A stretch of 54,603 nucleotides of DNA from an uncultured Eubacteriales bacterium. Its GTDB lineage: Bacteria > Bacillota > Clostridia > Lachnospirales > Lachnospiraceae. The DNA lies in NCBI GenBank assembly GCA_900545455.1, contig UQZF01000001.1, positions 1 through 54,603 of the forward strand, in the 5' to 3' direction. The notes beneath the pieces were generated by a model. That model was not told where the DNA came from. It searched no databases and was given only the letters and a program-made list of their open reading frames with translations. The position numbers and the translations under genes are program-made. Positions 1-54,603 of this stretch are shown one piece after another (within the stretch, counting starts at the first letter, position 1; each line of letters begins with the position of its first letter).

Positions 1-11
1 TTTTTTTTTTT

Positions 12-35
12 CAAGCAGAAGACGGCATACGAGAT
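12..35 (+). other. Illumina P7 flow-cell adapter (CAAGCAGAAGACGGCATACGAGAT) after a T-run; non-biological contig-end artefact
   Basis: Exact 24-nt P7 oligo read directly at nt 12-35, with poly-T at 1-11. Native sequence with the pth RBS resumes about nt 36. Confidence 0.9.
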
Positions 36-61
36 AAATTAAGAAGAATGGAGAAAACAAA

Positions 62-622
62 ATGTATATAATAGCAGGACTTGGAAATCCGGGGAGCGAG
101 TATGAGCTCACCCGCCACAACATAGGCTTTCGTGTAATTGATGAGCTCGCGGAGGAATATAATATAAGCATAAGCGAGAAAAAGCATAAGGGGCTTATAG
201 GAAAAGGCGTGATAGAAGGTCAGAAGGTGGTGCTTGTAAAGCCGCAGACATTTATGAATTTGAGTGGAGAGTGCGTGAGGGAGGTCATGGACTATTATAA
301 GGAGAGCGTTGACCACTTTATCGTGGTTTATGACGATATAAGCCTTGATGTGGGAAAGCTCCGCGTGCGCCCGAAGGGAAGCGCGGGAGGTCACAACGGA
401 ATCAAGAATATAATAGCACAGCTCGGAACCGAGGAGTTCGCGCGCGTGAAGTTCGGTGTGGGAGACAAGCCGAAGGGCGGCGACCTCGTAAATCACGTTC
501 TCGGACGCTTCACCAAGGACGACGAGGAGCTCGCAAAGAGCCATTTTAAGACTGCCGCAGCCGCAATCGTCACAATAATGAACGAGGGCTGTGAGTCGGC
601 GATGAATAAGTACAATGGTTAA
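62..622 (+). CDS. pth: Peptidyl-tRNA hydrolase
   Basis: 186 aa. N-terminal MYIIAGLGNPGSEYELTRHNIGF signature. GGAG-type RBS upstream. Sits immediately upstream of mfd, as in other Firmicutes. Confidence 0.95.
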   Translation: MYIIAGLGNPGSEYELTRHNIGFRVIDELAEEYNISISEKKHKGLIGKGVIEGQKVVLVKPQTFMNLSGECVREVMDYYKESVDHFIVVYDDISLDVGKLRVRPKGSAGGHNGIKNIIAQLGTEEFARVKFGVGDKPKGGDLVNHVLGRFTKDDEELAKSHFKTAAAAIVTIMNEGCESAMNKYNG

Positions 623-640
623 TGCTTAGGACAACAGAGG

Positions 641-3600
641 GTGGGGGATTTTGTGCCCTTTAGAAAGGATTTCCACATGAACAGTTTTGTGTATCCGTTA
701 AAGCACCTTGCGGTCTTTGAGGATATGAAGAGAGATTTGAATAAGGCAGGTAAGGCTGTCCTTGTGACAGGGTGTGTCGAGCAGCAGAAGGCGCACCTTG
801 TTTTTGGCGTGTGCGACAGTAAGGTCAGGCTTATAATCACGCACAACGAGACGCGCGCGAGACAGTTGTACGAGGAGTACAGATTTTTTGACAAGGATGT
901 CGTGTACTACCCTGCGAAGGATTTTATTTTTTATAATGCGGATATACACGGAAATCTCATTGTAAAAGAGAGAATAGACGCGATAAAGCATCTCGCGGAG
1001 AACAAAAAGGCGGGGGAGGATGCGAGGCTGACTGTTGTCACGACGATTGACGGCTGTCTTGATAAGCTGCTTCCGCTCGAATATATTGAGAACAATATCA
1101 TGACGCTCGCGGTCGGCGATGAGGTCAACCTGACGGCGTATGAGAAGAGGCTTGTAAAGCTCGGCTACGAGCGGTGCGCGCAGGCGGAGAGTGCGGGACA
1201 GTTCGCGGTGAGAGGCGGAATCATCGACGTTTTCCCGTTTACCGAGGAGACGCCCTACAGAATTGAGCTCTGGGGGGACGAGATTGACTCGATAAGAAGC
1301 TATGACGCGCAGAGCCAGCGCTCGATTGAGAATGTGGACGAGGTCACATTTTATCCCGCGACGGAGCTTATCTTCTCGTCGGGCGAGATTTTTGCGGCAC
1401 TAAAGAAGATAAAGGCGGACACCGCAAAGCAGGCGGAGCTTTTTGAGAGGGATAAGAAGCTTACTGAGGCGGCACGAATCAGAAACAAGTACGCGGAGCT
1501 CGAGGAGAGGCTTATGCTCGATCCCGAGGGCGTCAACGGCTCGATGGGAATAGAGCGCTTTATCGGGTATCTCGCGGAAAAGACGGTGTCGTTTGCCGAG
1601 TATTTTGACGCAAAGAACACGACGTTTGTGCTCGATGAGCCAGGACGGATTGCGGAGAGACTGAAGGCTGTGCAGTATGAGTTCGGCGAGAGCATGTCGC
1701 ACAGACTTGAGAAAGGTGATATTCTGCCGGAACAGACTAATGTGCTCTATGATGTGTCGTATGTGTACTCGAAGCTTTACAAGGGCGGACTTCTTGCACT
1801 CGCGGTGCTTGATGCGAGGGCTGAGGGACTAAATATCGGCGGACGCTACGATATAGGTGCGAAGGGAATAAGCTCGTACAACAACAGCTTTGAGACACTT
1901 GTATCGGATGTCAGAAGATACAAGAAGGAAGGCTATGTGACCATTCTCGCGTCATCGTCGAGAATGAGGGCTGAGAGACTTGCGGCGGATTTGAGGGACA
2001 ATGACATAACGGCGTTTTTCTCGGACAGATATGACAGGGAGCTGCTTGCGGGCGAGGTCATGACGGTGTTCGGAAATCTCTCAAAGGGCTTTGAGTACCC
2101 GCAGATTAAGTTCGTGCTCATAGCGGAGAGCGATATTTTTACACAGGACAAGAAAAAGAAGAGAGCCAAGGTTAAGAACTACGAGGGCAAATCAATCTCC
2201 GACTTTGCGGAGCTTTCAATAGGCGACTACGTCGTTCACGAGAATCACGGAATGGGTATATACCGCGGTATCGAGAAGGTCGTGGTCGACAAGGTCGAGA
2301 AGGATTATATAAAGATTGAGTACAGCGGCGGAAGCAACCTGTATGTGCTTGCGACGCAGCTTGACAGCATACAGAAGTTCTCGGGGCCTGACGGTCACAA
2401 GCCGAAGCTTAACAAGCTCGGAACGGCTGAGTGGTCTAAGACAAAGTCGAAGGTAAAGACCGCGGTTGCGGGAATCGCAAAGGAGCTTGTCGAGCTCTAC
2501 GCGATAAGGCAGAACAGGCAGGGCTACAGCTTCGGGCCCGACACGGTATGGCAGCAGGAGTTCGAGGAGATGTTCCCTTACGAGGAGACGGACGACCAGC
2601 TCACGGCGATAGCAGAGACCAAGCAGGACATGGAGAGCACGAAGATAATGGACAGACTGCTCTGCGGCGATGTCGGCTTCGGAAAGACGGAGGTTGCGAT
2701 GCGCGCGGCGTTCAAGGCAGTGTGCGACGGCAAGCAGGTTGTGTACCTCGTGCCGACTACGATACTTGCACAGCAGCACTACAACAGCTTTGTGCAGAGA
2801 ATGCAGTCCTTCGGTGTGAGGGTGGAGCTTCTCAGCCGTTTCTGCACGCCTACGCAGGTCAAAAACACGCTCGAGGGCTTAAAAAAGGGAACGGTCGATG
2901 TCGTAATCGGCACGCACAGGGTTCTCTCAAAGGATGTAAAGTTCAAGGATTTGGGGCTTATGATCATAGACGAGGAGCAGCGCTTCGGTGTCACCCACAA
3001 GGAGAAGATTAAGCAGCTAAAGTCTGACCTTGACGTGCTGACACTGTCGGCGACGCCTATTCCGAGAACGCTCCACATGAGCCTCGTCGGAATAAGGGAT
3101 ATGAGCGTGCTCACTGAGGCACCTGTTGACAGAATGCCGATACAGACCTTTGTCACGGAGTACGATGAGGAGCTCATAAGAGAGGCGATAACGCGAGAGC
3201 TCTCAAGAGGCGGTCAGGTATACTATGTTTACAATATGGTAAAGGGCATAGAGGATGTAGCGGCAAAGATTTCCGCGATAGTTCCAGATGCCAACGTGGC
3301 TTACGCGCACGGTCAGATGCACGAGAGACAGCTCGAGAAGATTATGTTTGACTTTATAAACGGTGATATAGACATACTTGTGTCGACAACGATAATCGAG
3401 ACAGGGCTTGATATTCCGAACACTAACACCATAATCATACACGATGCCGACAGGTTCGGTCTGTCACAGCTCTACCAGCTAAGGGGAAGAGTCGGGCGCT
3501 CGAACAGGACGGCGTATGCGTTCTTACTCTACAAGCGCGACAGGATGTTAAGAGAGGAAGCTGAGAAGAGGCTCTCAGCGATAAGGGAGTTCACCGAGCT

Positions 3601-4246
3601 TGGAAGCGGATTTAAGATTGCGATGAAGGACCTCGAGATAAGAGGGGCGGGAAATGTCCTCGGCGAGGAGCAGCACGGGCACATGGCGGCGGTCGGATAC
3701 GACCTGTACTGCAAGATGCTCAATGAGGCGGTGCTTACACTCAGGGGCTACAAAAAGATTGAGGACGAGTTTGAGACGAACGTCGACCTTCCTGTCGACG
3801 CGTTCATACCTGCGACATATATAAGGAGCGAGGCTCAGAAGCTTGACATTTACAAGCGAATTGCGGCGATAACGACGAAGGAGGAGCTTGTCGATATGCA
3901 GGATGAGCTCACCGACCGTTTCGGAGATATGCCTAAGACGGCGATAAGCCTTATGCGCGTGGCATTTATCAAGTCGAACGCGCATCTTGCGGACATCATA
4001 GAGATTAAGGGCTCGCAGTCCGAGATTATAATAAGGCTGTATCCGCAGGCACGCATAGATGTGAACAAGATTCCGCCGTTTGTGAAAAAGTATGACGGCA
4101 GGGTTCAGTTTAAGGTTGAGGCAGTGCCGTATTTCAGATACACTCCTGCGAGGGATGAGTTAAAGACTACGGATAAGTATCTTGACACCGTGACGGAGCT
4201 TGTGCAGGGCATAAGGACGCTGAGGCTTGATGAGACGGACAAATAG
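641..4246 (+). CDS. mfd: Transcription-repair coupling factor Mfd
   Basis: About 1200 aa. Superfamily-2 helicase motifs GDVGFGKTEVA and DEEQRFG, plus a TRCF C-terminal domain. The start is ambiguous: GTG at 641 or the better-placed ATG at 677 (MNSFVYPL). Confidence 0.95.
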   Translation: MGDFVPFRKDFHMNSFVYPLKHLAVFEDMKRDLNKAGKAVLVTGCVEQQKAHLVFGVCDSKVRLIITHNETRARQLYEEYRFFDKDVVYYPAKDFIFYNADIHGNLIVKERIDAIKHLAENKKAGEDARLTVVTTIDGCLDKLLPLEYIENNIMTLAVGDEVNLTAYEKRLVKLGYERCAQAESAGQFAVRGGIIDVFPFTEETPYRIELWGDEIDSIRSYDAQSQRSIENVDEVTFYPATELIFSSGEIFAALKKIKADTAKQAELFERDKKLTEAARIRNKYAELEERLMLDPEGVNGSMGIERFIGYLAEKTVSFAEYFDAKNTTFVLDEPGRIAERLKAVQYEFGESMSHRLEKGDILPEQTNVLYDVSYVYSKLYKGGLLALAVLDARAEGLNIGGRYDIGAKGISSYNNSFETLVSDVRRYKKEGYVTILASSSRMRAERLAADLRDNDITAFFSDRYDRELLAGEVMTVFGNLSKGFEYPQIKFVLIAESDIFTQDKKKKRAKVKNYEGKSISDFAELSIGDYVVHENHGMGIYRGIEKVVVDKVEKDYIKIEYSGGSNLYVLATQLDSIQKFSGPDGHKPKLNKLGTAEWSKTKSKVKTAVAGIAKELVELYAIRQNRQGYSFGPDTVWQQEFEEMFPYEETDDQLTAIAETKQDMESTKIMDRLLCGDVGFGKTEVAMRAAFKAVCDGKQVVYLVPTTILAQQHYNSFVQRMQSFGVRVELLSRFCTPTQVKNTLEGLKKGTVDVVIGTHRVLSKDVKFKDLGLMIIDEEQRFGVTHKEKIKQLKSDLDVLTLSATPIPRTLHMSLVGIRDMSVLTEAPVDRMPIQTFVTEYDEELIREAITRELSRGGQVYYVYNMVKGIEDVAAKISAIVPDANVAYAHGQMHERQLEKIMFDFINGDIDILVSTTIIETGLDIPNTNTIIIHDADRFGLSQLYQLRGRVGRSNRTAYAFLLYKRDRMLREEAEKRLSAIREFTELGSGFKIAMKDLEIRGAGNVLGEEQHGHMAAVGYDLYCKMLNEAVLTLRGYKKIEDEFETNVDLPVDAFIPATYIRSEAQKLDIYKRIAAITTKEELVDMQDELTDRFGDMPKTAISLMRVAFIKSNAHLADIIEIKGSQSEIIIRLYPQARIDVNKIPPFVKKYDGRVQFKVEAVPYFRYTPARDELKTTDKYLDTVTELVQGIRTLRLDETDK

Positions 4247-4286
4247 GGACGGAATGCAAATGATTGTGGCAGGAAATAATATACTG

Positions 4287-4295
4287 TGCTATAAT
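4287..4295 (+). promoter_or_regulatory. Candidate extended -10 promoter (TGcTATAAT) for the deoxysugar operon
   Basis: TGCTATAAT read at 4287-4295, about 40 nt upstream of the rfbF ATG in the only gap after mfd. No good -35 was seen. Confidence 0.4.
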
Positions 4296-4334
4296 AAATC
4301 CATTAGATGGGTAAACACATAAAGGATACGGACT

Positions 4335-5108
4335 ATGAAAACAATAATTTTAGCGGGAGGCTTCGGAACGCGAATCAGCGAGGAGAGCCACCTAAAGCCC
4401 AAGCCGATGATTGAAATCGGCGGTATGCCGATGCTGTGGCATATAATGAAGATATATTCACACTACGGATTCAACGATTTCGTGGTTTGTCTGGGATATA
4501 AGCAGTACATGGTGAAGGAATTTTTTGCCGATTACTTTCTGCACACCTCGGATGTCACCTTTGACCTTGCGGCGAACAATATGATTGTCCACAATGTAAA
4601 GACCGAGCCGTGGAAGGTTACGCTTGTTGACACGGGACTAAAGACCATGACCGGAGGAAGGATTAAGAAAGTTCAGGAGTATATAGGCGATGAGCCTTTT
4701 ATGCTGACATACGGTGACGGCGTGTCAGATGTCGACATCAATAAGCTGCTTGAGTATCACAAGTCTCACGGCAAGCTTATGACCATAACGGCAATCAATA
4801 TCGGGCAGCAGTTCGGGGCCCTCGACGTGAGGGAGGACGGCGTGATAACGGCATTCCGCGAGAAGCATGAGCTTGATGGAAGAGTAATAAACGGTGGCTT
4901 TATGGTGTGCCAGCCGGAGGTGTTTGACTACATTGACGGGCCTGACACGGTGTTTGAGAAGGAGCCTGTGGAGAGGCTTGTGTCGGAGGGACAGCTCATG
5001 GCATACCATCATCCTGGATTCTGGAAGAATATGGATACACAGAGGGATAAGCAGAAGCTTGAGGCTATGTGGGAGAGCGGCAACGCTCCGTGGAAGCTTT
5101 GGGATTAG
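4335..5108 (+). CDS. rfbF: Glucose-1-phosphate cytidylyltransferase (CDP-glucose synthase)
   Basis: 257 aa. LAGGFGTRI nucleotidyltransferase loop and the PKPMIEIGGMPMLWHIMKIYSHYG block typical of RfbF/DdhA. Confidence 0.9.
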   Translation: MKTIILAGGFGTRISEESHLKPKPMIEIGGMPMLWHIMKIYSHYGFNDFVVCLGYKQYMVKEFFADYFLHTSDVTFDLAANNMIVHNVKTEPWKVTLVDTGLKTMTGGRIKKVQEYIGDEPFMLTYGDGVSDVDINKLLEYHKSHGKLMTITAINIGQQFGALDVREDGVITAFREKHELDGRVINGGFMVCQPEVFDYIDGPDTVFEKEPVERLVSEGQLMAYHHPGFWKNMDTQRDKQKLEAMWESGNAPWKLWD

Positions 5109-5128
5109 GACATGAGAGGAATTATTTA

Positions 5129-6247
5129 ATGGATTATCAGGGTTTGATGGAATTTTACAGGGATAAGCGTGTGCTTGTTACAGGTCATACGGGCTTTAAG
5201 GGAAGCTGGATGTGCAGAGTGCTTTCGATGGCCGGAGCGCAGGTATGCGGTTATGCGCTTGAGCCGCCGACTAGGCCTTCTCTCTATGAGCTTGCAGGAA
5301 TAAATGACGATGACAGGGTGAAATCCGTCATCGGAGATATAAGGGATTTTGATACGCTCAAGTCTGCATTTGATGATTTCAAGCCGGAAATTGTAATTCA
5401 CATGGCGGCACAACCTATAGTGAGAGAATCATATAAGAATCCAAAGTACACGTTTGAGACGAATATTATGGGAACGGTGAATGTATGCGAGTGTGTAAGA
5501 CTAAGCAGGAGCAGTGAATCCGGGAACTGTGAAGGTGTGCGTTCTTTTGTGAATGTCACAACGGACAAGGTGTATGAGAACAAGGAGCGTGCCAAGAACG
5601 GCTATAAGGAGAACGAACCTTTAGACGGCTATGATCCGTACTCTAATTCCAAGTCCTGCTCTGAGCTTGTGACACACAGCTATGTGCGCTCATTTCTTGC
5701 GGAAGCGGGGATTGCCGTGTCGACGGCGAGAGCCGGGAATGTCATAGGCGGGGGAGACTTTGCTCCTGACAGAATTATTCCCGACTGTGTGAGAGCAGCA
5801 CTGGGCGGACGGGATATAGTAGTGAGAAATCCATATTCGATACGACCTTATCAGCACGTATTAGAGCCTGTGTTTGCATACCTTATGATTGCAAAGGAGC
5901 AGTATGGGAATATAGAGCTGTCAGGATGGTACAATGTAGGACCTGATGACAAGGACTGCGTAACAACCGGCAGGCTTGTGGGTATATTTACGGACTGCTG
6001 GGAAGGTTCGAGATGGTATGTCCGGGGGGACGGTGGACCGCATGAGGCGGGTTTTTTAAAGCTCAACTGTGACAAGCTCAAAAAAACTTTCGGCTGGAAA
6101 CCGGTCTGGAACATAGAGACGGCAGTTGAAAAGACGGTCGAATTTTCAAAGCTGTTAAAAGAGGATCATACGACGGCAGACAAGGTTATAAGCTGTATGA
6201 ACAGCCAGATTAAGGACTATATCAAAACAAGTAATCAATGTAAATAA
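5129..6247 (+). CDS. rfbG: CDP-glucose 4,6-dehydratase
   Basis: VTGHTGFKGSW Rossmann motif and YSNSK catalytic YxxxK. Follows rfbF. The ATG at 5129 has a GAGAGGA RBS; the ORF-track start at 5069 overlaps rfbF and is rejected. There is a short insertion (RLSRSSESGNCEG) relative to what I expect for the family. Confidence 0.88.
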   Translation: MDYQGLMEFYRDKRVLVTGHTGFKGSWMCRVLSMAGAQVCGYALEPPTRPSLYELAGINDDDRVKSVIGDIRDFDTLKSAFDDFKPEIVIHMAAQPIVRESYKNPKYTFETNIMGTVNVCECVRLSRSSESGNCEGVRSFVNVTTDKVYENKERAKNGYKENEPLDGYDPYSNSKSCSELVTHSYVRSFLAEAGIAVSTARAGNVIGGGDFAPDRIIPDCVRAALGGRDIVVRNPYSIRPYQHVLEPVFAYLMIAKEQYGNIELSGWYNVGPDDKDCVTTGRLVGIFTDCWEGSRWYVRGDGGPHEAGFLKLNCDKLKKTFGWKPVWNIETAVEKTVEFSKLLKEDHTTADKVISCMNSQIKDYIKTSNQCK

Positions 6248-6260
6248 AAGGAGCCACATT

Positions 6261-7619
6261 ATGTTTGAAGGCAAAAGTGAAAAGGAAGCGAGAGCACAGA
6301 TTTTAGAACTTGTGAGCGAGTATTGTGATCGTTTTCATAATCAGGACAAGGAGTACAAGGAGGGAGACAGACTGCCTTATGCGGCGAGAGTGTACGACCA
6401 TGACGAGATGGTGAATCTTGTGGATTCGTCGCTTGAGTTCTGGCTCACATCGGGAAGATATACGGCAAGATTTGAGAGTGAATTTGCAGGGTATCTCGGT
6501 GTGCGTTTCTGCAGTCTGGTAAACTCGGGTTCATCCGCCAACCTTCTTGCATTCATGGCTCTTACTTCGCCGCTTCTCGGGGAGAGGGCGGTAAGGCGCG
6601 GTGACGAGGTAATCACGGTGGCAGCAGGATTTCCGACTACAGTGACGCCTGTAATACAGTACGGTGCGGTTCCGGTGTTCGTGGATGTGACGATACCTCA
6701 GTACAATATAGATGTAACGAAGCTTGAGGAGGCATACTCGGATAAGACCAAGGCGGTCATGATTGCACACACGCTTGGAAATCCTTTTGATCTGAAGGCT
6801 GTGAAGGAGTTCTGTGACAGACATAAGCTGTGGCTCATAGAGGACAACTGCGATGCCCTCGGCTCCGAGTACACGATTGACGGCGAGGTTAAGCTGACTG
6901 GAACGGTCGGCGATATAGGAACGAGCAGCTTCTATCCGCCTCATCACATGACCATGGGAGAGGGCGGTGCGGTCTACACTGATAATCCTCTGCTCAACAA
7001 GATTGTGCGCTCCCTCAGGGATTGGGGAAGGGACTGCGTGTGTGCTTCGGGACAGGACAACATGTGCGGACACAGATTTGACGGGCAGTACGGCGAGCTT
7101 CCGAAGGGATATGACCACAAGTATGTGTATTCTCATTTCGGTTACAATCTCAAGGCAACTGACATGCAGGCTGCCATAGGATGTGCACAGCTTGAAAAGT
7201 TTCCGTCGTTTGTTGAGAGAAGGAGAGAAAATTTCAAGGTTCTGTATGAGGGACTTTCAGACCTCGAAGATTATTTCTATCTTCCTGAAGCAGTGGAGAA
7301 TTCCAATCCAAGCTGGTTTGGCTTCTGCCTGACATGCAAGCCGGGAACGGATAAGAACAAAGTTGTAAGATATATTGAAGCACACGGTGTCCAGACGAGA
7401 ATGCTTTTCTCGGGTAATCTTATCAAGCAGCCGTGCTTTGACGGGATGAGGGCGCAGGAAACCGGCTTCCGTGTGGTGGGAGAACTCACAAATACCGACA
7501 TAATTATGGAAAACACATTCTGGATAGGTGTTTATCCGGGAATGACTGAAAAAAAGCTTTCATATATGATAAAAACGATTCATGAGGCTGTGGAAATGGA
7601 GAGAGTATATGAGAATTAA
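6261..7619 (+). CDS. rfbH: PMP/[2Fe-2S]-dependent NDP-4-keto-6-deoxyhexose 3-dehydrase (E1 / RfbH / SpnQ type, DegT family)
   Basis: 452 aa with a DegT/DnrJ/EryC1 fold. SFYPPHHMT has His where aminotransferases carry the Schiff-base Lys. A C..CVCASGQDNMC (CxCx7C) cluster motif is read in the translation. Confidence 0.85.
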   Translation: MFEGKSEKEARAQILELVSEYCDRFHNQDKEYKEGDRLPYAARVYDHDEMVNLVDSSLEFWLTSGRYTARFESEFAGYLGVRFCSLVNSGSSANLLAFMALTSPLLGERAVRRGDEVITVAAGFPTTVTPVIQYGAVPVFVDVTIPQYNIDVTKLEEAYSDKTKAVMIAHTLGNPFDLKAVKEFCDRHKLWLIEDNCDALGSEYTIDGEVKLTGTVGDIGTSSFYPPHHMTMGEGGAVYTDNPLLNKIVRSLRDWGRDCVCASGQDNMCGHRFDGQYGELPKGYDHKYVYSHFGYNLKATDMQAAIGCAQLEKFPSFVERRRENFKVLYEGLSDLEDYFYLPEAVENSNPSWFGFCLTCKPGTDKNKVVRYIEAHGVQTRMLFSGNLIKQPCFDGMRAQETGFRVVGELTNTDIIMENTFWIGVYPGMTEKKLSYMIKTIHEAVEMERVYEN

Positions 7620-9498
7620 GGTATCGGATTATATTGCCGGGCTTGTCGCTGAGCTTGGTATAGAACGTGTATTTACTGTTACCGGAGGAGGAGCCATGCA
7701 CCTTAATGACTCCTTCGGACACAGCAGCGAACTCAGATGTATTTATAATCACCACGAGCAGGCTTGCGCGATTGGGGCAGAAAGTTATGCCCGGATTGCA
7801 GGGAAGCCTGCTCTTTTGTGTGTTACGACAGGCCCGGGAGGGACAAATGCACTCACGGGAGTGCTCGGTGCCTATCTTGATTCGATTCCTATGCTTGTGA
7901 TTTCGGGGCAGGTAAGATATGACACGACGGCGAGAAGCACGGGACTTAATATAAGAGCAATGGGAGATCAGGAGTTCGACATCACGAAGGCTGTCGCGTC
8001 CATGACCAAGTACTGTGAGATGGTCGTTGAGCCTGCAAAGATACGCTGCTGCGTGAAAAAGGCATATCATGAGGCTGTGACGGGCAGACCGGGACCGACT
8101 TGGCTTGATATACCGCTTAATGTCCAGGGAGCCTATATTGATACGGACGAACTTATTGACTATGATGAAAACTGTGATGAGTATGCCGGTTATGAAAAAA
8201 GCCTTCCGCCAAAGCCTGATAGGAAACTTATAATGTCCGTGATTGAGAAGGTGAGAAAGGCGGAAAGACCCGTGCTCAATGCGGGGAACGGAATACGCAT
8301 AGCTGGTGCGGCAGAGATGTTTGAGCGTGTTAAGAGAAAGCTTAACATTCCTGTGGTCACGGGCTGGGACAGCATAGATTTATGTGCGGACGACGAGTCG
8401 CTTTATGTGGGGCGAGCGGGAATAATGGGAGACAGAGCCGGCAATTTTGCGGTGCAGAACAGCGATTTGTTTTTGTCAGTAGGCAGCAGGCTCAGCATAA
8501 GACAGGTCGGGTATAATTATAAGAGCTGGGCGAGGGCAGCGTACACGATAGTTGAGGATGTTGATGCGGAGGAGCTTAAAAAGCCGACGCTGCACGTCGA
8601 TATGCCGGTGTGGGCGGATGCGCTTGATTTTCTCACCGCGCTCGACGAGTGCCTGACGCAGCTATGTGGTGAGGACGGAAAGCTCTTTCCTGACGGGAAG
8701 TGGCATGAGGCTTGCCGTGATTGGAAAAAGAACTATCCGGTGGTAATGCCTAAGCACTATGAGAAATGTGTCGAGAACGGGCACGAGTATGCGAACGTCT
8801 ACGCCTTTATAAAGGAGCTGAGCAGGCGTCTTTATCCGGGACAGATAACGGTAGTAGGGAACGGTTCGGCTTGTGTCGTGGGAAGTCATGCGTATGTCAT
8901 CAAGGAGGGACAGAGATTTATTATCAATTCCGCAGTTGCTTCCATGGGATATGACCTTCCGGCGGCAATAGGAGCATGGGTGGCACAAAAAACGTGTACT
9001 GTCAACGAAAACAGTGGCAATTCGGGTTCGGATTATGATATAATATGCGTCACGGGAGACGGAAGCATACAGATGAATCTTCAAGAGCTTCAGACGATTA
9101 TCCATCACAGGATGAACATGAAAATATTTGTCATAAACAATGGCGGATACCATTCAATACGCCAGACACAGAAGAACTTTTTTGGTGAACCTCTTGTCGG
9201 AATAGGAGAGGACAGCGGTGATTTGAGCTTCCCCGATATGGCGAAGCTTGCATGGGCTTACGGGTATGAATACCGCTCAATAGGCAGCAATGACAAGTTC
9301 GATATGCTTGATGAATTTCTTGAGATTAAGGGTCCGGCAATCTGTGAGGTGTTTGTGAGCAGAGGACAGAAGTTCGAGCCGAAGTCGGCGACGAAGAGAC
9401 TTGATGATGGAACTCTTGTATCAGCGCCGCTTGAGGATCTGGCACCGTTTTTACCTAAGGAGGAGTTAGAGCGGAATATGTTTATACCGCTTGTGTGA
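7609..9498 (+). CDS. Thiamine-diphosphate-dependent enzyme, acetolactate-synthase-like; candidate YerE-type sugar C-branching enzyme
   Basis: About 629 aa. ThDP motif GDGSIQMN...VINNGGY and an N-terminal TPP_enzyme_N-like GGGAMHLND block. The position directly after the E1-type dehydrase matches the yersiniose (ddhABC-yerE-yerF) logic. The ATG at 7609 overlaps the rfbH stop. Confidence 0.7.
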   Translation: MRIKVSDYIAGLVAELGIERVFTVTGGGAMHLNDSFGHSSELRCIYNHHEQACAIGAESYARIAGKPALLCVTTGPGGTNALTGVLGAYLDSIPMLVISGQVRYDTTARSTGLNIRAMGDQEFDITKAVASMTKYCEMVVEPAKIRCCVKKAYHEAVTGRPGPTWLDIPLNVQGAYIDTDELIDYDENCDEYAGYEKSLPPKPDRKLIMSVIEKVRKAERPVLNAGNGIRIAGAAEMFERVKRKLNIPVVTGWDSIDLCADDESLYVGRAGIMGDRAGNFAVQNSDLFLSVGSRLSIRQVGYNYKSWARAAYTIVEDVDAEELKKPTLHVDMPVWADALDFLTALDECLTQLCGEDGKLFPDGKWHEACRDWKKNYPVVMPKHYEKCVENGHEYANVYAFIKELSRRLYPGQITVVGNGSACVVGSHAYVIKEGQRFIINSAVASMGYDLPAAIGAWVAQKTCTVNENSGNSGSDYDIICVTGDGSIQMNLQELQTIIHHRMNMKIFVINNGGYHSIRQTQKNFFGEPLVGIGEDSGDLSFPDMAKLAWAYGYEYRSIGSNDKFDMLDEFLEIKGPAICEVFVSRGQKFEPKSATKRLDDGTLVSAPLEDLAPFLPKEELERNMFIPLV

Positions 9499-9506
9499 TT
9501 TTTAGT

Positions 9507-10457
9507 ATGAAAAAGGCGTATGTGACAGGTGCGACAGGTGCAATAGGAATGGCACTTGTGGCAGAGCTTCTCAAAAACAATACAGAGGTTACGGTATTTT
9601 TACGAAGAGATTCCGAGCGCAGTAGCCGTATATCGGAGCGGTTTGAGCGGGAGCTTGGGAGAGGGTTTTTGAATTTAGAGTATGTGAGGCTTGAGGAGCT
9701 TGCAGACTTTGAAAAGGATGCAGATGTGCAGCGGGGGGACAGTGTGTTTTATCACCTTGGATGGAGCGGTACATTCGGAAGTCTGAGAAATGATGCCGGG
9801 ATGCAGCAGAAGAATGTGGAGTACACACTGGATGCGGTGAGGCTTGCGGGAAGGCTCGGATGTTCAAAGTTCATCGGAGTGGGCTCGCAGGCGGAATACG
9901 GCAGGGCAGGTACAAGGCTTACCCCGGATACGGTGACGGCACCGGAGAATGAGTACGGCAGGGCGAAGCTTGATGCAGGAATAAAGAGCCGCAGACTGTG
10001 CGGTGAGCTTGGCATTGAACATGCATGGGTGAGAGTGTTAAGCGTCTACGGGCCTTATGACGGCATGAATACCATGATAACATCCGTTATAAGAGGGCTT
10101 TTGAACGGACGCAGGGTTCCGCTCACAAGGGGAGAACAGGTATGGAATTATCTGTACTCCGAGGATGCGGCGAAGGAGCTGTATCTGCTTGGAGAAGCTA
10201 TGAGGGACGGTGCGGTATATATTCTTGCAGGCCATGAGGAACACAGCCTCAGAGAGTATGTCATAAGGCTCTGCAGAACAGTGGGGGCTGATGAGAAACT
10301 GCTGGGATTCGGTGATGTACCGTATGGTGCAGGACAGGTGATGAGCCTGACGGCGGATATAAGTGCAGTGTGTTGCGATACAGGGTATATTCCGGATACC
10401 ACATTTGAGGACGGAATAAAGAAGACAACAGAGTGGGTAAAATCACTTCCTGAATAA
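9507..10457 (+). CDS. NAD(P)-dependent SDR epimerase/reductase (candidate YerF-like side-chain or 4-keto reductase)
   Basis: GATGAIG Rossmann motif and YGRAK (YxxxK). ATG at 9507; the GTG at 9495 is less likely. Confidence 0.75.
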   Translation: MKKAYVTGATGAIGMALVAELLKNNTEVTVFLRRDSERSSRISERFERELGRGFLNLEYVRLEELADFEKDADVQRGDSVFYHLGWSGTFGSLRNDAGMQQKNVEYTLDAVRLAGRLGCSKFIGVGSQAEYGRAGTRLTPDTVTAPENEYGRAKLDAGIKSRRLCGELGIEHAWVRVLSVYGPYDGMNTMITSVIRGLLNGRRVPLTRGEQVWNYLYSEDAAKELYLLGEAMRDGAVYILAGHEEHSLREYVIRLCRTVGADEKLLGFGDVPYGAGQVMSLTADISAVCCDTGYIPDTTFEDGIKKTTEWVKSLPE

Positions 10458-10479
10458 GCAGTGTGAAAAGAGGATAATT

Positions 10480-11541
10480 GTGGATAAGCAGCTAAAAAAG
10501 AAGATAAGCATAATGGTACCGTGTTATAACGAGGAGGAGAATGTCATTCCGATGAGTGAGGCACTTGTTGATGTGATGACGAGAGAGCTTCCGCAGTATG
10601 ACTACGAGATTTTATTTATAGATAACTGTTCACAGGACAGAACAAGGGAGTATCTGGAGAAAATATGTGCAGGAAATAAGAATATCAAGGCGATATTCAA
10701 TGTGACCAACTTCGGACAGTTCAACTCTCCGTTCTACGGAATGTGTCAGACGACGGGAGACTGTACTATAAGCGTGTGCTGTGATTTTCAGGACCCGGTG
10801 GAGATGATTCCCAAGTTCGTTGCAGAGTGGGAGAAGGGCTATAAGATTGTAAGCGGAATAAAAAGCCACAGCAAAGAAAATAAGTTCATATACCTTTTAA
10901 GAACCATATACTACAAGATGATACGCAAAATGTCCGATGTCGAGATGATTGAGCATTTTACGGGCTTCGGGCTGTATGATAAGACGTTTATTCATCTTTT
11001 AAGACAGCTTGACGATCCGATGCCTTTTATCCGCGGCATAGTGGCCGAGTATGGTTTTAAGCGCAAAGATTTAGAGTACACACAGCCTAAGAGACGTGCG
11101 GGAAAGACAAAGAACAATTTCTATTCGCTGTATGATGCGGCGATGTTAAGCATAACATCTTACACGAAAGTGGGCTTGAGACTTGCCACGTTTTTCGGTT
11201 TTATCGCGTCGGCGTTATCGATGCTTGTAGCTATAATTTATCTTGTGTACAAGCTCACGCACTGGCATACGTTCACTGCCGGAACGGCACCTATTGTAAT
11301 CGGTATATTCCTAATCGGTTCAATTCAGCTTTTCTTTATAGGGCTTATCGGTGAATATGTGCTCAATATCAACAAGCGTGTGATTCACAGACCGCTTGTT
11401 GTTGTGGAAAAGACAATAAATTTTGACGGTCAGCCGATTCCGATGGCGGGAACTACACAGGATGCGATTACAAACGAGAACGCATACGACGAGCATCAGC
11501 GCATGCTTGTACAGCAGGGGGAGTCAGGAGAGGACAGATAA
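10480..11541 (+). CDS. Family-2 glycosyltransferase, polyprenyl-phosphate sugar synthase type (GtrB/CsbB/DPM1-like)
   Basis: MVPCYNEE, IDNCSQDRT and CDFQDPVEMIP motifs. Two C-terminal TM helices (LATFFGFIASALSMLVAIIYLVY and APIVIGIFLIGSIQLFFIGLIGEY), as in GtrB-type enzymes. Confidence 0.75.
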   Translation: MDKQLKKKISIMVPCYNEEENVIPMSEALVDVMTRELPQYDYEILFIDNCSQDRTREYLEKICAGNKNIKAIFNVTNFGQFNSPFYGMCQTTGDCTISVCCDFQDPVEMIPKFVAEWEKGYKIVSGIKSHSKENKFIYLLRTIYYKMIRKMSDVEMIEHFTGFGLYDKTFIHLLRQLDDPMPFIRGIVAEYGFKRKDLEYTQPKRRAGKTKNNFYSLYDAAMLSITSYTKVGLRLATFFGFIASALSMLVAIIYLVYKLTHWHTFTAGTAPIVIGIFLIGSIQLFFIGLIGEYVLNINKRVIHRPLVVVEKTINFDGQPIPMAGTTQDAITNENAYDEHQRMLVQQGESGEDR

Positions 11542-12479
11542 TGGAGACTAAGAATAAAAATATACCGGTTGTTATTTTTCATGCGGGCTGTCCGGAACAT
11601 CTTCCGTACAGCGTTCATTCGGCAGAAAAGTATAATAAGAGAGTTATTCTCCTCGGAGATGATGCCAACAGGACTGTTGCGAAGGAGTGGTTCGATTACG
11701 AAAAGCTCAATCTTGACAGGTATAACGGGTTTCTTAAAATGTTTGAGAATTATTCGACCTACACGGATTTTTTTGCCGAGATATGCTTTAAAAGATACTT
11801 TTTGTACTATGAGCTCATGAAAGAGCTCAATTTTGACAGAATAATGGTTGCGGAGAGCGACTTGTATAATTGTGCCGATTACAGCAGCATTCCATCGCTT
11901 GATAAGGCGTATGCGATGGTATCCACGACGTCGGGGCAGGATAAGGATTACGGATGGAGTTCATGCTGTCACTGTTCGTACTGGACGAAAGCTGCTCTTG
12001 ATGATTTCTTAACCTTCTGCGAGGAGACTTTCAGGGACAACAAGGAGCTCCTCCTTGAAAAATGGAATTATCAGAAGGAACATAATCATGCCGGCGGCGT
12101 TTGCGATATGACGCTTGTGTACCTGTGGTCGAAGGATAATGATAAGGTGCTCAATTCCGCGAAAGTGTTTGACGGCGGAACGATTGACCAGAATTTGTGC
12201 GACAGGGTGAATTTTACGGACTATGAGTATAAGTACAATTCGGTTGCGGGAATCAAGAAGTATGTTCTTAAAAAAGATGCGGACGGCAATAAGCTGCCTT
12301 ATCTTGTGAGACAGGACGGAACACTTGTGAGAGTGTTTGCGATACATTGTTCGGGAAGGGCAAAGACGGCGATTAAGGCTTTTGATAGGAGCTATGCGGC
12401 AGTGTGTATGTCACAGATGAAGGCACAGATTAAGATTAAGCTTGGAGCGCTCAAGGGAAAGCTCCTGTCACGCGGTTAG
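11541..12479 (+). CDS. Hypothetical protein, possibly a GT-A-like glycosyltransferase
   Basis: 312 aa, soluble. Good RBS with an ATGA-style junction to the upstream gene. No motif I can name. The pattern of a beta-strand-like N-terminus (IPVVIFHAG) and an acidic ESD motif is only suggestive. Confidence 0.6.
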   Translation: METKNKNIPVVIFHAGCPEHLPYSVHSAEKYNKRVILLGDDANRTVAKEWFDYEKLNLDRYNGFLKMFENYSTYTDFFAEICFKRYFLYYELMKELNFDRIMVAESDLYNCADYSSIPSLDKAYAMVSTTSGQDKDYGWSSCCHCSYWTKAALDDFLTFCEETFRDNKELLLEKWNYQKEHNHAGGVCDMTLVYLWSKDNDKVLNSAKVFDGGTIDQNLCDRVNFTDYEYKYNSVAGIKKYVLKKDADGNKLPYLVRQDGTLVRVFAIHCSGRAKTAIKAFDRSYAAVCMSQMKAQIKIKLGALKGKLLSRG

Positions 12480-12515
12480 GCAATCGCCGTACAGATAAAA
12501 GAATGGGGATTATCT

Positions 12516-13904
12516 ATGAAAGACATTATTCGTAAAATAATTAAATCATGGGCGGCTACGGAAGGAAATGTAAATTCCACGGAAGATATACTTGAGTGGG
12601 TGGAAAGGCTTAACCGGAATGCCAACGTTTCGATTACGGAGTGCGTATCAGGAGATAACAGCTTCTGGTTCTATGATGATTATGTCGGGGAGATACACAA
12701 CAGAAAGCGTTCATTCTTCTCAATCACGGGAATACAGCGATATGAGAATAACAAGCTTGTTGCGGAACAGCCTATAATCGTGCAGCCGGAGATTGGTTAC
12801 CTTGGCATAATATGTAAAGAGATAGATGGTGTCATCAATTTTCTTATGCAGGCTAAGATAGAGCCGGGAAATGTCAATGTCATACAGATTTCGCCTACAA
12901 TACAGGCGACTAAGAGCAACTACACCAGAAGACATGGAGGGGTACTGCCTAATTATTTTGATTATTTCTATAATTCAAAGAATTACACGGTGATATATGA
13001 CCAGATTCAGTCAGAGCAGGCAGGGAGATTTTATAAGAAGAGAAACCGCAATATCATAATGCTTCTTGATGAGGACATAGAGGTGCTGCCGAATTATAAA
13101 TGGATGACGCTGGGACAGATTAAGCAGCTTATGAAGATTGACAACCTTGTCAATATGGACACGAGAACGGTGCTCTCCGGAATACCGCTCACCAACTGCG
13201 GATTTTCGGCGGAAGAACTTTCGGACATTGAGAAATGTTTTTCGGACAAGAGCTTTTATCATTCGATATTCACGGGAGGAATCACTGCGAATATTTCCGA
13301 AATATATCAGTTCCTCAACAATTATAAGATGTTTGAGGAGAAAAAGACGGTGCTTGTGCCGCTCAACCAGCTTCGTGACTGGAGCGTTGATGATTATGGT
13401 GTCACATGCAACCATGAGGCCGATTACATGGTGAGATACTATGATATAGAGATTAACGGAAGAGAAGTAAAGCAGTGGAGCCAGCCGCTTTTCAAGGCGA
13501 TAGGAAAGGCAACATTCGGTCTTATCACAAGAACCATGAACGGCAAGAAGGAGTTCTTGGTCGCAGGCAGACCGGAGATAGGTTCCTTCGACTATATAGA
13601 GTTAGGACCGTCTGTTCAGTGGGAGCCGACGAGAAAGCCGGAGGATGATAATGTAGTCGACGGTCTTTTCAGAGATAAGATTGCACATGGAAAGGCAAAG
13701 TATCATGTAATTCTCTCCGAGGAGGGCGGACGCTTTTACCATGAGCAGAATTACAATTATATTATTGAGATTGAACCGAAGGAGTTGGAAGAGGTACCTG
13801 AGGGATATTTCTGGATAGATTATGGAACACTTAATTACATGATACAGATTAACAACTGCCTTAATATTCAGCTTAGAAATCTGTTGTCATTGATTGAAAT
13901 ATAA
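12516..13904 (+). CDS. NDP-hexose 2,3-dehydratase (EvaA/TylX3/SpnO family)
   Basis: 462 aa with a duplicated-domain architecture. Blocks SFFSITGI, QPEIGYLGII, MQAKIEPGNVN and IQATKSNYTRRHGG are characteristic of the hexose 2,3-dehydratase family. Confidence 0.82.
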   Translation: MKDIIRKIIKSWAATEGNVNSTEDILEWVERLNRNANVSITECVSGDNSFWFYDDYVGEIHNRKRSFFSITGIQRYENNKLVAEQPIIVQPEIGYLGIICKEIDGVINFLMQAKIEPGNVNVIQISPTIQATKSNYTRRHGGVLPNYFDYFYNSKNYTVIYDQIQSEQAGRFYKKRNRNIIMLLDEDIEVLPNYKWMTLGQIKQLMKIDNLVNMDTRTVLSGIPLTNCGFSAEELSDIEKCFSDKSFYHSIFTGGITANISEIYQFLNNYKMFEEKKTVLVPLNQLRDWSVDDYGVTCNHEADYMVRYYDIEINGREVKQWSQPLFKAIGKATFGLITRTMNGKKEFLVAGRPEIGSFDYIELGPSVQWEPTRKPEDDNVVDGLFRDKIAHGKAKYHVILSEEGGRFYHEQNYNYIIEIEPKELEEVPEGYFWIDYGTLNYMIQINNCLNIQLRNLLSLIEI

Positions 13905-13915
13905 TGGAGCGAAAT

Positions 13916-14866
13916 ATGATTAGAATAGGTATACTTGGAGCAGCGGACATAGCGTATAACAAATTCATTCCGGCACTTTGCCGGGTGGGCGGTGCAGAGT
14001 GTGCGGGTGTTGCGTCCAATTCAGGAAAGAAACTTGAAAGATTTGTTGAAAAATATAACCTGCATGTATATTCATCTTATGACGAGGTGATAAATGACGG
14101 GAGTGTTGACTGCGTGTACATACCTCTTCCTCCCGCATTTCATTATGAGTGGGCGAAAAAGGCACTTCTCGCCGGAAAACATGTTTTTCTTGAGAAGCCG
14201 TCCACAACGTCTCTTGAATATACGAAGGAGCTTGTGGAGCTGGCAGATGAGAGAGGTCTTGTAATTCAGGAAAATTATATGTTCCAGTATCATGACCAGC
14301 TTGCAAGGCTGAAGGAGCTTGTAGCAGAGGGCAGAATCGGAAAGCTCAGACTTGTGAGGACAAGCTTCGGTTTCCCAAGACGTGCGGAGGGTGATTTCCG
14401 TTACAACAAGGCATTGGGCGGCGGAACCATGATGGACAACGGCGGTTATACGATAAAGCTTATAACGGAACTTCTCGGGGAGAGCACAAGATATATAAGT
14501 TCCAAACTTGACTATGACGATGAGACGGGTGTGGATATATTCGGAACCGCTGAGTTTACTAACGATGACGGGGTTATTGCACAGGCAGCGTTCGGAATGG
14601 ATTGTCAGTACCAGTGCTCGCTTGAACTGTGGGGCACCAAGGGAAGAATCACGACGGGAAGAATCTACACGGCACCGGCAGGCTATGCACCGACTGCGTT
14701 GATAGAGACAGGTTCGGAGAGTGTAACGGTAGAACTTCCGGGTGATGACCATTTTGTAAAATCGATAAAAATATTTTTGGAAGCTTTGAATGATGAAAAT
14801 ATAAGAAAGAATATGGCGGCAGCTCTTGTAAGACAGTCGGCGTTTGTAGAGGATGTCAGAAAATGA
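13916..14866 (+). CDS. Gfo/Idh/MocA-family oxidoreductase, candidate NDP-hexose 3-ketoreductase
   Basis: IGILGAADIAYNKFIPAL Rossmann motif and an FLEKP motif. It immediately follows the 2,3-dehydratase, the pairing seen in 2-deoxysugar pathways. The ATG at 13916 has a GGAG RBS; the alternative is 13904. Confidence 0.75.
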   Translation: MIRIGILGAADIAYNKFIPALCRVGGAECAGVASNSGKKLERFVEKYNLHVYSSYDEVINDGSVDCVYIPLPPAFHYEWAKKALLAGKHVFLEKPSTTSLEYTKELVELADERGLVIQENYMFQYHDQLARLKELVAEGRIGKLRLVRTSFGFPRRAEGDFRYNKALGGGTMMDNGGYTIKLITELLGESTRYISSKLDYDDETGVDIFGTAEFTNDDGVIAQAAFGMDCQYQCSLELWGTKGRITTGRIYTAPAGYAPTALIETGSESVTVELPGDDHFVKSIKIFLEALNDENIRKNMAAALVRQSAFVEDVRK

Positions 14867-16752
14867 ATACAAAGTCAAAGTTCGGTAAAGCGGCAGTGCA
14901 GGTGAGTCAGATTGCTGTCATAGCACTATTTTTCATAATGTTTTTCCTGTCTGCGAGGACGTCGGTGCTGTACGGCACGGTATGGCAGAACAGCTTCAAA
15001 AGCATGGTAAATGCAGGGCTTATAGTGAGTGCCGTTATATTCGGAGCATGTATGGGTGTTGTCGTATATGCCATGCGTAAGGGAGAGGGGGCAAAGCCTG
15101 ATTATCGTGATGCGGCGGCGTGCGGACTGCTTATAATTGTACATTACATTATAAGGGTTCAGATAGTGGGGACATTGCAGCTTGATGAGGGACTCACATG
15201 TTATGAATCCCTTGAGCGTCTTGTATACCACCCTGATATGATTTTAAGTGATTTCATAGAGGCGGGAAAAATTGCCGACAGAAGTGCTTACGGATACTGT
15301 ATGTTTGCACTCATGGGTGAGTTTATGGTTCCGGGAAAAGGAACGGGATTTCAGTGGAGCCAGCTCTATATGGGAATTGCGGCGGCGTGCTGCATATATA
15401 TGACATTCAGAAGACTTTTTCCAAAGGCAAGGCAGATAATTGTGTGGTTTGGGGCACTTGTGGTATCTTTTTCACCGATGACGCTCGGTATGTCAACTCT
15501 GTGCGGATTAGAGTACGGAATGACGATGTTCTTTATCTATGCATTTTACTGCTGTGTGTCCAAAAGATATATTCTTATGGTGTTCTGGCTTATAATGCTT
15601 GGAACGACCAAGAGCTCCGGAATGCTGGTTGCGCTTATGTTTGCGGGAGCATTCTTAGTCGGTATATTTACCACGGGAATAAGAAATAAGAAAAAAACAA
15701 CGGCTGCGGATGAGGCGGACAAAGAGAACGCATCGCAGGAAACTGAGGATACCGAAGGCGATGAATACAATGTTAAGACGGGAATTATAGTCATAGGTGC
15801 CATACTCGCGGTTGTTCTGTTTGTATACGGTGTCATAAGAGTATGCGCCATGAACGGAATTGCTTTTTCGGGTTATTATATTAAGATTAAGCTTGCGCAG
15901 CTGTATGTGCTCAATTTTAACTGGATATGGCTCATAATAGTGATTGCGGGGATTGTCATGGTATCGGCGAACATGAGGGTGAGAAGAACCCACAGGATGG
16001 AGTTCACACCGTGGCTTGTGCTTGTTGGAAGCTACATGGTGTATGTGCTGTATCTGCTCGCATATCCTAAGGCGACGCTTCCGAGATATAATATGCTTGC
16101 TGACACGTTGTTTGCAATGTTCGGTGTGATTATGCTCATAAAACTGTTCGAGAGGCGGAGAGTTATTCTCACAACGCTCACAGTGCTTGGCGGACTTATG
16201 TTTGCCGAGACGTTTATCACCGTTGACCCGGTGAGTGCGGCACTTTTTACCAATATGCAGACGAACCGTTTTCCTATACTCTATACAGCCGGCTTTTCTG
16301 ATGAGCAGAAGGACATGAACGGCAATCCGGGTGATTACGCTTATTACAATTATCATTATACTTTTGTGAACAATGCGATTGACAGTATTCTCGACGAGTA
16401 CGGAGCCGACACGGACATAATCGTCGCATCGTCGGCAAACGAGGGAGAGACACAGTTCCGTCAGGACAATATAAGATGGAATCCGAAGGAGCGTGCACTT
16501 GTGTATTACTCAGAGGACAGCGTATCCGGCTGTTACAGCGTCAACAGAGTTGCCGTCGACGGAATACTGAAGCTTTCTGTACTTCCTGAGAGGCTGGTAT
16601 ATATTGAGATTCCGTGGAACCACGGCGATTCAAAGAGTGCAATTGATATGCTTGAAAATTATTACAGCGTGGACGGACCGAAGGTAATGTATGAAGGATG
16701 GCAGGGAACGGTGCTGTATTACTTTTTTACACTTAAACAGGTTCAGAAATAA
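14863..16752 (+). CDS. Polytopic membrane protein, candidate GT-C-fold glycosyltransferase
   Basis: 629 aa with about 11-12 predicted TM helices. Acidic first loop (QLDEG), acidic low-complexity loop (ADEADKENASQETEDTEGDE), and a roughly 170-aa soluble C-terminal domain. ATGA overlap with the upstream gene. Confidence 0.55.
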   Translation: MNTKSKFGKAAVQVSQIAVIALFFIMFFLSARTSVLYGTVWQNSFKSMVNAGLIVSAVIFGACMGVVVYAMRKGEGAKPDYRDAAACGLLIIVHYIIRVQIVGTLQLDEGLTCYESLERLVYHPDMILSDFIEAGKIADRSAYGYCMFALMGEFMVPGKGTGFQWSQLYMGIAAACCIYMTFRRLFPKARQIIVWFGALVVSFSPMTLGMSTLCGLEYGMTMFFIYAFYCCVSKRYILMVFWLIMLGTTKSSGMLVALMFAGAFLVGIFTTGIRNKKKTTAADEADKENASQETEDTEGDEYNVKTGIIVIGAILAVVLFVYGVIRVCAMNGIAFSGYYIKIKLAQLYVLNFNWIWLIIVIAGIVMVSANMRVRRTHRMEFTPWLVLVGSYMVYVLYLLAYPKATLPRYNMLADTLFAMFGVIMLIKLFERRRVILTTLTVLGGLMFAETFITVDPVSAALFTNMQTNRFPILYTAGFSDEQKDMNGNPGDYAYYNYHYTFVNNAIDSILDEYGADTDIIVASSANEGETQFRQDNIRWNPKERALVYYSEDSVSGCYSVNRVAVDGILKLSVLPERLVYIEIPWNHGDSKSAIDMLENYYSVDGPKVMYEGWQGTVLYYFFTLKQVQK

Positions 16753-16770
16753 CGGAAAGGAAGAAGAGTT

Positions 16771-17904
16771 ATGAAAAGATATATCAGTCAGGTTTCAGAT
16801 ATTATGAAGAATGACTTATCACTCAATGTTCTTGTTGTGGGAATGCTGCTCTACTTCTCCGTGATGGGAACCGTGAACGGACATTATGTACAAGCCGCAT
16901 GTGCGCTTGTGAGCGTGGTGCTTTATATTGCCGGGGCATTTTTAGGTTCAATAAAGAAATATCTTCCGATAATTTTATCAATTATATTTATTCCTGTGCT
17001 TATCGCGGCAGGGATACAGTTTCTTGCACATAGAACGATAAGCGGCGGGTTTCTCAACGTGTGTACGGTTATGCTGCTTTTCTCCGTTGCGGGATACACG
17101 AATACTACGGGAAACAAGTGCATAACTTATCTCGTGGGAGTAGTGGGAAGTATTTTCGTGTTCTGCATAAACCAGAACAACAACGGTATTATAATATGGT
17201 TCGGTATGCTTATTGCGGCAATTATGCTTCTTGATGCGACATACACGGCGGTGTCTAAATATGTGCTTGTATGGTTTTTCTCGTTTCTTATCATGAAGGT
17301 GGTGGGAATTGTATTTTTCCTTAAGAACATTAAGATTAAGGACGGTCTTATGGGACTTCTTGCATCGAATGAGGAGCTCTATATCGTCCTTGTCATACTG
17401 GGAATAGGAAGCCTGCTCCTTAGGGAGAGACATCCGAGAATTAAATCGGACAGAGACAAGAAGCATATTCCGTCACTCAAAAGATGGCAGACCATTACCG
17501 GAATAACATTTGCGCTTCTTTTTTTCTGGGGAATACTCAATATGAATGATATTTTCAGCATGCAGATACACGATGCAACCAAGTCGGTCACAACGGCACT
17601 GCTCAATATATATGTATACATCAATAATTTTGCGGGTTCGTTTGACAATATATTTTCGGACTGCGGATTTATTGCGCTGTTTCTGACGGTGGCGGGAATG
17701 TGTGCCATAGCGTACAAGTCACTGCAGAACTACAGAAGGACGCATGCGGTTGAGGATAAGCTTCTGGGCATGCTAATGGCAGGGTATATTGTAAGCTTCA
17801 CATATCTTGACTTTTCTGTGCCTATGACACTTTTATGGATGCTTGTCGCGGGATGCGTTGTAAACGGAGGGGTTACCGCCAAAAAGGAAGCCGGTAAAAA
17901 TTAG
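16771..17904 (+). CDS. Polytopic membrane protein (O-antigen polymerase/ligase-like, tentative)
   Basis: 377 aa with about 10 hydrophobic segments and a good RBS. Last gene of the co-directional cluster. The family assignment is not supported by any specific motif. Confidence 0.5.
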   Translation: MKRYISQVSDIMKNDLSLNVLVVGMLLYFSVMGTVNGHYVQAACALVSVVLYIAGAFLGSIKKYLPIILSIIFIPVLIAAGIQFLAHRTISGGFLNVCTVMLLFSVAGYTNTTGNKCITYLVGVVGSIFVFCINQNNNGIIIWFGMLIAAIMLLDATYTAVSKYVLVWFFSFLIMKVVGIVFFLKNIKIKDGLMGLLASNEELYIVLVILGIGSLLLRERHPRIKSDRDKKHIPSLKRWQTITGITFALLFFWGILNMNDIFSMQIHDATKSVTTALLNIYVYINNFAGSFDNIFSDCGFIALFLTVAGMCAIAYKSLQNYRRTHAVEDKLLGMLMAGYIVSFTYLDFSVPMTLLWMLVAGCVVNGGVTAKKEAGKN

Positions 17905-17932
17905 TTGCAATTTGTAGCTGATAAGCTATAAT
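17905..17932 (+). promoter_or_regulatory. Sigma-A-type promoter TTGCAA-16 nt-TATAAT
   Basis: TTGCAA at 17905-17910 and TATAAT at 17927-17932, about 60 nt upstream of the ATG at 17995. Confidence 0.5.
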
Positions 17933-17994
17933 TTTATAATAAGTATCCGAATATAAATGTTCGGGAATTATATTACAATTTGAGGAGGATAATT

Positions 17995-18873
17995 ATGGCA
18001 TTTTGTGAGAATTGTGGCAGACCGCTCGCTGACGGTGAAGTATGTAACTGTAAGCAGGGCGATGGTGCGCAGCAGGCAGCACCGGTACAGGCAGCGGAGG
18101 TTCAGACAGAACCTGTACAGCCTAAGAAGAAGGGGAAAAAGGGACTTGCGATTGTGATTGTAGTCCTTATATTGGCAGTTGCAGCAGGTGTTGCGGTATT
18201 TCTTCATACTGCTAACGGATATAAGAAGCCAATCAATGATATAACCAAGGTAATCAATAACAAAAACACGGATGTTGATGCGGTTGTGACAGCGGTTCTT
18301 CCTGATTTTGCGGCATCTTCTTATAAGAAGGCAATGAAGATTATTAAGACATCCGATGATATAGCGGACGCTTTTACAGAGGCTGAGGATGAGCTCAAGG
18401 ATATGTACGATACGTTTGATAGTGAGTATGATGCGGGATGGAGCGCAAAGTTCGATTATACCGACAAGGAAAAGTTGGATGCCGATGAGATTGAAGATCT
18501 CAATGATACATATTCCGGATTATATGACAACTATTTTGAGTCAATATGTGATGAAATTGCAGGATTTGATAAGTATGATTACGAGGATCTTGCGGATTCA
18601 CTTGGAATAAAAACAGCCAAGGCTAAAGACCTTTGCAAGGTTGTGGTTAACCTTATGAAGGAGTTCAAGGGAGCGAAGGTTACTGAAGGATATTCACTTA
18701 CAGGAAGACTTGTCCTTAACGACAAGAGTGGTAAGACACTTGAGAAGTCAGATAAGATTACAATCAATGTTATCAAGTTCAATGGTGACTGGATGATAGA
18801 TTATATGTCAGTGCTTCCTGAGTTCGGAATCAGCTTGTATGATTTACAGCGTATGCTTTACAATTTATATTAA
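17995..18873 (+). CDS. Zinc-ribbon / single-TM protein with an extracytoplasmic domain of unknown function
   Basis: The ATG at 17995 follows a GAGGAGGA RBS. N-terminal CENCGRPLADGEVCNC, one TM (LAIVIVVLILAVAAGVAVFL), then an acidic domain of about 210 aa. Paralogous to the product of 18942-19799. Confidence 0.75.
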   Translation: MAFCENCGRPLADGEVCNCKQGDGAQQAAPVQAAEVQTEPVQPKKKGKKGLAIVIVVLILAVAAGVAVFLHTANGYKKPINDITKVINNKNTDVDAVVTAVLPDFAASSYKKAMKIIKTSDDIADAFTEAEDELKDMYDTFDSEYDAGWSAKFDYTDKEKLDADEIEDLNDTYSGLYDNYFESICDEIAGFDKYDYEDLADSLGIKTAKAKDLCKVVVNLMKEFKGAKVTEGYSLTGRLVLNDKSGKTLEKSDKITINVIKFNGDWMIDYMSVLPEFGISLYDLQRMLYNLY

Positions 18874-18894
18874 AAAATGTACAGAGAATACAAG

Positions 18895-18930
18895 AAAGCG
18901 GGACTGCCTGATAAGGCGGTCCCGCTTTTG
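18895..18930. terminator. Bidirectional rho-independent terminator between convergent paralogs
   Basis: AAAGCGGGAC...GTCCCGCTTT 10-bp stem with T-runs on both strands. Confidence 0.75.
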
Positions 18931-18941
18931 AATGTACAAGA

Positions 18942-19799
18942 TTACTGAATATAGTTGGTGAAAATATCCCACAATATGTCGTCGTAGGCAATGTAATCAA
19001 TTCCTGTTGCAAGTGCAACACCTTCATCCCTGCCGTCATATATATACCAGCTTCCGTTGAGTTTAATTACGGCAAGGGAAATCTTATCGGTCTTGGCTGC
19101 CGTTTCGTTGGACTTATTGTAAAGAACGTATCGGCCTGTGATGTAATAGCCCGCGCTTATATCGAATTTTAAGTAGCTCTCACACCGTTCTCTTATTATG
19201 GAACAGAGCGTTGAGGCACGCTTGTGGGATATTCCGAGGGCATCGGCAAGACTCTGGACGTCATCTTTTCCCATGTTATCAATCGTATCAACAATGTTCT
19301 GATAGTAATCTGCTTTTGATTCAAGCTCGTTGTATATGATGGCAATCTGGCTGTCATCCATCTTGACTTTATCGCCGGTGACATCGAACTTCATCTTGAT
19401 ATCGCTTCCGCTGCTTGCCGCATTGTCACGGTAGTAGTCCTCAAGATTAGCGGGAATTGAATCAATGTACCGGTAATATACATCCGAGTTGGCGATTATC
19501 TTGTACGCCGAGTTGAATGCTTTCTTGTCGGCACCCGAGTAGATGAGCTTAAAAAGCTTCGCAGTGTCGGTTTCGCGGTTGTTGTAGATGCTGCATATAT
19601 CTTTGACCGGACGCATATAGTCTAAGCTGCGTATAAGACTGAATATTCCGAATGCTCCTGCACATATAACAATTATTATCGCAGCTCCGGCAATTATGCG
19701 CCTGGTGTTCGATGTGTTTTTCTGCTCAGCATCCGTATTTTGTGTGCCGCACGCCGTGCTCTCGCAGGAAGCGTCGGTCTTATGGTTGTGTATCTTCAT
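18942..19799 (-). CDS. Single-TM protein with the same extracytoplasmic domain as the 17995-18873 product (paralog)
   Basis: 285 aa with TM IIAGAAIIIVICAGAFGIFSLI. The C-terminal region aligns by eye with the neighbour (SLADALGI vs LADSLGI; GYYITGRYVLYNKS vs GYSLTGRLVLNDKS; ISLAVIKLNGSWYIYD vs ITINVIKFNGDWMIDY). GGAGGAG RBS. Overlaps the upstream tetR by 20 nt. Confidence 0.75.
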   Translation of the reverse strand: MKIHNHKTDASCESTACGTQNTDAEQKNTSNTRRIIAGAAIIIVICAGAFGIFSLIRSLDYMRPVKDICSIYNNRETDTAKLFKLIYSGADKKAFNSAYKIIANSDVYYRYIDSIPANLEDYYRDNAASSGSDIKMKFDVTGDKVKMDDSQIAIIYNELESKADYYQNIVDTIDNMGKDDVQSLADALGISHKRASTLCSIIRERCESYLKFDISAGYYITGRYVLYNKSNETAAKTDKISLAVIKLNGSWYIYDGRDEGVALATGIDYIAYDDILWDIFTNYIQ

Positions 19800-20448
19800 G
19801 TTCGATTACTCCTCCGTTCTTTTCTTCCGTTACTACATGACTCTCGATAATATAGTTAATTGTATTATACAGATAAGGCTTCAGACCGTCAATGTCAAGC
19901 GGATCACTGTACAGAATGGCACTGTAGGATATCGAGCTTATGAGTTCTATTATCATGAAGAGCATTATCTCAGGTTCCTTAAAATTGACGCCGGAGTGCT
20001 CGATAAGTGAATAGAAGATTTCACGGAAATCTATCGGTTCATCGGATGAGCCGGTCGTGAGAGCCTTTTTAAATATGGCCCAGCTCAGATTCTTGGATAT
20101 AAAGGTGAGCAGAGCCTTATTCTCAGTGAACTGGTTGATTACATTGTCGGCGATGAAGATAAAAGTATTTTTAAAATACTCAAGACCGGAATATTTGTTT
20201 TCATAATGTTCCTCTTTGAGAGCATCAAGGGCTCTGCTGAGTACAAGAGCAGATTGATGGCTTATGAGCTTATTGCGGATATCATATTTATCCTTGAAGT
20301 ACAGATAGAATGTACCCTTGGCTATACCTGCCTGCTCGGATATTTCAGAAATGCTTGTCTTGTTGACACCCTTGGTTGTGAACAGCTCAAAAGCCGTGTT
20401 GAGCAAGGAAAGGCGCTTGTGTTGTTTGTTCTCTTCAGCTTTTCCCAT
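19780..20448 (-). CDS. TetR/AcrR-family transcriptional regulator
   Basis: N-terminal HTH TSISEISEQAGIAKGTFYLYFKDK; 222 aa. Confidence 0.9.
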   Translation of the reverse strand: MGKAEENKQHKRLSLLNTAFELFTTKGVNKTSISEISEQAGIAKGTFYLYFKDKYDIRNKLISHQSALVLSRALDALKEEHYENKYSGLEYFKNTFIFIADNVINQFTENKALLTFISKNLSWAIFKKALTTGSSDEPIDFREIFYSLIEHSGVNFKEPEIMLFMIIELISSISYSAILYSDPLDIDGLKPYLYNTINYIIESHVVTEEKNGGVIEHEDTQP

Positions 20449-20579
20449 ATTATAAATCCTTTCAATATAACGATTATGAATATTTTAACTCTTTTTTATA
20501 TTTTTTCCAATTAAAAAAGTATTATATTTCAAAAAATTGATTCTTAACCGTAAAATAAGTGGAAAATAAAGGCTTTTAA

Positions 20580-20588
20580 TGCTACAAT
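20580..20588 (+). promoter_or_regulatory. Candidate extended -10 (TGcTACAAT) for the GH43 operon
   Basis: Read at 20580-20588 in the 203-bp AT-rich divergent intergenic region, followed by a (TAA)5 run. Confidence 0.35.
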
Positions 20589-20651
20589 CATAATAATAAT
20601 AATAATGACTACTGTTATTTTGTGGGTTATCAGGCAGCGGAGGGTATTAAA

Positions 20652-21587
20652 ATGTCGGCATATATTTTTGTGTATTTTACGGGTGAGGAACACGAGAACG
20701 GGGAGCAGATTTACTTTTCACTGAGTAGGGACGGGCTTCATTGGAATGACCTTAACGGAGGAAAGCCGGTGCTGATATCCGAACTTGGGGAAAGAGGAGT
20801 GAGGGATCCGTTTATTGTAAAACATCCAAAAACGGGGCGTTTCTATCTCATCGCGACGGATTTGTGCATGTACACGAAGAAAGATTGGGGAAGAGCCGTG
20901 CACGAAGGCAGCCGTGACATGATAGTGTGGGAGTCCGATGATCTCGTTACATGGTCTAAGGAGAGAAATGTCACGATTGGAATTCAAAATGCAGGCTGTG
21001 TCTGGGCACCTGAGGCGGTGTACGACAAAGAAAGAGAAGAATTTATGGTGTTTTTTGCCTCGTTTACAAGGGCAGACGGAGGCAGACCGGAATGTGGGAA
21101 GGATGAACCGGGGGACAAGCATATAATATACAGAAGCTTCACGAAAGATTTTAAGAGCTTTACTCCGGTGGAGAGATATATTGAACGTGAGCAGAGCATA
21201 ATCGATACGACAATTATCCGTGATGGGAATATTTATTACAGATTTTCCAAGGATGAGGTCAGCAAGAAGCTGATTCTTGAAGCAGGTGAAAGTCTTGACA
21301 GGGAGGCATTCACGCAGATTGAGAGTGAGACGTTGTCCGGTCTTTACGGTCTTGAGGGACCTGAGTGCTACAGACTTCCGGACGGACATTATTGCCTTAT
21401 TGCGGACAGATTTGCGGAACATAAGGGATATATGCCTATAGTTATAGACGACATGTCACATGGTGTGATGCATGTTCTCGGTGATGATAAATATGATCTG
21501 GGAAGCACAAGAAAGCGTCACGGCGGTGTGATGGAGATTACTGACAGTGAGTATGACAGATTGCTTGAGGAGTATGGTTTGGTATGA
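20652..21587 (+). CDS. Glycoside hydrolase family 43 (cytoplasmic; arabinofuranosidase/xylosidase-like)
   Basis: VRDPFI, CVWAPEAVY and LEGPECYRL blocks carry the GH43 catalytic acids. No signal peptide. The ATG at 20652 follows a GGAGGG RBS. Confidence 0.8.
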   Translation: MSAYIFVYFTGEEHENGEQIYFSLSRDGLHWNDLNGGKPVLISELGERGVRDPFIVKHPKTGRFYLIATDLCMYTKKDWGRAVHEGSRDMIVWESDDLVTWSKERNVTIGIQNAGCVWAPEAVYDKEREEFMVFFASFTRADGGRPECGKDEPGDKHIIYRSFTKDFKSFTPVERYIEREQSIIDTTIIRDGNIYYRFSKDEVSKKLILEAGESLDREAFTQIESETLSGLYGLEGPECYRLPDGHYCLIADRFAEHKGYMPIVIDDMSHGVMHVLGDDKYDLGSTRKRHGGVMEITDSEYDRLLEEYGLV

Positions 21588-24208
21588 TTGTACTTAAAAG
21601 TACGGATGAACTTAAGAAAGTATTTGACAGGCTTATAGGAACATTGCCGGTTCCGGTCGAATGGGACGGGAATTTTGTTGTCATGGACAATTTTCTGGTT
21701 TTGAGCGGCAGGGAACGTTCGGTAATTTTTAATTACGATACGCGCAGAGTCAGCACCAATATTGTTGACTTGAAGCTTGATAAGGTGAAGGCACAGGCGA
21801 TAAGTCCGGATTCACAGCTTATAAATATATTTAACCTTGTACTCTATGCCTTCGGGAAGTGGGGAGCCTTAAAGGGTATAACCGTAGAGAAGGATGAGGC
21901 ACAAATAAATGCATTGTTCGGTGCGGTGTTCGGGCAGATTGGTGTGACAGCGGAGTATAACGCACAGCACTGTTTTCTTTATAAAGGTGATATGAGAATA
22001 ACATACGAGGATGCCATACAACTTGCTATCGAAAAAGATAACGATGTTGACGAAGATGGGAATGGTGAAGACAAGGCTGCCGGATTGTGGCATAACATGG
22101 TCTGGAAGGTTGTGAATGAAGAGTTTGCATTTTCGAGGACATCGATAGAGGAGAGAAAGCGCGGAAGACTCGGGAATAATTTCTATAAGGTAGGATATGA
22201 CTGTCCACGGCGCGGTCAGAAGCTCTATATGGCTGTATTTCCTGAGAAGGATGAGCCGGTAATCGACACCGTGAACGGACAGGTCAGGATGGCGAGGGTA
22301 TTCCATTGTCCTGAGTGTTCAATATTTTTTACACCTATTCCGCTTAAAAATCTCACGGATAAGGATGTGTTTATTCTCGATTTTGACGGTGATAAGTCGG
22401 CAGCCGGCGATTACATGGAGATGCTCGGAAAGCTTGCCGGCGATGAGCCGAACGGCAATTACAACGAGTATGTCGGAGCGGAGAAGCCTAAGGATGAAGA
22501 AAAAAGACCTGACCTCAACAGCATCGACAAGGGAATACGAGACAATCGTGTGGATTTAAACGGAATCGACAAGGGAATAAGGGACGACCGAGTCGACTTA
22601 AACGGAATCGACAAGGGAATAAATGATGAGCGGATTGACTTAAACGGCATAGATAAAGGCATCAGTGACGATTACAGAGACTTAAACGGCGTCAATAAGT
22701 TCGATGAGATTATCAAGGCCGAGGAAGGATTTTATCCGGAAGAGTATGTTAAGCGCATGGAACCGGAATATGAAAAATTCTGGGACAGAATGGTCGAGGA
22801 GAGTGAGGAACGGGTTGAGGAAGCCGGAGAAAATTCGGCACGCGGACGCAGACCGGGCAGGGAAAAGTTCTATGAGGAGCAACCGCGGGAGACACGCAGG
22901 CAGATGGGAACGGAACATGCGAAGCCGGAGGAACATGCTGCGGCTCCGGAAAAAGAAAACAGATCCGACAGAAGGCGTGAGGCGGAAGAGGCGAGAGAGA
23001 AGGCTGCACAGGAGAAGCTTATATACAATGTGGAGCATTCTTCCGGAAAAAGCTATGCGGCACTTAGTAATCTTGACAAAGAATTAGCGTCATCCGCACT
23101 AAAAACTGATACTAAAAGACGACTTGAAAAAATAATTAAGGACGCTAAAATTAATAGTGCAAAAGTGGAGGTGGAGACCCTCATGTCAAAGCTTCCGGAC
23201 GTTTTAGGAGAGAAGGCTTATCATACATATAAGGATAAGCTTAAGAGTTATAAGGAGTTAGATACAACAGAATATGAGAAAGAGCTTGACAACAGGAGGC
23301 ATCAGGCAGAGAGAAGTGAGGCGGAAGATATATTAAAGCGCAGCAGGAGGAGTACCAGAAAAGACCTGCTCGACATGCTTGATGCGATAAAAGGCAGAAA
23401 GTTCTCCGGCGATATAGAGAAGGAGTATTCTGACAGGGTTCTCGATGCGGTAGCCAAGCTTGATAAGAGACGTATAGATGATGCGTGCAGAGACAGCGCT
23501 GATTACACGGGTGAAGAGCTTGAGAAGCTCTATAACAATATCAAGGAGGAAAATTTTCTCCCTGAGATTAAGAATCCGGCACTTGATTCAGTCGCTAAGA
23601 GGCTCAGACGCATTAAGAATGAGGAGGCAGGGCTTTTGGTAGCCCGACTGAAGAAGGAGCTTCAGAATAACAATGTGTCTGATAACGACAGACACTATTT
23701 TTATCCGGCAGCGGAGGTTTTAGAGAACCGCAATGGCGGGGATGTGATTGAGAGGATGGAATATGCTAAGGGGACATACGGAGTATCCATGGGAGATTTT
23801 GAATATCCGATAATGATGGTGGACACCACGAGGACGCAGAGCGGCAAGGAGGGAATGCTGCTGACACCCGAGGCTGTTTATTACAGCAATTTTGTCACCT
23901 GCGGTAACATCAAAGTGGAGGATATCAGAGCTATAGAAGCTTCAACGGGGTTTCTCGGCAAATCGGTTACGGCATATCTGAATGACGGCTCGAAAGTCAA
24001 ACTTCCGCATGTTGTGGATGCGAAGGAGCTGAAGGGATATGCCAAGGCGCTGAACGATTTTGTCATGTATCTGAAGGAGCGTCCTTTCTCGCGGAAGGAA
24101 AAATATCTTGCCAAGGAAAAGCATGATGTTATCTGCTGTTTCAGGTGCGGATATGTGTATAAAGGTCTGAAAGAATGCCCTAAGTGTGGATACAAGCAAA
24201 ATGTATAA
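21584..24208 (+). CDS. Large cytoplasmic protein of unknown function: two zinc-ribbon-like motifs, a 14-aa tandem repeat, and a long K/E/R-rich region
   Basis: 874 aa. ATGA overlap with GH43. CPRRG...CPEC and C-terminal CCFRCG...CPKCG motifs. DLNGIDKGIRDDRV x4.5. No TM segments. Confidence 0.8.
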   Translation: MIVLKSTDELKKVFDRLIGTLPVPVEWDGNFVVMDNFLVLSGRERSVIFNYDTRRVSTNIVDLKLDKVKAQAISPDSQLINIFNLVLYAFGKWGALKGITVEKDEAQINALFGAVFGQIGVTAEYNAQHCFLYKGDMRITYEDAIQLAIEKDNDVDEDGNGEDKAAGLWHNMVWKVVNEEFAFSRTSIEERKRGRLGNNFYKVGYDCPRRGQKLYMAVFPEKDEPVIDTVNGQVRMARVFHCPECSIFFTPIPLKNLTDKDVFILDFDGDKSAAGDYMEMLGKLAGDEPNGNYNEYVGAEKPKDEEKRPDLNSIDKGIRDNRVDLNGIDKGIRDDRVDLNGIDKGINDERIDLNGIDKGISDDYRDLNGVNKFDEIIKAEEGFYPEEYVKRMEPEYEKFWDRMVEESEERVEEAGENSARGRRPGREKFYEEQPRETRRQMGTEHAKPEEHAAAPEKENRSDRRREAEEAREKAAQEKLIYNVEHSSGKSYAALSNLDKELASSALKTDTKRRLEKIIKDAKINSAKVEVETLMSKLPDVLGEKAYHTYKDKLKSYKELDTTEYEKELDNRRHQAERSEAEDILKRSRRSTRKDLLDMLDAIKGRKFSGDIEKEYSDRVLDAVAKLDKRRIDDACRDSADYTGEELEKLYNNIKEENFLPEIKNPALDSVAKRLRRIKNEEAGLLVARLKKELQNNNVSDNDRHYFYPAAEVLENRNGGDVIERMEYAKGTYGVSMGDFEYPIMMVDTTRTQSGKEGMLLTPEAVYYSNFVTCGNIKVEDIRAIEASTGFLGKSVTAYLNDGSKVKLPHVVDAKELKGYAKALNDFVMYLKERPFSRKEKYLAKEKHDVICCFRCGYVYKGLKECPKCGYKQNV
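22511..22699 (+). repeat. In-frame 42-bp tandem repeat, 4.5 copies (encodes DLNGIDKGIRDDRV-type units)
   Basis: Units start at 22511, 22553, 22595, 22637 and 22679 (partial). Copies diverge mainly at third-codon and charged positions. Confidence 0.9.
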
Positions 24209-26066
24209 AATATTAAGGATGAAGATGAAGATGAAGGAAAACGATGTGAGGCAGGTAAAGGCAGCAGATATTAAGAAGGAATGTACCATATTGTACGCTG
24301 CATGTGCCGCACTGCACGCTGTAACGGCATTGTGTTTTGTAATACTTAAGATTAGGCTGATGATATATGTGAGTATCGGTGGCATTGTGCTTTATGCACT
24401 TGGAATATTCGGTATGCGCGGATCAATGCATACAAGAAGATGGATATTCCTTATGGCTGCGGAATTTCTTGCGATTGTATCTGTAAGCAATATATATCTG
24501 GGATGGGGATACGGCTATCTGCTCTACGGAGTGATGCTGATTCCGATAGTCTATTATTTTATGTACCTTGACAACGGAAATGTAAAGTCGAGAGTTCCGC
24601 ATTACATAGCACTCGTTGATTTGTTTATGATTACATTTACGGCGATGATAGGCAGGGATTACAACAGAATTGCATGGGTAGGAGACAATCAGGTGCTTGG
24701 AATGCTTATGGGAAACACATTGTTCTCAATTGTGACACTTATATTCTATTCAGGGCGTTTTATTACTGAAATAAGGCACACCACGAAGCACCTTGCTTAC
24801 AGAGCCAACTACGATATGCTCACGGGAGTGCTCAACAGAGAAGGCTTCAATGAGAGAACCGCCAAGATGCTTAAAAGCAATCCTGACACGAAATATATTA
24901 TGGTATGCTCCGATGTCAAGGATTTCAAGATGATAAATGACATATTCGGTGATGAGACGGGTGACAAGGTACTCATCAAGGAGGCGGAGCTTCTAAAAAA
25001 TGTTGCCGACGGACAGGCAGTGTACGGAAGAATAGGCGGGGACAGATTTGCGATATGTATGCCGAAGGCTCTTTTTAAAGAGGAACAGTTCATTGATAAC
25101 ATTGTCACAATGAAAAAGACATTCTCGACAGGATATTATCAGATGTTCATATATATTGGCGTATATGAGATAGCGGATAATAACGAGCCTGTTGGTGTTA
25201 TGTACGATAAGGCTAACATGGCTATAAAATGTATGAAGGGCAACTATCAGCGTGCCGTGGCATACTATGACAGGGCAATTCTTGAGGAAGAATTAGAGCA
25301 GAAAAAGCTTATTGCCGAGTTCGACAAGGCACTTGATAATAATGAGTTCTGCATATTTTTACAGCCGCAGACGGATGCGGACGGCACCTGTCACGGTGCG
25401 GAGGCACTTGTCCGCTGGAACCATCCTCACAGAGGACTTCTGAATCCGGCGGCATTTGTTGACTGCTATGAGAAATCGGGTCTTATACATAAGCTTGATA
25501 CCTATGTGTGGGAACAGGTTGTAAGAACACTCAAAAAATGGATGGACATAGGGCGTGATGACCTTCACATCTCAATAAATATTTCCGCAATGGATTTCTT
25601 CTATCTTGATGTGTATAAGGAAATAACGGAGCTGGTTGACAGATACGGAGTCAATATCCAGAATTTAAGACTTGAGCTTACAGAGACGGCGGTTGTAAAT
25701 GAGAATGACAACATGGAAGTTATAAGAAAGCTCCATGATGCGGGCTTTATAATTGAGATTGATGATTTCGGAAGCGGATATTCATCACTCAATATGCTCA
25801 AGGATGTATGTAGTGATGTTCTTAAGATCGACCGTGAGTTCCTGCGTGAGACTGAGAATACGGCTAAGAGCAGAAACATTCTCGAGGAGATAATAAGGCT
25901 TTCTACCAGAATGAATATGACGGTTATCACAGAGGGTGTTGAGACGAAAGAGCAGGTTGATATGCTTACGGGAATGGGCTGCAGAATTTTTCAGGGCTAC
26001 TATTTTTCCAAGCCTATTCCGATTAATGAATTTGAGGACAAGTATAATGTGAGCATAGCCTATTGA
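24201..26066 (+). CDS. Membrane-bound GGDEF-EAL protein (degenerate GGDEF, intact EAL); likely c-di-GMP phosphodiesterase
   Basis: About 6 N-terminal TM helices. GGDEF domain with GGDRF in place of GG(D/E)EF. EAL motifs EALVRW, ELTE, DDFGSGYSSL, KID, EGVE and QGY are all present. The start overlaps the stop of the upstream gene. Confidence 0.88.
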   Translation: MYKILRMKMKMKENDVRQVKAADIKKECTILYAACAALHAVTALCFVILKIRLMIYVSIGGIVLYALGIFGMRGSMHTRRWIFLMAAEFLAIVSVSNIYLGWGYGYLLYGVMLIPIVYYFMYLDNGNVKSRVPHYIALVDLFMITFTAMIGRDYNRIAWVGDNQVLGMLMGNTLFSIVTLIFYSGRFITEIRHTTKHLAYRANYDMLTGVLNREGFNERTAKMLKSNPDTKYIMVCSDVKDFKMINDIFGDETGDKVLIKEAELLKNVADGQAVYGRIGGDRFAICMPKALFKEEQFIDNIVTMKKTFSTGYYQMFIYIGVYEIADNNEPVGVMYDKANMAIKCMKGNYQRAVAYYDRAILEEELEQKKLIAEFDKALDNNEFCIFLQPQTDADGTCHGAEALVRWNHPHRGLLNPAAFVDCYEKSGLIHKLDTYVWEQVVRTLKKWMDIGRDDLHISINISAMDFFYLDVYKEITELVDRYGVNIQNLRLELTETAVVNENDNMEVIRKLHDAGFIIEIDDFGSGYSSLNMLKDVCSDVLKIDREFLRETENTAKSRNILEEIIRLSTRMNMTVITEGVETKEQVDMLTGMGCRIFQGYYFSKPIPINEFEDKYNVSIAY

Positions 26067-26084
26067 CGTCAGAATGTATATAAG

Positions 26085-26133
26085 AGATGAGATTATGGTA
26101 AAAATGATATTTTACCGCAATCTCATCTTTTTT
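26085..26133 (+). terminator. Rho-independent terminator
   Basis: AGATGAGATT..GGTAAAA / TTTTACC..AATCTCATCT long stem followed by T6. Confidence 0.8.
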
Positions 26134-26135
26134 AT

Positions 26136-26152
26136 TTGTGCAATATGCACAA
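26136..26152. promoter_or_regulatory. Perfect palindrome TTGTGCA-ATA-TGCACAA (candidate operator)
   Basis: 7-bp arms with a 3-bp spacer, read directly, upstream of the tetR promoter. Confidence 0.35.
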
Positions 26153-26157
26153 AAATA

Positions 26158-26244
26158 GGAAACTAAAATCGTTAAAATAGTTTCTTGTTGCATTCAGGGC
26201 AATGTGTTACAATTAAGGAAACTTGAAATTGAAAAATAGTTTCC
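26158..26244. promoter_or_regulatory. Two copies of the palindrome GGAAACT-N13/14-AGTTTC(C) bracketing a candidate promoter (TTGTTG-17-TGtTACAAT at 26185-26213); likely TetR operators
   Basis: Copy 1 is at 26158-26184 and overlaps the -35. Copy 2 is at 26217-26244, just downstream of the -10. The tetR ATG is at 26281. Confidence 0.5.
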
Positions 26245-26280
26245 TGCGGGGATGCAGGGAAAATTCGGAAAGGAAAAATC

Positions 26281-26856
26281 ATGGAGAGCACGATAAGGGA
26301 GCAGATACTCGAGGCGACGATTCTTGTGTTTAACAGGAAGGGAATGAAGTTCACGATGGACGACATCGCAAGGGAGCTCGGCATGAGCAAAAAGACCATA
26401 TACACGGTGTTCGCCGACAAGCAGGAGCTCGTATACGACATGGTCGACTACTGCTTTGACTCGATAAAGGAGAGCGAGCAGAAGGTCATGAAAAGCGCGG
26501 GACTGAGCACCCTCGAGAAGATTCAGGAGATTCTCGGTGTGCTGCCTGAGGGGTATAAGGAGATTGATTTTTCACAGCTCTACATACTCAGGGACAAATA
26601 TCCGAGGATATATACCCGCGTTGAGGAGCGGTTAGAGAGCGGCTGGGATGCGACGATGGAACTGCTGCAAAGAGGTATGAATGAGGGCGTTATAAGGAAG
26701 GTGGACACGGCACTTGTGAAGGTGATGTTTGAGGCGACGCTTGAGCAGTTTTTCAGAAGAGACGTGCTTGTGAAGAACGGAATAACCTACAGTGATGCAC
26801 TTGCAGAGGTGGTGGACATAATCTGCAACGGAATAAAGGAAAGGAGTGAGACTTAA
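26281..26856 (+). CDS. TetR/AcrR-family transcriptional regulator
   Basis: HTH FTMDDIARELGMSKKTIYTVFADK; 191 aa. Confidence 0.9.
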   Translation: MESTIREQILEATILVFNRKGMKFTMDDIARELGMSKKTIYTVFADKQELVYDMVDYCFDSIKESEQKVMKSAGLSTLEKIQEILGVLPEGYKEIDFSQLYILRDKYPRIYTRVEERLESGWDATMELLQRGMNEGVIRKVDTALVKVMFEATLEQFFRRDVLVKNGITYSDALAEVVDIICNGIKERSET

Positions 26857-26857
26857 G

Positions 26858-28342
26858 ATGGATAAGTCAAAAAGCATTTTTGGAAATGTGATGAGCGATA
26901 AGACCTATAAAAAGGCTGTGGCAGGAAAGAAAAAGTTCGTAAGAAGGTTCGGTGACGACTCCAAGGTCGATTACGAGCTTAAAATCAGGGAGAACAAGCA
27001 CATAGGCGATATTCTCGGAGTTAAGGACATCGTCGTTGCGAAACCTCAGGGCGGCAAGGCGCAGAATGGCGAGGCACAGGCGGCAGAGTTCGACCATGAG
27101 AAGGTACTCATTGTCGGCAACATAAGAATGGGCTTCGGTCATTACAGAATATCGATGGCGATAGCGTCGGCTGCACACAGCATGGGCTATACACCGTACT
27201 GGATGGATTTAAACTCATTCCCGGATACGACCTGCACCAAGGTTATAAGCGCACAGAACGACCTCTACTCGCTGGGCTCGAGAATATCACAGAAGAGCAG
27301 GCTTTTTAACAGATTAGTGTGGGAGCCGATGAACTATGAGGGCTTCAGGAAGCTCTCCTACAACGCTTGCGACCAGAAGAATGCGGAGCTTATGGCGCCT
27401 GTGTATAAGAAGGTTCCTAAGGACATCCCCGTTGTCGGCACCCATGTGTGGCCTGCACAGGCGGCTGTCCACGCGGGCATGGAGCACGTCGTAAATGCGA
27501 TTCCCGACAACTGGCCTATGGCACTTCACCTTGCGGAGGGAAGCATCCACACGATTCAGACGCACAACTCCTACATGGGCTACAGAATATTAAACGGCAT
27601 GGAGAAAAATAAGGTGTTAAGACCTATGCCGTCAGACAGCCTCGTGTACACGGGACACTATGTTGACCACGAGCTTGTCTCGAACATTGAGGCTGACTGC
27701 GAGGCGAGAATCAGAAGAAAAGAGAGCGGACAGCCGATGAGATTTCTTTTAACCATCGGTGGAGCGGGTGCGCAGAAGGAGATTTTTGCGGCGATAATAA
27801 AGCGTCTCATCCCTGCAATCAGAAAGAAAAAGGCTGCGCTCTATGTGAATGTGGGCGACTACAAGAATGTGTGGGAGCAGCTTCTTATTGATATTCCTGA
27901 GCTTAAAGAGCTCTCTACCGAGCATTTTGACGACTGGAGCGAGACAAAGAGCTTCGCCGAGAAGGCACTTGACGGCGAGGTGAGCGGAATACACGGCTTC
28001 TGGCACTCGAATATATTTGAGGCTGTCTACTGCACCAACCTTCTTATGAGAAGCTGCGACGTGCTTGTGACGAAGCCCAGCGAGCTCTCATTTTACCCGA
28101 TTCCTAAGCTTTTCATAAAGAGAGTCGGCGGACACGAGCGCTGGGGTGCGATACACTCGGCTGAGATAGGCGACGGAACGCTCGAGTGTGAGGACATCGC
28201 GCACACGATTCAGATGGTCGAGCTGTTCATGGAGGACGACAAGCTCTTAAAGGATATGTGCGGCAACATCGTGCGCAACAAGAAGATGGGTATCTATGAC
28301 GGAGCGTACAAGGTGGTTGAGCTTGCAATGGCAGGAAAGTAA
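26858..28342 (+). CDS. GT-B-fold glycosyltransferase-like protein (GT28/MGDG-synthase-like, tentative)
   Basis: 494 aa. G-loop-like GNIRMGFGHYRIS, a second glycine loop LLTIGGAGAQKE, and VTKPSELSFYP resembling the TKPGG block of UgtP/MurG-type enzymes. No TM segments. Confidence 0.5.
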   Translation: MDKSKSIFGNVMSDKTYKKAVAGKKKFVRRFGDDSKVDYELKIRENKHIGDILGVKDIVVAKPQGGKAQNGEAQAAEFDHEKVLIVGNIRMGFGHYRISMAIASAAHSMGYTPYWMDLNSFPDTTCTKVISAQNDLYSLGSRISQKSRLFNRLVWEPMNYEGFRKLSYNACDQKNAELMAPVYKKVPKDIPVVGTHVWPAQAAVHAGMEHVVNAIPDNWPMALHLAEGSIHTIQTHNSYMGYRILNGMEKNKVLRPMPSDSLVYTGHYVDHELVSNIEADCEARIRRKESGQPMRFLLTIGGAGAQKEIFAAIIKRLIPAIRKKKAALYVNVGDYKNVWEQLLIDIPELKELSTEHFDDWSETKSFAEKALDGEVSGIHGFWHSNIFEAVYCTNLLMRSCDVLVTKPSELSFYPIPKLFIKRVGGHERWGAIHSAEIGDGTLECEDIAHTIQMVELFMEDDKLLKDMCGNIVRNKKMGIYDGAYKVVELAMAGK

Positions 28343-28389
28343 CATTTCATTACTATTTATGCCGCGGCTGCGGTGGAATGGAGATTAAT

Positions 28390-29799
28390 ATGGAGAGTAA
28401 GAAAAAACTGAGCGGAAAAGAAAAGTTTGCCTACGGTATCGGGGCTGTCGGCAAGGATATGGTGTATATGCTCTCGGCGAGCTATATTCTGTATTACTAT
28501 CAGGACATAATGGGTGTAAAGGCATGGATAATGGGTATCATTCTCCTCGCGGCGCGTGTATTTGACGCCTTCAACGATCCCATAATGGGCGTTGTTGTCG
28601 CAAAGACGAGAACGAGATGGGGAAAGTTCCGCCCATGGCTGTTTATCGGAACCCTCACGAATGCGATTGTGCTGTTCTTCATGTTTGCGGCACCGCCAAG
28701 CATTGACGGAGGCGGGCTCGTGGCTTATGCGGCTGTGACCTACATCCTCTGGGGAGTTACCTACACGATGATGGACATTCCGTACTGGTCGATGGTTCCT
28801 GCGTTCACCGAGGGCGGCAAGGAGAGGGAGAATCTCTCGGCGCTTGCGCGTTCCTGCGCGGGAGTCGGCTCCGCAATCATAAGCATAATCACCGTCATGG
28901 CGGTTTCCGCAATCGGTAATGCCTTTGCGGGTGCGGGAGCAAGTGACATCGAGATTGAGAGAGTGGGCTTTAAGTATTTTGCACTCATAGTTGCGGTTGT
29001 GTTCTTTGTGTTCATCCTCATAACATGTACGTTCATCAAGGAAAAATCGACGGTCGACATCAAGACGGCGTCCGTAGGTGAGATGTTCAAGGCACTCGTG
29101 AGAAACGACCAGGCAATGGCAATGGTAATCACCATCGTACTTGTGAATACAGCCGTCTATATCACCTCGAACCTTTTAATCTACTTCTTTAAGTACGACC
29201 TCGGCGGAAGCGGCTGGAGAAGCGATTACACGATATTCAACACCTTCGGAGGAGCAGTCCAGATTCTCGCGATGATGTTCATTTTCCCGATTCTCAGAAA
29301 ATTCTTCAACACTATGAAGATTTTCTATGTCTGCATCGCGTCGGCGGTCGGCGGATATGTGGTGCTGCTTGTCATGACACTTGGCGGAGTTGCGAGCGTG
29401 TATCCTTTCCTTTTACCGGGCTTCTTCATATTTGCGGCTGCGGGAATTTTAAATGTGCTCGTGACGATATTCCTAGCCAACACGGTTGACTACGGCGAGC
29501 TCAAGAACAAGAGACGTGACGAGTCAGTCATCTTCTCAATGCAGACCTTCGTTGTCAAGCTCGCATCAGGCTTGTCGGCGCTCATCGCCTCAATCTGTCT
29601 CACGGTGTTCAACATAAGCTCCGACGAGAATGCGGCGGTTGACGCGGTGTCCGGCACATCGGTTGTGGGACTCAGACTTGCGATGACGCTTCTTCCTATA
29701 CTCGTTCTCGTGGTTGCTGTCTGCATATTTAAGAAAAAATATATTCTCACCGACAAGAAGCTTGAGGAGATTTCGACGCAGTTAAAGCAGCAGGCTTAA
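28390..29799 (+). CDS. Glycoside-pentoside-hexuronide (GPH):cation symporter, MelB-like
   Basis: 12-TM profile. FAYGIGAVGKD and DAFNDPIMG...RWGKFRPW signature. The ATG at 28390 has the better RBS (alternative 28378). Confidence 0.88.
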   Translation: MESKKKLSGKEKFAYGIGAVGKDMVYMLSASYILYYYQDIMGVKAWIMGIILLAARVFDAFNDPIMGVVVAKTRTRWGKFRPWLFIGTLTNAIVLFFMFAAPPSIDGGGLVAYAAVTYILWGVTYTMMDIPYWSMVPAFTEGGKERENLSALARSCAGVGSAIISIITVMAVSAIGNAFAGAGASDIEIERVGFKYFALIVAVVFFVFILITCTFIKEKSTVDIKTASVGEMFKALVRNDQAMAMVITIVLVNTAVYITSNLLIYFFKYDLGGSGWRSDYTIFNTFGGAVQILAMMFIFPILRKFFNTMKIFYVCIASAVGGYVVLLVMTLGGVASVYPFLLPGFFIFAAAGILNVLVTIFLANTVDYGELKNKRRDESVIFSMQTFVVKLASGLSALIASICLTVFNISSDENAAVDAVSGTSVVGLRLAMTLLPILVLVVAVCIFKKKYILTDKKLEEISTQLKQQA

Positions 29800-29845
29800 A
29801 AAGCCTAAAGCGGAGCTTTCAAGCAAAGTTTAATGGAGGATAGAT

Positions 29846-32203
29846 ATGATTGAATACATTGACGGTGCGTTCGGACTTCACACGGCGGATACCAGCTATG
29901 TGTTTGCCGTGCTGCCGACGGGACAGCTCGAGCATCTTCATTATGGAAAGAGAATAAGGCTGAATAAGGGGGCTGTGGAGGCACTGAGGGAGAAGCACGC
30001 GTTTGCGCCGGGAAACACGGTCATATACGACAACGACCATCCGCAGTATTCGCTTGAGGACGTGAAGCTTGAGATGTCAGCGCACGGCAAGGGCGACATA
30101 AGGGAGCCGTTTGTCGAGATAGTGTACCCTGACGGAAGCGAGAGCTCCGACTTCGTCTACAAGGGCTACGAGATTATTGAGGGAAAGCCTGAGCTTGAGA
30201 CGCTTCCGAGCTCGTACTGTGCGGCAGAGCAGGCGGATGAAAAAATGACGCTCAAAATCACGCTTGCCGACAGGCATTACCCGATTGAGCTCGATTTATT
30301 CTACTATGTATATGAAAAAGAGAATGTCATTTCAAGAAGCGGCAGAATCATAAATAACGGTGAGGAAAGCGTTGCGTTAAAGCGCCTCATGAGCCTTATG
30401 CTCGACATGGACGGTGTCGGATACAAGGTGACAACCTTTAACGGTGCATGGGCGAGGGAAATGAACAGGCACGATACCGTCGTGACGGCGGGAAAGCTTG
30501 TGAACTCATCGTACACGGGGACTTCCTCGAGCAGAGCCAATCCTTTTGTCATGCTCACAAGGACAAATACAAGTGAAGATTTCGGTGATTGTTATGGATT
30601 TAATCTTATATACAGTGGAAATCACTATGAGGCATTTGAGGTAAACAGTTTTGATAAGAGCAGGTTCGTCTCGGGAATCAATCCGCAGTCGTTCTCGTGG
30701 AGGCTTGAGCCGGGCGAGAGCTTTGAGACTCCTGAGGCGGTCATGAACTACTCGGCTTACGGCTGCAACGGCATGAGCCGCAATATGCACGCATTTGTGC
30801 GGGAGCATATTGTGAGGGGCGAGTGGAAGCACAAGGACAGACCTGTGCTGCTTAACAGCTGGGAGGCGGCTTACTTTAACATAAATGAGAGGAAGCTCTG
30901 CGAGCTTGCAAAGGCGGGTAAGGCTGTGGGCGTTGAGCTTTTTGTTATGGATGATGGCTGGTTTGGCGAGAGAAACGACGACAGACATTCGCTCGGTGAC
31001 TGGGAGGTAAACAAAAATAAGCTTCCTAACGGACTCAAGGGAATATGCGACAAAATAAATGCGCTCGGCATGGACTTCGGAATATGGGTTGAGCCCGAGA
31101 TGGTGAACACCGACAGCCGCCTTTACAGGGAGCATCCCGAGTGGGTGGTCGACATTCCGGGGCAGGAGCACTCCGAGGGGCGAAACCAGAGGATACTCGA
31201 CCTGTGCAATCCCGCGGTACAGGACTATATAATCGAGAGCATGACAAAGGTGTTCTCATCGGCAAATATCGCCTACGTCAAGTGGGACATGAACAGAATA
31301 TTCTCGGATTACTATTCAAAGTATCTTGTGGAGACGGGCAGACCTCAGGGCGAGATGGCTCACCGCTATGTCATGGGCTTAAAGCGCATAATGAAGTCGC
31401 TCACGGAAAAATTCCCGAGGATACTCTTCGAGGGCTGTGCCGCGGGCGGAAACAGGTTCGACCTCGGCATACTCTGCTATTTTCCGCAGATATGGGCGAG
31501 TGACAACACGGATGCCGTGTGCAGGGCGTCAATCCAGGAGGGGTTAAGCTACGGATACCCGATGTCTACGGTGTCGGCGCATGTGTCCGCGTGCCCTAAC
31601 CACCAGACACTCCGCACAACGCCGCTTGTGACGAGGTTCAATGTGGCTTCGTTCGGAGTGTGTGGCTACGAGTGCAATCTCGTCGATATGAAAAAAGAGG
31701 ATTTGAGCGAGATTAAGGAGCAGATAAGCATATATAAGAGGTGGAGACACACGATGCAGTTCGGCACCTTTTACCGTCAGCGCACGGGAAACATCCACCA
31801 GTGGACGGTCGTGTCACCCGACAAGGACAGGGCGGTCGGACTCATCATGCAGGAGCTCGTACAGCCGAACACGCAGAGTGAGCACTACAACGCGGCGGGG
31901 CTTTCAGAGGATGTCCTCTACCATATCCGGAATAGGAATTTAAGATACAATGTGAAGGAGTTCGGCGACCTCATCAACACAGCCGCGCCCGTCCACATAA
32001 GGCAGGGCTCGCTGCTCCACAATGTGGTTGCGAAGTTCGTGACGATGCCGGGTGAGACTGAGGACTATGAGCTGTACGGCGACGCGCTCATGAACGGCGG
32101 AATCAGGTTAAAGCAGGCGTTCTCGGCGACCGGCTTTTCTGAGGAGGTCAGACATTTTCCCGATTTCGCGTCAAGGCTCTATTTTATCGAAAAAAAACAG
32201 TGA
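29846..32203 (+). CDS. Alpha-galactosidase, glycoside hydrolase family 36
   Basis: 785 aa. LLNSWEAAYF, FVMDDGWFG, KWDMNR and CAAGGNRFD blocks. Confidence 0.9.
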   Translation: MIEYIDGAFGLHTADTSYVFAVLPTGQLEHLHYGKRIRLNKGAVEALREKHAFAPGNTVIYDNDHPQYSLEDVKLEMSAHGKGDIREPFVEIVYPDGSESSDFVYKGYEIIEGKPELETLPSSYCAAEQADEKMTLKITLADRHYPIELDLFYYVYEKENVISRSGRIINNGEESVALKRLMSLMLDMDGVGYKVTTFNGAWAREMNRHDTVVTAGKLVNSSYTGTSSSRANPFVMLTRTNTSEDFGDCYGFNLIYSGNHYEAFEVNSFDKSRFVSGINPQSFSWRLEPGESFETPEAVMNYSAYGCNGMSRNMHAFVREHIVRGEWKHKDRPVLLNSWEAAYFNINERKLCELAKAGKAVGVELFVMDDGWFGERNDDRHSLGDWEVNKNKLPNGLKGICDKINALGMDFGIWVEPEMVNTDSRLYREHPEWVVDIPGQEHSEGRNQRILDLCNPAVQDYIIESMTKVFSSANIAYVKWDMNRIFSDYYSKYLVETGRPQGEMAHRYVMGLKRIMKSLTEKFPRILFEGCAAGGNRFDLGILCYFPQIWASDNTDAVCRASIQEGLSYGYPMSTVSAHVSACPNHQTLRTTPLVTRFNVASFGVCGYECNLVDMKKEDLSEIKEQISIYKRWRHTMQFGTFYRQRTGNIHQWTVVSPDKDRAVGLIMQELVQPNTQSEHYNAAGLSEDVLYHIRNRNLRYNVKEFGDLINTAAPVHIRQGSLLHNVVAKFVTMPGETEDYELYGDALMNGGIRLKQAFSATGFSEEVRHFPDFASRLYFIEKKQ

Positions 32204-32226
32204 GGTGATGCAGTGCATCATCTCAC
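32190..32226 (-). terminator. Rho-independent terminator for the minus-strand ykgJ-like gene, embedded in the 3' end of the alpha-galactosidase CDS
   Basis: On the minus strand, GTGAGATGATGCA-c-TGCATCACCTCAC is followed by T8. The T-run is the A8 that encodes the KKQ C-terminus on the plus strand. Confidence 0.55.
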
Positions 32227-32865
32227 CATTGACATACGCTCCTCAATCTGGGCGTAAAAATTATCGACACTGTAGGGTGTAAAGTAAAATAATTGCAGCA
32301 ACAGCATGTTGCGCTTCTTGGCTGACTCGTAATCTGAGTCAGCCATTGCTTCTTTTCTAAGCTTCTTTAGAAGCTCATGCCATTCCCAGATAAATTTTTC
32401 GTTTTTTTCTATGTCAGGCGTATCAAGCCACTTTTCAACCTTAATCTTGGTGCGGTGATTGTTGAGGCATTCGCCCGTCTGCAAAAAATATTTAAAGCCG
32501 TTCTCGTCGTATATTCTGCCGAGCGGGAAGAGTCTGCATATTCCCGGTCTGAATGAGTGGATACTGCATCTGCCGTTCTCATCGAGGAACGAGCACTGTT
32601 CCTTCTCACCTGCCATCTTGAGGCTCGGTAGGATGAGCCCATCTATGACGCTCAGCTCAACATGCTCTGCGAGCAGTCTGTCAAAGCCACAGCCGAGATT
32701 GTTGGTCAGCAGGCACGCGTCGTAAGGTGTCAGCACAATCGAATTTCCCATCCCGCGGCAGCACGCGGAGCAGCCTGCGCAGTCCTGACAGTCGGCGCGG
32801 ACTAAGTCGTTGAGGGTGTATAGTTTTCCATCTGAAATATCGTTTAAAGTTCCTTCGCGAAGCAT
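32218..32865 (-). CDS. YkgJ-family cysteine-cluster (CxxCxxCC) protein
   Basis: CQDCAGCSACC motif plus downstream Cys residues; 215 aa; AAAGGAG RBS. Confidence 0.8.
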   Translation of the reverse strand: MLREGTLNDISDGKLYTLNDLVRADCQDCAGCSACCRGMGNSIVLTPYDACLLTNNLGCGFDRLLAEHVELSVIDGLILPSLKMAGEKEQCSFLDENGRCSIHSFRPGICRLFPLGRIYDENGFKYFLQTGECLNNHRTKIKVEKWLDTPDIEKNEKFIWEWHELLKKLRKEAMADSDYESAKKRNMLLLQLFYFTPYSVDNFYAQIEERMSMVR

Positions 32866-32900
32866 GAGGGGGCTCCTTTCATGTGAGCATAATTATAGTT

Positions 32901-33102
32901 AATTGCGAAACTCAGGTTATATATAACGGACGTTGTGACATTTTACTGTATTACCGCCGGACACGCTCTCGCTACGTTACTGCACATAGCGGTGCATAAT
33001 CGGCTAAAATACAGCCGATAAACACCGATGGCAGTAAAGAGTCCGGCTTGCAATATAGTAAAATGACACAACTGTTCTGTGATAAATTGAAGTTTCGCAA
33101 TT
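32901..33102. repeat. Long imperfect palindromic element (about 200 bp) in the divergent intergenic region
   Basis: Terminal arms AATTGCGAAACT (32901-32912) and AGTTTCGCAATT (33091-33102). Inner arms GTTGTGACATTTTACTGTATT / AATATAGTAAAATGACACAAC. Central stem TACTGC..CGGTG..ATCGGCT-loop-AGCCGAT..CACCG..GCAGTA centred near 33009. Confidence 0.8.
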
Positions 33103-33214
33103 TGCAGTTATTTAATGTTTGGTCTTGGACCGCATGAAATGATTATAGCTTATAGTTTGTGAGAAGTCACTATTTGATTGGAATAATTCGTTAAATTAGG
33201 TGAATAATATCGCT

Positions 33215-33979
33215 ATGAAACATGAGAAGGTATATTTTTACGATAACGAGCTTGAGGATGAGTTCTCGGGGATAGAGAGAAGCACGATTGTGGTTGACAA
33301 AAGCTTCAGGTATCGGCACGGGAGGGTGTGGCGCGCTGCCGCGTGGGCGCTCTACCATATTATTATGACGCCGATTGCCTTTTTCTATATGAAGTTTAAG
33401 TTCGGCATGAGGATTGTCGGGAGGGAAAAGCTGAAAAAAAGCAGAGGAAGGTGTGCCTTTTTTTACGGAAATCACACGCACATCCCGGGGGACGGATACA
33501 TTCCGGCTTGCATAAGCTTTCCAAGGAAGGCATTGATACTTGCGCACCCCGACAACGTGTCGCTGTACGGCACAAGGAATATCATGGAGATGCTAGGCGC
33601 GTTCCCCGTCCCGAACAGGATGAGCGGGATGAAAGGCTTTATGGGCGAGCTTGGGCGGAGGGTTGAGGATGCGTGCCCGATTTTCATTTACCCCGAGGCG
33701 CATATATGGCCCTATTACACAAAAATACGTCCATTCACGGAGAAGTCGTTCCGTTACCCGGCACTGTACGGCTGCCCCGCATACTCGTACACGACAACAT
33801 ACCAAAAGCGTCTTTTCGAAACCCGAATCACAATATACATCGACGGACCTTTTTACCCTGACACAAATATGAATGTCAGGCAGGCGGCGCATGAGCTCCG
33901 CAATCAAGTGTACGAAGCCATGACGGCGCGGAGCCGGAACTCAACCTACGAGAAGGTAAAGTACGTTAAGAGAAGCTAA
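33215..33979 (+). CDS. Lysophospholipid (PlsC-like) acyltransferase family protein
   Basis: 254 aa. GNHTHIPGD and IFIYPEAHIWPY blocks resemble acyltransferase blocks I and III. ATG at 33215 (alternative GTG at 33200). Confidence 0.7.
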   Translation: MKHEKVYFYDNELEDEFSGIERSTIVVDKSFRYRHGRVWRAAAWALYHIIMTPIAFFYMKFKFGMRIVGREKLKKSRGRCAFFYGNHTHIPGDGYIPACISFPRKALILAHPDNVSLYGTRNIMEMLGAFPVPNRMSGMKGFMGELGRRVEDACPIFIYPEAHIWPYYTKIRPFTEKSFRYPALYGCPAYSYTTTYQKRLFETRITIYIDGPFYPDTNMNVRQAAHELRNQVYEAMTARSRNSTYEKVKYVKRS

Positions 33980-33998
33980 AACGGAAGGCAGCAATCAT

Positions 33999-34071
33999 AG
34001 CCGATTATGCACCACTGCGTAGCAAAACGTAGTGAGAACGTGCCCGGCGGTAATATAGATAAATTACAACG
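33999..34071. repeat. Partial copy (about 73 bp, roughly 80 percent identity by hand alignment) of the left arm of the 32901-33102 element, in inverted orientation
   Basis: AGCCGATTATGCACC..ACGTAG.GAGA.CGTG.CCGGCGGTAAT aligns with the reverse complement of 32931-33005. Confidence 0.75.
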
Positions 34072-34132
34072 TGCGGGAATCTTAATTTACCGATTACCTA
34101 AGCTGCAAATACAATTATTTTAAGGAGGCATT

Positions 34133-34957
34133 ATGAACATCCTGTTCTGCGGCAATTCCCGCGCCTTTGACGGCATACTTATTGCCGTTCTTTCAATAAT
34201 AAAATATTACAAGGGGCAGTTAAACATCTACATCATGACCGCCAATCTTCAGGACATGAACGAGGCGTACACGCCGATATGCTGGCAGCAGGCGAGGCTT
34301 CTCGAGGACATTGCATCGATGGTGTACTCCGAGAGCCGCGTGATACTCATCGACAAGACAATGACGATGCGGGCTGAGCTTGACGACTGGGTGAACAAAA
34401 ATACCGTCTACACACCGTACTCACTTCTGCGGCTTTACGCGGATACCCTGCCTGTCGACAGGGTTCTCTATCTCGATGCCGACGTTGTGGCGTGTGGGAG
34501 CATAGAGGCTCTCTATGGAACCGACATTGAGAAGCATGAGCTTGCGGGTGTGCGGGATTTTCTCGGGAAATGGTTTATAGGGCACAACTACATCAACACG
34601 GGAGTGCTGCTTATCAACCTTAAAAAATGCAGGGAGAGCGGAGTGTTGGAGCGTGCAAGGATAATGTGCAGATACAAGAAGCTTTTCTTCCCGGACCAGA
34701 CGGCAATCAATCTTTTGTGCCGCGAGAAATGCTTTCTTCCCGCAAAATACAACGAGCAGAAGCGCTACAGACCTGACACGGTGATACAGCATTTCTGCAA
34801 ATCGCTGAGAATTTTTCCATACGTCCACACCGTAAATGTCAAGCCGTGGGAGGTTGACAAGCTGCACAGCGTGTATCGTCTGCACGCGCACGACGAGGTT
34901 TTAAAGCAGTACGAGGCGATTAAGAGGACTGCCCGCAATGCGGCGGTGTTCAGATAG
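34133..34957 (+). CDS. Glycosyltransferase family 8 (retaining)
   Basis: YLDADVV DxD motif, with NTGVLLINL and DQTAINLL blocks; AAGGAGG RBS. Confidence 0.85.
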   Translation: MNILFCGNSRAFDGILIAVLSIIKYYKGQLNIYIMTANLQDMNEAYTPICWQQARLLEDIASMVYSESRVILIDKTMTMRAELDDWVNKNTVYTPYSLLRLYADTLPVDRVLYLDADVVACGSIEALYGTDIEKHELAGVRDFLGKWFIGHNYINTGVLLINLKKCRESGVLERARIMCRYKKLFFPDQTAINLLCREKCFLPAKYNEQKRYRPDTVIQHFCKSLRIFPYVHTVNVKPWEVDKLHSVYRLHAHDEVLKQYEAIKRTARNAAVFR

Positions 34958-34982
34958 ATTTCAGACGACAGGAGGCTGTGGG

Positions 34983-36176
34983 ATGAGCTTCATTATGACA
35001 ATCACGATTTTGTTTTTAATCATGTATCTGCCGAGGGTTGTCGGCTGGTTTGCATGGCTGAAGCCGCAGAAGGCTTTAAAAAGCGATAAGCTGCGCCGCT
35101 TCGCGCTCATAGTTCCCGCGAGGGATGAGGGGCGGGCGGTGCTTCCGCTGTTTTCGAGCATACGGGGGCAGAGCTACCCCGAGGAGCTTTTTGACATCTA
35201 CGTCGTCGTGAAAAATCCCAAGGACGAGGTAATCGGCTACGCCAAGGACATCGGAGCGCACGTCCATGTCGACGAGGAGCAGAAAAGCAAGGGCGACTGC
35301 CTCGATTACTGCATACGGCACATACTCGCCGCTGGCAGAAAATACGACGGCTACATCATAGTCGATGCCGATTGCAGGCTCGATGCGGATTTTATAAAGA
35401 ACATGAACGATGCGATGGAGAGCGGTGCACAGGTGATCACGGGGCGGAAGCTCGCAGGAAACTATACCTGTGGAAAGGCTGGGGCAGTGAACGCTGTCAC
35501 CTGTCTTAACGGGCTTATCTGGTCAATCATTGACGAGTTAGGCAACAGGTATAAGAGTGCGGCGGGGCTTACCACGATGCCGATAACAACAGGAATACTT
35601 ATACGCGGTGATTTAATCGCCGAGTGGGGCGGCTGGAATTACAGGCAGACGCTCACCGAGGACATGGAGCTTCTGCGCGACTGTGCGTGCAAGGGGATAA
35701 AGACATTCCACTATTCGCATGCGCGACTCTATCTCGAGGAGGCTCCCTCACACGCCGACACTAACAGGAGGCGGACGCGTTGGATGACCGGCATGGTGTC
35801 GGCGGACAAAATCTACCTCCGCGAGCTGTTAAGGAGGCGCGGGCTGTGGGCGTTCATAGATAATTACTATATTTTGTCGCTCTGGATTGTCTACGTCTAT
35901 ATAGGAACACTGTCGGCGGCGGTCGTTTACTTTCTGTTCACGCTCCGATTTATTGAAGCACTCGCGGCGTTTCTTCTTATCTATACGGCTTTCCTTGCGC
36001 TGTCGGTGATGGCGGTGCTCGCCGACTGGAGCAATATCGGGCTGTCGTGGGTAAAAAAGCTCTGCCTCATGCTTGTGCATCCGTTTTTTTACATGGAATA
36101 CATCTGCATCGTGGGGCGCGCCGTGCTCGGAATCAAGCCTAAGAGCTGGGAAAAAATCGGGAGGGTACAATATTAG
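34983..36176 (+). CDS. Membrane-embedded family-2 glycosyltransferase of the processive (synthase-like) type
   Basis: N-terminal TM, VPARDEG, VDADCRL (DxD), LTEDMEL (TED) and RRRTRW (QxxRW-like) motifs, plus C-terminal TM helices. The ATG at 34983 follows an AGGAGG RBS. Confidence 0.8.
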   Translation: MSFIMTITILFLIMYLPRVVGWFAWLKPQKALKSDKLRRFALIVPARDEGRAVLPLFSSIRGQSYPEELFDIYVVVKNPKDEVIGYAKDIGAHVHVDEEQKSKGDCLDYCIRHILAAGRKYDGYIIVDADCRLDADFIKNMNDAMESGAQVITGRKLAGNYTCGKAGAVNAVTCLNGLIWSIIDELGNRYKSAAGLTTMPITTGILIRGDLIAEWGGWNYRQTLTEDMELLRDCACKGIKTFHYSHARLYLEEAPSHADTNRRRTRWMTGMVSADKIYLRELLRRRGLWAFIDNYYILSLWIVYVYIGTLSAAVVYFLFTLRFIEALAAFLLIYTAFLALSVMAVLADWSNIGLSWVKKLCLMLVHPFFYMEYICIVGRAVLGIKPKSWEKIGRVQY

Positions 36177-37015
36177 TGAACTATTTTAAGCTTGCATACA
36201 CCACACCTGACGTTTTGGACAAAATCAAGGCGGCGGAGGAGAGGGGCGACTTCAACTCACACCTCGATGCGATTGACTATGACTTGTGCCTCCCCGTTGA
36301 TGAGAGCTTCCCCTACATTCCCGCGGGACGGCTCAAAATAAGGCAGGCCCTTATCAGAGCCCTTATAATCAGCCCGTTCATGTGGATTGTGAACAGGTTT
36401 GTATTCAGGACGAGGGTGTATATTGAGGATAACCATATCCACAGCCGCGAGGGATTCATCGTAACCTGCAACCACATCAACAAGCTTGACGCTCTCGTCG
36501 TGCTGTGGGCGTTAAAGCGGAGCGGGCTGCTTCGCGGGCGCAGGCTGAAGGTCATGGTTGCGGACTTTAACAACCAGAAGGGGAGGCTCGGCGGATACAT
36601 GAGGGCGTTCGGCATCCTTCCGTTTCCTTCGGGGCACAGGCTCGTGCGCCGCTTCAACGAGGCGGTCTCTTATTATCTGAAACAAGGCGACTGCATTCTC
36701 ATTTTTCCTGAGCAGTCCGAGTGGTGGGGCTATGACAGACCGCGCCCGCTGAAGAGCGGGGCATTCTACTATGCGGTGAAGAACAATGTCAGCGTGCAGC
36801 CGCTTTTTATAACATGCCGTGGTTCAGGCAGGATGAAGAACGGTGTGGAGAAAAAATATTTTGATGTGCATGTTGCGGAACGGATTTGCGTCGTAAAGGA
36901 AGATGTAAACGACCATGAGAAGATACGGATTATGAAGGAGGAGAACAGACATCTATGGGAGGCAGTATATAATAGCTCAGATAGTAAGAGCGAATTGAAT
37001 AAAAACAATACTTGA
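36176..37015 (+). CDS. PlsC-family acyltransferase
   Basis: CNHINKLD (HX4D) and LIFPEQSEW blocks. The GTG start overlaps the upstream stop by 1 nt. Confidence 0.75.
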   Translation: MNYFKLAYTTPDVLDKIKAAEERGDFNSHLDAIDYDLCLPVDESFPYIPAGRLKIRQALIRALIISPFMWIVNRFVFRTRVYIEDNHIHSREGFIVTCNHINKLDALVVLWALKRSGLLRGRRLKVMVADFNNQKGRLGGYMRAFGILPFPSGHRLVRRFNEAVSYYLKQGDCILIFPEQSEWWGYDRPRPLKSGAFYYAVKNNVSVQPLFITCRGSGRMKNGVEKKYFDVHVAERICVVKEDVNDHEKIRIMKEENRHLWEAVYNSSDSKSELNKNNT

Positions 37016-37037
37016 CAAATTAAAAATGTGAACATAT

Positions 37038-37097
37038 AATAGTTCGAAGTCGAACAGTTTGATACTGAACTGTCACACATCGAACTATTATTTTTTT
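37038..37097 (+). terminator. Nested inverted repeats followed by T7: terminator of the glycolipid-like cluster and/or MarR operator
   Basis: TAATAGTTCG (37038-47) pairs with CGAACTATTA (37081-90), enclosing ACAGTT..AACTGT (37054-73), then TTTTTTT. The element lies between the acyltransferase stop and the marR start. Confidence 0.45.
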
Positions 37098-37146
37098 CAG
37101 AGCTTTGTTCTGAAGGATTTTTATTTTTGAAGGAAAGGAGCACGAA

Positions 37147-37608
37147 TTGGAAAAGAAAAAATATCTGGGCTTTGAGATTAAGAAGATGGACAATATCATA
37201 CTTCGTCAGCTTAAAAAGAAGCTTGTGGATGCGGGCTTTGATGAGGTCACGGTGATGCACGGACATATCCTCGGTTACCTTTGCAGGCATAAGGGGACGG
37301 ATGTGTACCAGAAGGACATCGGAGAGGCGTTCGGAATCGGCAAGTCGTCGGTCACGAATATATTGCAGCTCATGGAAAAGAAGGGCTACCTCGTGTGCCG
37401 CACGGACGACAACGACGGGCGCTGCAAGAAGATTGTTCTCACACCGAAGGGTGAGGAGACGCATGCCGCGACGGTGAGAGTCATCGATATGCTTCACGAG
37501 GAGCTCGAACAGAATGTCACGGAAGAGGAAAAACAGGTTTTTATGAATGTTATAGACAAAATGAAGAAAAATATTGAAGTTATGAACAAGGAGGACGAAC
37601 AGTGCTAA
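37147..37608 (+). CDS. MarR-family transcriptional regulator
   Basis: Winged-helix block QKDIGEAFGIGKSSVTNILQLMEKKGYL...GRCKKIVLTPKGE. TTG start with an AGGAG RBS (alternative ATG at 37186). Confidence 0.85.
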   Translation: MEKKKYLGFEIKKMDNIILRQLKKKLVDAGFDEVTVMHGHILGYLCRHKGTDVYQKDIGEAFGIGKSSVTNILQLMEKKGYLVCRTDDNDGRCKKIVLTPKGEETHAATVRVIDMLHEELEQNVTEEEKQVFMNVIDKMKKNIEVMNKEDEQC

Positions 37609-39362
37609 AGACATTAGGCGCGTATGTGAAGGAGTACAAGAGGGCATCCATCGCGACACCTTTCTTTATGATTTTAGAGGTGCTCATGGAAATGCTCATC
37701 CCATACCTGCTCTCATCACTTATCGACAACGGTGTTGAGAAGGGTGACATGGGCTACATACTCATGGTCGGCGGCTGCATGGTTGTTATTGCCATGGTAG
37801 GATTATTTGCCGGAATCATGGGTGGTGTTTACGGAGCGAAGGCTTCAACGGGCTTCGCCAAAAACCTGAGAAAGGGTATGTTTGATAATATTCAGACCTA
37901 CGCCTTTTCCAACATTGACAAGTTCAGCACGGCGGGACTTGTAACGAGACTTACAACAGATGTTACCAACGTACAGAATACATACCAGATGCTTTTAAGA
38001 ATGTGTATGAGAGCTCCGGTGAGCCTTATTCTTGCGATGGTTATGTCATTTATCATCAGCCCGAGAATTGCGGGAATTTATCTTATCGCACTTGTGATAC
38101 TCTCATGTATCCTTGCGATTATCATAAGCCATGCGACCAAGTATTTTAACGCCGCATTCCCTAAGTACGATGAGCTCAATGCGAGCGTGCAGGAGAATGT
38201 CTCCGCAATCCGTGTTGTTAAGGCTTATGTGCGCGAGGACTACGAGAAGAAGAAATTCAAGAACGCAAGCAACAACATTTACAAGATTTTTGTAAAGGCT
38301 GAGAAAACGGTTGCGTACAACAACCCTGTAATGCAGGTTACGGTTTACACCTGTATCCTTCTTATAAGCTGGGTTGGAGCAAAGATGATAGTCGGCTCGG
38401 GCGGAGTGCTTCTCACAACAGGTAAGCTCATGAGTCTCCTCTCCTACTGCATGACAATCCTCATGAACCTTATGATGGTTTCCATGATATTCGTAATGCT
38501 TTCCATGAGCGTTGCGAGTGCGAAGCGTATCTCCGAGGTGCTCGAGGAGAAGCCTGACATCACCAATCCGGAAGATCCTTGCTACGAGGTTAAGGACGGA
38601 GAGATTGTATTTGACCATGTAAACTTCGGCTACAACAAGGGCGCGGATAAGAGAGTGTTAAACGACATCAACCTCACAATCAAGTCGGGTGAGACAATCG
38701 GTATAATCGGCGGAACGGGAAGTTCGAAGTCGAGCCTTGTCAACCTTATCAGCCGTCTCTACGATGTCGATGAGGGAAGCGTCAAGGTAGGCGGAAAGGA
38801 CGTAAGAGAGTACGATATTGAGACTCTTCGTGATGAGGTAAGCGTTGTTCTTCAGAAGAACGTGCTCTTCTCGGGAACAATTCTTGACAACCTCCGCTGG
38901 GGCGATAAGAACGCCACGGATGAGGAGTGCATGAGAGCCTGCAGGTTAGCCTGCGCCGATGAGTTTATCGAGAAATTCCCGGACAAGTACAACACTTATA
39001 TTGAGCAGGGCGGTACGAACGTATCCGGCGGACAGAAGCAGCGTCTTTGTATAGCGAGAGCACTTCTCAAAAAGCCTAAGATACTCATTCTCGACGACAG
39101 CACGAGTGCCGTGGATACCGCTACGGATGCAAAGATACGTCATGCCTTTGCGACGGAGATTGCACAGACAACGAAGATTATTATTGCACAGAGAATTTCA
39201 AGTGTTCAGGGTGCCGACCGCATTATTGTCATGGACAACGGACGCATCGACGGTATCGGAACACATGATGAGCTGCTTGCTTCCAACGCTATATATCGCG
39301 ATGTATATGAGTCACAGACCGGAGGCAGCGGTGATTTTGATGAAAACGGAGGTGAAGCATAA
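37602..39362 (+). CDS. ABC exporter permease/ATPase fusion, subunit A of a heterodimer (degenerate-site subunit)
   Basis: 6-TM domain plus NBD. Walker A GGTGSSKSS, signature VSGGQKQR, and Walker B ILILDD followed by S, so Asp replaces the catalytic Glu. Confidence 0.9.
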   Translation: MLKTLGAYVKEYKRASIATPFFMILEVLMEMLIPYLLSSLIDNGVEKGDMGYILMVGGCMVVIAMVGLFAGIMGGVYGAKASTGFAKNLRKGMFDNIQTYAFSNIDKFSTAGLVTRLTTDVTNVQNTYQMLLRMCMRAPVSLILAMVMSFIISPRIAGIYLIALVILSCILAIIISHATKYFNAAFPKYDELNASVQENVSAIRVVKAYVREDYEKKKFKNASNNIYKIFVKAEKTVAYNNPVMQVTVYTCILLISWVGAKMIVGSGGVLLTTGKLMSLLSYCMTILMNLMMVSMIFVMLSMSVASAKRISEVLEEKPDITNPEDPCYEVKDGEIVFDHVNFGYNKGADKRVLNDINLTIKSGETIGIIGGTGSSKSSLVNLISRLYDVDEGSVKVGGKDVREYDIETLRDEVSVVLQKNVLFSGTILDNLRWGDKNATDEECMRACRLACADEFIEKFPDKYNTYIEQGGTNVSGGQKQRLCIARALLKKPKILILDDSTSAVDTATDAKIRHAFATEIAQTTKIIIAQRISSVQGADRIIVMDNGRIDGIGTHDELLASNAIYRDVYESQTGGSGDFDENGGEA

Positions 39363-41269
39363 TGCCGGGACCAATGGGAGGACGACCACCTAGAGGAGCG
39401 AAGCCTACAGTCGCAAATCCGGGAAAGGTATTTAAAAGAATAATAGGCTTTGTGGCAAAGAACTATCTGCCGCACTGCATTGTGGTTCTTGTGTGTATTG
39501 CACTCACTGTATTTTCCACAATACAGGGAACAATGTTTATGAAAACACTTATCGATCAGTATATCATGCCGCTCATGCAGCAGGATATACCTGATTACAC
39601 TGATTTACTTCATGCAATTATCAGAGTTGCCTGCTTTTACGGCGTCGGTGTAATTGCAGCCTATGTAAACACACGAACGATGGTTTATGTTACACAGGGA
39701 ACCATGAAGAATTTGAGAGACGAGCTCTTCATCCACATGGAATCCCTTCCTATAAAGTATTTTGACACACACGCACATGGCGATATAATGTCAATCTACA
39801 CGAACGATGTCGATACACTCAGACAGATGATAAGCCAGAGTATTCCGCAGCTTATCAACAGCTCAATCACCATTATCGGTGTGCTTGCGAGCATGATCAT
39901 CCTCAATATACCGCTCACACTGCTCACACTTGTGCTTGTCGGACTCATGCTTGTTGTAACTAAGAAGGCAACCGGAATGAGCGGAAAATACTTCGTAAAG
40001 CAGCAGAAGAACTTAGGTGAGGTTAACGGCTTCATCGAGGAAATGATGGGCGGTCAGAAGGTTGTAAAGGTGTTCTGCCACGAGGAGGAGAACATCGAGT
40101 GCTTCGACAAGATTAACGAGGAGCTCTGCGACAGCTCCTACAATGCGAACAAGTTTGCCAATATCTTAGGACCTATCAACGCACAGATAGGTAACATAAG
40201 CTACGTTATCATCGCCATAGTCGGCGGTGCGCTTGCACTCGGCGGTGTCGGCGGCTTCACACTCGGAGGACTTGCAAGCTTCCTTACATTTAACAAGAGC
40301 CTTAACATGCCTATCAATCAGGTGAGCATGCAGTTTAACAGTATCATCATGGGACTTGCGGGCGGCGAGAGAATCTTCAAGCTTCTCGACGAGGTTCCTG
40401 AGGTTGACGACGGATATGTAACGCTTGTGAATGCAACCAAGGAGGGCGACACGATAAAGGAGAGCGAGAAGCGTACCGGAATGTGGGCTTGGAAGCATTA
40501 CCACAAGGATACGGGCGTCACCGATTACAGAGAGCTGAAGGGCGATGTCGTATTCGACGATGTGGATTTCGGCTACAACCCTGACAAGATTGTCCTTCAC
40601 AACATCAAGATGTTTGCTGAGCCGGGACAGAAGATTGCGTTCGTAGGCTCGACGGGAGCAGGAAAGACGACAATCACGAACCTCATCAACCGTTTTTACG
40701 ATATTCAGGACGGAAAAATACGTTACGACGGAATCAATATCAACAAGATTAAGAAGGACGATTTAAGAAGGTCTCTCGGCATAGTTTTGCAGGATACACA
40801 TCTCTTTACGGGAACTGTTATGGAGAATATCCGCTACGGTAAGCTCGATGCGACCGACGAGGAGGTATATGCGGCAGCTAAGCTTGCAAATGCAGACAGC
40901 TTTATCACAAAACTCTCCGACGGTTACAACACGATGCTCACGGGAGACGGTGCTAACCTGAGCCAGGGACAGAGACAGCTTCTTGCAATCGCGAGAGCGG
41001 CAATCGCCGATCCTCCTGTTCTCATCCTCGATGAGGCAACCTCCTCAATCGATACGAGAACCGAGAAGATGGTTCAGGACGGCATGGATAAGCTCATGCA
41101 CGGCAGAACGACCTTCGTTATCGCGCACAGACTCTCAACCGTTAAGAACAGTGATTGTATCATGGTTCTTGAGCAGGGAAGAATAATCGAGAGAGGAACC
41201 CACGATGACCTCATAGAGCAGAAGGGCAGATACTACCAGCTCTACACCGGAAATAATATTGCGGGATAA
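39362..41269 (+). CDS. ABC exporter permease/ATPase fusion, subunit B of the heterodimer
   Basis: Walker A GSTGAGKTT, non-canonical signature LSQGQRQ, and Walker B LILDEATS with the catalytic Glu. TAATG overlap with subunit A. Confidence 0.9.
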   Translation: MPGPMGGRPPRGAKPTVANPGKVFKRIIGFVAKNYLPHCIVVLVCIALTVFSTIQGTMFMKTLIDQYIMPLMQQDIPDYTDLLHAIIRVACFYGVGVIAAYVNTRTMVYVTQGTMKNLRDELFIHMESLPIKYFDTHAHGDIMSIYTNDVDTLRQMISQSIPQLINSSITIIGVLASMIILNIPLTLLTLVLVGLMLVVTKKATGMSGKYFVKQQKNLGEVNGFIEEMMGGQKVVKVFCHEEENIECFDKINEELCDSSYNANKFANILGPINAQIGNISYVIIAIVGGALALGGVGGFTLGGLASFLTFNKSLNMPINQVSMQFNSIIMGLAGGERIFKLLDEVPEVDDGYVTLVNATKEGDTIKESEKRTGMWAWKHYHKDTGVTDYRELKGDVVFDDVDFGYNPDKIVLHNIKMFAEPGQKIAFVGSTGAGKTTITNLINRFYDIQDGKIRYDGININKIKKDDLRRSLGIVLQDTHLFTGTVMENIRYGKLDATDEEVYAAAKLANADSFITKLSDGYNTMLTGDGANLSQGQRQLLAIARAAIADPPVLILDEATSSIDTRTEKMVQDGMDKLMHGRTTFVIAHRLSTVKNSDCIMVLEQGRIIERGTHDDLIEQKGRYYQLYTGNNIAG

Positions 41270-41402
41270 TTTCAATGCTAAAGTGGCACTGTACAATCCT
41301 GAATTTTTTTATTATAATAGGTAAGGCGGTGCTAACCGTAATGATTATTTAATGCAGTAATTATTGCGGCATCCGCTAATGTATAGAAGCGAGGTGTATC
41401 AC

Positions 41403-43196
41403 ATGAGTACGGTAGTCGAGAGACTTAGCGCATTGCGCGCACTTATGAAGGAAAAGAACATTCAGGCATATATAATATGTACTGACGATTTCCACGGTTC
41501 GGAATATGTTGGAAGTTATTTTAAGGCGAGAGCTTTTATGTCGGGCTTCACGGGTTCGGCGGGAACACTTGTGGTGCTTCCTGAGGAGGCAGGTCTGTGG
41601 ACGGACGGTAGATATTTTTTGCAGGCTGCATCGCAGCTTGAAGGCAGCACAATCACACTCATGAAGATGGGTGAGGAGGGCGTTCCTACAATAGCGGAGT
41701 ACATTGCTGACAAGTTGGCTGACGGAAGTCATATCGGTTTTGACGGCAGAACGGTTACGGATGCGTTCATGGGAAGAATAACGGAGAGCATCAAGGGAAG
41801 AAATATGGCTTATGTGTGCGGGGAGGATCTTGTGGACAAGGTCTGGACGGACAGACCTGCTCTTTCTAAGGAGCCTGTATGGGAGCTTTCTGTTGAGTAC
41901 ACGGGAATGAGCCGCGAAGAGAAGCTTGCGAAGATTCGTGCGACGATGAAGAAGGAGGGCGCAGACCTTCTTGTGCTCACAGCGCTTGACGATATTGCAT
42001 GGCTCTTGAATCTTCGTGGAAACGATGTGGCATACAATCCTGTATTTTTATCATATATGACAATGACAGCCGACAGTGCGGTTCTCTATCTCGATGAGAG
42101 CATATTAAATGCCGACATCAAGGGCAAGCTCGCTGCGGACGGAATCGAGCTCAGACCATACAATGACATTTACAGTGATTTAAAGAAGGTAAGCCCTGAA
42201 GCAGTTGTGTTTGTTGACAAGGCTACAGCCAACTTCCTCATCGTTCACTCACTCCCAAACACAGCCAATGTTAGAGCCGAGCAGAGCCCTGTGGTTCTTC
42301 CTAAGGCAATTAAGACCGTGGCTGAGAGAGAGAACGAGAAGAAGGCTCACGTCAAGGATGGAATGGCTGTTACACATTTCATGTACTGGCTTAAGAAGAA
42401 TGTAGGAAAGCTTGATATAACGGAGATGAGCGCAGCCGTACAGCTTGATGAGTTCAGAAAGAAGCAGGAGGGCTACCTTGGAGAAAGCTTTGATCCTATT
42501 ATGGGTTACGGTCCTCACGGTGCCATCGTGCATTACTCAGCAACTGAGGAGACCAATGCTAAGTTAGAGCCAAGAAGCTTCCTTCTTGCAGATACGGGCG
42601 GACATTACTATGAGGGAACAACGGACATAACAAGAACGATTGCACTCGGTGAGCTCACAGACGAGGAGAAGAAGGTGTTCACGCTTGTTCTCAAGGGACA
42701 CTTAAACCTTGCAAATGCTCAGTTCTTATACGGAGCAAGAGGTGAGAACCTTGACTATATCGCGCGCGAGCCGCTCTGGAGAAACGGAATGGACTACAAT
42801 CACGGAACAGGTCACGGTGTAGGATACCTTCTCAATGTACATGAGCGTCCGAACGGAATCAGAACCAAGATTGCTTCTAGCGGACCTTCGGCGGTTCTTG
42901 AGGAGGGCATGATTACCTCTGACGAACCGGGAATGTACATTGCGGGCAAGTTCGGAATAAGACATGAGAACCTTGTGCTCTGCGTCAAGAGGGAAAAGAC
43001 AGAGTACGGTCAATTCATGGGCTTTGAGCCGCTTACAATGGTTCCGTTCGACCTTGATGCGGTTGATGTATCGTACATGACGGACGAGGAGAGGGAGAGA
43101 CTCAACGCATACCATGCGAAGGTATTTGCGGCAATCAGCCCTGACTTTGAGGGTGAGGAGCTTGAGTGGCTTAAAAATGCGACGAGAGCGGTATAA
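41403..43196 (+). CDS. pepP: Xaa-Pro aminopeptidase (M24B, aminopeptidase P type)
   Basis: Creatinase-like N-domains. M24 metal ligand blocks DTGGHY, HGTGHGVGYLLNVHE and SDEPGMY. The ATG at 41403 follows a GAGGTG RBS. Confidence 0.85.
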   Translation: MSTVVERLSALRALMKEKNIQAYIICTDDFHGSEYVGSYFKARAFMSGFTGSAGTLVVLPEEAGLWTDGRYFLQAASQLEGSTITLMKMGEEGVPTIAEYIADKLADGSHIGFDGRTVTDAFMGRITESIKGRNMAYVCGEDLVDKVWTDRPALSKEPVWELSVEYTGMSREEKLAKIRATMKKEGADLLVLTALDDIAWLLNLRGNDVAYNPVFLSYMTMTADSAVLYLDESILNADIKGKLAADGIELRPYNDIYSDLKKVSPEAVVFVDKATANFLIVHSLPNTANVRAEQSPVVLPKAIKTVAERENEKKAHVKDGMAVTHFMYWLKKNVGKLDITEMSAAVQLDEFRKKQEGYLGESFDPIMGYGPHGAIVHYSATEETNAKLEPRSFLLADTGGHYYEGTTDITRTIALGELTDEEKKVFTLVLKGHLNLANAQFLYGARGENLDYIAREPLWRNGMDYNHGTGHGVGYLLNVHERPNGIRTKIASSGPSAVLEEGMITSDEPGMYIAGKFGIRHENLVLCVKREKTEYGQFMGFEPLTMVPFDLDAVDVSYMTDEERERLNAYHAKVFAAISPDFEGEELEWLKNATRAV

Positions 43197-44882
43197 CTAA
43201 AAACTGTCATACAGCGATTCGAGTTCAGCTCGGCATTCTAAGAAGACTTTTCCAAGGAATGGGTCGAAATGAGTGCCGAGCGAATTTTTTATAATGTCAA
43301 AGGCGGTGTCATAGGAGTAAGCCTCCTTATAACAGCGCTTGCTCACGAGTGCGTCGAACACGTCGGCGAGAGCCATCATGCGCGCCTCGGGAGGAATGGC
43401 ATCGCCTGACCTGCCCTCGGGGTAGCCGCTTCCATCCCACTTTTCGTGGTGGTAGTGCGCCACGTTCTTTGCGAGCTCGACGAACTCGTCGTTCTCAACG
43501 CCGCGCAGGATGTTCTCCACAATGGAGGCTCCCTCGGCGGCATGGCGCTTCATCTGATTGTATTCTTCCTCAGTATAGCGTCCCTGCTTTTGCAGGATGC
43601 TGTCGGCGATGGCAATTTTTCCGAGGTCATGCATAGGCGCGGCTTTGGAGAGCATCTGGAGAAATTCAGCATTGATATGAAGCTGTTCACAGTACGGGAG
43701 CAGATGCTTTGAGTAAATGTCAATCACGGAGCTTGTACGCTTGATATGACCGCCCGTACTGTTGTCACGGCTTTCAACCATTGTTGCCATGCCTATAACC
43801 ATCATATCCTTGATGTGTGAGATGTCGGCGGTCTTTATGGCGACTTCCTTTTTCAAATCCCAGTTGTAATTCTTTATCGTGTTCAGGTAGTTGTTCTCGC
43901 TGGTTCGGTCGACGAGCTCGATTATGTAGCCGACTTTTCTCTTTTTTCCGTAAATTATGTTTCGTATGGTGATGTCAAAATATCTGTCATCAAAACGAAT
44001 ACTTTTTGATTTTGTCGTGCCGTCAAATGTCCAGCTTATAATGCTGTTGTATAAAAAAGAGTCTGATTTCGGCACGGATTTATCGACGTGCCATGACGAT
44101 GTTATCTCCGGAAACAGTTCCTTAGCATAATCATTGGCGCTTATGTAGCGGAATTTGTTGTCGAATTCTATATATCCGTATTCCTTCAATCTGTCTACGG
44201 AAGCGGCAATGTTGGCTGACATGTCGAACATGTTGATACGCTCGGCAATGTTAACCATCAGGATTGAAGCGGCAAGGTATCCTATTGAAAGATAGCTTAT
44301 GCTGCTGTGGACGATGCGCTCGAAAATATACGTTCCGGCGACTGCGATTCCGAGAATGCACATGAGTGTGACTGTTTTCGTGGAAACGGTACTGCTTTTT
44401 TGGATGGAATAAATAAAATAAAAGATTAAAAGCACGGCATAGACAAGCATCAGGATTGTATTGAGAAAATGTGTCGGTCCGTATACTTTATCGAGATAAT
44501 TGTAACCGTCGGCATTGACAAGAGCCACTGATTCGTAATATACGGGGAGAATGCCGATAGTCATTGCGAGACAGAAAACCGTTGATGCAAAAATAAATAG
44601 AGATAATGTAAGAAAGCGCGGAACCTTGACACCGCACATTCTTGTGAGGAGATGTATAAGAAGGAAAGGACAATAGCAGTTACCGATATATACAAGCTTC
44701 TGTGCGAGCAGAGCCATACCAAGGGAGTCCGACACGGCAAGGAGGACACGTCCTCCGCTGTTGAGAACCAGGATAATGCCGAAGCAGACAAGAAGATTGT
44801 CAACTTTAGAATTGCGTGCAAGGTAATATACAGTCATTGAGAGGGATACGATAAATGTGGTAAGATAGAGAGCTGTGACCAT
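43197..44882 (-). CDS. 7TM-receptor / HD-GYP domain protein (c-di-GMP phosphodiesterase type)
   Basis: N-terminal multi-TM region. HDLGKIAI and HHEKWDGSGYPEG motifs. The ATG at 44882 has an AGGAGG RBS (alternative 44900). The stop directly abuts the pepP stop. Confidence 0.88.
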   Translation of the reverse strand: MVTALYLTTFIVSLSMTVYYLARNSKVDNLLVCFGIILVLNSGGRVLLAVSDSLGMALLAQKLVYIGNCYCPFLLIHLLTRMCGVKVPRFLTLSLFIFASTVFCLAMTIGILPVYYESVALVNADGYNYLDKVYGPTHFLNTILMLVYAVLLIFYFIYSIQKSSTVSTKTVTLMCILGIAVAGTYIFERIVHSSISYLSIGYLAASILMVNIAERINMFDMSANIAASVDRLKEYGYIEFDNKFRYISANDYAKELFPEITSSWHVDKSVPKSDSFLYNSIISWTFDGTTKSKSIRFDDRYFDITIRNIIYGKKRKVGYIIELVDRTSENNYLNTIKNYNWDLKKEVAIKTADISHIKDMMVIGMATMVESRDNSTGGHIKRTSSVIDIYSKHLLPYCEQLHINAEFLQMLSKAAPMHDLGKIAIADSILQKQGRYTEEEYNQMKRHAAEGASIVENILRGVENDEFVELAKNVAHYHHEKWDGSGYPEGRSGDAIPPEARMMALADVFDALVSKRCYKEAYSYDTAFDIIKNSLGTHFDPFLGKVFLECRAELESLYDSF

Positions 44883-45136
44883 GAGAACCTCCTGTATCAT
44901 TTGTAGTAAAATAACTTATATAATTATATCATATCAGAGCTTTAAACGCAAGTTTATGATTCATGGAAAGCCTGAGAAAACGGGGCGGCAGAGACGAAAA
45001 TAAAAAGTTGGTAAAAAAAGACTTTATATGGTTGAAAAAAGATGAATCATACTGTAAAATAGATATCTGGCATTGGAAAAATATGTGTAAAGTTCCGATG
45101 CCAAAGTTATAATAAGTACTATGAAGGGATGATGTT

Positions 45137-46423
45137 ATGGTAAAGAGAATCAGTGCGATTGTACTCGCCGCTATGCTGGTACTGGGTACTATTACAGGAT
45201 GTTCAGGAAAGGATGCTGTGACACCGCCGGATGAGAGCGGTGCGCAGAATGAAGCACTTGACACAATACAGGACGACAACGGGGCAGCTTCAGGTAAGGT
45301 GACTCTTACGGTATGGGCTGAGGAGGCGCAGCACGCGACTGTGCAGAAGATGATTGACAGCTTTATCGAAGAGTACAAGGGTCAGGCGGATTTTGAGATT
45401 ACACTTGAGGCACAGGCTGATTCGAGCACAAGAGATGTGCTTCTTGGAGACGTTCAGAACTCAGCGGATGTGTTCTCATTTCCGGATGATCAGCTGAGTG
45501 CCATGGTTGCGGGTGGTGCGCTTGCACCTGTGCCTAATGCACAGGAGATAAGTGACCAGATGGTTGCTGAGTCCGTGTCTGCGGCGTCAATCAACGGAAC
45601 ACTTTATGCGTATCCGATGACAGCCGATAACGGTTACTTCTTATATTACAATAAAGAGTATTTTTCAGAGGATGATGTTAAAACACTTGATTCCATATTA
45701 AAGATATGTGAGGAGAACGGCAAGAAGTTCTCGATGGAGCTCAATTCCGGATGGTATATGTATTCATTTTTCGGAAACACAGGTCTTACAATGCACATAA
45801 ATGATGACGGTATCACAAATGACTGCAATTGGAATACGACAGAGGGAGCAATAAAGGGAATTGATGTTGCGGAGGCAATAGTGGATGTCATATCAAGTCC
45901 GGGATTTGTTTCACAGTCGGACGGTGAATGGGTTGCTCATGCCGAGTCGGGCGATGTTATTGCGGCAATCAGCGGTGTGTGGAATGCGGTTGCGGTTAAG
46001 AATGTGTGGGGCGATGATTATGGAGCATGTAAGCTGCCTACATATACATGTAATGGGGAGCAGATTCAGATGGCTTCATTTACAGGCTACAAGATGGTAG
46101 GTGTCAATTATTACTCAAAGAACAAGGAATGGGCATTTAAGCTTGCACAGTGGATGACAAACGAGCAGAATCAGACACTCAGATTTGTTGAGCAGAATCA
46201 GGGTCCTGCCAACAAGGTTGCGGCGGCATCCGATGAGGTTGCGAAGGTTCCGGCGATTGCAGCGGTTATTGAGCAGTCACAGTACGGCGTGCTTCAGAGA
46301 ATAGGCAACAGTTATTGGGACGCATGTACGACATTTGTTGATTCACTGCTTGCGGGAAATACAGGGAGAACACAGCTTCAGGAACAGCTTGACAAGTTAG
46401 TGGAAGGAATTACGGAGCGATAG
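45137..46423 (+). CDS. Extracellular solute-binding lipoprotein (carbohydrate ABC family 1 type) with no adjacent permease or ATPase genes
   Basis: Signal peptide with lipobox LGTITGC; 428 aa. The overall pattern matches sugar-binding SBPs ([18 protein letters not shown]..). Confidence 0.75.
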
Positions 46424-46440
46424 TAAGGAGGACTTTTAAG

Positions 46441-48177
46441 ATGGATAAAAAGAGAATACGAATCAGTTTAAAAGTGGTTATTTTGGTTCCCGTTATCATC
46501 CTTGGTATCGTGGCTGTTTTTTCCAATGTGGCGTCACTTATTAATCTTAAGAGGGTTAACACCACAGCGACACAGATAGTTGAGGAGAATCTTTCCAACA
46601 TATCAAGTCTCAGCGAGATTCAGAATGAAGCCCAGAATATACATAAGCTTGCATTGTCACATATAATTGCATCAGATTTTGACACAATGGTTTCACTTGT
46701 TGACTCGGTAAGGCTTGAGGAAGCTAAGCTTGATGAGATGCTCAGCGGGTATTCAAAGAATATACCTTCAGGTGATGAGGAGGCTTTCAACCAGCTTCTT
46801 AACAGTTACGAAGGTTTAAAGTATGAGATAGCAAATCTTCTTGCATACAGCGGTAACAGCAAGAAGACGGCAGCCTATGAGCTTGCCAACGGTGCCATAG
46901 CCGATTACAGCAATGATATGCAGACAAGAATACAGTTTATGATTGACAATGCCAACACACAGTCGGAGCTTGCACAGGAGGAACTTGCACAGCAGTACAA
47001 TACGGCAAGAGTCCGCAATGTATCCATAATTATACTCTGCTTCGTGCTTATCCTGGTTGCTCTGTATTGTGTATTCATGTTTGTCATAAGGAAGTTAAAT
47101 GTAACCAACAAGGAGCTCCGCAGGATTGTCAAGGGCATAGATGAGAGAGAGGGTGACCTTACACAGAGAGTGAGCATTCTTTCAAATGACGAGGTGGCTG
47201 ATCTGGGAAAAGGTATTAATACCTTTATGGAGAAGCTTCAGTATATAATGAAGCTTATTATCTCCAATTCACAGAAACTTGAGGAAGTTGTGGGAGATGT
47301 ACAGCAGAGCATCCGAACCTCCAACGACAGTGCGTCAGATCTCTCAGCGGTCACGGAGGAACTTTCCGCCACGATGCAGGAGATTGAGAATGCGGCATCC
47401 GTAATCAATCAGAATGCCGATGCAGTGCTCAACAAGGTTGTGGAGATAGCGGAAAAGTCCGGAAGTATCAACGATTATTCCAAGGAAATGAAGAAGAGTG
47501 CGGATAAGCTTGAGGCGGATGCGAGAAGCAACATGGAGCAGACGGGCGTTAAGGTTGAGGAAATTCTCAATGTTCTCAATCAGGCAATTGAACAGAGCAG
47601 AAGCGTAGAGCAGGTTAACGGACTTACGAACGATATTTTGAATATATCAAGCCAGACAAATCTTCTTGCGCTCAACGCTTCAATTGAGGCGGCAAGAGCG
47701 GGAGATGCAGGCCGCGGATTTGCCGTTGTGGCAGAGGAAATAAGACAGCTTGCCGATTCAAGCCGTGAGACAGCTAACAGAATTCAGCAGATTAACGGTG
47801 TGGTAACCAACGCGGTACACAATCTGAGCGATAATGCCGGAAATCTTGTCGAATATATGCGCGATTCAATTCTTCCCGAGTTTGAGAACTTTGTCAAAGG
47901 TGGAGCGGAGTACCGTGACAATGCCACATATATTGAGACGGTCATGAATGAATTTACCGAAAAGACGGATGCCTTAAAGAGCGAGGTCGATGCGATTGCA
48001 GGCTCAATAAGCAACATCACCAATGCAATTGAGGAGGGCGCAAGAGGCGTAAGCGGTGCGGCACAGAGTACTCAGACCCTTGTGTCCGATATGGATAACA
48101 TCAACGAGAAGATGAATGAGAATAAGGAGATTGCCGAGGCACTCCTAAAGGAGACTGACATTTTCACCAAGTTTTAG
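46441..48177 (+). CDS. Methyl-accepting chemotaxis protein
   Basis: Two TM helices flanking a sensor domain of about 170 aa, a HAMP region, and the highly conserved [34 protein letters not shown] signalling hairpin. Confidence 0.92.
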
Positions 48178-48224
48178 CATTTAAACGCCAAAGAATATTA
48201 TCATTTTTTGGCAAACGCATAATT

Positions 48225-48287
48225 CTCCTGTATTTCCACATACTACCCATACAGAACATTTATGGAAAAGTATGTAGAATACAGGAG
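48225..48287 (+). promoter_or_regulatory. 19-20-bp inverted repeat whose right arm contains the spoVT Shine-Dalgarno sequence
   Basis: CTCCTGTATTTCCACATACT (48225-44) pairs with AGTATGTAGAATACAGGAG (48269-87). The spoVT ATG is at 48301. Confidence 0.45.
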
Positions 48288-48300
48288 GATTTTTTTATTT

Positions 48301-48849
48301 ATGAAGGCAACCGGGATAGTGCGTCGAATAGATGATTTGGGGAGGGTGGTCATTCCGAAGGAAATCAGAAGGACTCTCAGAATAAGGGAGGGGGATCCGC
48401 TTGAGATATTTACCGACAGAGAGGGTGAGATTATCCTGAAAAAATATTCTCCGATAGGTGAATTGGGAGGTTTTGCAAGGCAGTATGCAGATGTGCTTGC
48501 GCAAAGCACGGGGCAGATTGTGTGCATCACGGACAGGGATCAGGTCATTGCTTTCGCGGGAGGACCGAAGAAAGATGTTATCCAGAAACCGATAAGCAGA
48601 CAGCTCGAGGAGATTATAGACGGAAGGGAAAGCTTTATAGCGAGCAGGGATGAGAAAAAGTTCGTTCCGATAATTCAGGGTGACAACGATGAGTACAGCT
48701 CCCAGGTCATCAGTCCGATAATCTGCGAGGGCGATGCGATAGGCTCGGTTATAATTACGACGAAGGAACAAAAGGTAAAGTTTACCGATGCCGACAGGAA
48801 GCTTACGGGCTGTGCGGCGGGTTTTTTGGGAAAGCAGATGGAATCATAA
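48301..48849 (+). CDS. spoVT: Stage V sporulation protein T (AbrB-family regulator with GAF-like C-domain)
   Basis: MKATGIVRRIDDLGRVVIPKEIRRTLRIREGDPLEIF swapped-hairpin N-domain; 182 aa. The position relative to mfd and yabO-yabQ is conserved. Confidence 0.92.
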   Translation: MKATGIVRRIDDLGRVVIPKEIRRTLRIREGDPLEIFTDREGEIILKKYSPIGELGGFARQYADVLAQSTGQIVCITDRDQVIAFAGGPKKDVIQKPISRQLEEIIDGRESFIASRDEKKFVPIIQGDNDEYSSQVISPIICEGDAIGSVIITTKEQKVKFTDADRKLTGCAAGFLGKQMES

Positions 48850-48876
48850 AAAAACCCCTAAAATGCTTATTTTTCC

Positions 48877-48905
48877 TTGACAAATATAGGCAAAACATAT
48901 ATAAA
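48877..48905 (+). promoter_or_regulatory. Sigma-A-type promoter TTGACA-17 nt-TATAAA upstream of hup
   Basis: TTGACA at 48877-82 and TATAAA at 48900-05. Confidence 0.55.
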
Positions 48906-48949
48906 TAATTGTGAAGGTTCAATATTTATTTCAGGAGGATTTTTCTAAA

Positions 48950-49225
48950 ATGAACAAGACAGAATTAGTTGCAGCTATCGCTGAAAAGACAGAGTTATCT
49001 AAGAAGGATGCTGAGAAGGCACTCAAGGCTTTCACAGATGTAGTTGCTGAGGAGTTAAAGAAGGGTGAGAAGATTCAGTTAGTTGGCTTTGGTACATTTG
49101 AAGTAGCTGAGAGACCTGCAAGAGACGGAAGAAACCCACTCACAGGTAAGGCTATGAAGATTCCTGCTTCTAAGAGCCCTAAGTTCAAGGCCGGCAAGGC
49201 ACTCAAGGATACAGTTAACGCTTAA
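48950..49225 (+). CDS. hup: DNA-binding protein HU
   Basis: 91 aa. MNKTELVAAIAEK...GFGTFEVAERPARDGRNPLTGK..KFKAGKALKD. AGGAGGA RBS. The ORF-track start at 48911 is rejected. Confidence 0.95.
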   Translation: MNKTELVAAIAEKTELSKKDAEKALKAFTDVVAEELKKGEKIQLVGFGTFEVAERPARDGRNPLTGKAMKIPASKSPKFKAGKALKDTVNA

Positions 49226-49255
49226 TTGCTTCCTGAGAATCAGAACGAATGATGA

Positions 49256-49295
49256 CATCCCAAGACTGCATCCCATGTGGTCTTGGGATGTTTTT
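49256..49295 (+). terminator. Rho-independent terminator of hup
   Basis: CATCCCAAGAC / GTCTTGGGATG 11-bp stem followed by T5. Confidence 0.85.
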
Positions 49296-49355
49296 CATGT
49301 AATAGGAAACTTCGTTCCTATAACAGGAAATTTTTATTAAGAGAAAGAGGAATAT

Positions 49356-49595
49356 ATGAGACTGGATAAATATTTAAAGGTATCAAGACTGATAAAGAGG
49401 AGAACCGTTGCCAATGAGGCGTGCGATGCGGGACGTGTACTTGTGAATGACAAGCCTGCCAAGGCATCGTGTGAGGTTAAGGTGGGAGACACGATAGAGA
49501 TTGCCTTCGGAACGAAGAATGTGAAGGTTGAGGTTCTCGACATTGTGGAGACTACCAAGAAAGAAGAAGCCAAGGACATGTTTAAATATCTGTAA
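49356..49595 (+). CDS. yabO: RNA-binding S4-domain protein (YabO/Hsp15-like)
   Basis: MRLDKYLKVSRLIKRRTVANEACDAGRVLVN S4 motif; 79 aa; syntenic position. Confidence 0.88.
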   Translation: MRLDKYLKVSRLIKRRTVANEACDAGRVLVNDKPAKASCEVKVGDTIEIAFGTKNVKVEVLDIVETTKKEEAKDMFKYL

Positions 49596-49664
49596 AATCC
49601 GTGCATAAATTCATCCCAGCGATAATATATTTACTGTATGAATCGTTCTGATAGGGGGATGAAT

Positions 49665-49952
49665 ATGGAGGAACTGCAGGTTTCGGGCAAGGTACATAAA
49701 ATATCATCTAACAACAGAAAAAATTGCAGTATAACCGGTGTCACCGATGTTATTTCCTTTGATTTAAATCAGGTGTTGTTAGAGACTGAATACGGGATGC
49801 TCACAATAAAGGGACATGATCTTCATGTCGGCAGGCTGTCTGTGGATAAGGGAGAACTTGAGGTTGACGGCAAGATTGACAGTTACGTATATTCGGAGGT
49901 CGTAAGTGCGGCCAAGAAGGGGGAATCTTTCCTTAACAGGCTTTTTAAATAG
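49665..49952 (+). CDS. yabP: Sporulation protein YabP
   Basis: About 95 aa. ITGVTDVISFD...LLETEYGMLTIKGHDLHV..L....GELEVDGKI pattern of the YabP family. Start chosen for RBS AGGGGG spacing (alternatives 49638 and 49659). Confidence 0.8.
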   Translation: MEELQVSGKVHKISSNNRKNCSITGVTDVISFDLNQVLLETEYGMLTIKGHDLHVGRLSVDKGELEVDGKIDSYVYSEVVSAAKKGESFLNRLFK

Positions 49953-49978
49953 AGGTTAAAGGAGAGAGGTGCTGCCGT

Positions 49979-50359
49979 TTGAGAGAGTTTATCGCACATG
50001 AATTTCGGTTCCTTTTGTGGTGTCTGTGCTGCGGGGCAATGCTTGGTGCGGTCTATCGTGTTCTGGTTGTGTTCAGAAAGCTGGTCAGGCATAACGTTTT
50101 TTTTGTGGCTGTGGAGGATGTGTTTTACTGGTTTATGTCCGCTTTTTTGATGTTTGCGGTGATACTTGTTGCAAATGACGGTGCGGCAAGATGGTTTTCT
50201 GTTGCGGGGATGGCTGCAGGAATGGTAATTGTATCCTGTATATTGAAATATATGGAAAAAGGGGTTACAATCTTATATTATAAGTTGGGAAAGGTTCGTG
50301 GTCGCAGAAATGACACAGGAGAACACAAAGCAGGGAAACATAAGAAGAAAAAAGAATAA
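49979..50359 (+). CDS. yabQ: Spore cortex biosynthesis protein YabQ-like small membrane protein
   Basis: 126 aa with 3-4 hydrophobic helices and a basic tail, located between yabP and divIC. TTG start after a GGAGAGAGG RBS. Confidence 0.6.
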   Translation: MREFIAHEFRFLLWCLCCGAMLGAVYRVLVVFRKLVRHNVFFVAVEDVFYWFMSAFLMFAVILVANDGAARWFSVAGMAAGMVIVSCILKYMEKGVTILYYKLGKVRGRRNDTGEHKAGKHKKKKE

Positions 50360-50684
50360 TTACAGCAGACATGCGGTTGTGGTCAGAAACCGCAGGATAG
50401 CGCACAATTATACATGGCTTGCGGGATTTGCCGTGATAATACTTATGGTTATTATATGCTTTGCCGTGAACAGAGCCGCGGGAAGGTTAGAGGAAAAAAA
50501 TGCCGTGTATGATGCGCAGATAGCACAGCTTGAGACTCAGATCAGCGAGCAGGCACAGCGCACCGATGAGCTGCAGACACGTTCCATATATGTGACAACC
50601 AAGCAGTTTATTGAGGAGTTCGCAAGGGAAAAATTAGGTCTTGTTTATAAGGATGAGCTGATATTCAGACCACAGGACAAGTAA
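50298..50684 (+). CDS. divIC: Septum formation initiator (DivIC/FtsB family)
   Basis: Single TM (WLAGFAVIILMVIICFAV) followed by a coiled coil (YDAQIAQLETQISEQAQRTDELQ) and an EEFAREKLGLVYKDE tail. The start is uncertain (GTG 50298 or ATG 50310); the gene overlaps the yabQ 3' end. Confidence 0.8.
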   Translation: MVAEMTQENTKQGNIRRKKNNYSRHAVVVRNRRIAHNYTWLAGFAVIILMVIICFAVNRAAGRLEEKNAVYDAQIAQLETQISEQAQRTDELQTRSIYVTTKQFIEEFAREKLGLVYKDELIFRPQDK

Positions 50685-50733
50685 ATACATTTTGTGATAA
50701 ATATAAGGGGATGGATTCTAAGGGGAGAATCGA

Positions 50734-51822
50734 ATGGACAATATATTCTATTCACAGGGAAAACTCAGAGAATATGCTGATGCGTTTCGCAGGCTTACGG
50801 ATATATACGGAGGCAGCAGGGCAGGCGCACTTCTTCTACAGCTGAAGGAGACGGCGGCGATGTTAGAGCGCATATCGGGCGGAACACAGACAGAGGGACT
50901 TATAGACGATAGGCATAAGAATGAACTTCTGGCATATTTTAAGAATGAGGGAATATATGTGGGAGGTATACTTATCCTGGAGCCGGCTCCAGGGAGAATC
51001 GAGCTTGTGCTGCGGCTTTCAAAAAAGCGCGGCTGCATAACGGCAGGGCAGCTTGCGGTCGATATAGGAACCGTTATAGGAAGAAGGCTGAGAGCAGCAG
51101 AGGGAAGCAGGCGGGTGCTGACGAGGGATGAGGGCGAGTTCATTCTCGAGGAGGCAACAGATTATCGGCTTTTGTTCGGACATGCAGAGTGCAGCAAGGG
51201 TTTTGCAAGAATCTCGGGCGACAATTATTCCTATATCAGTGTCGAGGGTGGAAAGAGTATTGTAACACTTGCTGACGGAATGGGCTGTGGGAGCAGTGCA
51301 AATGAGTACAGCACAAGGTTCATCGAGCTGCTGGAGCAGTTTTTGGATGCGGGGTTTTCCGAGGAGGCGTCAATACAGCTTTTAAATGATGCATTTGCCG
51401 ACAATGACACAAACGGTATTCCCGTAACGCTTGATATGTGCAGCATCGATGAGTACGATGGCAATGCAGACTTTCGCAAGATGGGGGCGGTTCCGAGCTT
51501 TATCAAAGGGCGGGACGGTGTCCGTGTGATTGAGACATCATCACTGCCGGCAGGGGTAATAAGCGGCAGCGGAATCAATTATTCATCGGTGAAGCTTCAG
51601 GATGGGGAATATATAATAATGATGAGTGACGGTGTGCTTGATGCATTGCCGTTTTACGATAAGGAAAAACGAATGAAAGAGATAATCGACGGGATAGAAG
51701 AACGTATGCCGCAGGCGATTGCAGAGCGAATCTTAAATGAAGTGTATTATTATGACGATAAGATTGCAGATGATATGACCGTCCTTGTAACAGGAGTATG
51801 GAAGATAAGGAACGGTGAATGA
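50734..51822 (+). CDS. spoIIE: SpoIIE-type PP2C phosphatase lacking the N-terminal membrane domain
   Basis: 362 aa. ISGDNYSY..LADGMGCGSSA, MMSDGVLD and DDMTVLV PP2C/SpoIIE motifs. Syntenic position (divIC-spoIIE-tilS). No TM segments, and only a 49-nt gap to divIC. Confidence 0.8.
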   Translation: MDNIFYSQGKLREYADAFRRLTDIYGGSRAGALLLQLKETAAMLERISGGTQTEGLIDDRHKNELLAYFKNEGIYVGGILILEPAPGRIELVLRLSKKRGCITAGQLAVDIGTVIGRRLRAAEGSRRVLTRDEGEFILEEATDYRLLFGHAECSKGFARISGDNYSYISVEGGKSIVTLADGMGCGSSANEYSTRFIELLEQFLDAGFSEEASIQLLNDAFADNDTNGIPVTLDMCSIDEYDGNADFRKMGAVPSFIKGRDGVRVIETSSLPAGVISGSGINYSSVKLQDGEYIIMMSDGVLDALPFYDKEKRMKEIIDGIEERMPQAIAERILNEVYYYDDKIADDMTVLVTGVWKIRNGE

Positions 51823-51823
51823 T

Positions 51824-53281
51824 ATGTATGACAGGATAAAAGAGTATATTGAAAAGAATCGTATGCTTGAAGGCATTGAGAGGGTTGTTGTCGGATTGTC
51901 CGGCGGAGCCGATTCCGTATGCCTTCTTTTCATGCTGTACAGATATGTGCGTGAGTATAACAGGACTGCATGCGGCAGGGAGATTAAGCTCATTGCCGTG
52001 CATGTGCATCACGGAATAAGAGGTGCGGACGCGGATGCGGATGCCGTATACTGTCGTGAACTGTGCGCCAAGCTCGGAACAGAGTATAAGCAGTATTCTT
52101 TTGACGTTCCGCTTCTGGCACACAGCAGCGGTATGGGCGAGGAAGAGACGGGCAGAAATTTACGGTATAAAGTTTTCAGGGAGAATGCGGGCAATGACGG
52201 GCGCGGAGCAATCGCGGTTGCGCACCACCGGAATGATCAGGCGGAGACTGTGCTGTTTCATATAGCGAGGGGCTCGTTTTTGTCGGGAGGACGCGGTATG
52301 GAGCCCGTATCGGATGGAGTCATCAGACCGCTTTTGTGTGTATCCAAAAGAGATATTGAGAGCTGGCTGGATGCTAACGACATACGGTATTGCACGGACA
52401 GTACCAATTTTGACGAAGAATATGCAAGAAATGCAATCCGCCTTAAGGTTATACCGTATCTTGAGGAATATGTAAACGGAGGCGCTGTCGCCAATATATG
52501 CCGGTATGCTGAGGGGATGGCGCAGGTCAACGATTATATTTCGGAGCAGACCAGAGCCGCGTATGAGCATTATGTGGAGGAGATACGGAGCGAAAAAGGC
52601 TGTACGGTAAATATCTCCATAAAGCTGCTGGAGGAACATTCTGTTATATGCAGGGCGGTTATCTATGATGTGCTTAAAAGGCTCTGTGGGGCAAAGGACC
52701 TCGAGGATAAGCATGTAGCGCTGTGTGTTGATTTGTTTTCAAAGCAAAGCGGAAAGAGAATTAATCTCCCGAAATCAATTACGGCGGTAAGAAATTATGA
52801 CGGAATTGTTTTGTACAATATGAGTAATACTAAACCTGAGACGGATGACGGATGCAGTATAGTCAGTACGATAATAGATTGTAATGACGTGGATGATAAT
52901 GTGCATTTTGACGAATTGCTTTATAACATAATTGATAAAAATTTAATGAATGACAACTGTACTAAATTCTTTGATTATGGTAAAATAAAAAAATATATCA
53001 CTGACTGTGCCTGCACGGAAAGCTTGCGCATACGCCACAGGATGGAAGGCGATTATATGGTTATAGGTTATCACGAGCCTGAGCACAGAGCATACACAAA
53101 GAAGCTCAAGGAGATTTTTATTGATTCTAAGATTCCGGCTGACCAAAGAGACAGCGTATGGCTGTGTGCCATAGGCAGCAGAATACTATGGGCGGCAGGG
53201 ATAAGAAGATGTGCGGAGTTTCTTGTAGACAAGGATACTAAGACGCTTCTCAAGCTCGAATCAGTACAGGAACAGAGATAA
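51824..53281 (+). CDS. tilS: tRNA(Ile)-lysidine synthetase
   Basis: PP-loop VGLSGGADS, HHGIRG and VAHHRNDQAET blocks; about 485 aa. Confidence 0.92.
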   Translation: MYDRIKEYIEKNRMLEGIERVVVGLSGGADSVCLLFMLYRYVREYNRTACGREIKLIAVHVHHGIRGADADADAVYCRELCAKLGTEYKQYSFDVPLLAHSSGMGEEETGRNLRYKVFRENAGNDGRGAIAVAHHRNDQAETVLFHIARGSFLSGGRGMEPVSDGVIRPLLCVSKRDIESWLDANDIRYCTDSTNFDEEYARNAIRLKVIPYLEEYVNGGAVANICRYAEGMAQVNDYISEQTRAAYEHYVEEIRSEKGCTVNISIKLLEEHSVICRAVIYDVLKRLCGAKDLEDKHVALCVDLFSKQSGKRINLPKSITAVRNYDGIVLYNMSNTKPETDDGCSIVSTIIDCNDVDDNVHFDELLYNIIDKNLMNDNCTKFFDYGKIKKYITDCACTESLRIRHRMEGDYMVIGYHEPEHRAYTKKLKEIFIDSKIPADQRDSVWLCAIGSRILWAAGIRRCAEFLVDKDTKTLLKLESVQEQR

Positions 53282-53296
53282 AAACGGAGGTTGCAA

Positions 53297-53833
53297 ATGA
53301 AAGAATCAGTTAGGGTCTTACTGACCGAAGAAGAAGTTGACAGAAAAATTGACGAACTTGGTGCACAGATTACAAAAGATTATGCGGGAAAGAAGCTGCA
53401 CCTTATATGTATCCTTAAGGGCGGAGCACCTTTTATGTGTGAACTGGCAAAAAGAATTAATCTTCCGCTTACCATGGACTTTATGTCAGTTGCAAGCTAT
53501 GAGGGCACAGCGTCAACAGGACACATCAATCTTAAGAAGGATTTGGATGAGCCGGTTGAGGGACTTGATGTGCTTGTTGTCGAGGACATCATCGATTCGG
53601 GACGTACACTCAGTCATCTCGTAAAGCTATTAGGAGACAGAAAAGCTGCGAGTGTAAAGCTCTGCACACTGCTTGATAAGCCTGAGCGCAGAGTTGTCAA
53701 GGACATTAAGGTTGATTACTGCGGATTTAATATTCCGGATGCCTTTGTTGTGGGATACGGACTTGACTATAATCAGAGATATAGAAATCTGCCATATATA
53801 GGAGTGGTGGAGTTTGAGGAGGAGAACAGTTGA
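53297..53833 (+). CDS. hpt: Hypoxanthine phosphoribosyltransferase
   Basis: [17 protein letters not shown]-binding motif; 178 aa. The ATG at 53297 follows a GGAGG RBS. Confidence 0.93.
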
Positions 53834-54603
53834 ACAGACAATTCAGAGGAGGAATAATCTATCTTGTCATCATTCTCGTGGTAATGTATTTTATCATGAG
53901 CTTCAGCTCATTCGGCAAGAGCAGTTCCTCGTATGGCTACAGTGATTTTATCAGCGACATCGAAGCCGGAAATGTGGCAAAGGTTGAGATTTCGCAGAAC
54001 TCAGAGGTACCTACGGGTACGGTAAAGGTTACATTCATCGAGAGCGGCAAGAGCTCGGAGCGTTTCAATGTACCCGATGTAAATGATATTACGGCGCTTG
54101 TCATCGCACAGGGCTCGGTCAAGCTTGTTGTGAATGATGTTGTCAGGGAGAGCATATTCTTAACGACAATCCTTCCGTTCCTGCTTATCGCGGTTGCGAT
54201 GGTGATGGTCACACTCATAATTAACAGACAGGCAGCAGGCGGTGGCGGCGGGGCCAACTCGAAGATGATGAACTTCGGAAAGAGCCGCGCCAAGATGACA
54301 GATCCGAATGCTCCGGGGCGCGTCACCTTCAAGGATGTCGCAGGTCTTGCGGAGGAGAAGGAGGAGCTTGAGGAGATTGTTGACTTCCTAAAGTATCCTA
54401 AGAAGTATGTTGAAATAGGTGCGAGAATCCCTAAAGGCGTTATTCTCACAGGTCCTCCGGGAACAGGTAAGACACTCCTTGCCAAGGCTGTCGCAGGCGA
54501 GGCCGGAGTTCCGTTCTTCTCAATCTCGGGTTCTGATTTTGTCGAGATGTTCGTCGGCGTGGGAGCTTCGAGAGTGCGTGACCTCTTCGAGGACGGCAAG
54601 AAG
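53830..54603 (+). CDS. ftsH: ATP-dependent zinc metalloprotease FtsH (5' part only; runs off the window)
   Basis: My own translation from the TTG at 53830 gives [18 protein letters not shown].. (TM1), a periplasmic domain, TM2, then [22 protein letters not shown] and [23 protein letters not shown] (AAA+ Walker A). The frame is open to nt 54603. Not listed in the ORF track because there is no stop in the window. Confidence 0.93.

Follow-up and report, generated by a model that had tools for sequence, protein, structure and literature searches.

The window, by which we mean the whole stretch of 54,603 nucleotides analysed here (contig UQZF01000001.1 of an uncultured Eubacteriales bacterium), carries an operon of 11 co-directional genes on the + strand at 4335-17904. 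Intergenic spacing in this block ranges from -11 to +36 nt and four gene pairs overlap: on the strength of this tight packing across the 11 genes we treat the block as one unit. The features at the locus are:

4266..4295, + strand: promoter-like site with 10 of 12 consensus positions and an extended -10 TG, from a consensus scan only
4335..5108, + strand: glucose-1-phosphate cytidylyltransferase (DdhA/RfbF); TIGR02623 equivalog, 402 bits, cut-off 300
5129..6247, + strand: CDP-glucose 4,6-dehydratase (DdhB/RfbG); TIGR02622 equivalog, 399 bits, cut-off 278
6261..7619, + strand: PMP/[2Fe-2S] CDP-4-keto-6-deoxyhexose 3-dehydrase (E1/DdhC/RfbH); NF011936, 727 bits, cut-off 423
7609..9498, + strand: YerE-like ThDP carboligase; TPP_enzyme_N/M/C domains, GDGS...NN at residues 483-511
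9507..10457, + strand: extended SDR; Epimerase family, 96 bits, YxxxK motif
10480..11541, + strand: GT2 polyprenyl-phosphate glycosyltransferase (GtrB/ArnC/PgfS type); two C-terminal transmembrane helices, residues 231-295
11541..12479, + strand: orphan soluble protein of 312 aa; no family match, retaining GT-A-like fold in the predicted structure
12516..13904, + strand: NDP-hexose 2,3-dehydratase (EvaA/TylX3/SpnO family); Hexose_dehydrat, 432 bits over two stretches
13904..14866, + strand: Gfo/Idh/MocA NDP-3,4-diketo-2,6-dideoxyhexose 3-ketoreductase, KijD10 type; GFO_IDH_MocA, alternative start 13916
14863..16752, + strand: orphan polytopic membrane protein, GT-C-like fold; about 12 transmembrane segments and a C-terminal globular domain
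16771..17904, + strand: polytopic membrane protein of 377 aa; about 10 transmembrane segments, co-inherited with the block
17980..18873, + strand: zinc-ribbon, single-pass membrane protein; follows the block in most syntenic loci

The promoter-like site is a tentative candidate for a promoter 5′ of the 4335 gene; it lies inside the 88-nt gap between mfd and the first operon gene. A 75-nt gap in front of the 17980 gene holds promoter-like and terminator-like sites: this gene is probably transcribed from a promoter of its own and may lie outside the operon. A paralogue of its product is encoded on the opposite strand. The first-pass annotation had named seven genes of the run, and all seven were recovered at their positions on the + strand with matching families. 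Its co-directional packing held as well, but not its end at 14866, as the unit continues to 17904 and possibly to 18873. The two further genes that it had counted before the 2,3-dehydratase encode the GT2 enzyme and the 312-aa protein.

The gene order is repeated in 11 species-level genomes, six human-gut metagenome contigs and two more divergent contigs, and was found to be identical in at least 19 independent loci with ThDP enzyme identities down to 74%. Every gene of the block gave dN/dS values of 0.004-0.17, with dS above 1 and synonymous sites saturated. Within its clade the entire block keeps its synteny and is strongly constrained by purifying selection; together, the recurring order and the low dN/dS indicate that these genes have not come to lie side by side by chance.

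The first three genes encode a CDP-deoxysugar route. The cytidylyltransferase shares 80-99% amino-acid identity among syntenic loci. For the 4,6-dehydratase the longest open reading frame begins with GTG at 5069, and gene callers on identical contigs pick 5129 or 5147. Among solved structures, the 6261 product matches Yersinia E1 (PDB 3bcx) with an E-value of 9e-154, far ahead of ColD (1e-50). It carries SFYPPHHMT at residues 223-231, with H228 aligned to E1 His220, and the cluster cysteines C197 and C259-x-C261-x7-C269, so that its earlier description as an E1-type enzyme with His in place of Lys and a CxCx7C motif is borne out. An E3/DdhD reductase is not encoded in the operon. The E1 step must therefore draw on a general reductant, and we propose that it does so like SpnQ, an E1 homologue served by general reductases.

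The 7609 product falls below every AHAS equivalog cut-off (best TIGR00118, 303 bits versus 538). Its closest solved relative is JanthE (8rph; 370 bits, 2e-109), whereas any AHAS reaches at most 188 bits (1e-52 or weaker). An assignment as AHAS was rejected on these grounds, in favour of the YerE-type branching step that the first reading had supposed. Its gene sits between the E1 and SDR genes, as in other YerE loci. YerE-type enzymes take simple deoxygenated pyranone acceptors, and the 7609 enzyme is presumed to install the C-4 acyl branch with pyruvate as donor. The SDR gene lies directly 3′ of the ThDP gene in nearly all of 80 related loci. We found no close solved structure for its product, which is presumably a YerF-like reductase of the branch carbonyl. 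Donor preference varies widely among YerE-like enzymes: JanthE accepts C3 to C6 donors, and ErwE and MyGE likewise use longer 2-oxo acids. The 7609 enzyme may do the same, which would leave the pathway proposed below otherwise unchanged and give a branch of more than two carbons. However, pyruvate is plentiful, and the operon lacks aldolase/dehydrogenase genes for a special 2-oxo acid such as those of the erwiniose cluster; we consider a longer donor improbable.

Further downstream, the operon carries a 2-deoxygenation pair that is limited to one clade, the relatives of Firmicutes bacterium CAG:882. The 12516 product passes the Hexose_dehydrat model and matches EvaA (4j7g; E 4e-76), and its residues E116 and E167 align with the catalytic Glu139 and Glu190, which confirms its annotation as a 2,3-dehydratase; its dN/dS is 0.03-0.05. 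The Gfo/Idh/MocA oxidoreductase previously placed at 13916 belongs to that family and is closest to the sugar 3-ketoreductase KijD10 (PDB 3rbv, E 2e-62; next Gfo protein 1e-29). The two genes are paired in 22 of 25 loci.

The nucleotide used by this pair needs consideration. According to a 2022 review, all characterised 2,3-dehydratases act on dTDP sugars, and outside the CAG:882 clade the genes of most related enzymes, including the nearest, adjoin RmlA/RmlB. The pair could in principle use dTDP-4-keto-6-deoxyglucose from rmlA/rmlB located elsewhere in the genome, so that two unrelated pathways would merely be co-located. Genes of the rml type are frequent in Firmicutes. However, RmlA and RmlB are absent within 10 kb in all of the roughly 19 syntenic loci, and the only nucleotidyltransferase and 4,6-dehydratase encoded in the operon are CDP-specific. 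Related dTDP loci carry a 4-ketoreductase and 3,5-epimerase that finish 2,6-dideoxy sugars, whereas the operon has neither, nor any enzyme to finish a dTDP sugar. In a phylogenetic tree the CDP-context 2,3-dehydratases form a single separate clade whose sister is a copy adjoining a GDP-mannose dehydratase, which suggests that the family does switch nucleotide context; with relatives elsewhere adjoining RmlA/RmlB, the enzyme of the CAG:882 clade appears to have shifted to a CDP context. We regard dTDP supply as quite improbable, and genomic context points to CDP use by both enzymes.

Surface-glycan machinery had been noted next to the cluster, and is in fact inside the operon. The 10480 GT2 matches GtrB (5ekp, 5e-42), ArnC (1e-27) and also DPMS in the PDB, and PgfS (179 bits) and ArnC (116 bits) in NCBIfam, both under cut-off; the ThDP-SDR-GT2 triad is kept across related loci. 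The 11541 product has no Pfam or NCBIfam match and just 27 homologues in a search of 5.8 billion proteins. Its AF2 model (pLDDT 91) gave GT6/GT8 glycosyltransferases as best Foldseek matches (E 3e-6) at modest TM-scores of 0.35-0.47, and the invariant S106-D107 could represent an ExD motif. For the 14863 membrane protein, with just 24 homologues found, all top Foldseek matches were GT-C enzymes (ArnT at 3e-4, ALG9, AftB, OST, EmbC, PMT), again at modest TM-scores (0.34-0.42); it is presumably an extracytoplasmic transferase using a polyprenyl-phosphate sugar. The 16771 membrane protein has no family match and is 37-91% identical across the co-inherited loci. It may act as a flippase or as another transferase beside the GT-C-fold protein; a GtrA- or ArnE/F-type flippase was not found at the locus. 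Relatives of the GT2 and GT-C proteins use polyprenyl-phosphate, which argues for lipid-carrier delivery. Although 2,3-dehydratase/3-ketoreductase/E1-homologue chemistry is known elsewhere from actinomycete antibiotics, the transferases are thus of polyprenyl-phosphate and GT-C types and the window contains no PKS, NRPS or RiPP genes and no GT1-type natural-product glycosyltransferase: glycosylation of a secreted compound instead of the cell envelope is very hard to credit.

We give about an even chance to the reading that the operon makes CDP-2,3,6-trideoxy-4-C-(1-hydroxyethyl)hexose and exports the sugar to the cell surface. Building on the established enzyme families, operon structure, and conservation and selection of the block, we infer the step order, donor acid, stereochemistry and acceptor. 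DdhA and DdhB would convert glucose-1-phosphate to CDP-4-keto-6-deoxy-D-glucose. The EvaA-like 2,3-dehydratase would remove the C-2 hydroxyl, and the KijD10-like enzyme would reduce the new C-3 ketone to give CDP-4-keto-2,6-dideoxyhexose. The E1-type dehydrase, with electrons from a general ferredoxin or flavodoxin, would then remove the C-3 hydroxyl. This sequence of 2,3-dehydratase, 3-ketoreductase and E1 homologue with general reductases is documented for SpnO/N/Q. Subsequently, the ThDP enzyme would attach an activated two-carbon unit, with pyruvate as its presumed source, to the C-4 ketone, and the SDR would reduce the acetyl branch. The predicted product, in effect 2-deoxy-yersiniose, would be moved onto undecaprenyl phosphate by the GT2 and, after flipping, linked to a cell-envelope polymer or protein by the GT-C-fold protein.

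Instead, a shared intermediate could feed two products: a CDP-yersiniose-type sugar made by E1, ThDP enzyme and SDR for the GT2 and GT-C proteins, and a 2,6-dideoxyhexose, made from part of the CDP-4-keto-6-deoxyglucose by the 2,3-dehydratase and 3-ketoreductase and moved by the GT-A-fold orphan. The core without the add-on functions alone in many other Clostridia, and E1 could compete directly for CDP-4-keto-6-deoxyglucose, so that ordinary yersiniose would form in addition. Two glycosyltransferases are encoded in the operon, along with two polytopic membrane proteins; the orphan, as second glycosyltransferase, travels with the add-on, and both are inherited with the membrane proteins as a block 3′ of the core, so that a second product is conceivable. 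In Oscillibacter, moreover, a 2,3-dehydratase/Gfo pair forms a stand-alone 2,6-dideoxy pathway next to a GT2 and a GtrII-type GT-C. However, by Pfam and NCBIfam assignments the operon holds no second 4-ketoreductase able to complete a separate 2,6-dideoxy sugar, which argues for a single trideoxy product; a 3,5-epimerase is missing too, and the sole spare SDR is the one always tied to the ThDP gene. We therefore rate two products as possible but rather unlikely.

Returning to the single trideoxy sugar, a yersiniose-type pathway is here joined to an antibiotic-type 2-deoxygenation pair and to lipid-carrier glycosylation; that the first two gene sets occur together had been recognised from the outset, and both lie within one operon. 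We found no published description of this gene composition in the literature. The initial view that no such system is described in Clostridia stands for the full composition, but not for the YerE-type CDP core, which is common in gut Clostridia: the six-gene core ddhA-ddhB-ddhC-ThDP-SDR-GT2 occurs widely among the Lachnospiraceae and Oscillospiraceae of the gut, and the rare part is the 2,3-dehydratase/3-ketoreductase add-on. With the three routes joined in one operon, the surface of a human-gut Clostridium would probably bear a sugar that has not yet been described.

Eleven co-directional open reading frames occupy positions 4335-17904 of the + strand, separated by intergenic gaps of -11 to +36 nt. 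Seven of these genes had been named in a first-pass annotation, and profile searches recovered all of them at the positions and in the families assigned there. Two features were found at the borders of the gene run:

4266-4295, promoter-like site in the gap after mfd; weak consensus match
17946-17965, terminator-like hairpin after the eleventh gene, the sole one near the 3′ end; weak consensus match

The run is best described as a common clostridial CDP/E1/YerE-type core (ddhA-ddhB-ddhC-ThDP-SDR-GT2) to which one gut clade has added a 2,3-dehydratase/3-ketoreductase pair, coupled to a predicted polyprenyl-phosphate/GT-C delivery route, the latter including two orphan protein families.

The first three genes of the core were assigned with wide margins: the glucose-1-phosphate cytidylyltransferase scored 402 bits against TIGR02623 (cut-off 300), the CDP-glucose 4,6-dehydratase 399 bits against TIGR02622 (cut-off 278) and the E1/RfbH-type 3-dehydrase 727 bits against NF011936 (cut-off 423). 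In the comparison with solved structures the latter was far closer to Yersinia E1 (3bcx, 9e-154) than to ColD (1e-50), and we rejected a ColD-type enzyme or an aminotransferase on this basis. The SFYPPHHMT motif, already read from the sequence, was located at residues 223-231; within it H228 aligns with His220 of E1, the catalytic histidine that replaces the aminotransferase lysine. The cluster motif was found as C259-x-C261-x7-C269, and C197 provides the fourth cysteine of the [2Fe-2S] ligands. Among the window ORFs scanned for an E3 (DdhD/AscD) there is no Fer2, FAD_binding_6 or NAD_binding_1 protein, and E3 was likewise missing from the core-type loci of other gut Clostridia that we examined. 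According to a 2022 review SpnQ has no dedicated E3 either and obtains its electrons from general ferredoxin/flavodoxin reductases.

The following gene encodes a three-domain ThDP protein with the GDGS...NN motif at residues 483-511. It stayed under the cut-off of every acetolactate-synthase model (best TIGR00118, 303 versus 538 bits), and among solved structures it matched JanthE (8rph) over its full length with 2e-109 and 370 bits, whereas acetolactate synthases reached at most 188 bits; an acetolactate synthase was therefore rejected. JanthE from Janthinobacterium sp. HH01, the nearest solved ThDP relative, is YerE-like and ketone-accepting according to its depositors, although it carries a CDG motif where the window enzyme has the canonical GDG. 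Judged by its similarity to JanthE and by its E1 and SDR flanks, the window enzyme is a member of the YerE-like lyase subclass. In nearly all of the 80 related loci its gene is directly followed by that of an extended SDR with a YxxxK motif, a putative YerF-like reductase that has no close solved structure. The donor could also be a 2-oxo acid longer than pyruvate, as JanthE is promiscuous; this is possible, but no erwiniose-type donor-supply genes are present.

The product of the gene at 12516 had been proposed to be an NDP-hexose 2,3-dehydratase, and it indeed passes the Hexose_dehydrat model with 432 bits over two stretches. As a two-domain enzyme of the Nudix fold it matches the solved EvaA with 4e-76, and the EvaA glutamates E139 and E190, whose mutation abolishes EvaA activity, have their counterparts in E116 and E167. 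The adjoining GFO_IDH_MocA protein has the sugar 3-ketoreductase KijD10 as its top solved relative (2e-62), with all other Gfo/Idh/MocA structures trailing by over 30 orders of magnitude, a gap by which a generic sugar dehydrogenase becomes unlikely. The reductase gene begins before the dehydratase gene ends, and the two are inherited together. However, EvaA and KijD10, the best solved relatives, are actinomycete enzymes working on dTDP substrates in the vancosamine and digitoxose pathways. Neither RmlA nor RmlB was found in the window or in any syntenic locus of relatives of Firmicutes bacterium CAG:882 (CAG:882-type loci), where the CDP starters alone are present; DdhA and DdhB occur in every such locus that reaches far enough upstream. 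Outside the clade, 2,3-dehydratase homologues are 51-55% identical and lie beside RmlA/RmlB in 8 of 12 loci. In a neighbour-joining tree, for which no bootstrap was computed, the dehydratases from a CDP context form one clade, whose sister is a CAG:882 paralogue adjoining a GDP-mannose 4,6-dehydratase and an fcl-like SDR. The 2,3-dehydratases named in the 2022 review are all dTDP-dependent and all derive from antibiotic pathways, so that a CDP-linked member would be new. From its genomic context the pair would act in a CDP setting, without precedent in the reported family members. That it instead draws on a dTDP substrate supplied by rml genes elsewhere in the genome seems quite improbable to us, as the operon lacks the 4-ketoreductase or epimerase to complete such a sugar.

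Other loci with 2,3-dehydratase genes were observed in the same searches. The paralogue of CAG:882 (scf142, L012:8958-14554) is 60% identical to the window protein and lies between GT8 and GT2 genes; immediately downstream are the GDP-mannose 4,6-dehydratase (474 bits) and the fcl-like SDR, and a Gfo reductase is missing, which hints at a GDP-linked 2-deoxygenation pathway. The cultured Oscillibacter sp. GMB15532 carries the order UbiA-HAD-GtrII-2,3-dehydratase-Gfo-GT2-RmlC-SDR-GLF-RmlA-RmlB (L014:6826-18383), and five further loci (L013, L018, L019, L022 and L025) resemble it. In these loci a dTDP-type 2,6-dideoxyhexose set adjoins genes for a polyprenyl-phosphate GT2 and a GtrII-type GT-C, so that 2,6-dideoxy sugars may serve as envelope decorations in gut Oscillospiraceae. 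On the divergent syntenic contig L114 the 2,3-dehydratase (10073-11461) is split into ORFs of 386 and 68 aa, which could reflect a frameshift, a pseudogene or an assembly error.

The family assignments support the first two steps of a pathway, in which glucose-1-phosphate would be converted to CDP-glucose and further to CDP-4-keto-6-deoxyglucose. The 2,3-dehydratase mechanism requires the C-3 hydroxyl in order to form the 3-keto tautomer, so 2-deoxygenation should precede 3-deoxygenation: the 2,3-dehydratase and then the 3-ketoreductase would give CDP-4-keto-2,6-dideoxyhexose, from which E1 would take off the C-3 hydroxyl with general ferredoxin/flavodoxin electrons, as for SpnQ. The extra 2-deoxygenation genes argue for an acceptor other than CDP-4-keto-3,6-dideoxyglucose, and since YerE-type enzymes accept a bare pyranone, the 2,3,6-trideoxy-4-ulose is a plausible substrate. 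The YerE-like enzyme would put a pyruvate-derived two-carbon unit on C-4, and the SDR would reduce the branch carbonyl. The predicted sugar product is 2-deoxy-yersiniose. It is also possible that two products are made, with a 2,6-dideoxyhexose as a second sugar; the inheritance of the add-on together with a GT-A-fold protein of its own fits this explanation, but the operon is without the 4-ketoreductase and epimerase by which dTDP loci finish 2,6-dideoxy sugars. We give a little less than an even chance to the boldest reading, namely that the CDP-recruited add-on, E1 and the YerE-like enzyme make CDP-2-deoxy-yersiniose, an eight-carbon 2,3,6-trideoxy branched sugar that is not known to occur in a glycan, and that undecaprenyl phosphate and a previously unclassified GT-C family display it on the cell surface.

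The cluster had been described as lying next to surface-glycan machinery, and a polyprenyl-phosphate-type GT2 and a GT-C-like protein were found inside the operon itself. The GT2 (10480) has two C-terminal transmembrane helices (residues 231-295) and scores under the PgfS and ArnC equivalog cut-offs; its top solved relatives are GtrB (5e-42) and ArnC (1e-27), followed by dolichol-phosphate mannose synthase. These enzymes load a sugar onto polyprenyl phosphate, and the window GT2 would correspondingly form an undecaprenyl-phosphate sugar. The 629-aa protein (14863) comprises about 12 transmembrane segments and a C-terminal globular domain. A large protein search returned only 24 relatives, from which an AF2 model with a pLDDT of 76 was built; its significant Foldseek matches are all GT-C proteins (ArnT, ALG9, AftB, OST, EmbC and PMT), but with TM-scores of just 0.34-0.42. 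This GT-C-like protein is a candidate for transfer of the sugar outside the membrane. The soluble 312-aa protein (11541; 27 relatives, model pLDDT 91) resembles retaining GT-A enzymes of GT6/GT8, with E values of about 1e-5 to 1e-6 and TM-scores of 0.35-0.47. Neither these two proteins nor the 377-aa polytopic protein (16771) gave a sequence-family match up to E = 5. We found no small flippase (GtrA, GtcA, ArnE/F) in the window, and the 377-aa protein, itself without a family match, is the sole flippase candidate. A role of the cluster in natural-product biosynthesis, where such sugar chemistry is otherwise met, is unlikely as the window holds no scaffold genes.

The exact 2,3-dehydratase sequence is present on at least 23 contigs, one of them from MAG GCA_902476095.1, and among named genomes Firmicutes bacterium CAG:882 comes closest. 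The full block, with its gene order unchanged, is present in eleven species-representative genomes (L001-L011), on six human-gut metagenome contigs and on two more distant contigs (L113 and L114; ThDP identity 74-77%). Comparison of the window with two of the representatives (L002 and L006) showed saturation at synonymous sites (dS 1.1-3.3) and dN/dS values of 0.004-0.17 across the twelve genes, with 0.03-0.05 in the 2,3-dehydratase, indicating that the block is maintained as a unit. Further afield, Lachnospiraceae and Oscillospiraceae assemblies abound in ThDP homologues of 57-70% identity. We sampled 80 metagenome loci with the ThDP protein as seed: only loci with at least 84% ThDP identity have the add-on genes (2,3-dehydratase, reductase, GT-A orphan and both membrane proteins), about 20 other loci carry the plain core ddhA-ddhB-ddhC-ThDP-SDR-GT2, and 15 loci with a full 10 kb upstream show ThDP-SDR...GT2 with ddhABC not nearby. 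A yersiniose-type core is thus ordinary in Clostridia at the sequence level. The first-pass annotation had named no described clostridial counterpart to the composition of the cluster; at the sequence level the core is commonplace, and the distinctive part is the 2-deoxygenation add-on, which is confined to one gut clade. In the literature we found no published description of the clostridial core, although it may be listed in surveys of YerE-like clusters. YerE-type sugars are placed there in Gram-negative bacteria, mycobacteria and actinomycete metabolites, and the only gut occurrence of yersiniose that we found is the Bacteroides fragilis capsule. A third YerE-like type was also observed (L083:9851-16092), which combines a ThDP enzyme (~60% identical, with a longer N-terminus), an SDR, a Methyltransf_14 sugar C-methyltransferase, a second SDR and a GT2; ten more loci are of this type (L071, L072, L077, L084, L086-L088, L094, L102 and L103), with no ddhABC within 10 kb upstream.

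One of the closest characterized pathways is that of CDP-yersiniose A in Yersinia pseudotuberculosis O:VI (DdhA-D, YerE, YerF). The window shares with it the CDP activation, the E1-type dehydrase with His for Lys and [2Fe-2S] motif, and the carboligase, YerE-like as judged via JanthE, followed by a putative reductase. It differs in the lack of E3/DdhD, in the extra 2,3-dehydratase and 3-ketoreductase, in its Gram-positive host and in the predicted delivery via a polyprenyl-phosphate GT2 and GT-C instead of O-antigen assembly. SpnO/SpnN/SpnQ of TDP-forosamine biosynthesis in Saccharopolyspora spinosa and related 2,3,6-trideoxy routes follow the same logic of a Nudix-type 2,3-dehydratase, a 3-ketoreductase and an E1 homologue, and they share with the window the absence of a dedicated E3. 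However, these routes use dTDP sugars and feed aminotransferases and antibiotic glycosylation, whereas the window combines a CDP context with subsequent C-C branching and a predicted envelope target. As in two-step envelope glycosylation of the ArnC/ArnT, GtrB/GtrC, CsbB/YfhO or PgfS type, a GT2 with C-terminal helices and, here, a putative GT-C-fold protein are encoded in one operon; in contrast to these systems the donor would be a CDP and not a UDP sugar, the GT-C candidate lies outside Pfam and a small GtrA- or ArnE/F-type flippase was not found. Uncharacterised core loci of other gut Lachnospiraceae and Oscillospiraceae (e.g. L026, L054 and L115) agree with the window in these six genes and their order, with 63-78% identity to the window E1, ThDP enzyme and GT2, but LicD or other variable genes take the place of the GT-A orphan, 2,3-dehydratase, reductase and membrane proteins.

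The presence of the sporulation genes SpoVT and SpoIIE, and of pth next to mfd, is in keeping with a clostridial chromosome. A tRNA scan of the window found none, and there is hence no sign of an integrated element. While pth and mfd lie at the left (62-4246), spoVT (48262-48849) is found 44 kb further right. Because pth, mfd and spoVT are close together in many Firmicutes, the stretch between pth-mfd and spoVT, with the sugar operon and further accessory genes, may be a variable insertion region. Behind the operon, two convergent genes (17980-18873, +; 18942-19799, -) encode paralogous single-pass membrane proteins without a family match (32% identity over 194 residues, E 4e-27); the first product bears an N-terminal zinc ribbon, and its gene is kept beside the sugar operon in most syntenic loci. 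An 874-aa protein without a Pfam match (21584-24208) has zinc-ribbon-like C-terminal cysteine pairs, and its gene includes a 42-bp tandem repeat in three copies (22523-22647) that encodes a ‘DLNGIDKGI...’ unit. The products of a four-gene run at 26281-32203 are a TetR regulator, a protein matching DUF6937 and DUF6938 (417 and 397 bits), a sugar transporter of the MFS_2 family and an alpha-galactosidase of GH36; the DUF protein may be part of a galactoside utilisation unit. A second, separate glycan-related run (33200-41269) comprises a 259-aa protein without assignment, GT8, GT2 (Glyco_trans_2_3), an acyltransferase and the products of two ABC exporter genes, in which transmembrane and ATPase domains are fused.

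Little is known about the surface glycans of gut Firmicutes, although these affect immune recognition and phage susceptibility. The distribution of the ThDP homologues points to a large uncharacterised stock of YerE-like branched-sugar loci in gut Clostridia, which could serve biocatalysis groups mining enzymes for tertiary-alcohol synthesis. If the proposed pathway is true, the bacterial repertoire would gain a new monosaccharide, the 2,3-dehydratase family would no longer be limited to dTDP sugars, and there would be a first functional handle on the two orphan families with GT-A- and GT-C-like folds. The pathway would also mean that commensals use antibiotic-type 2-deoxygenation in the decoration of their envelope.
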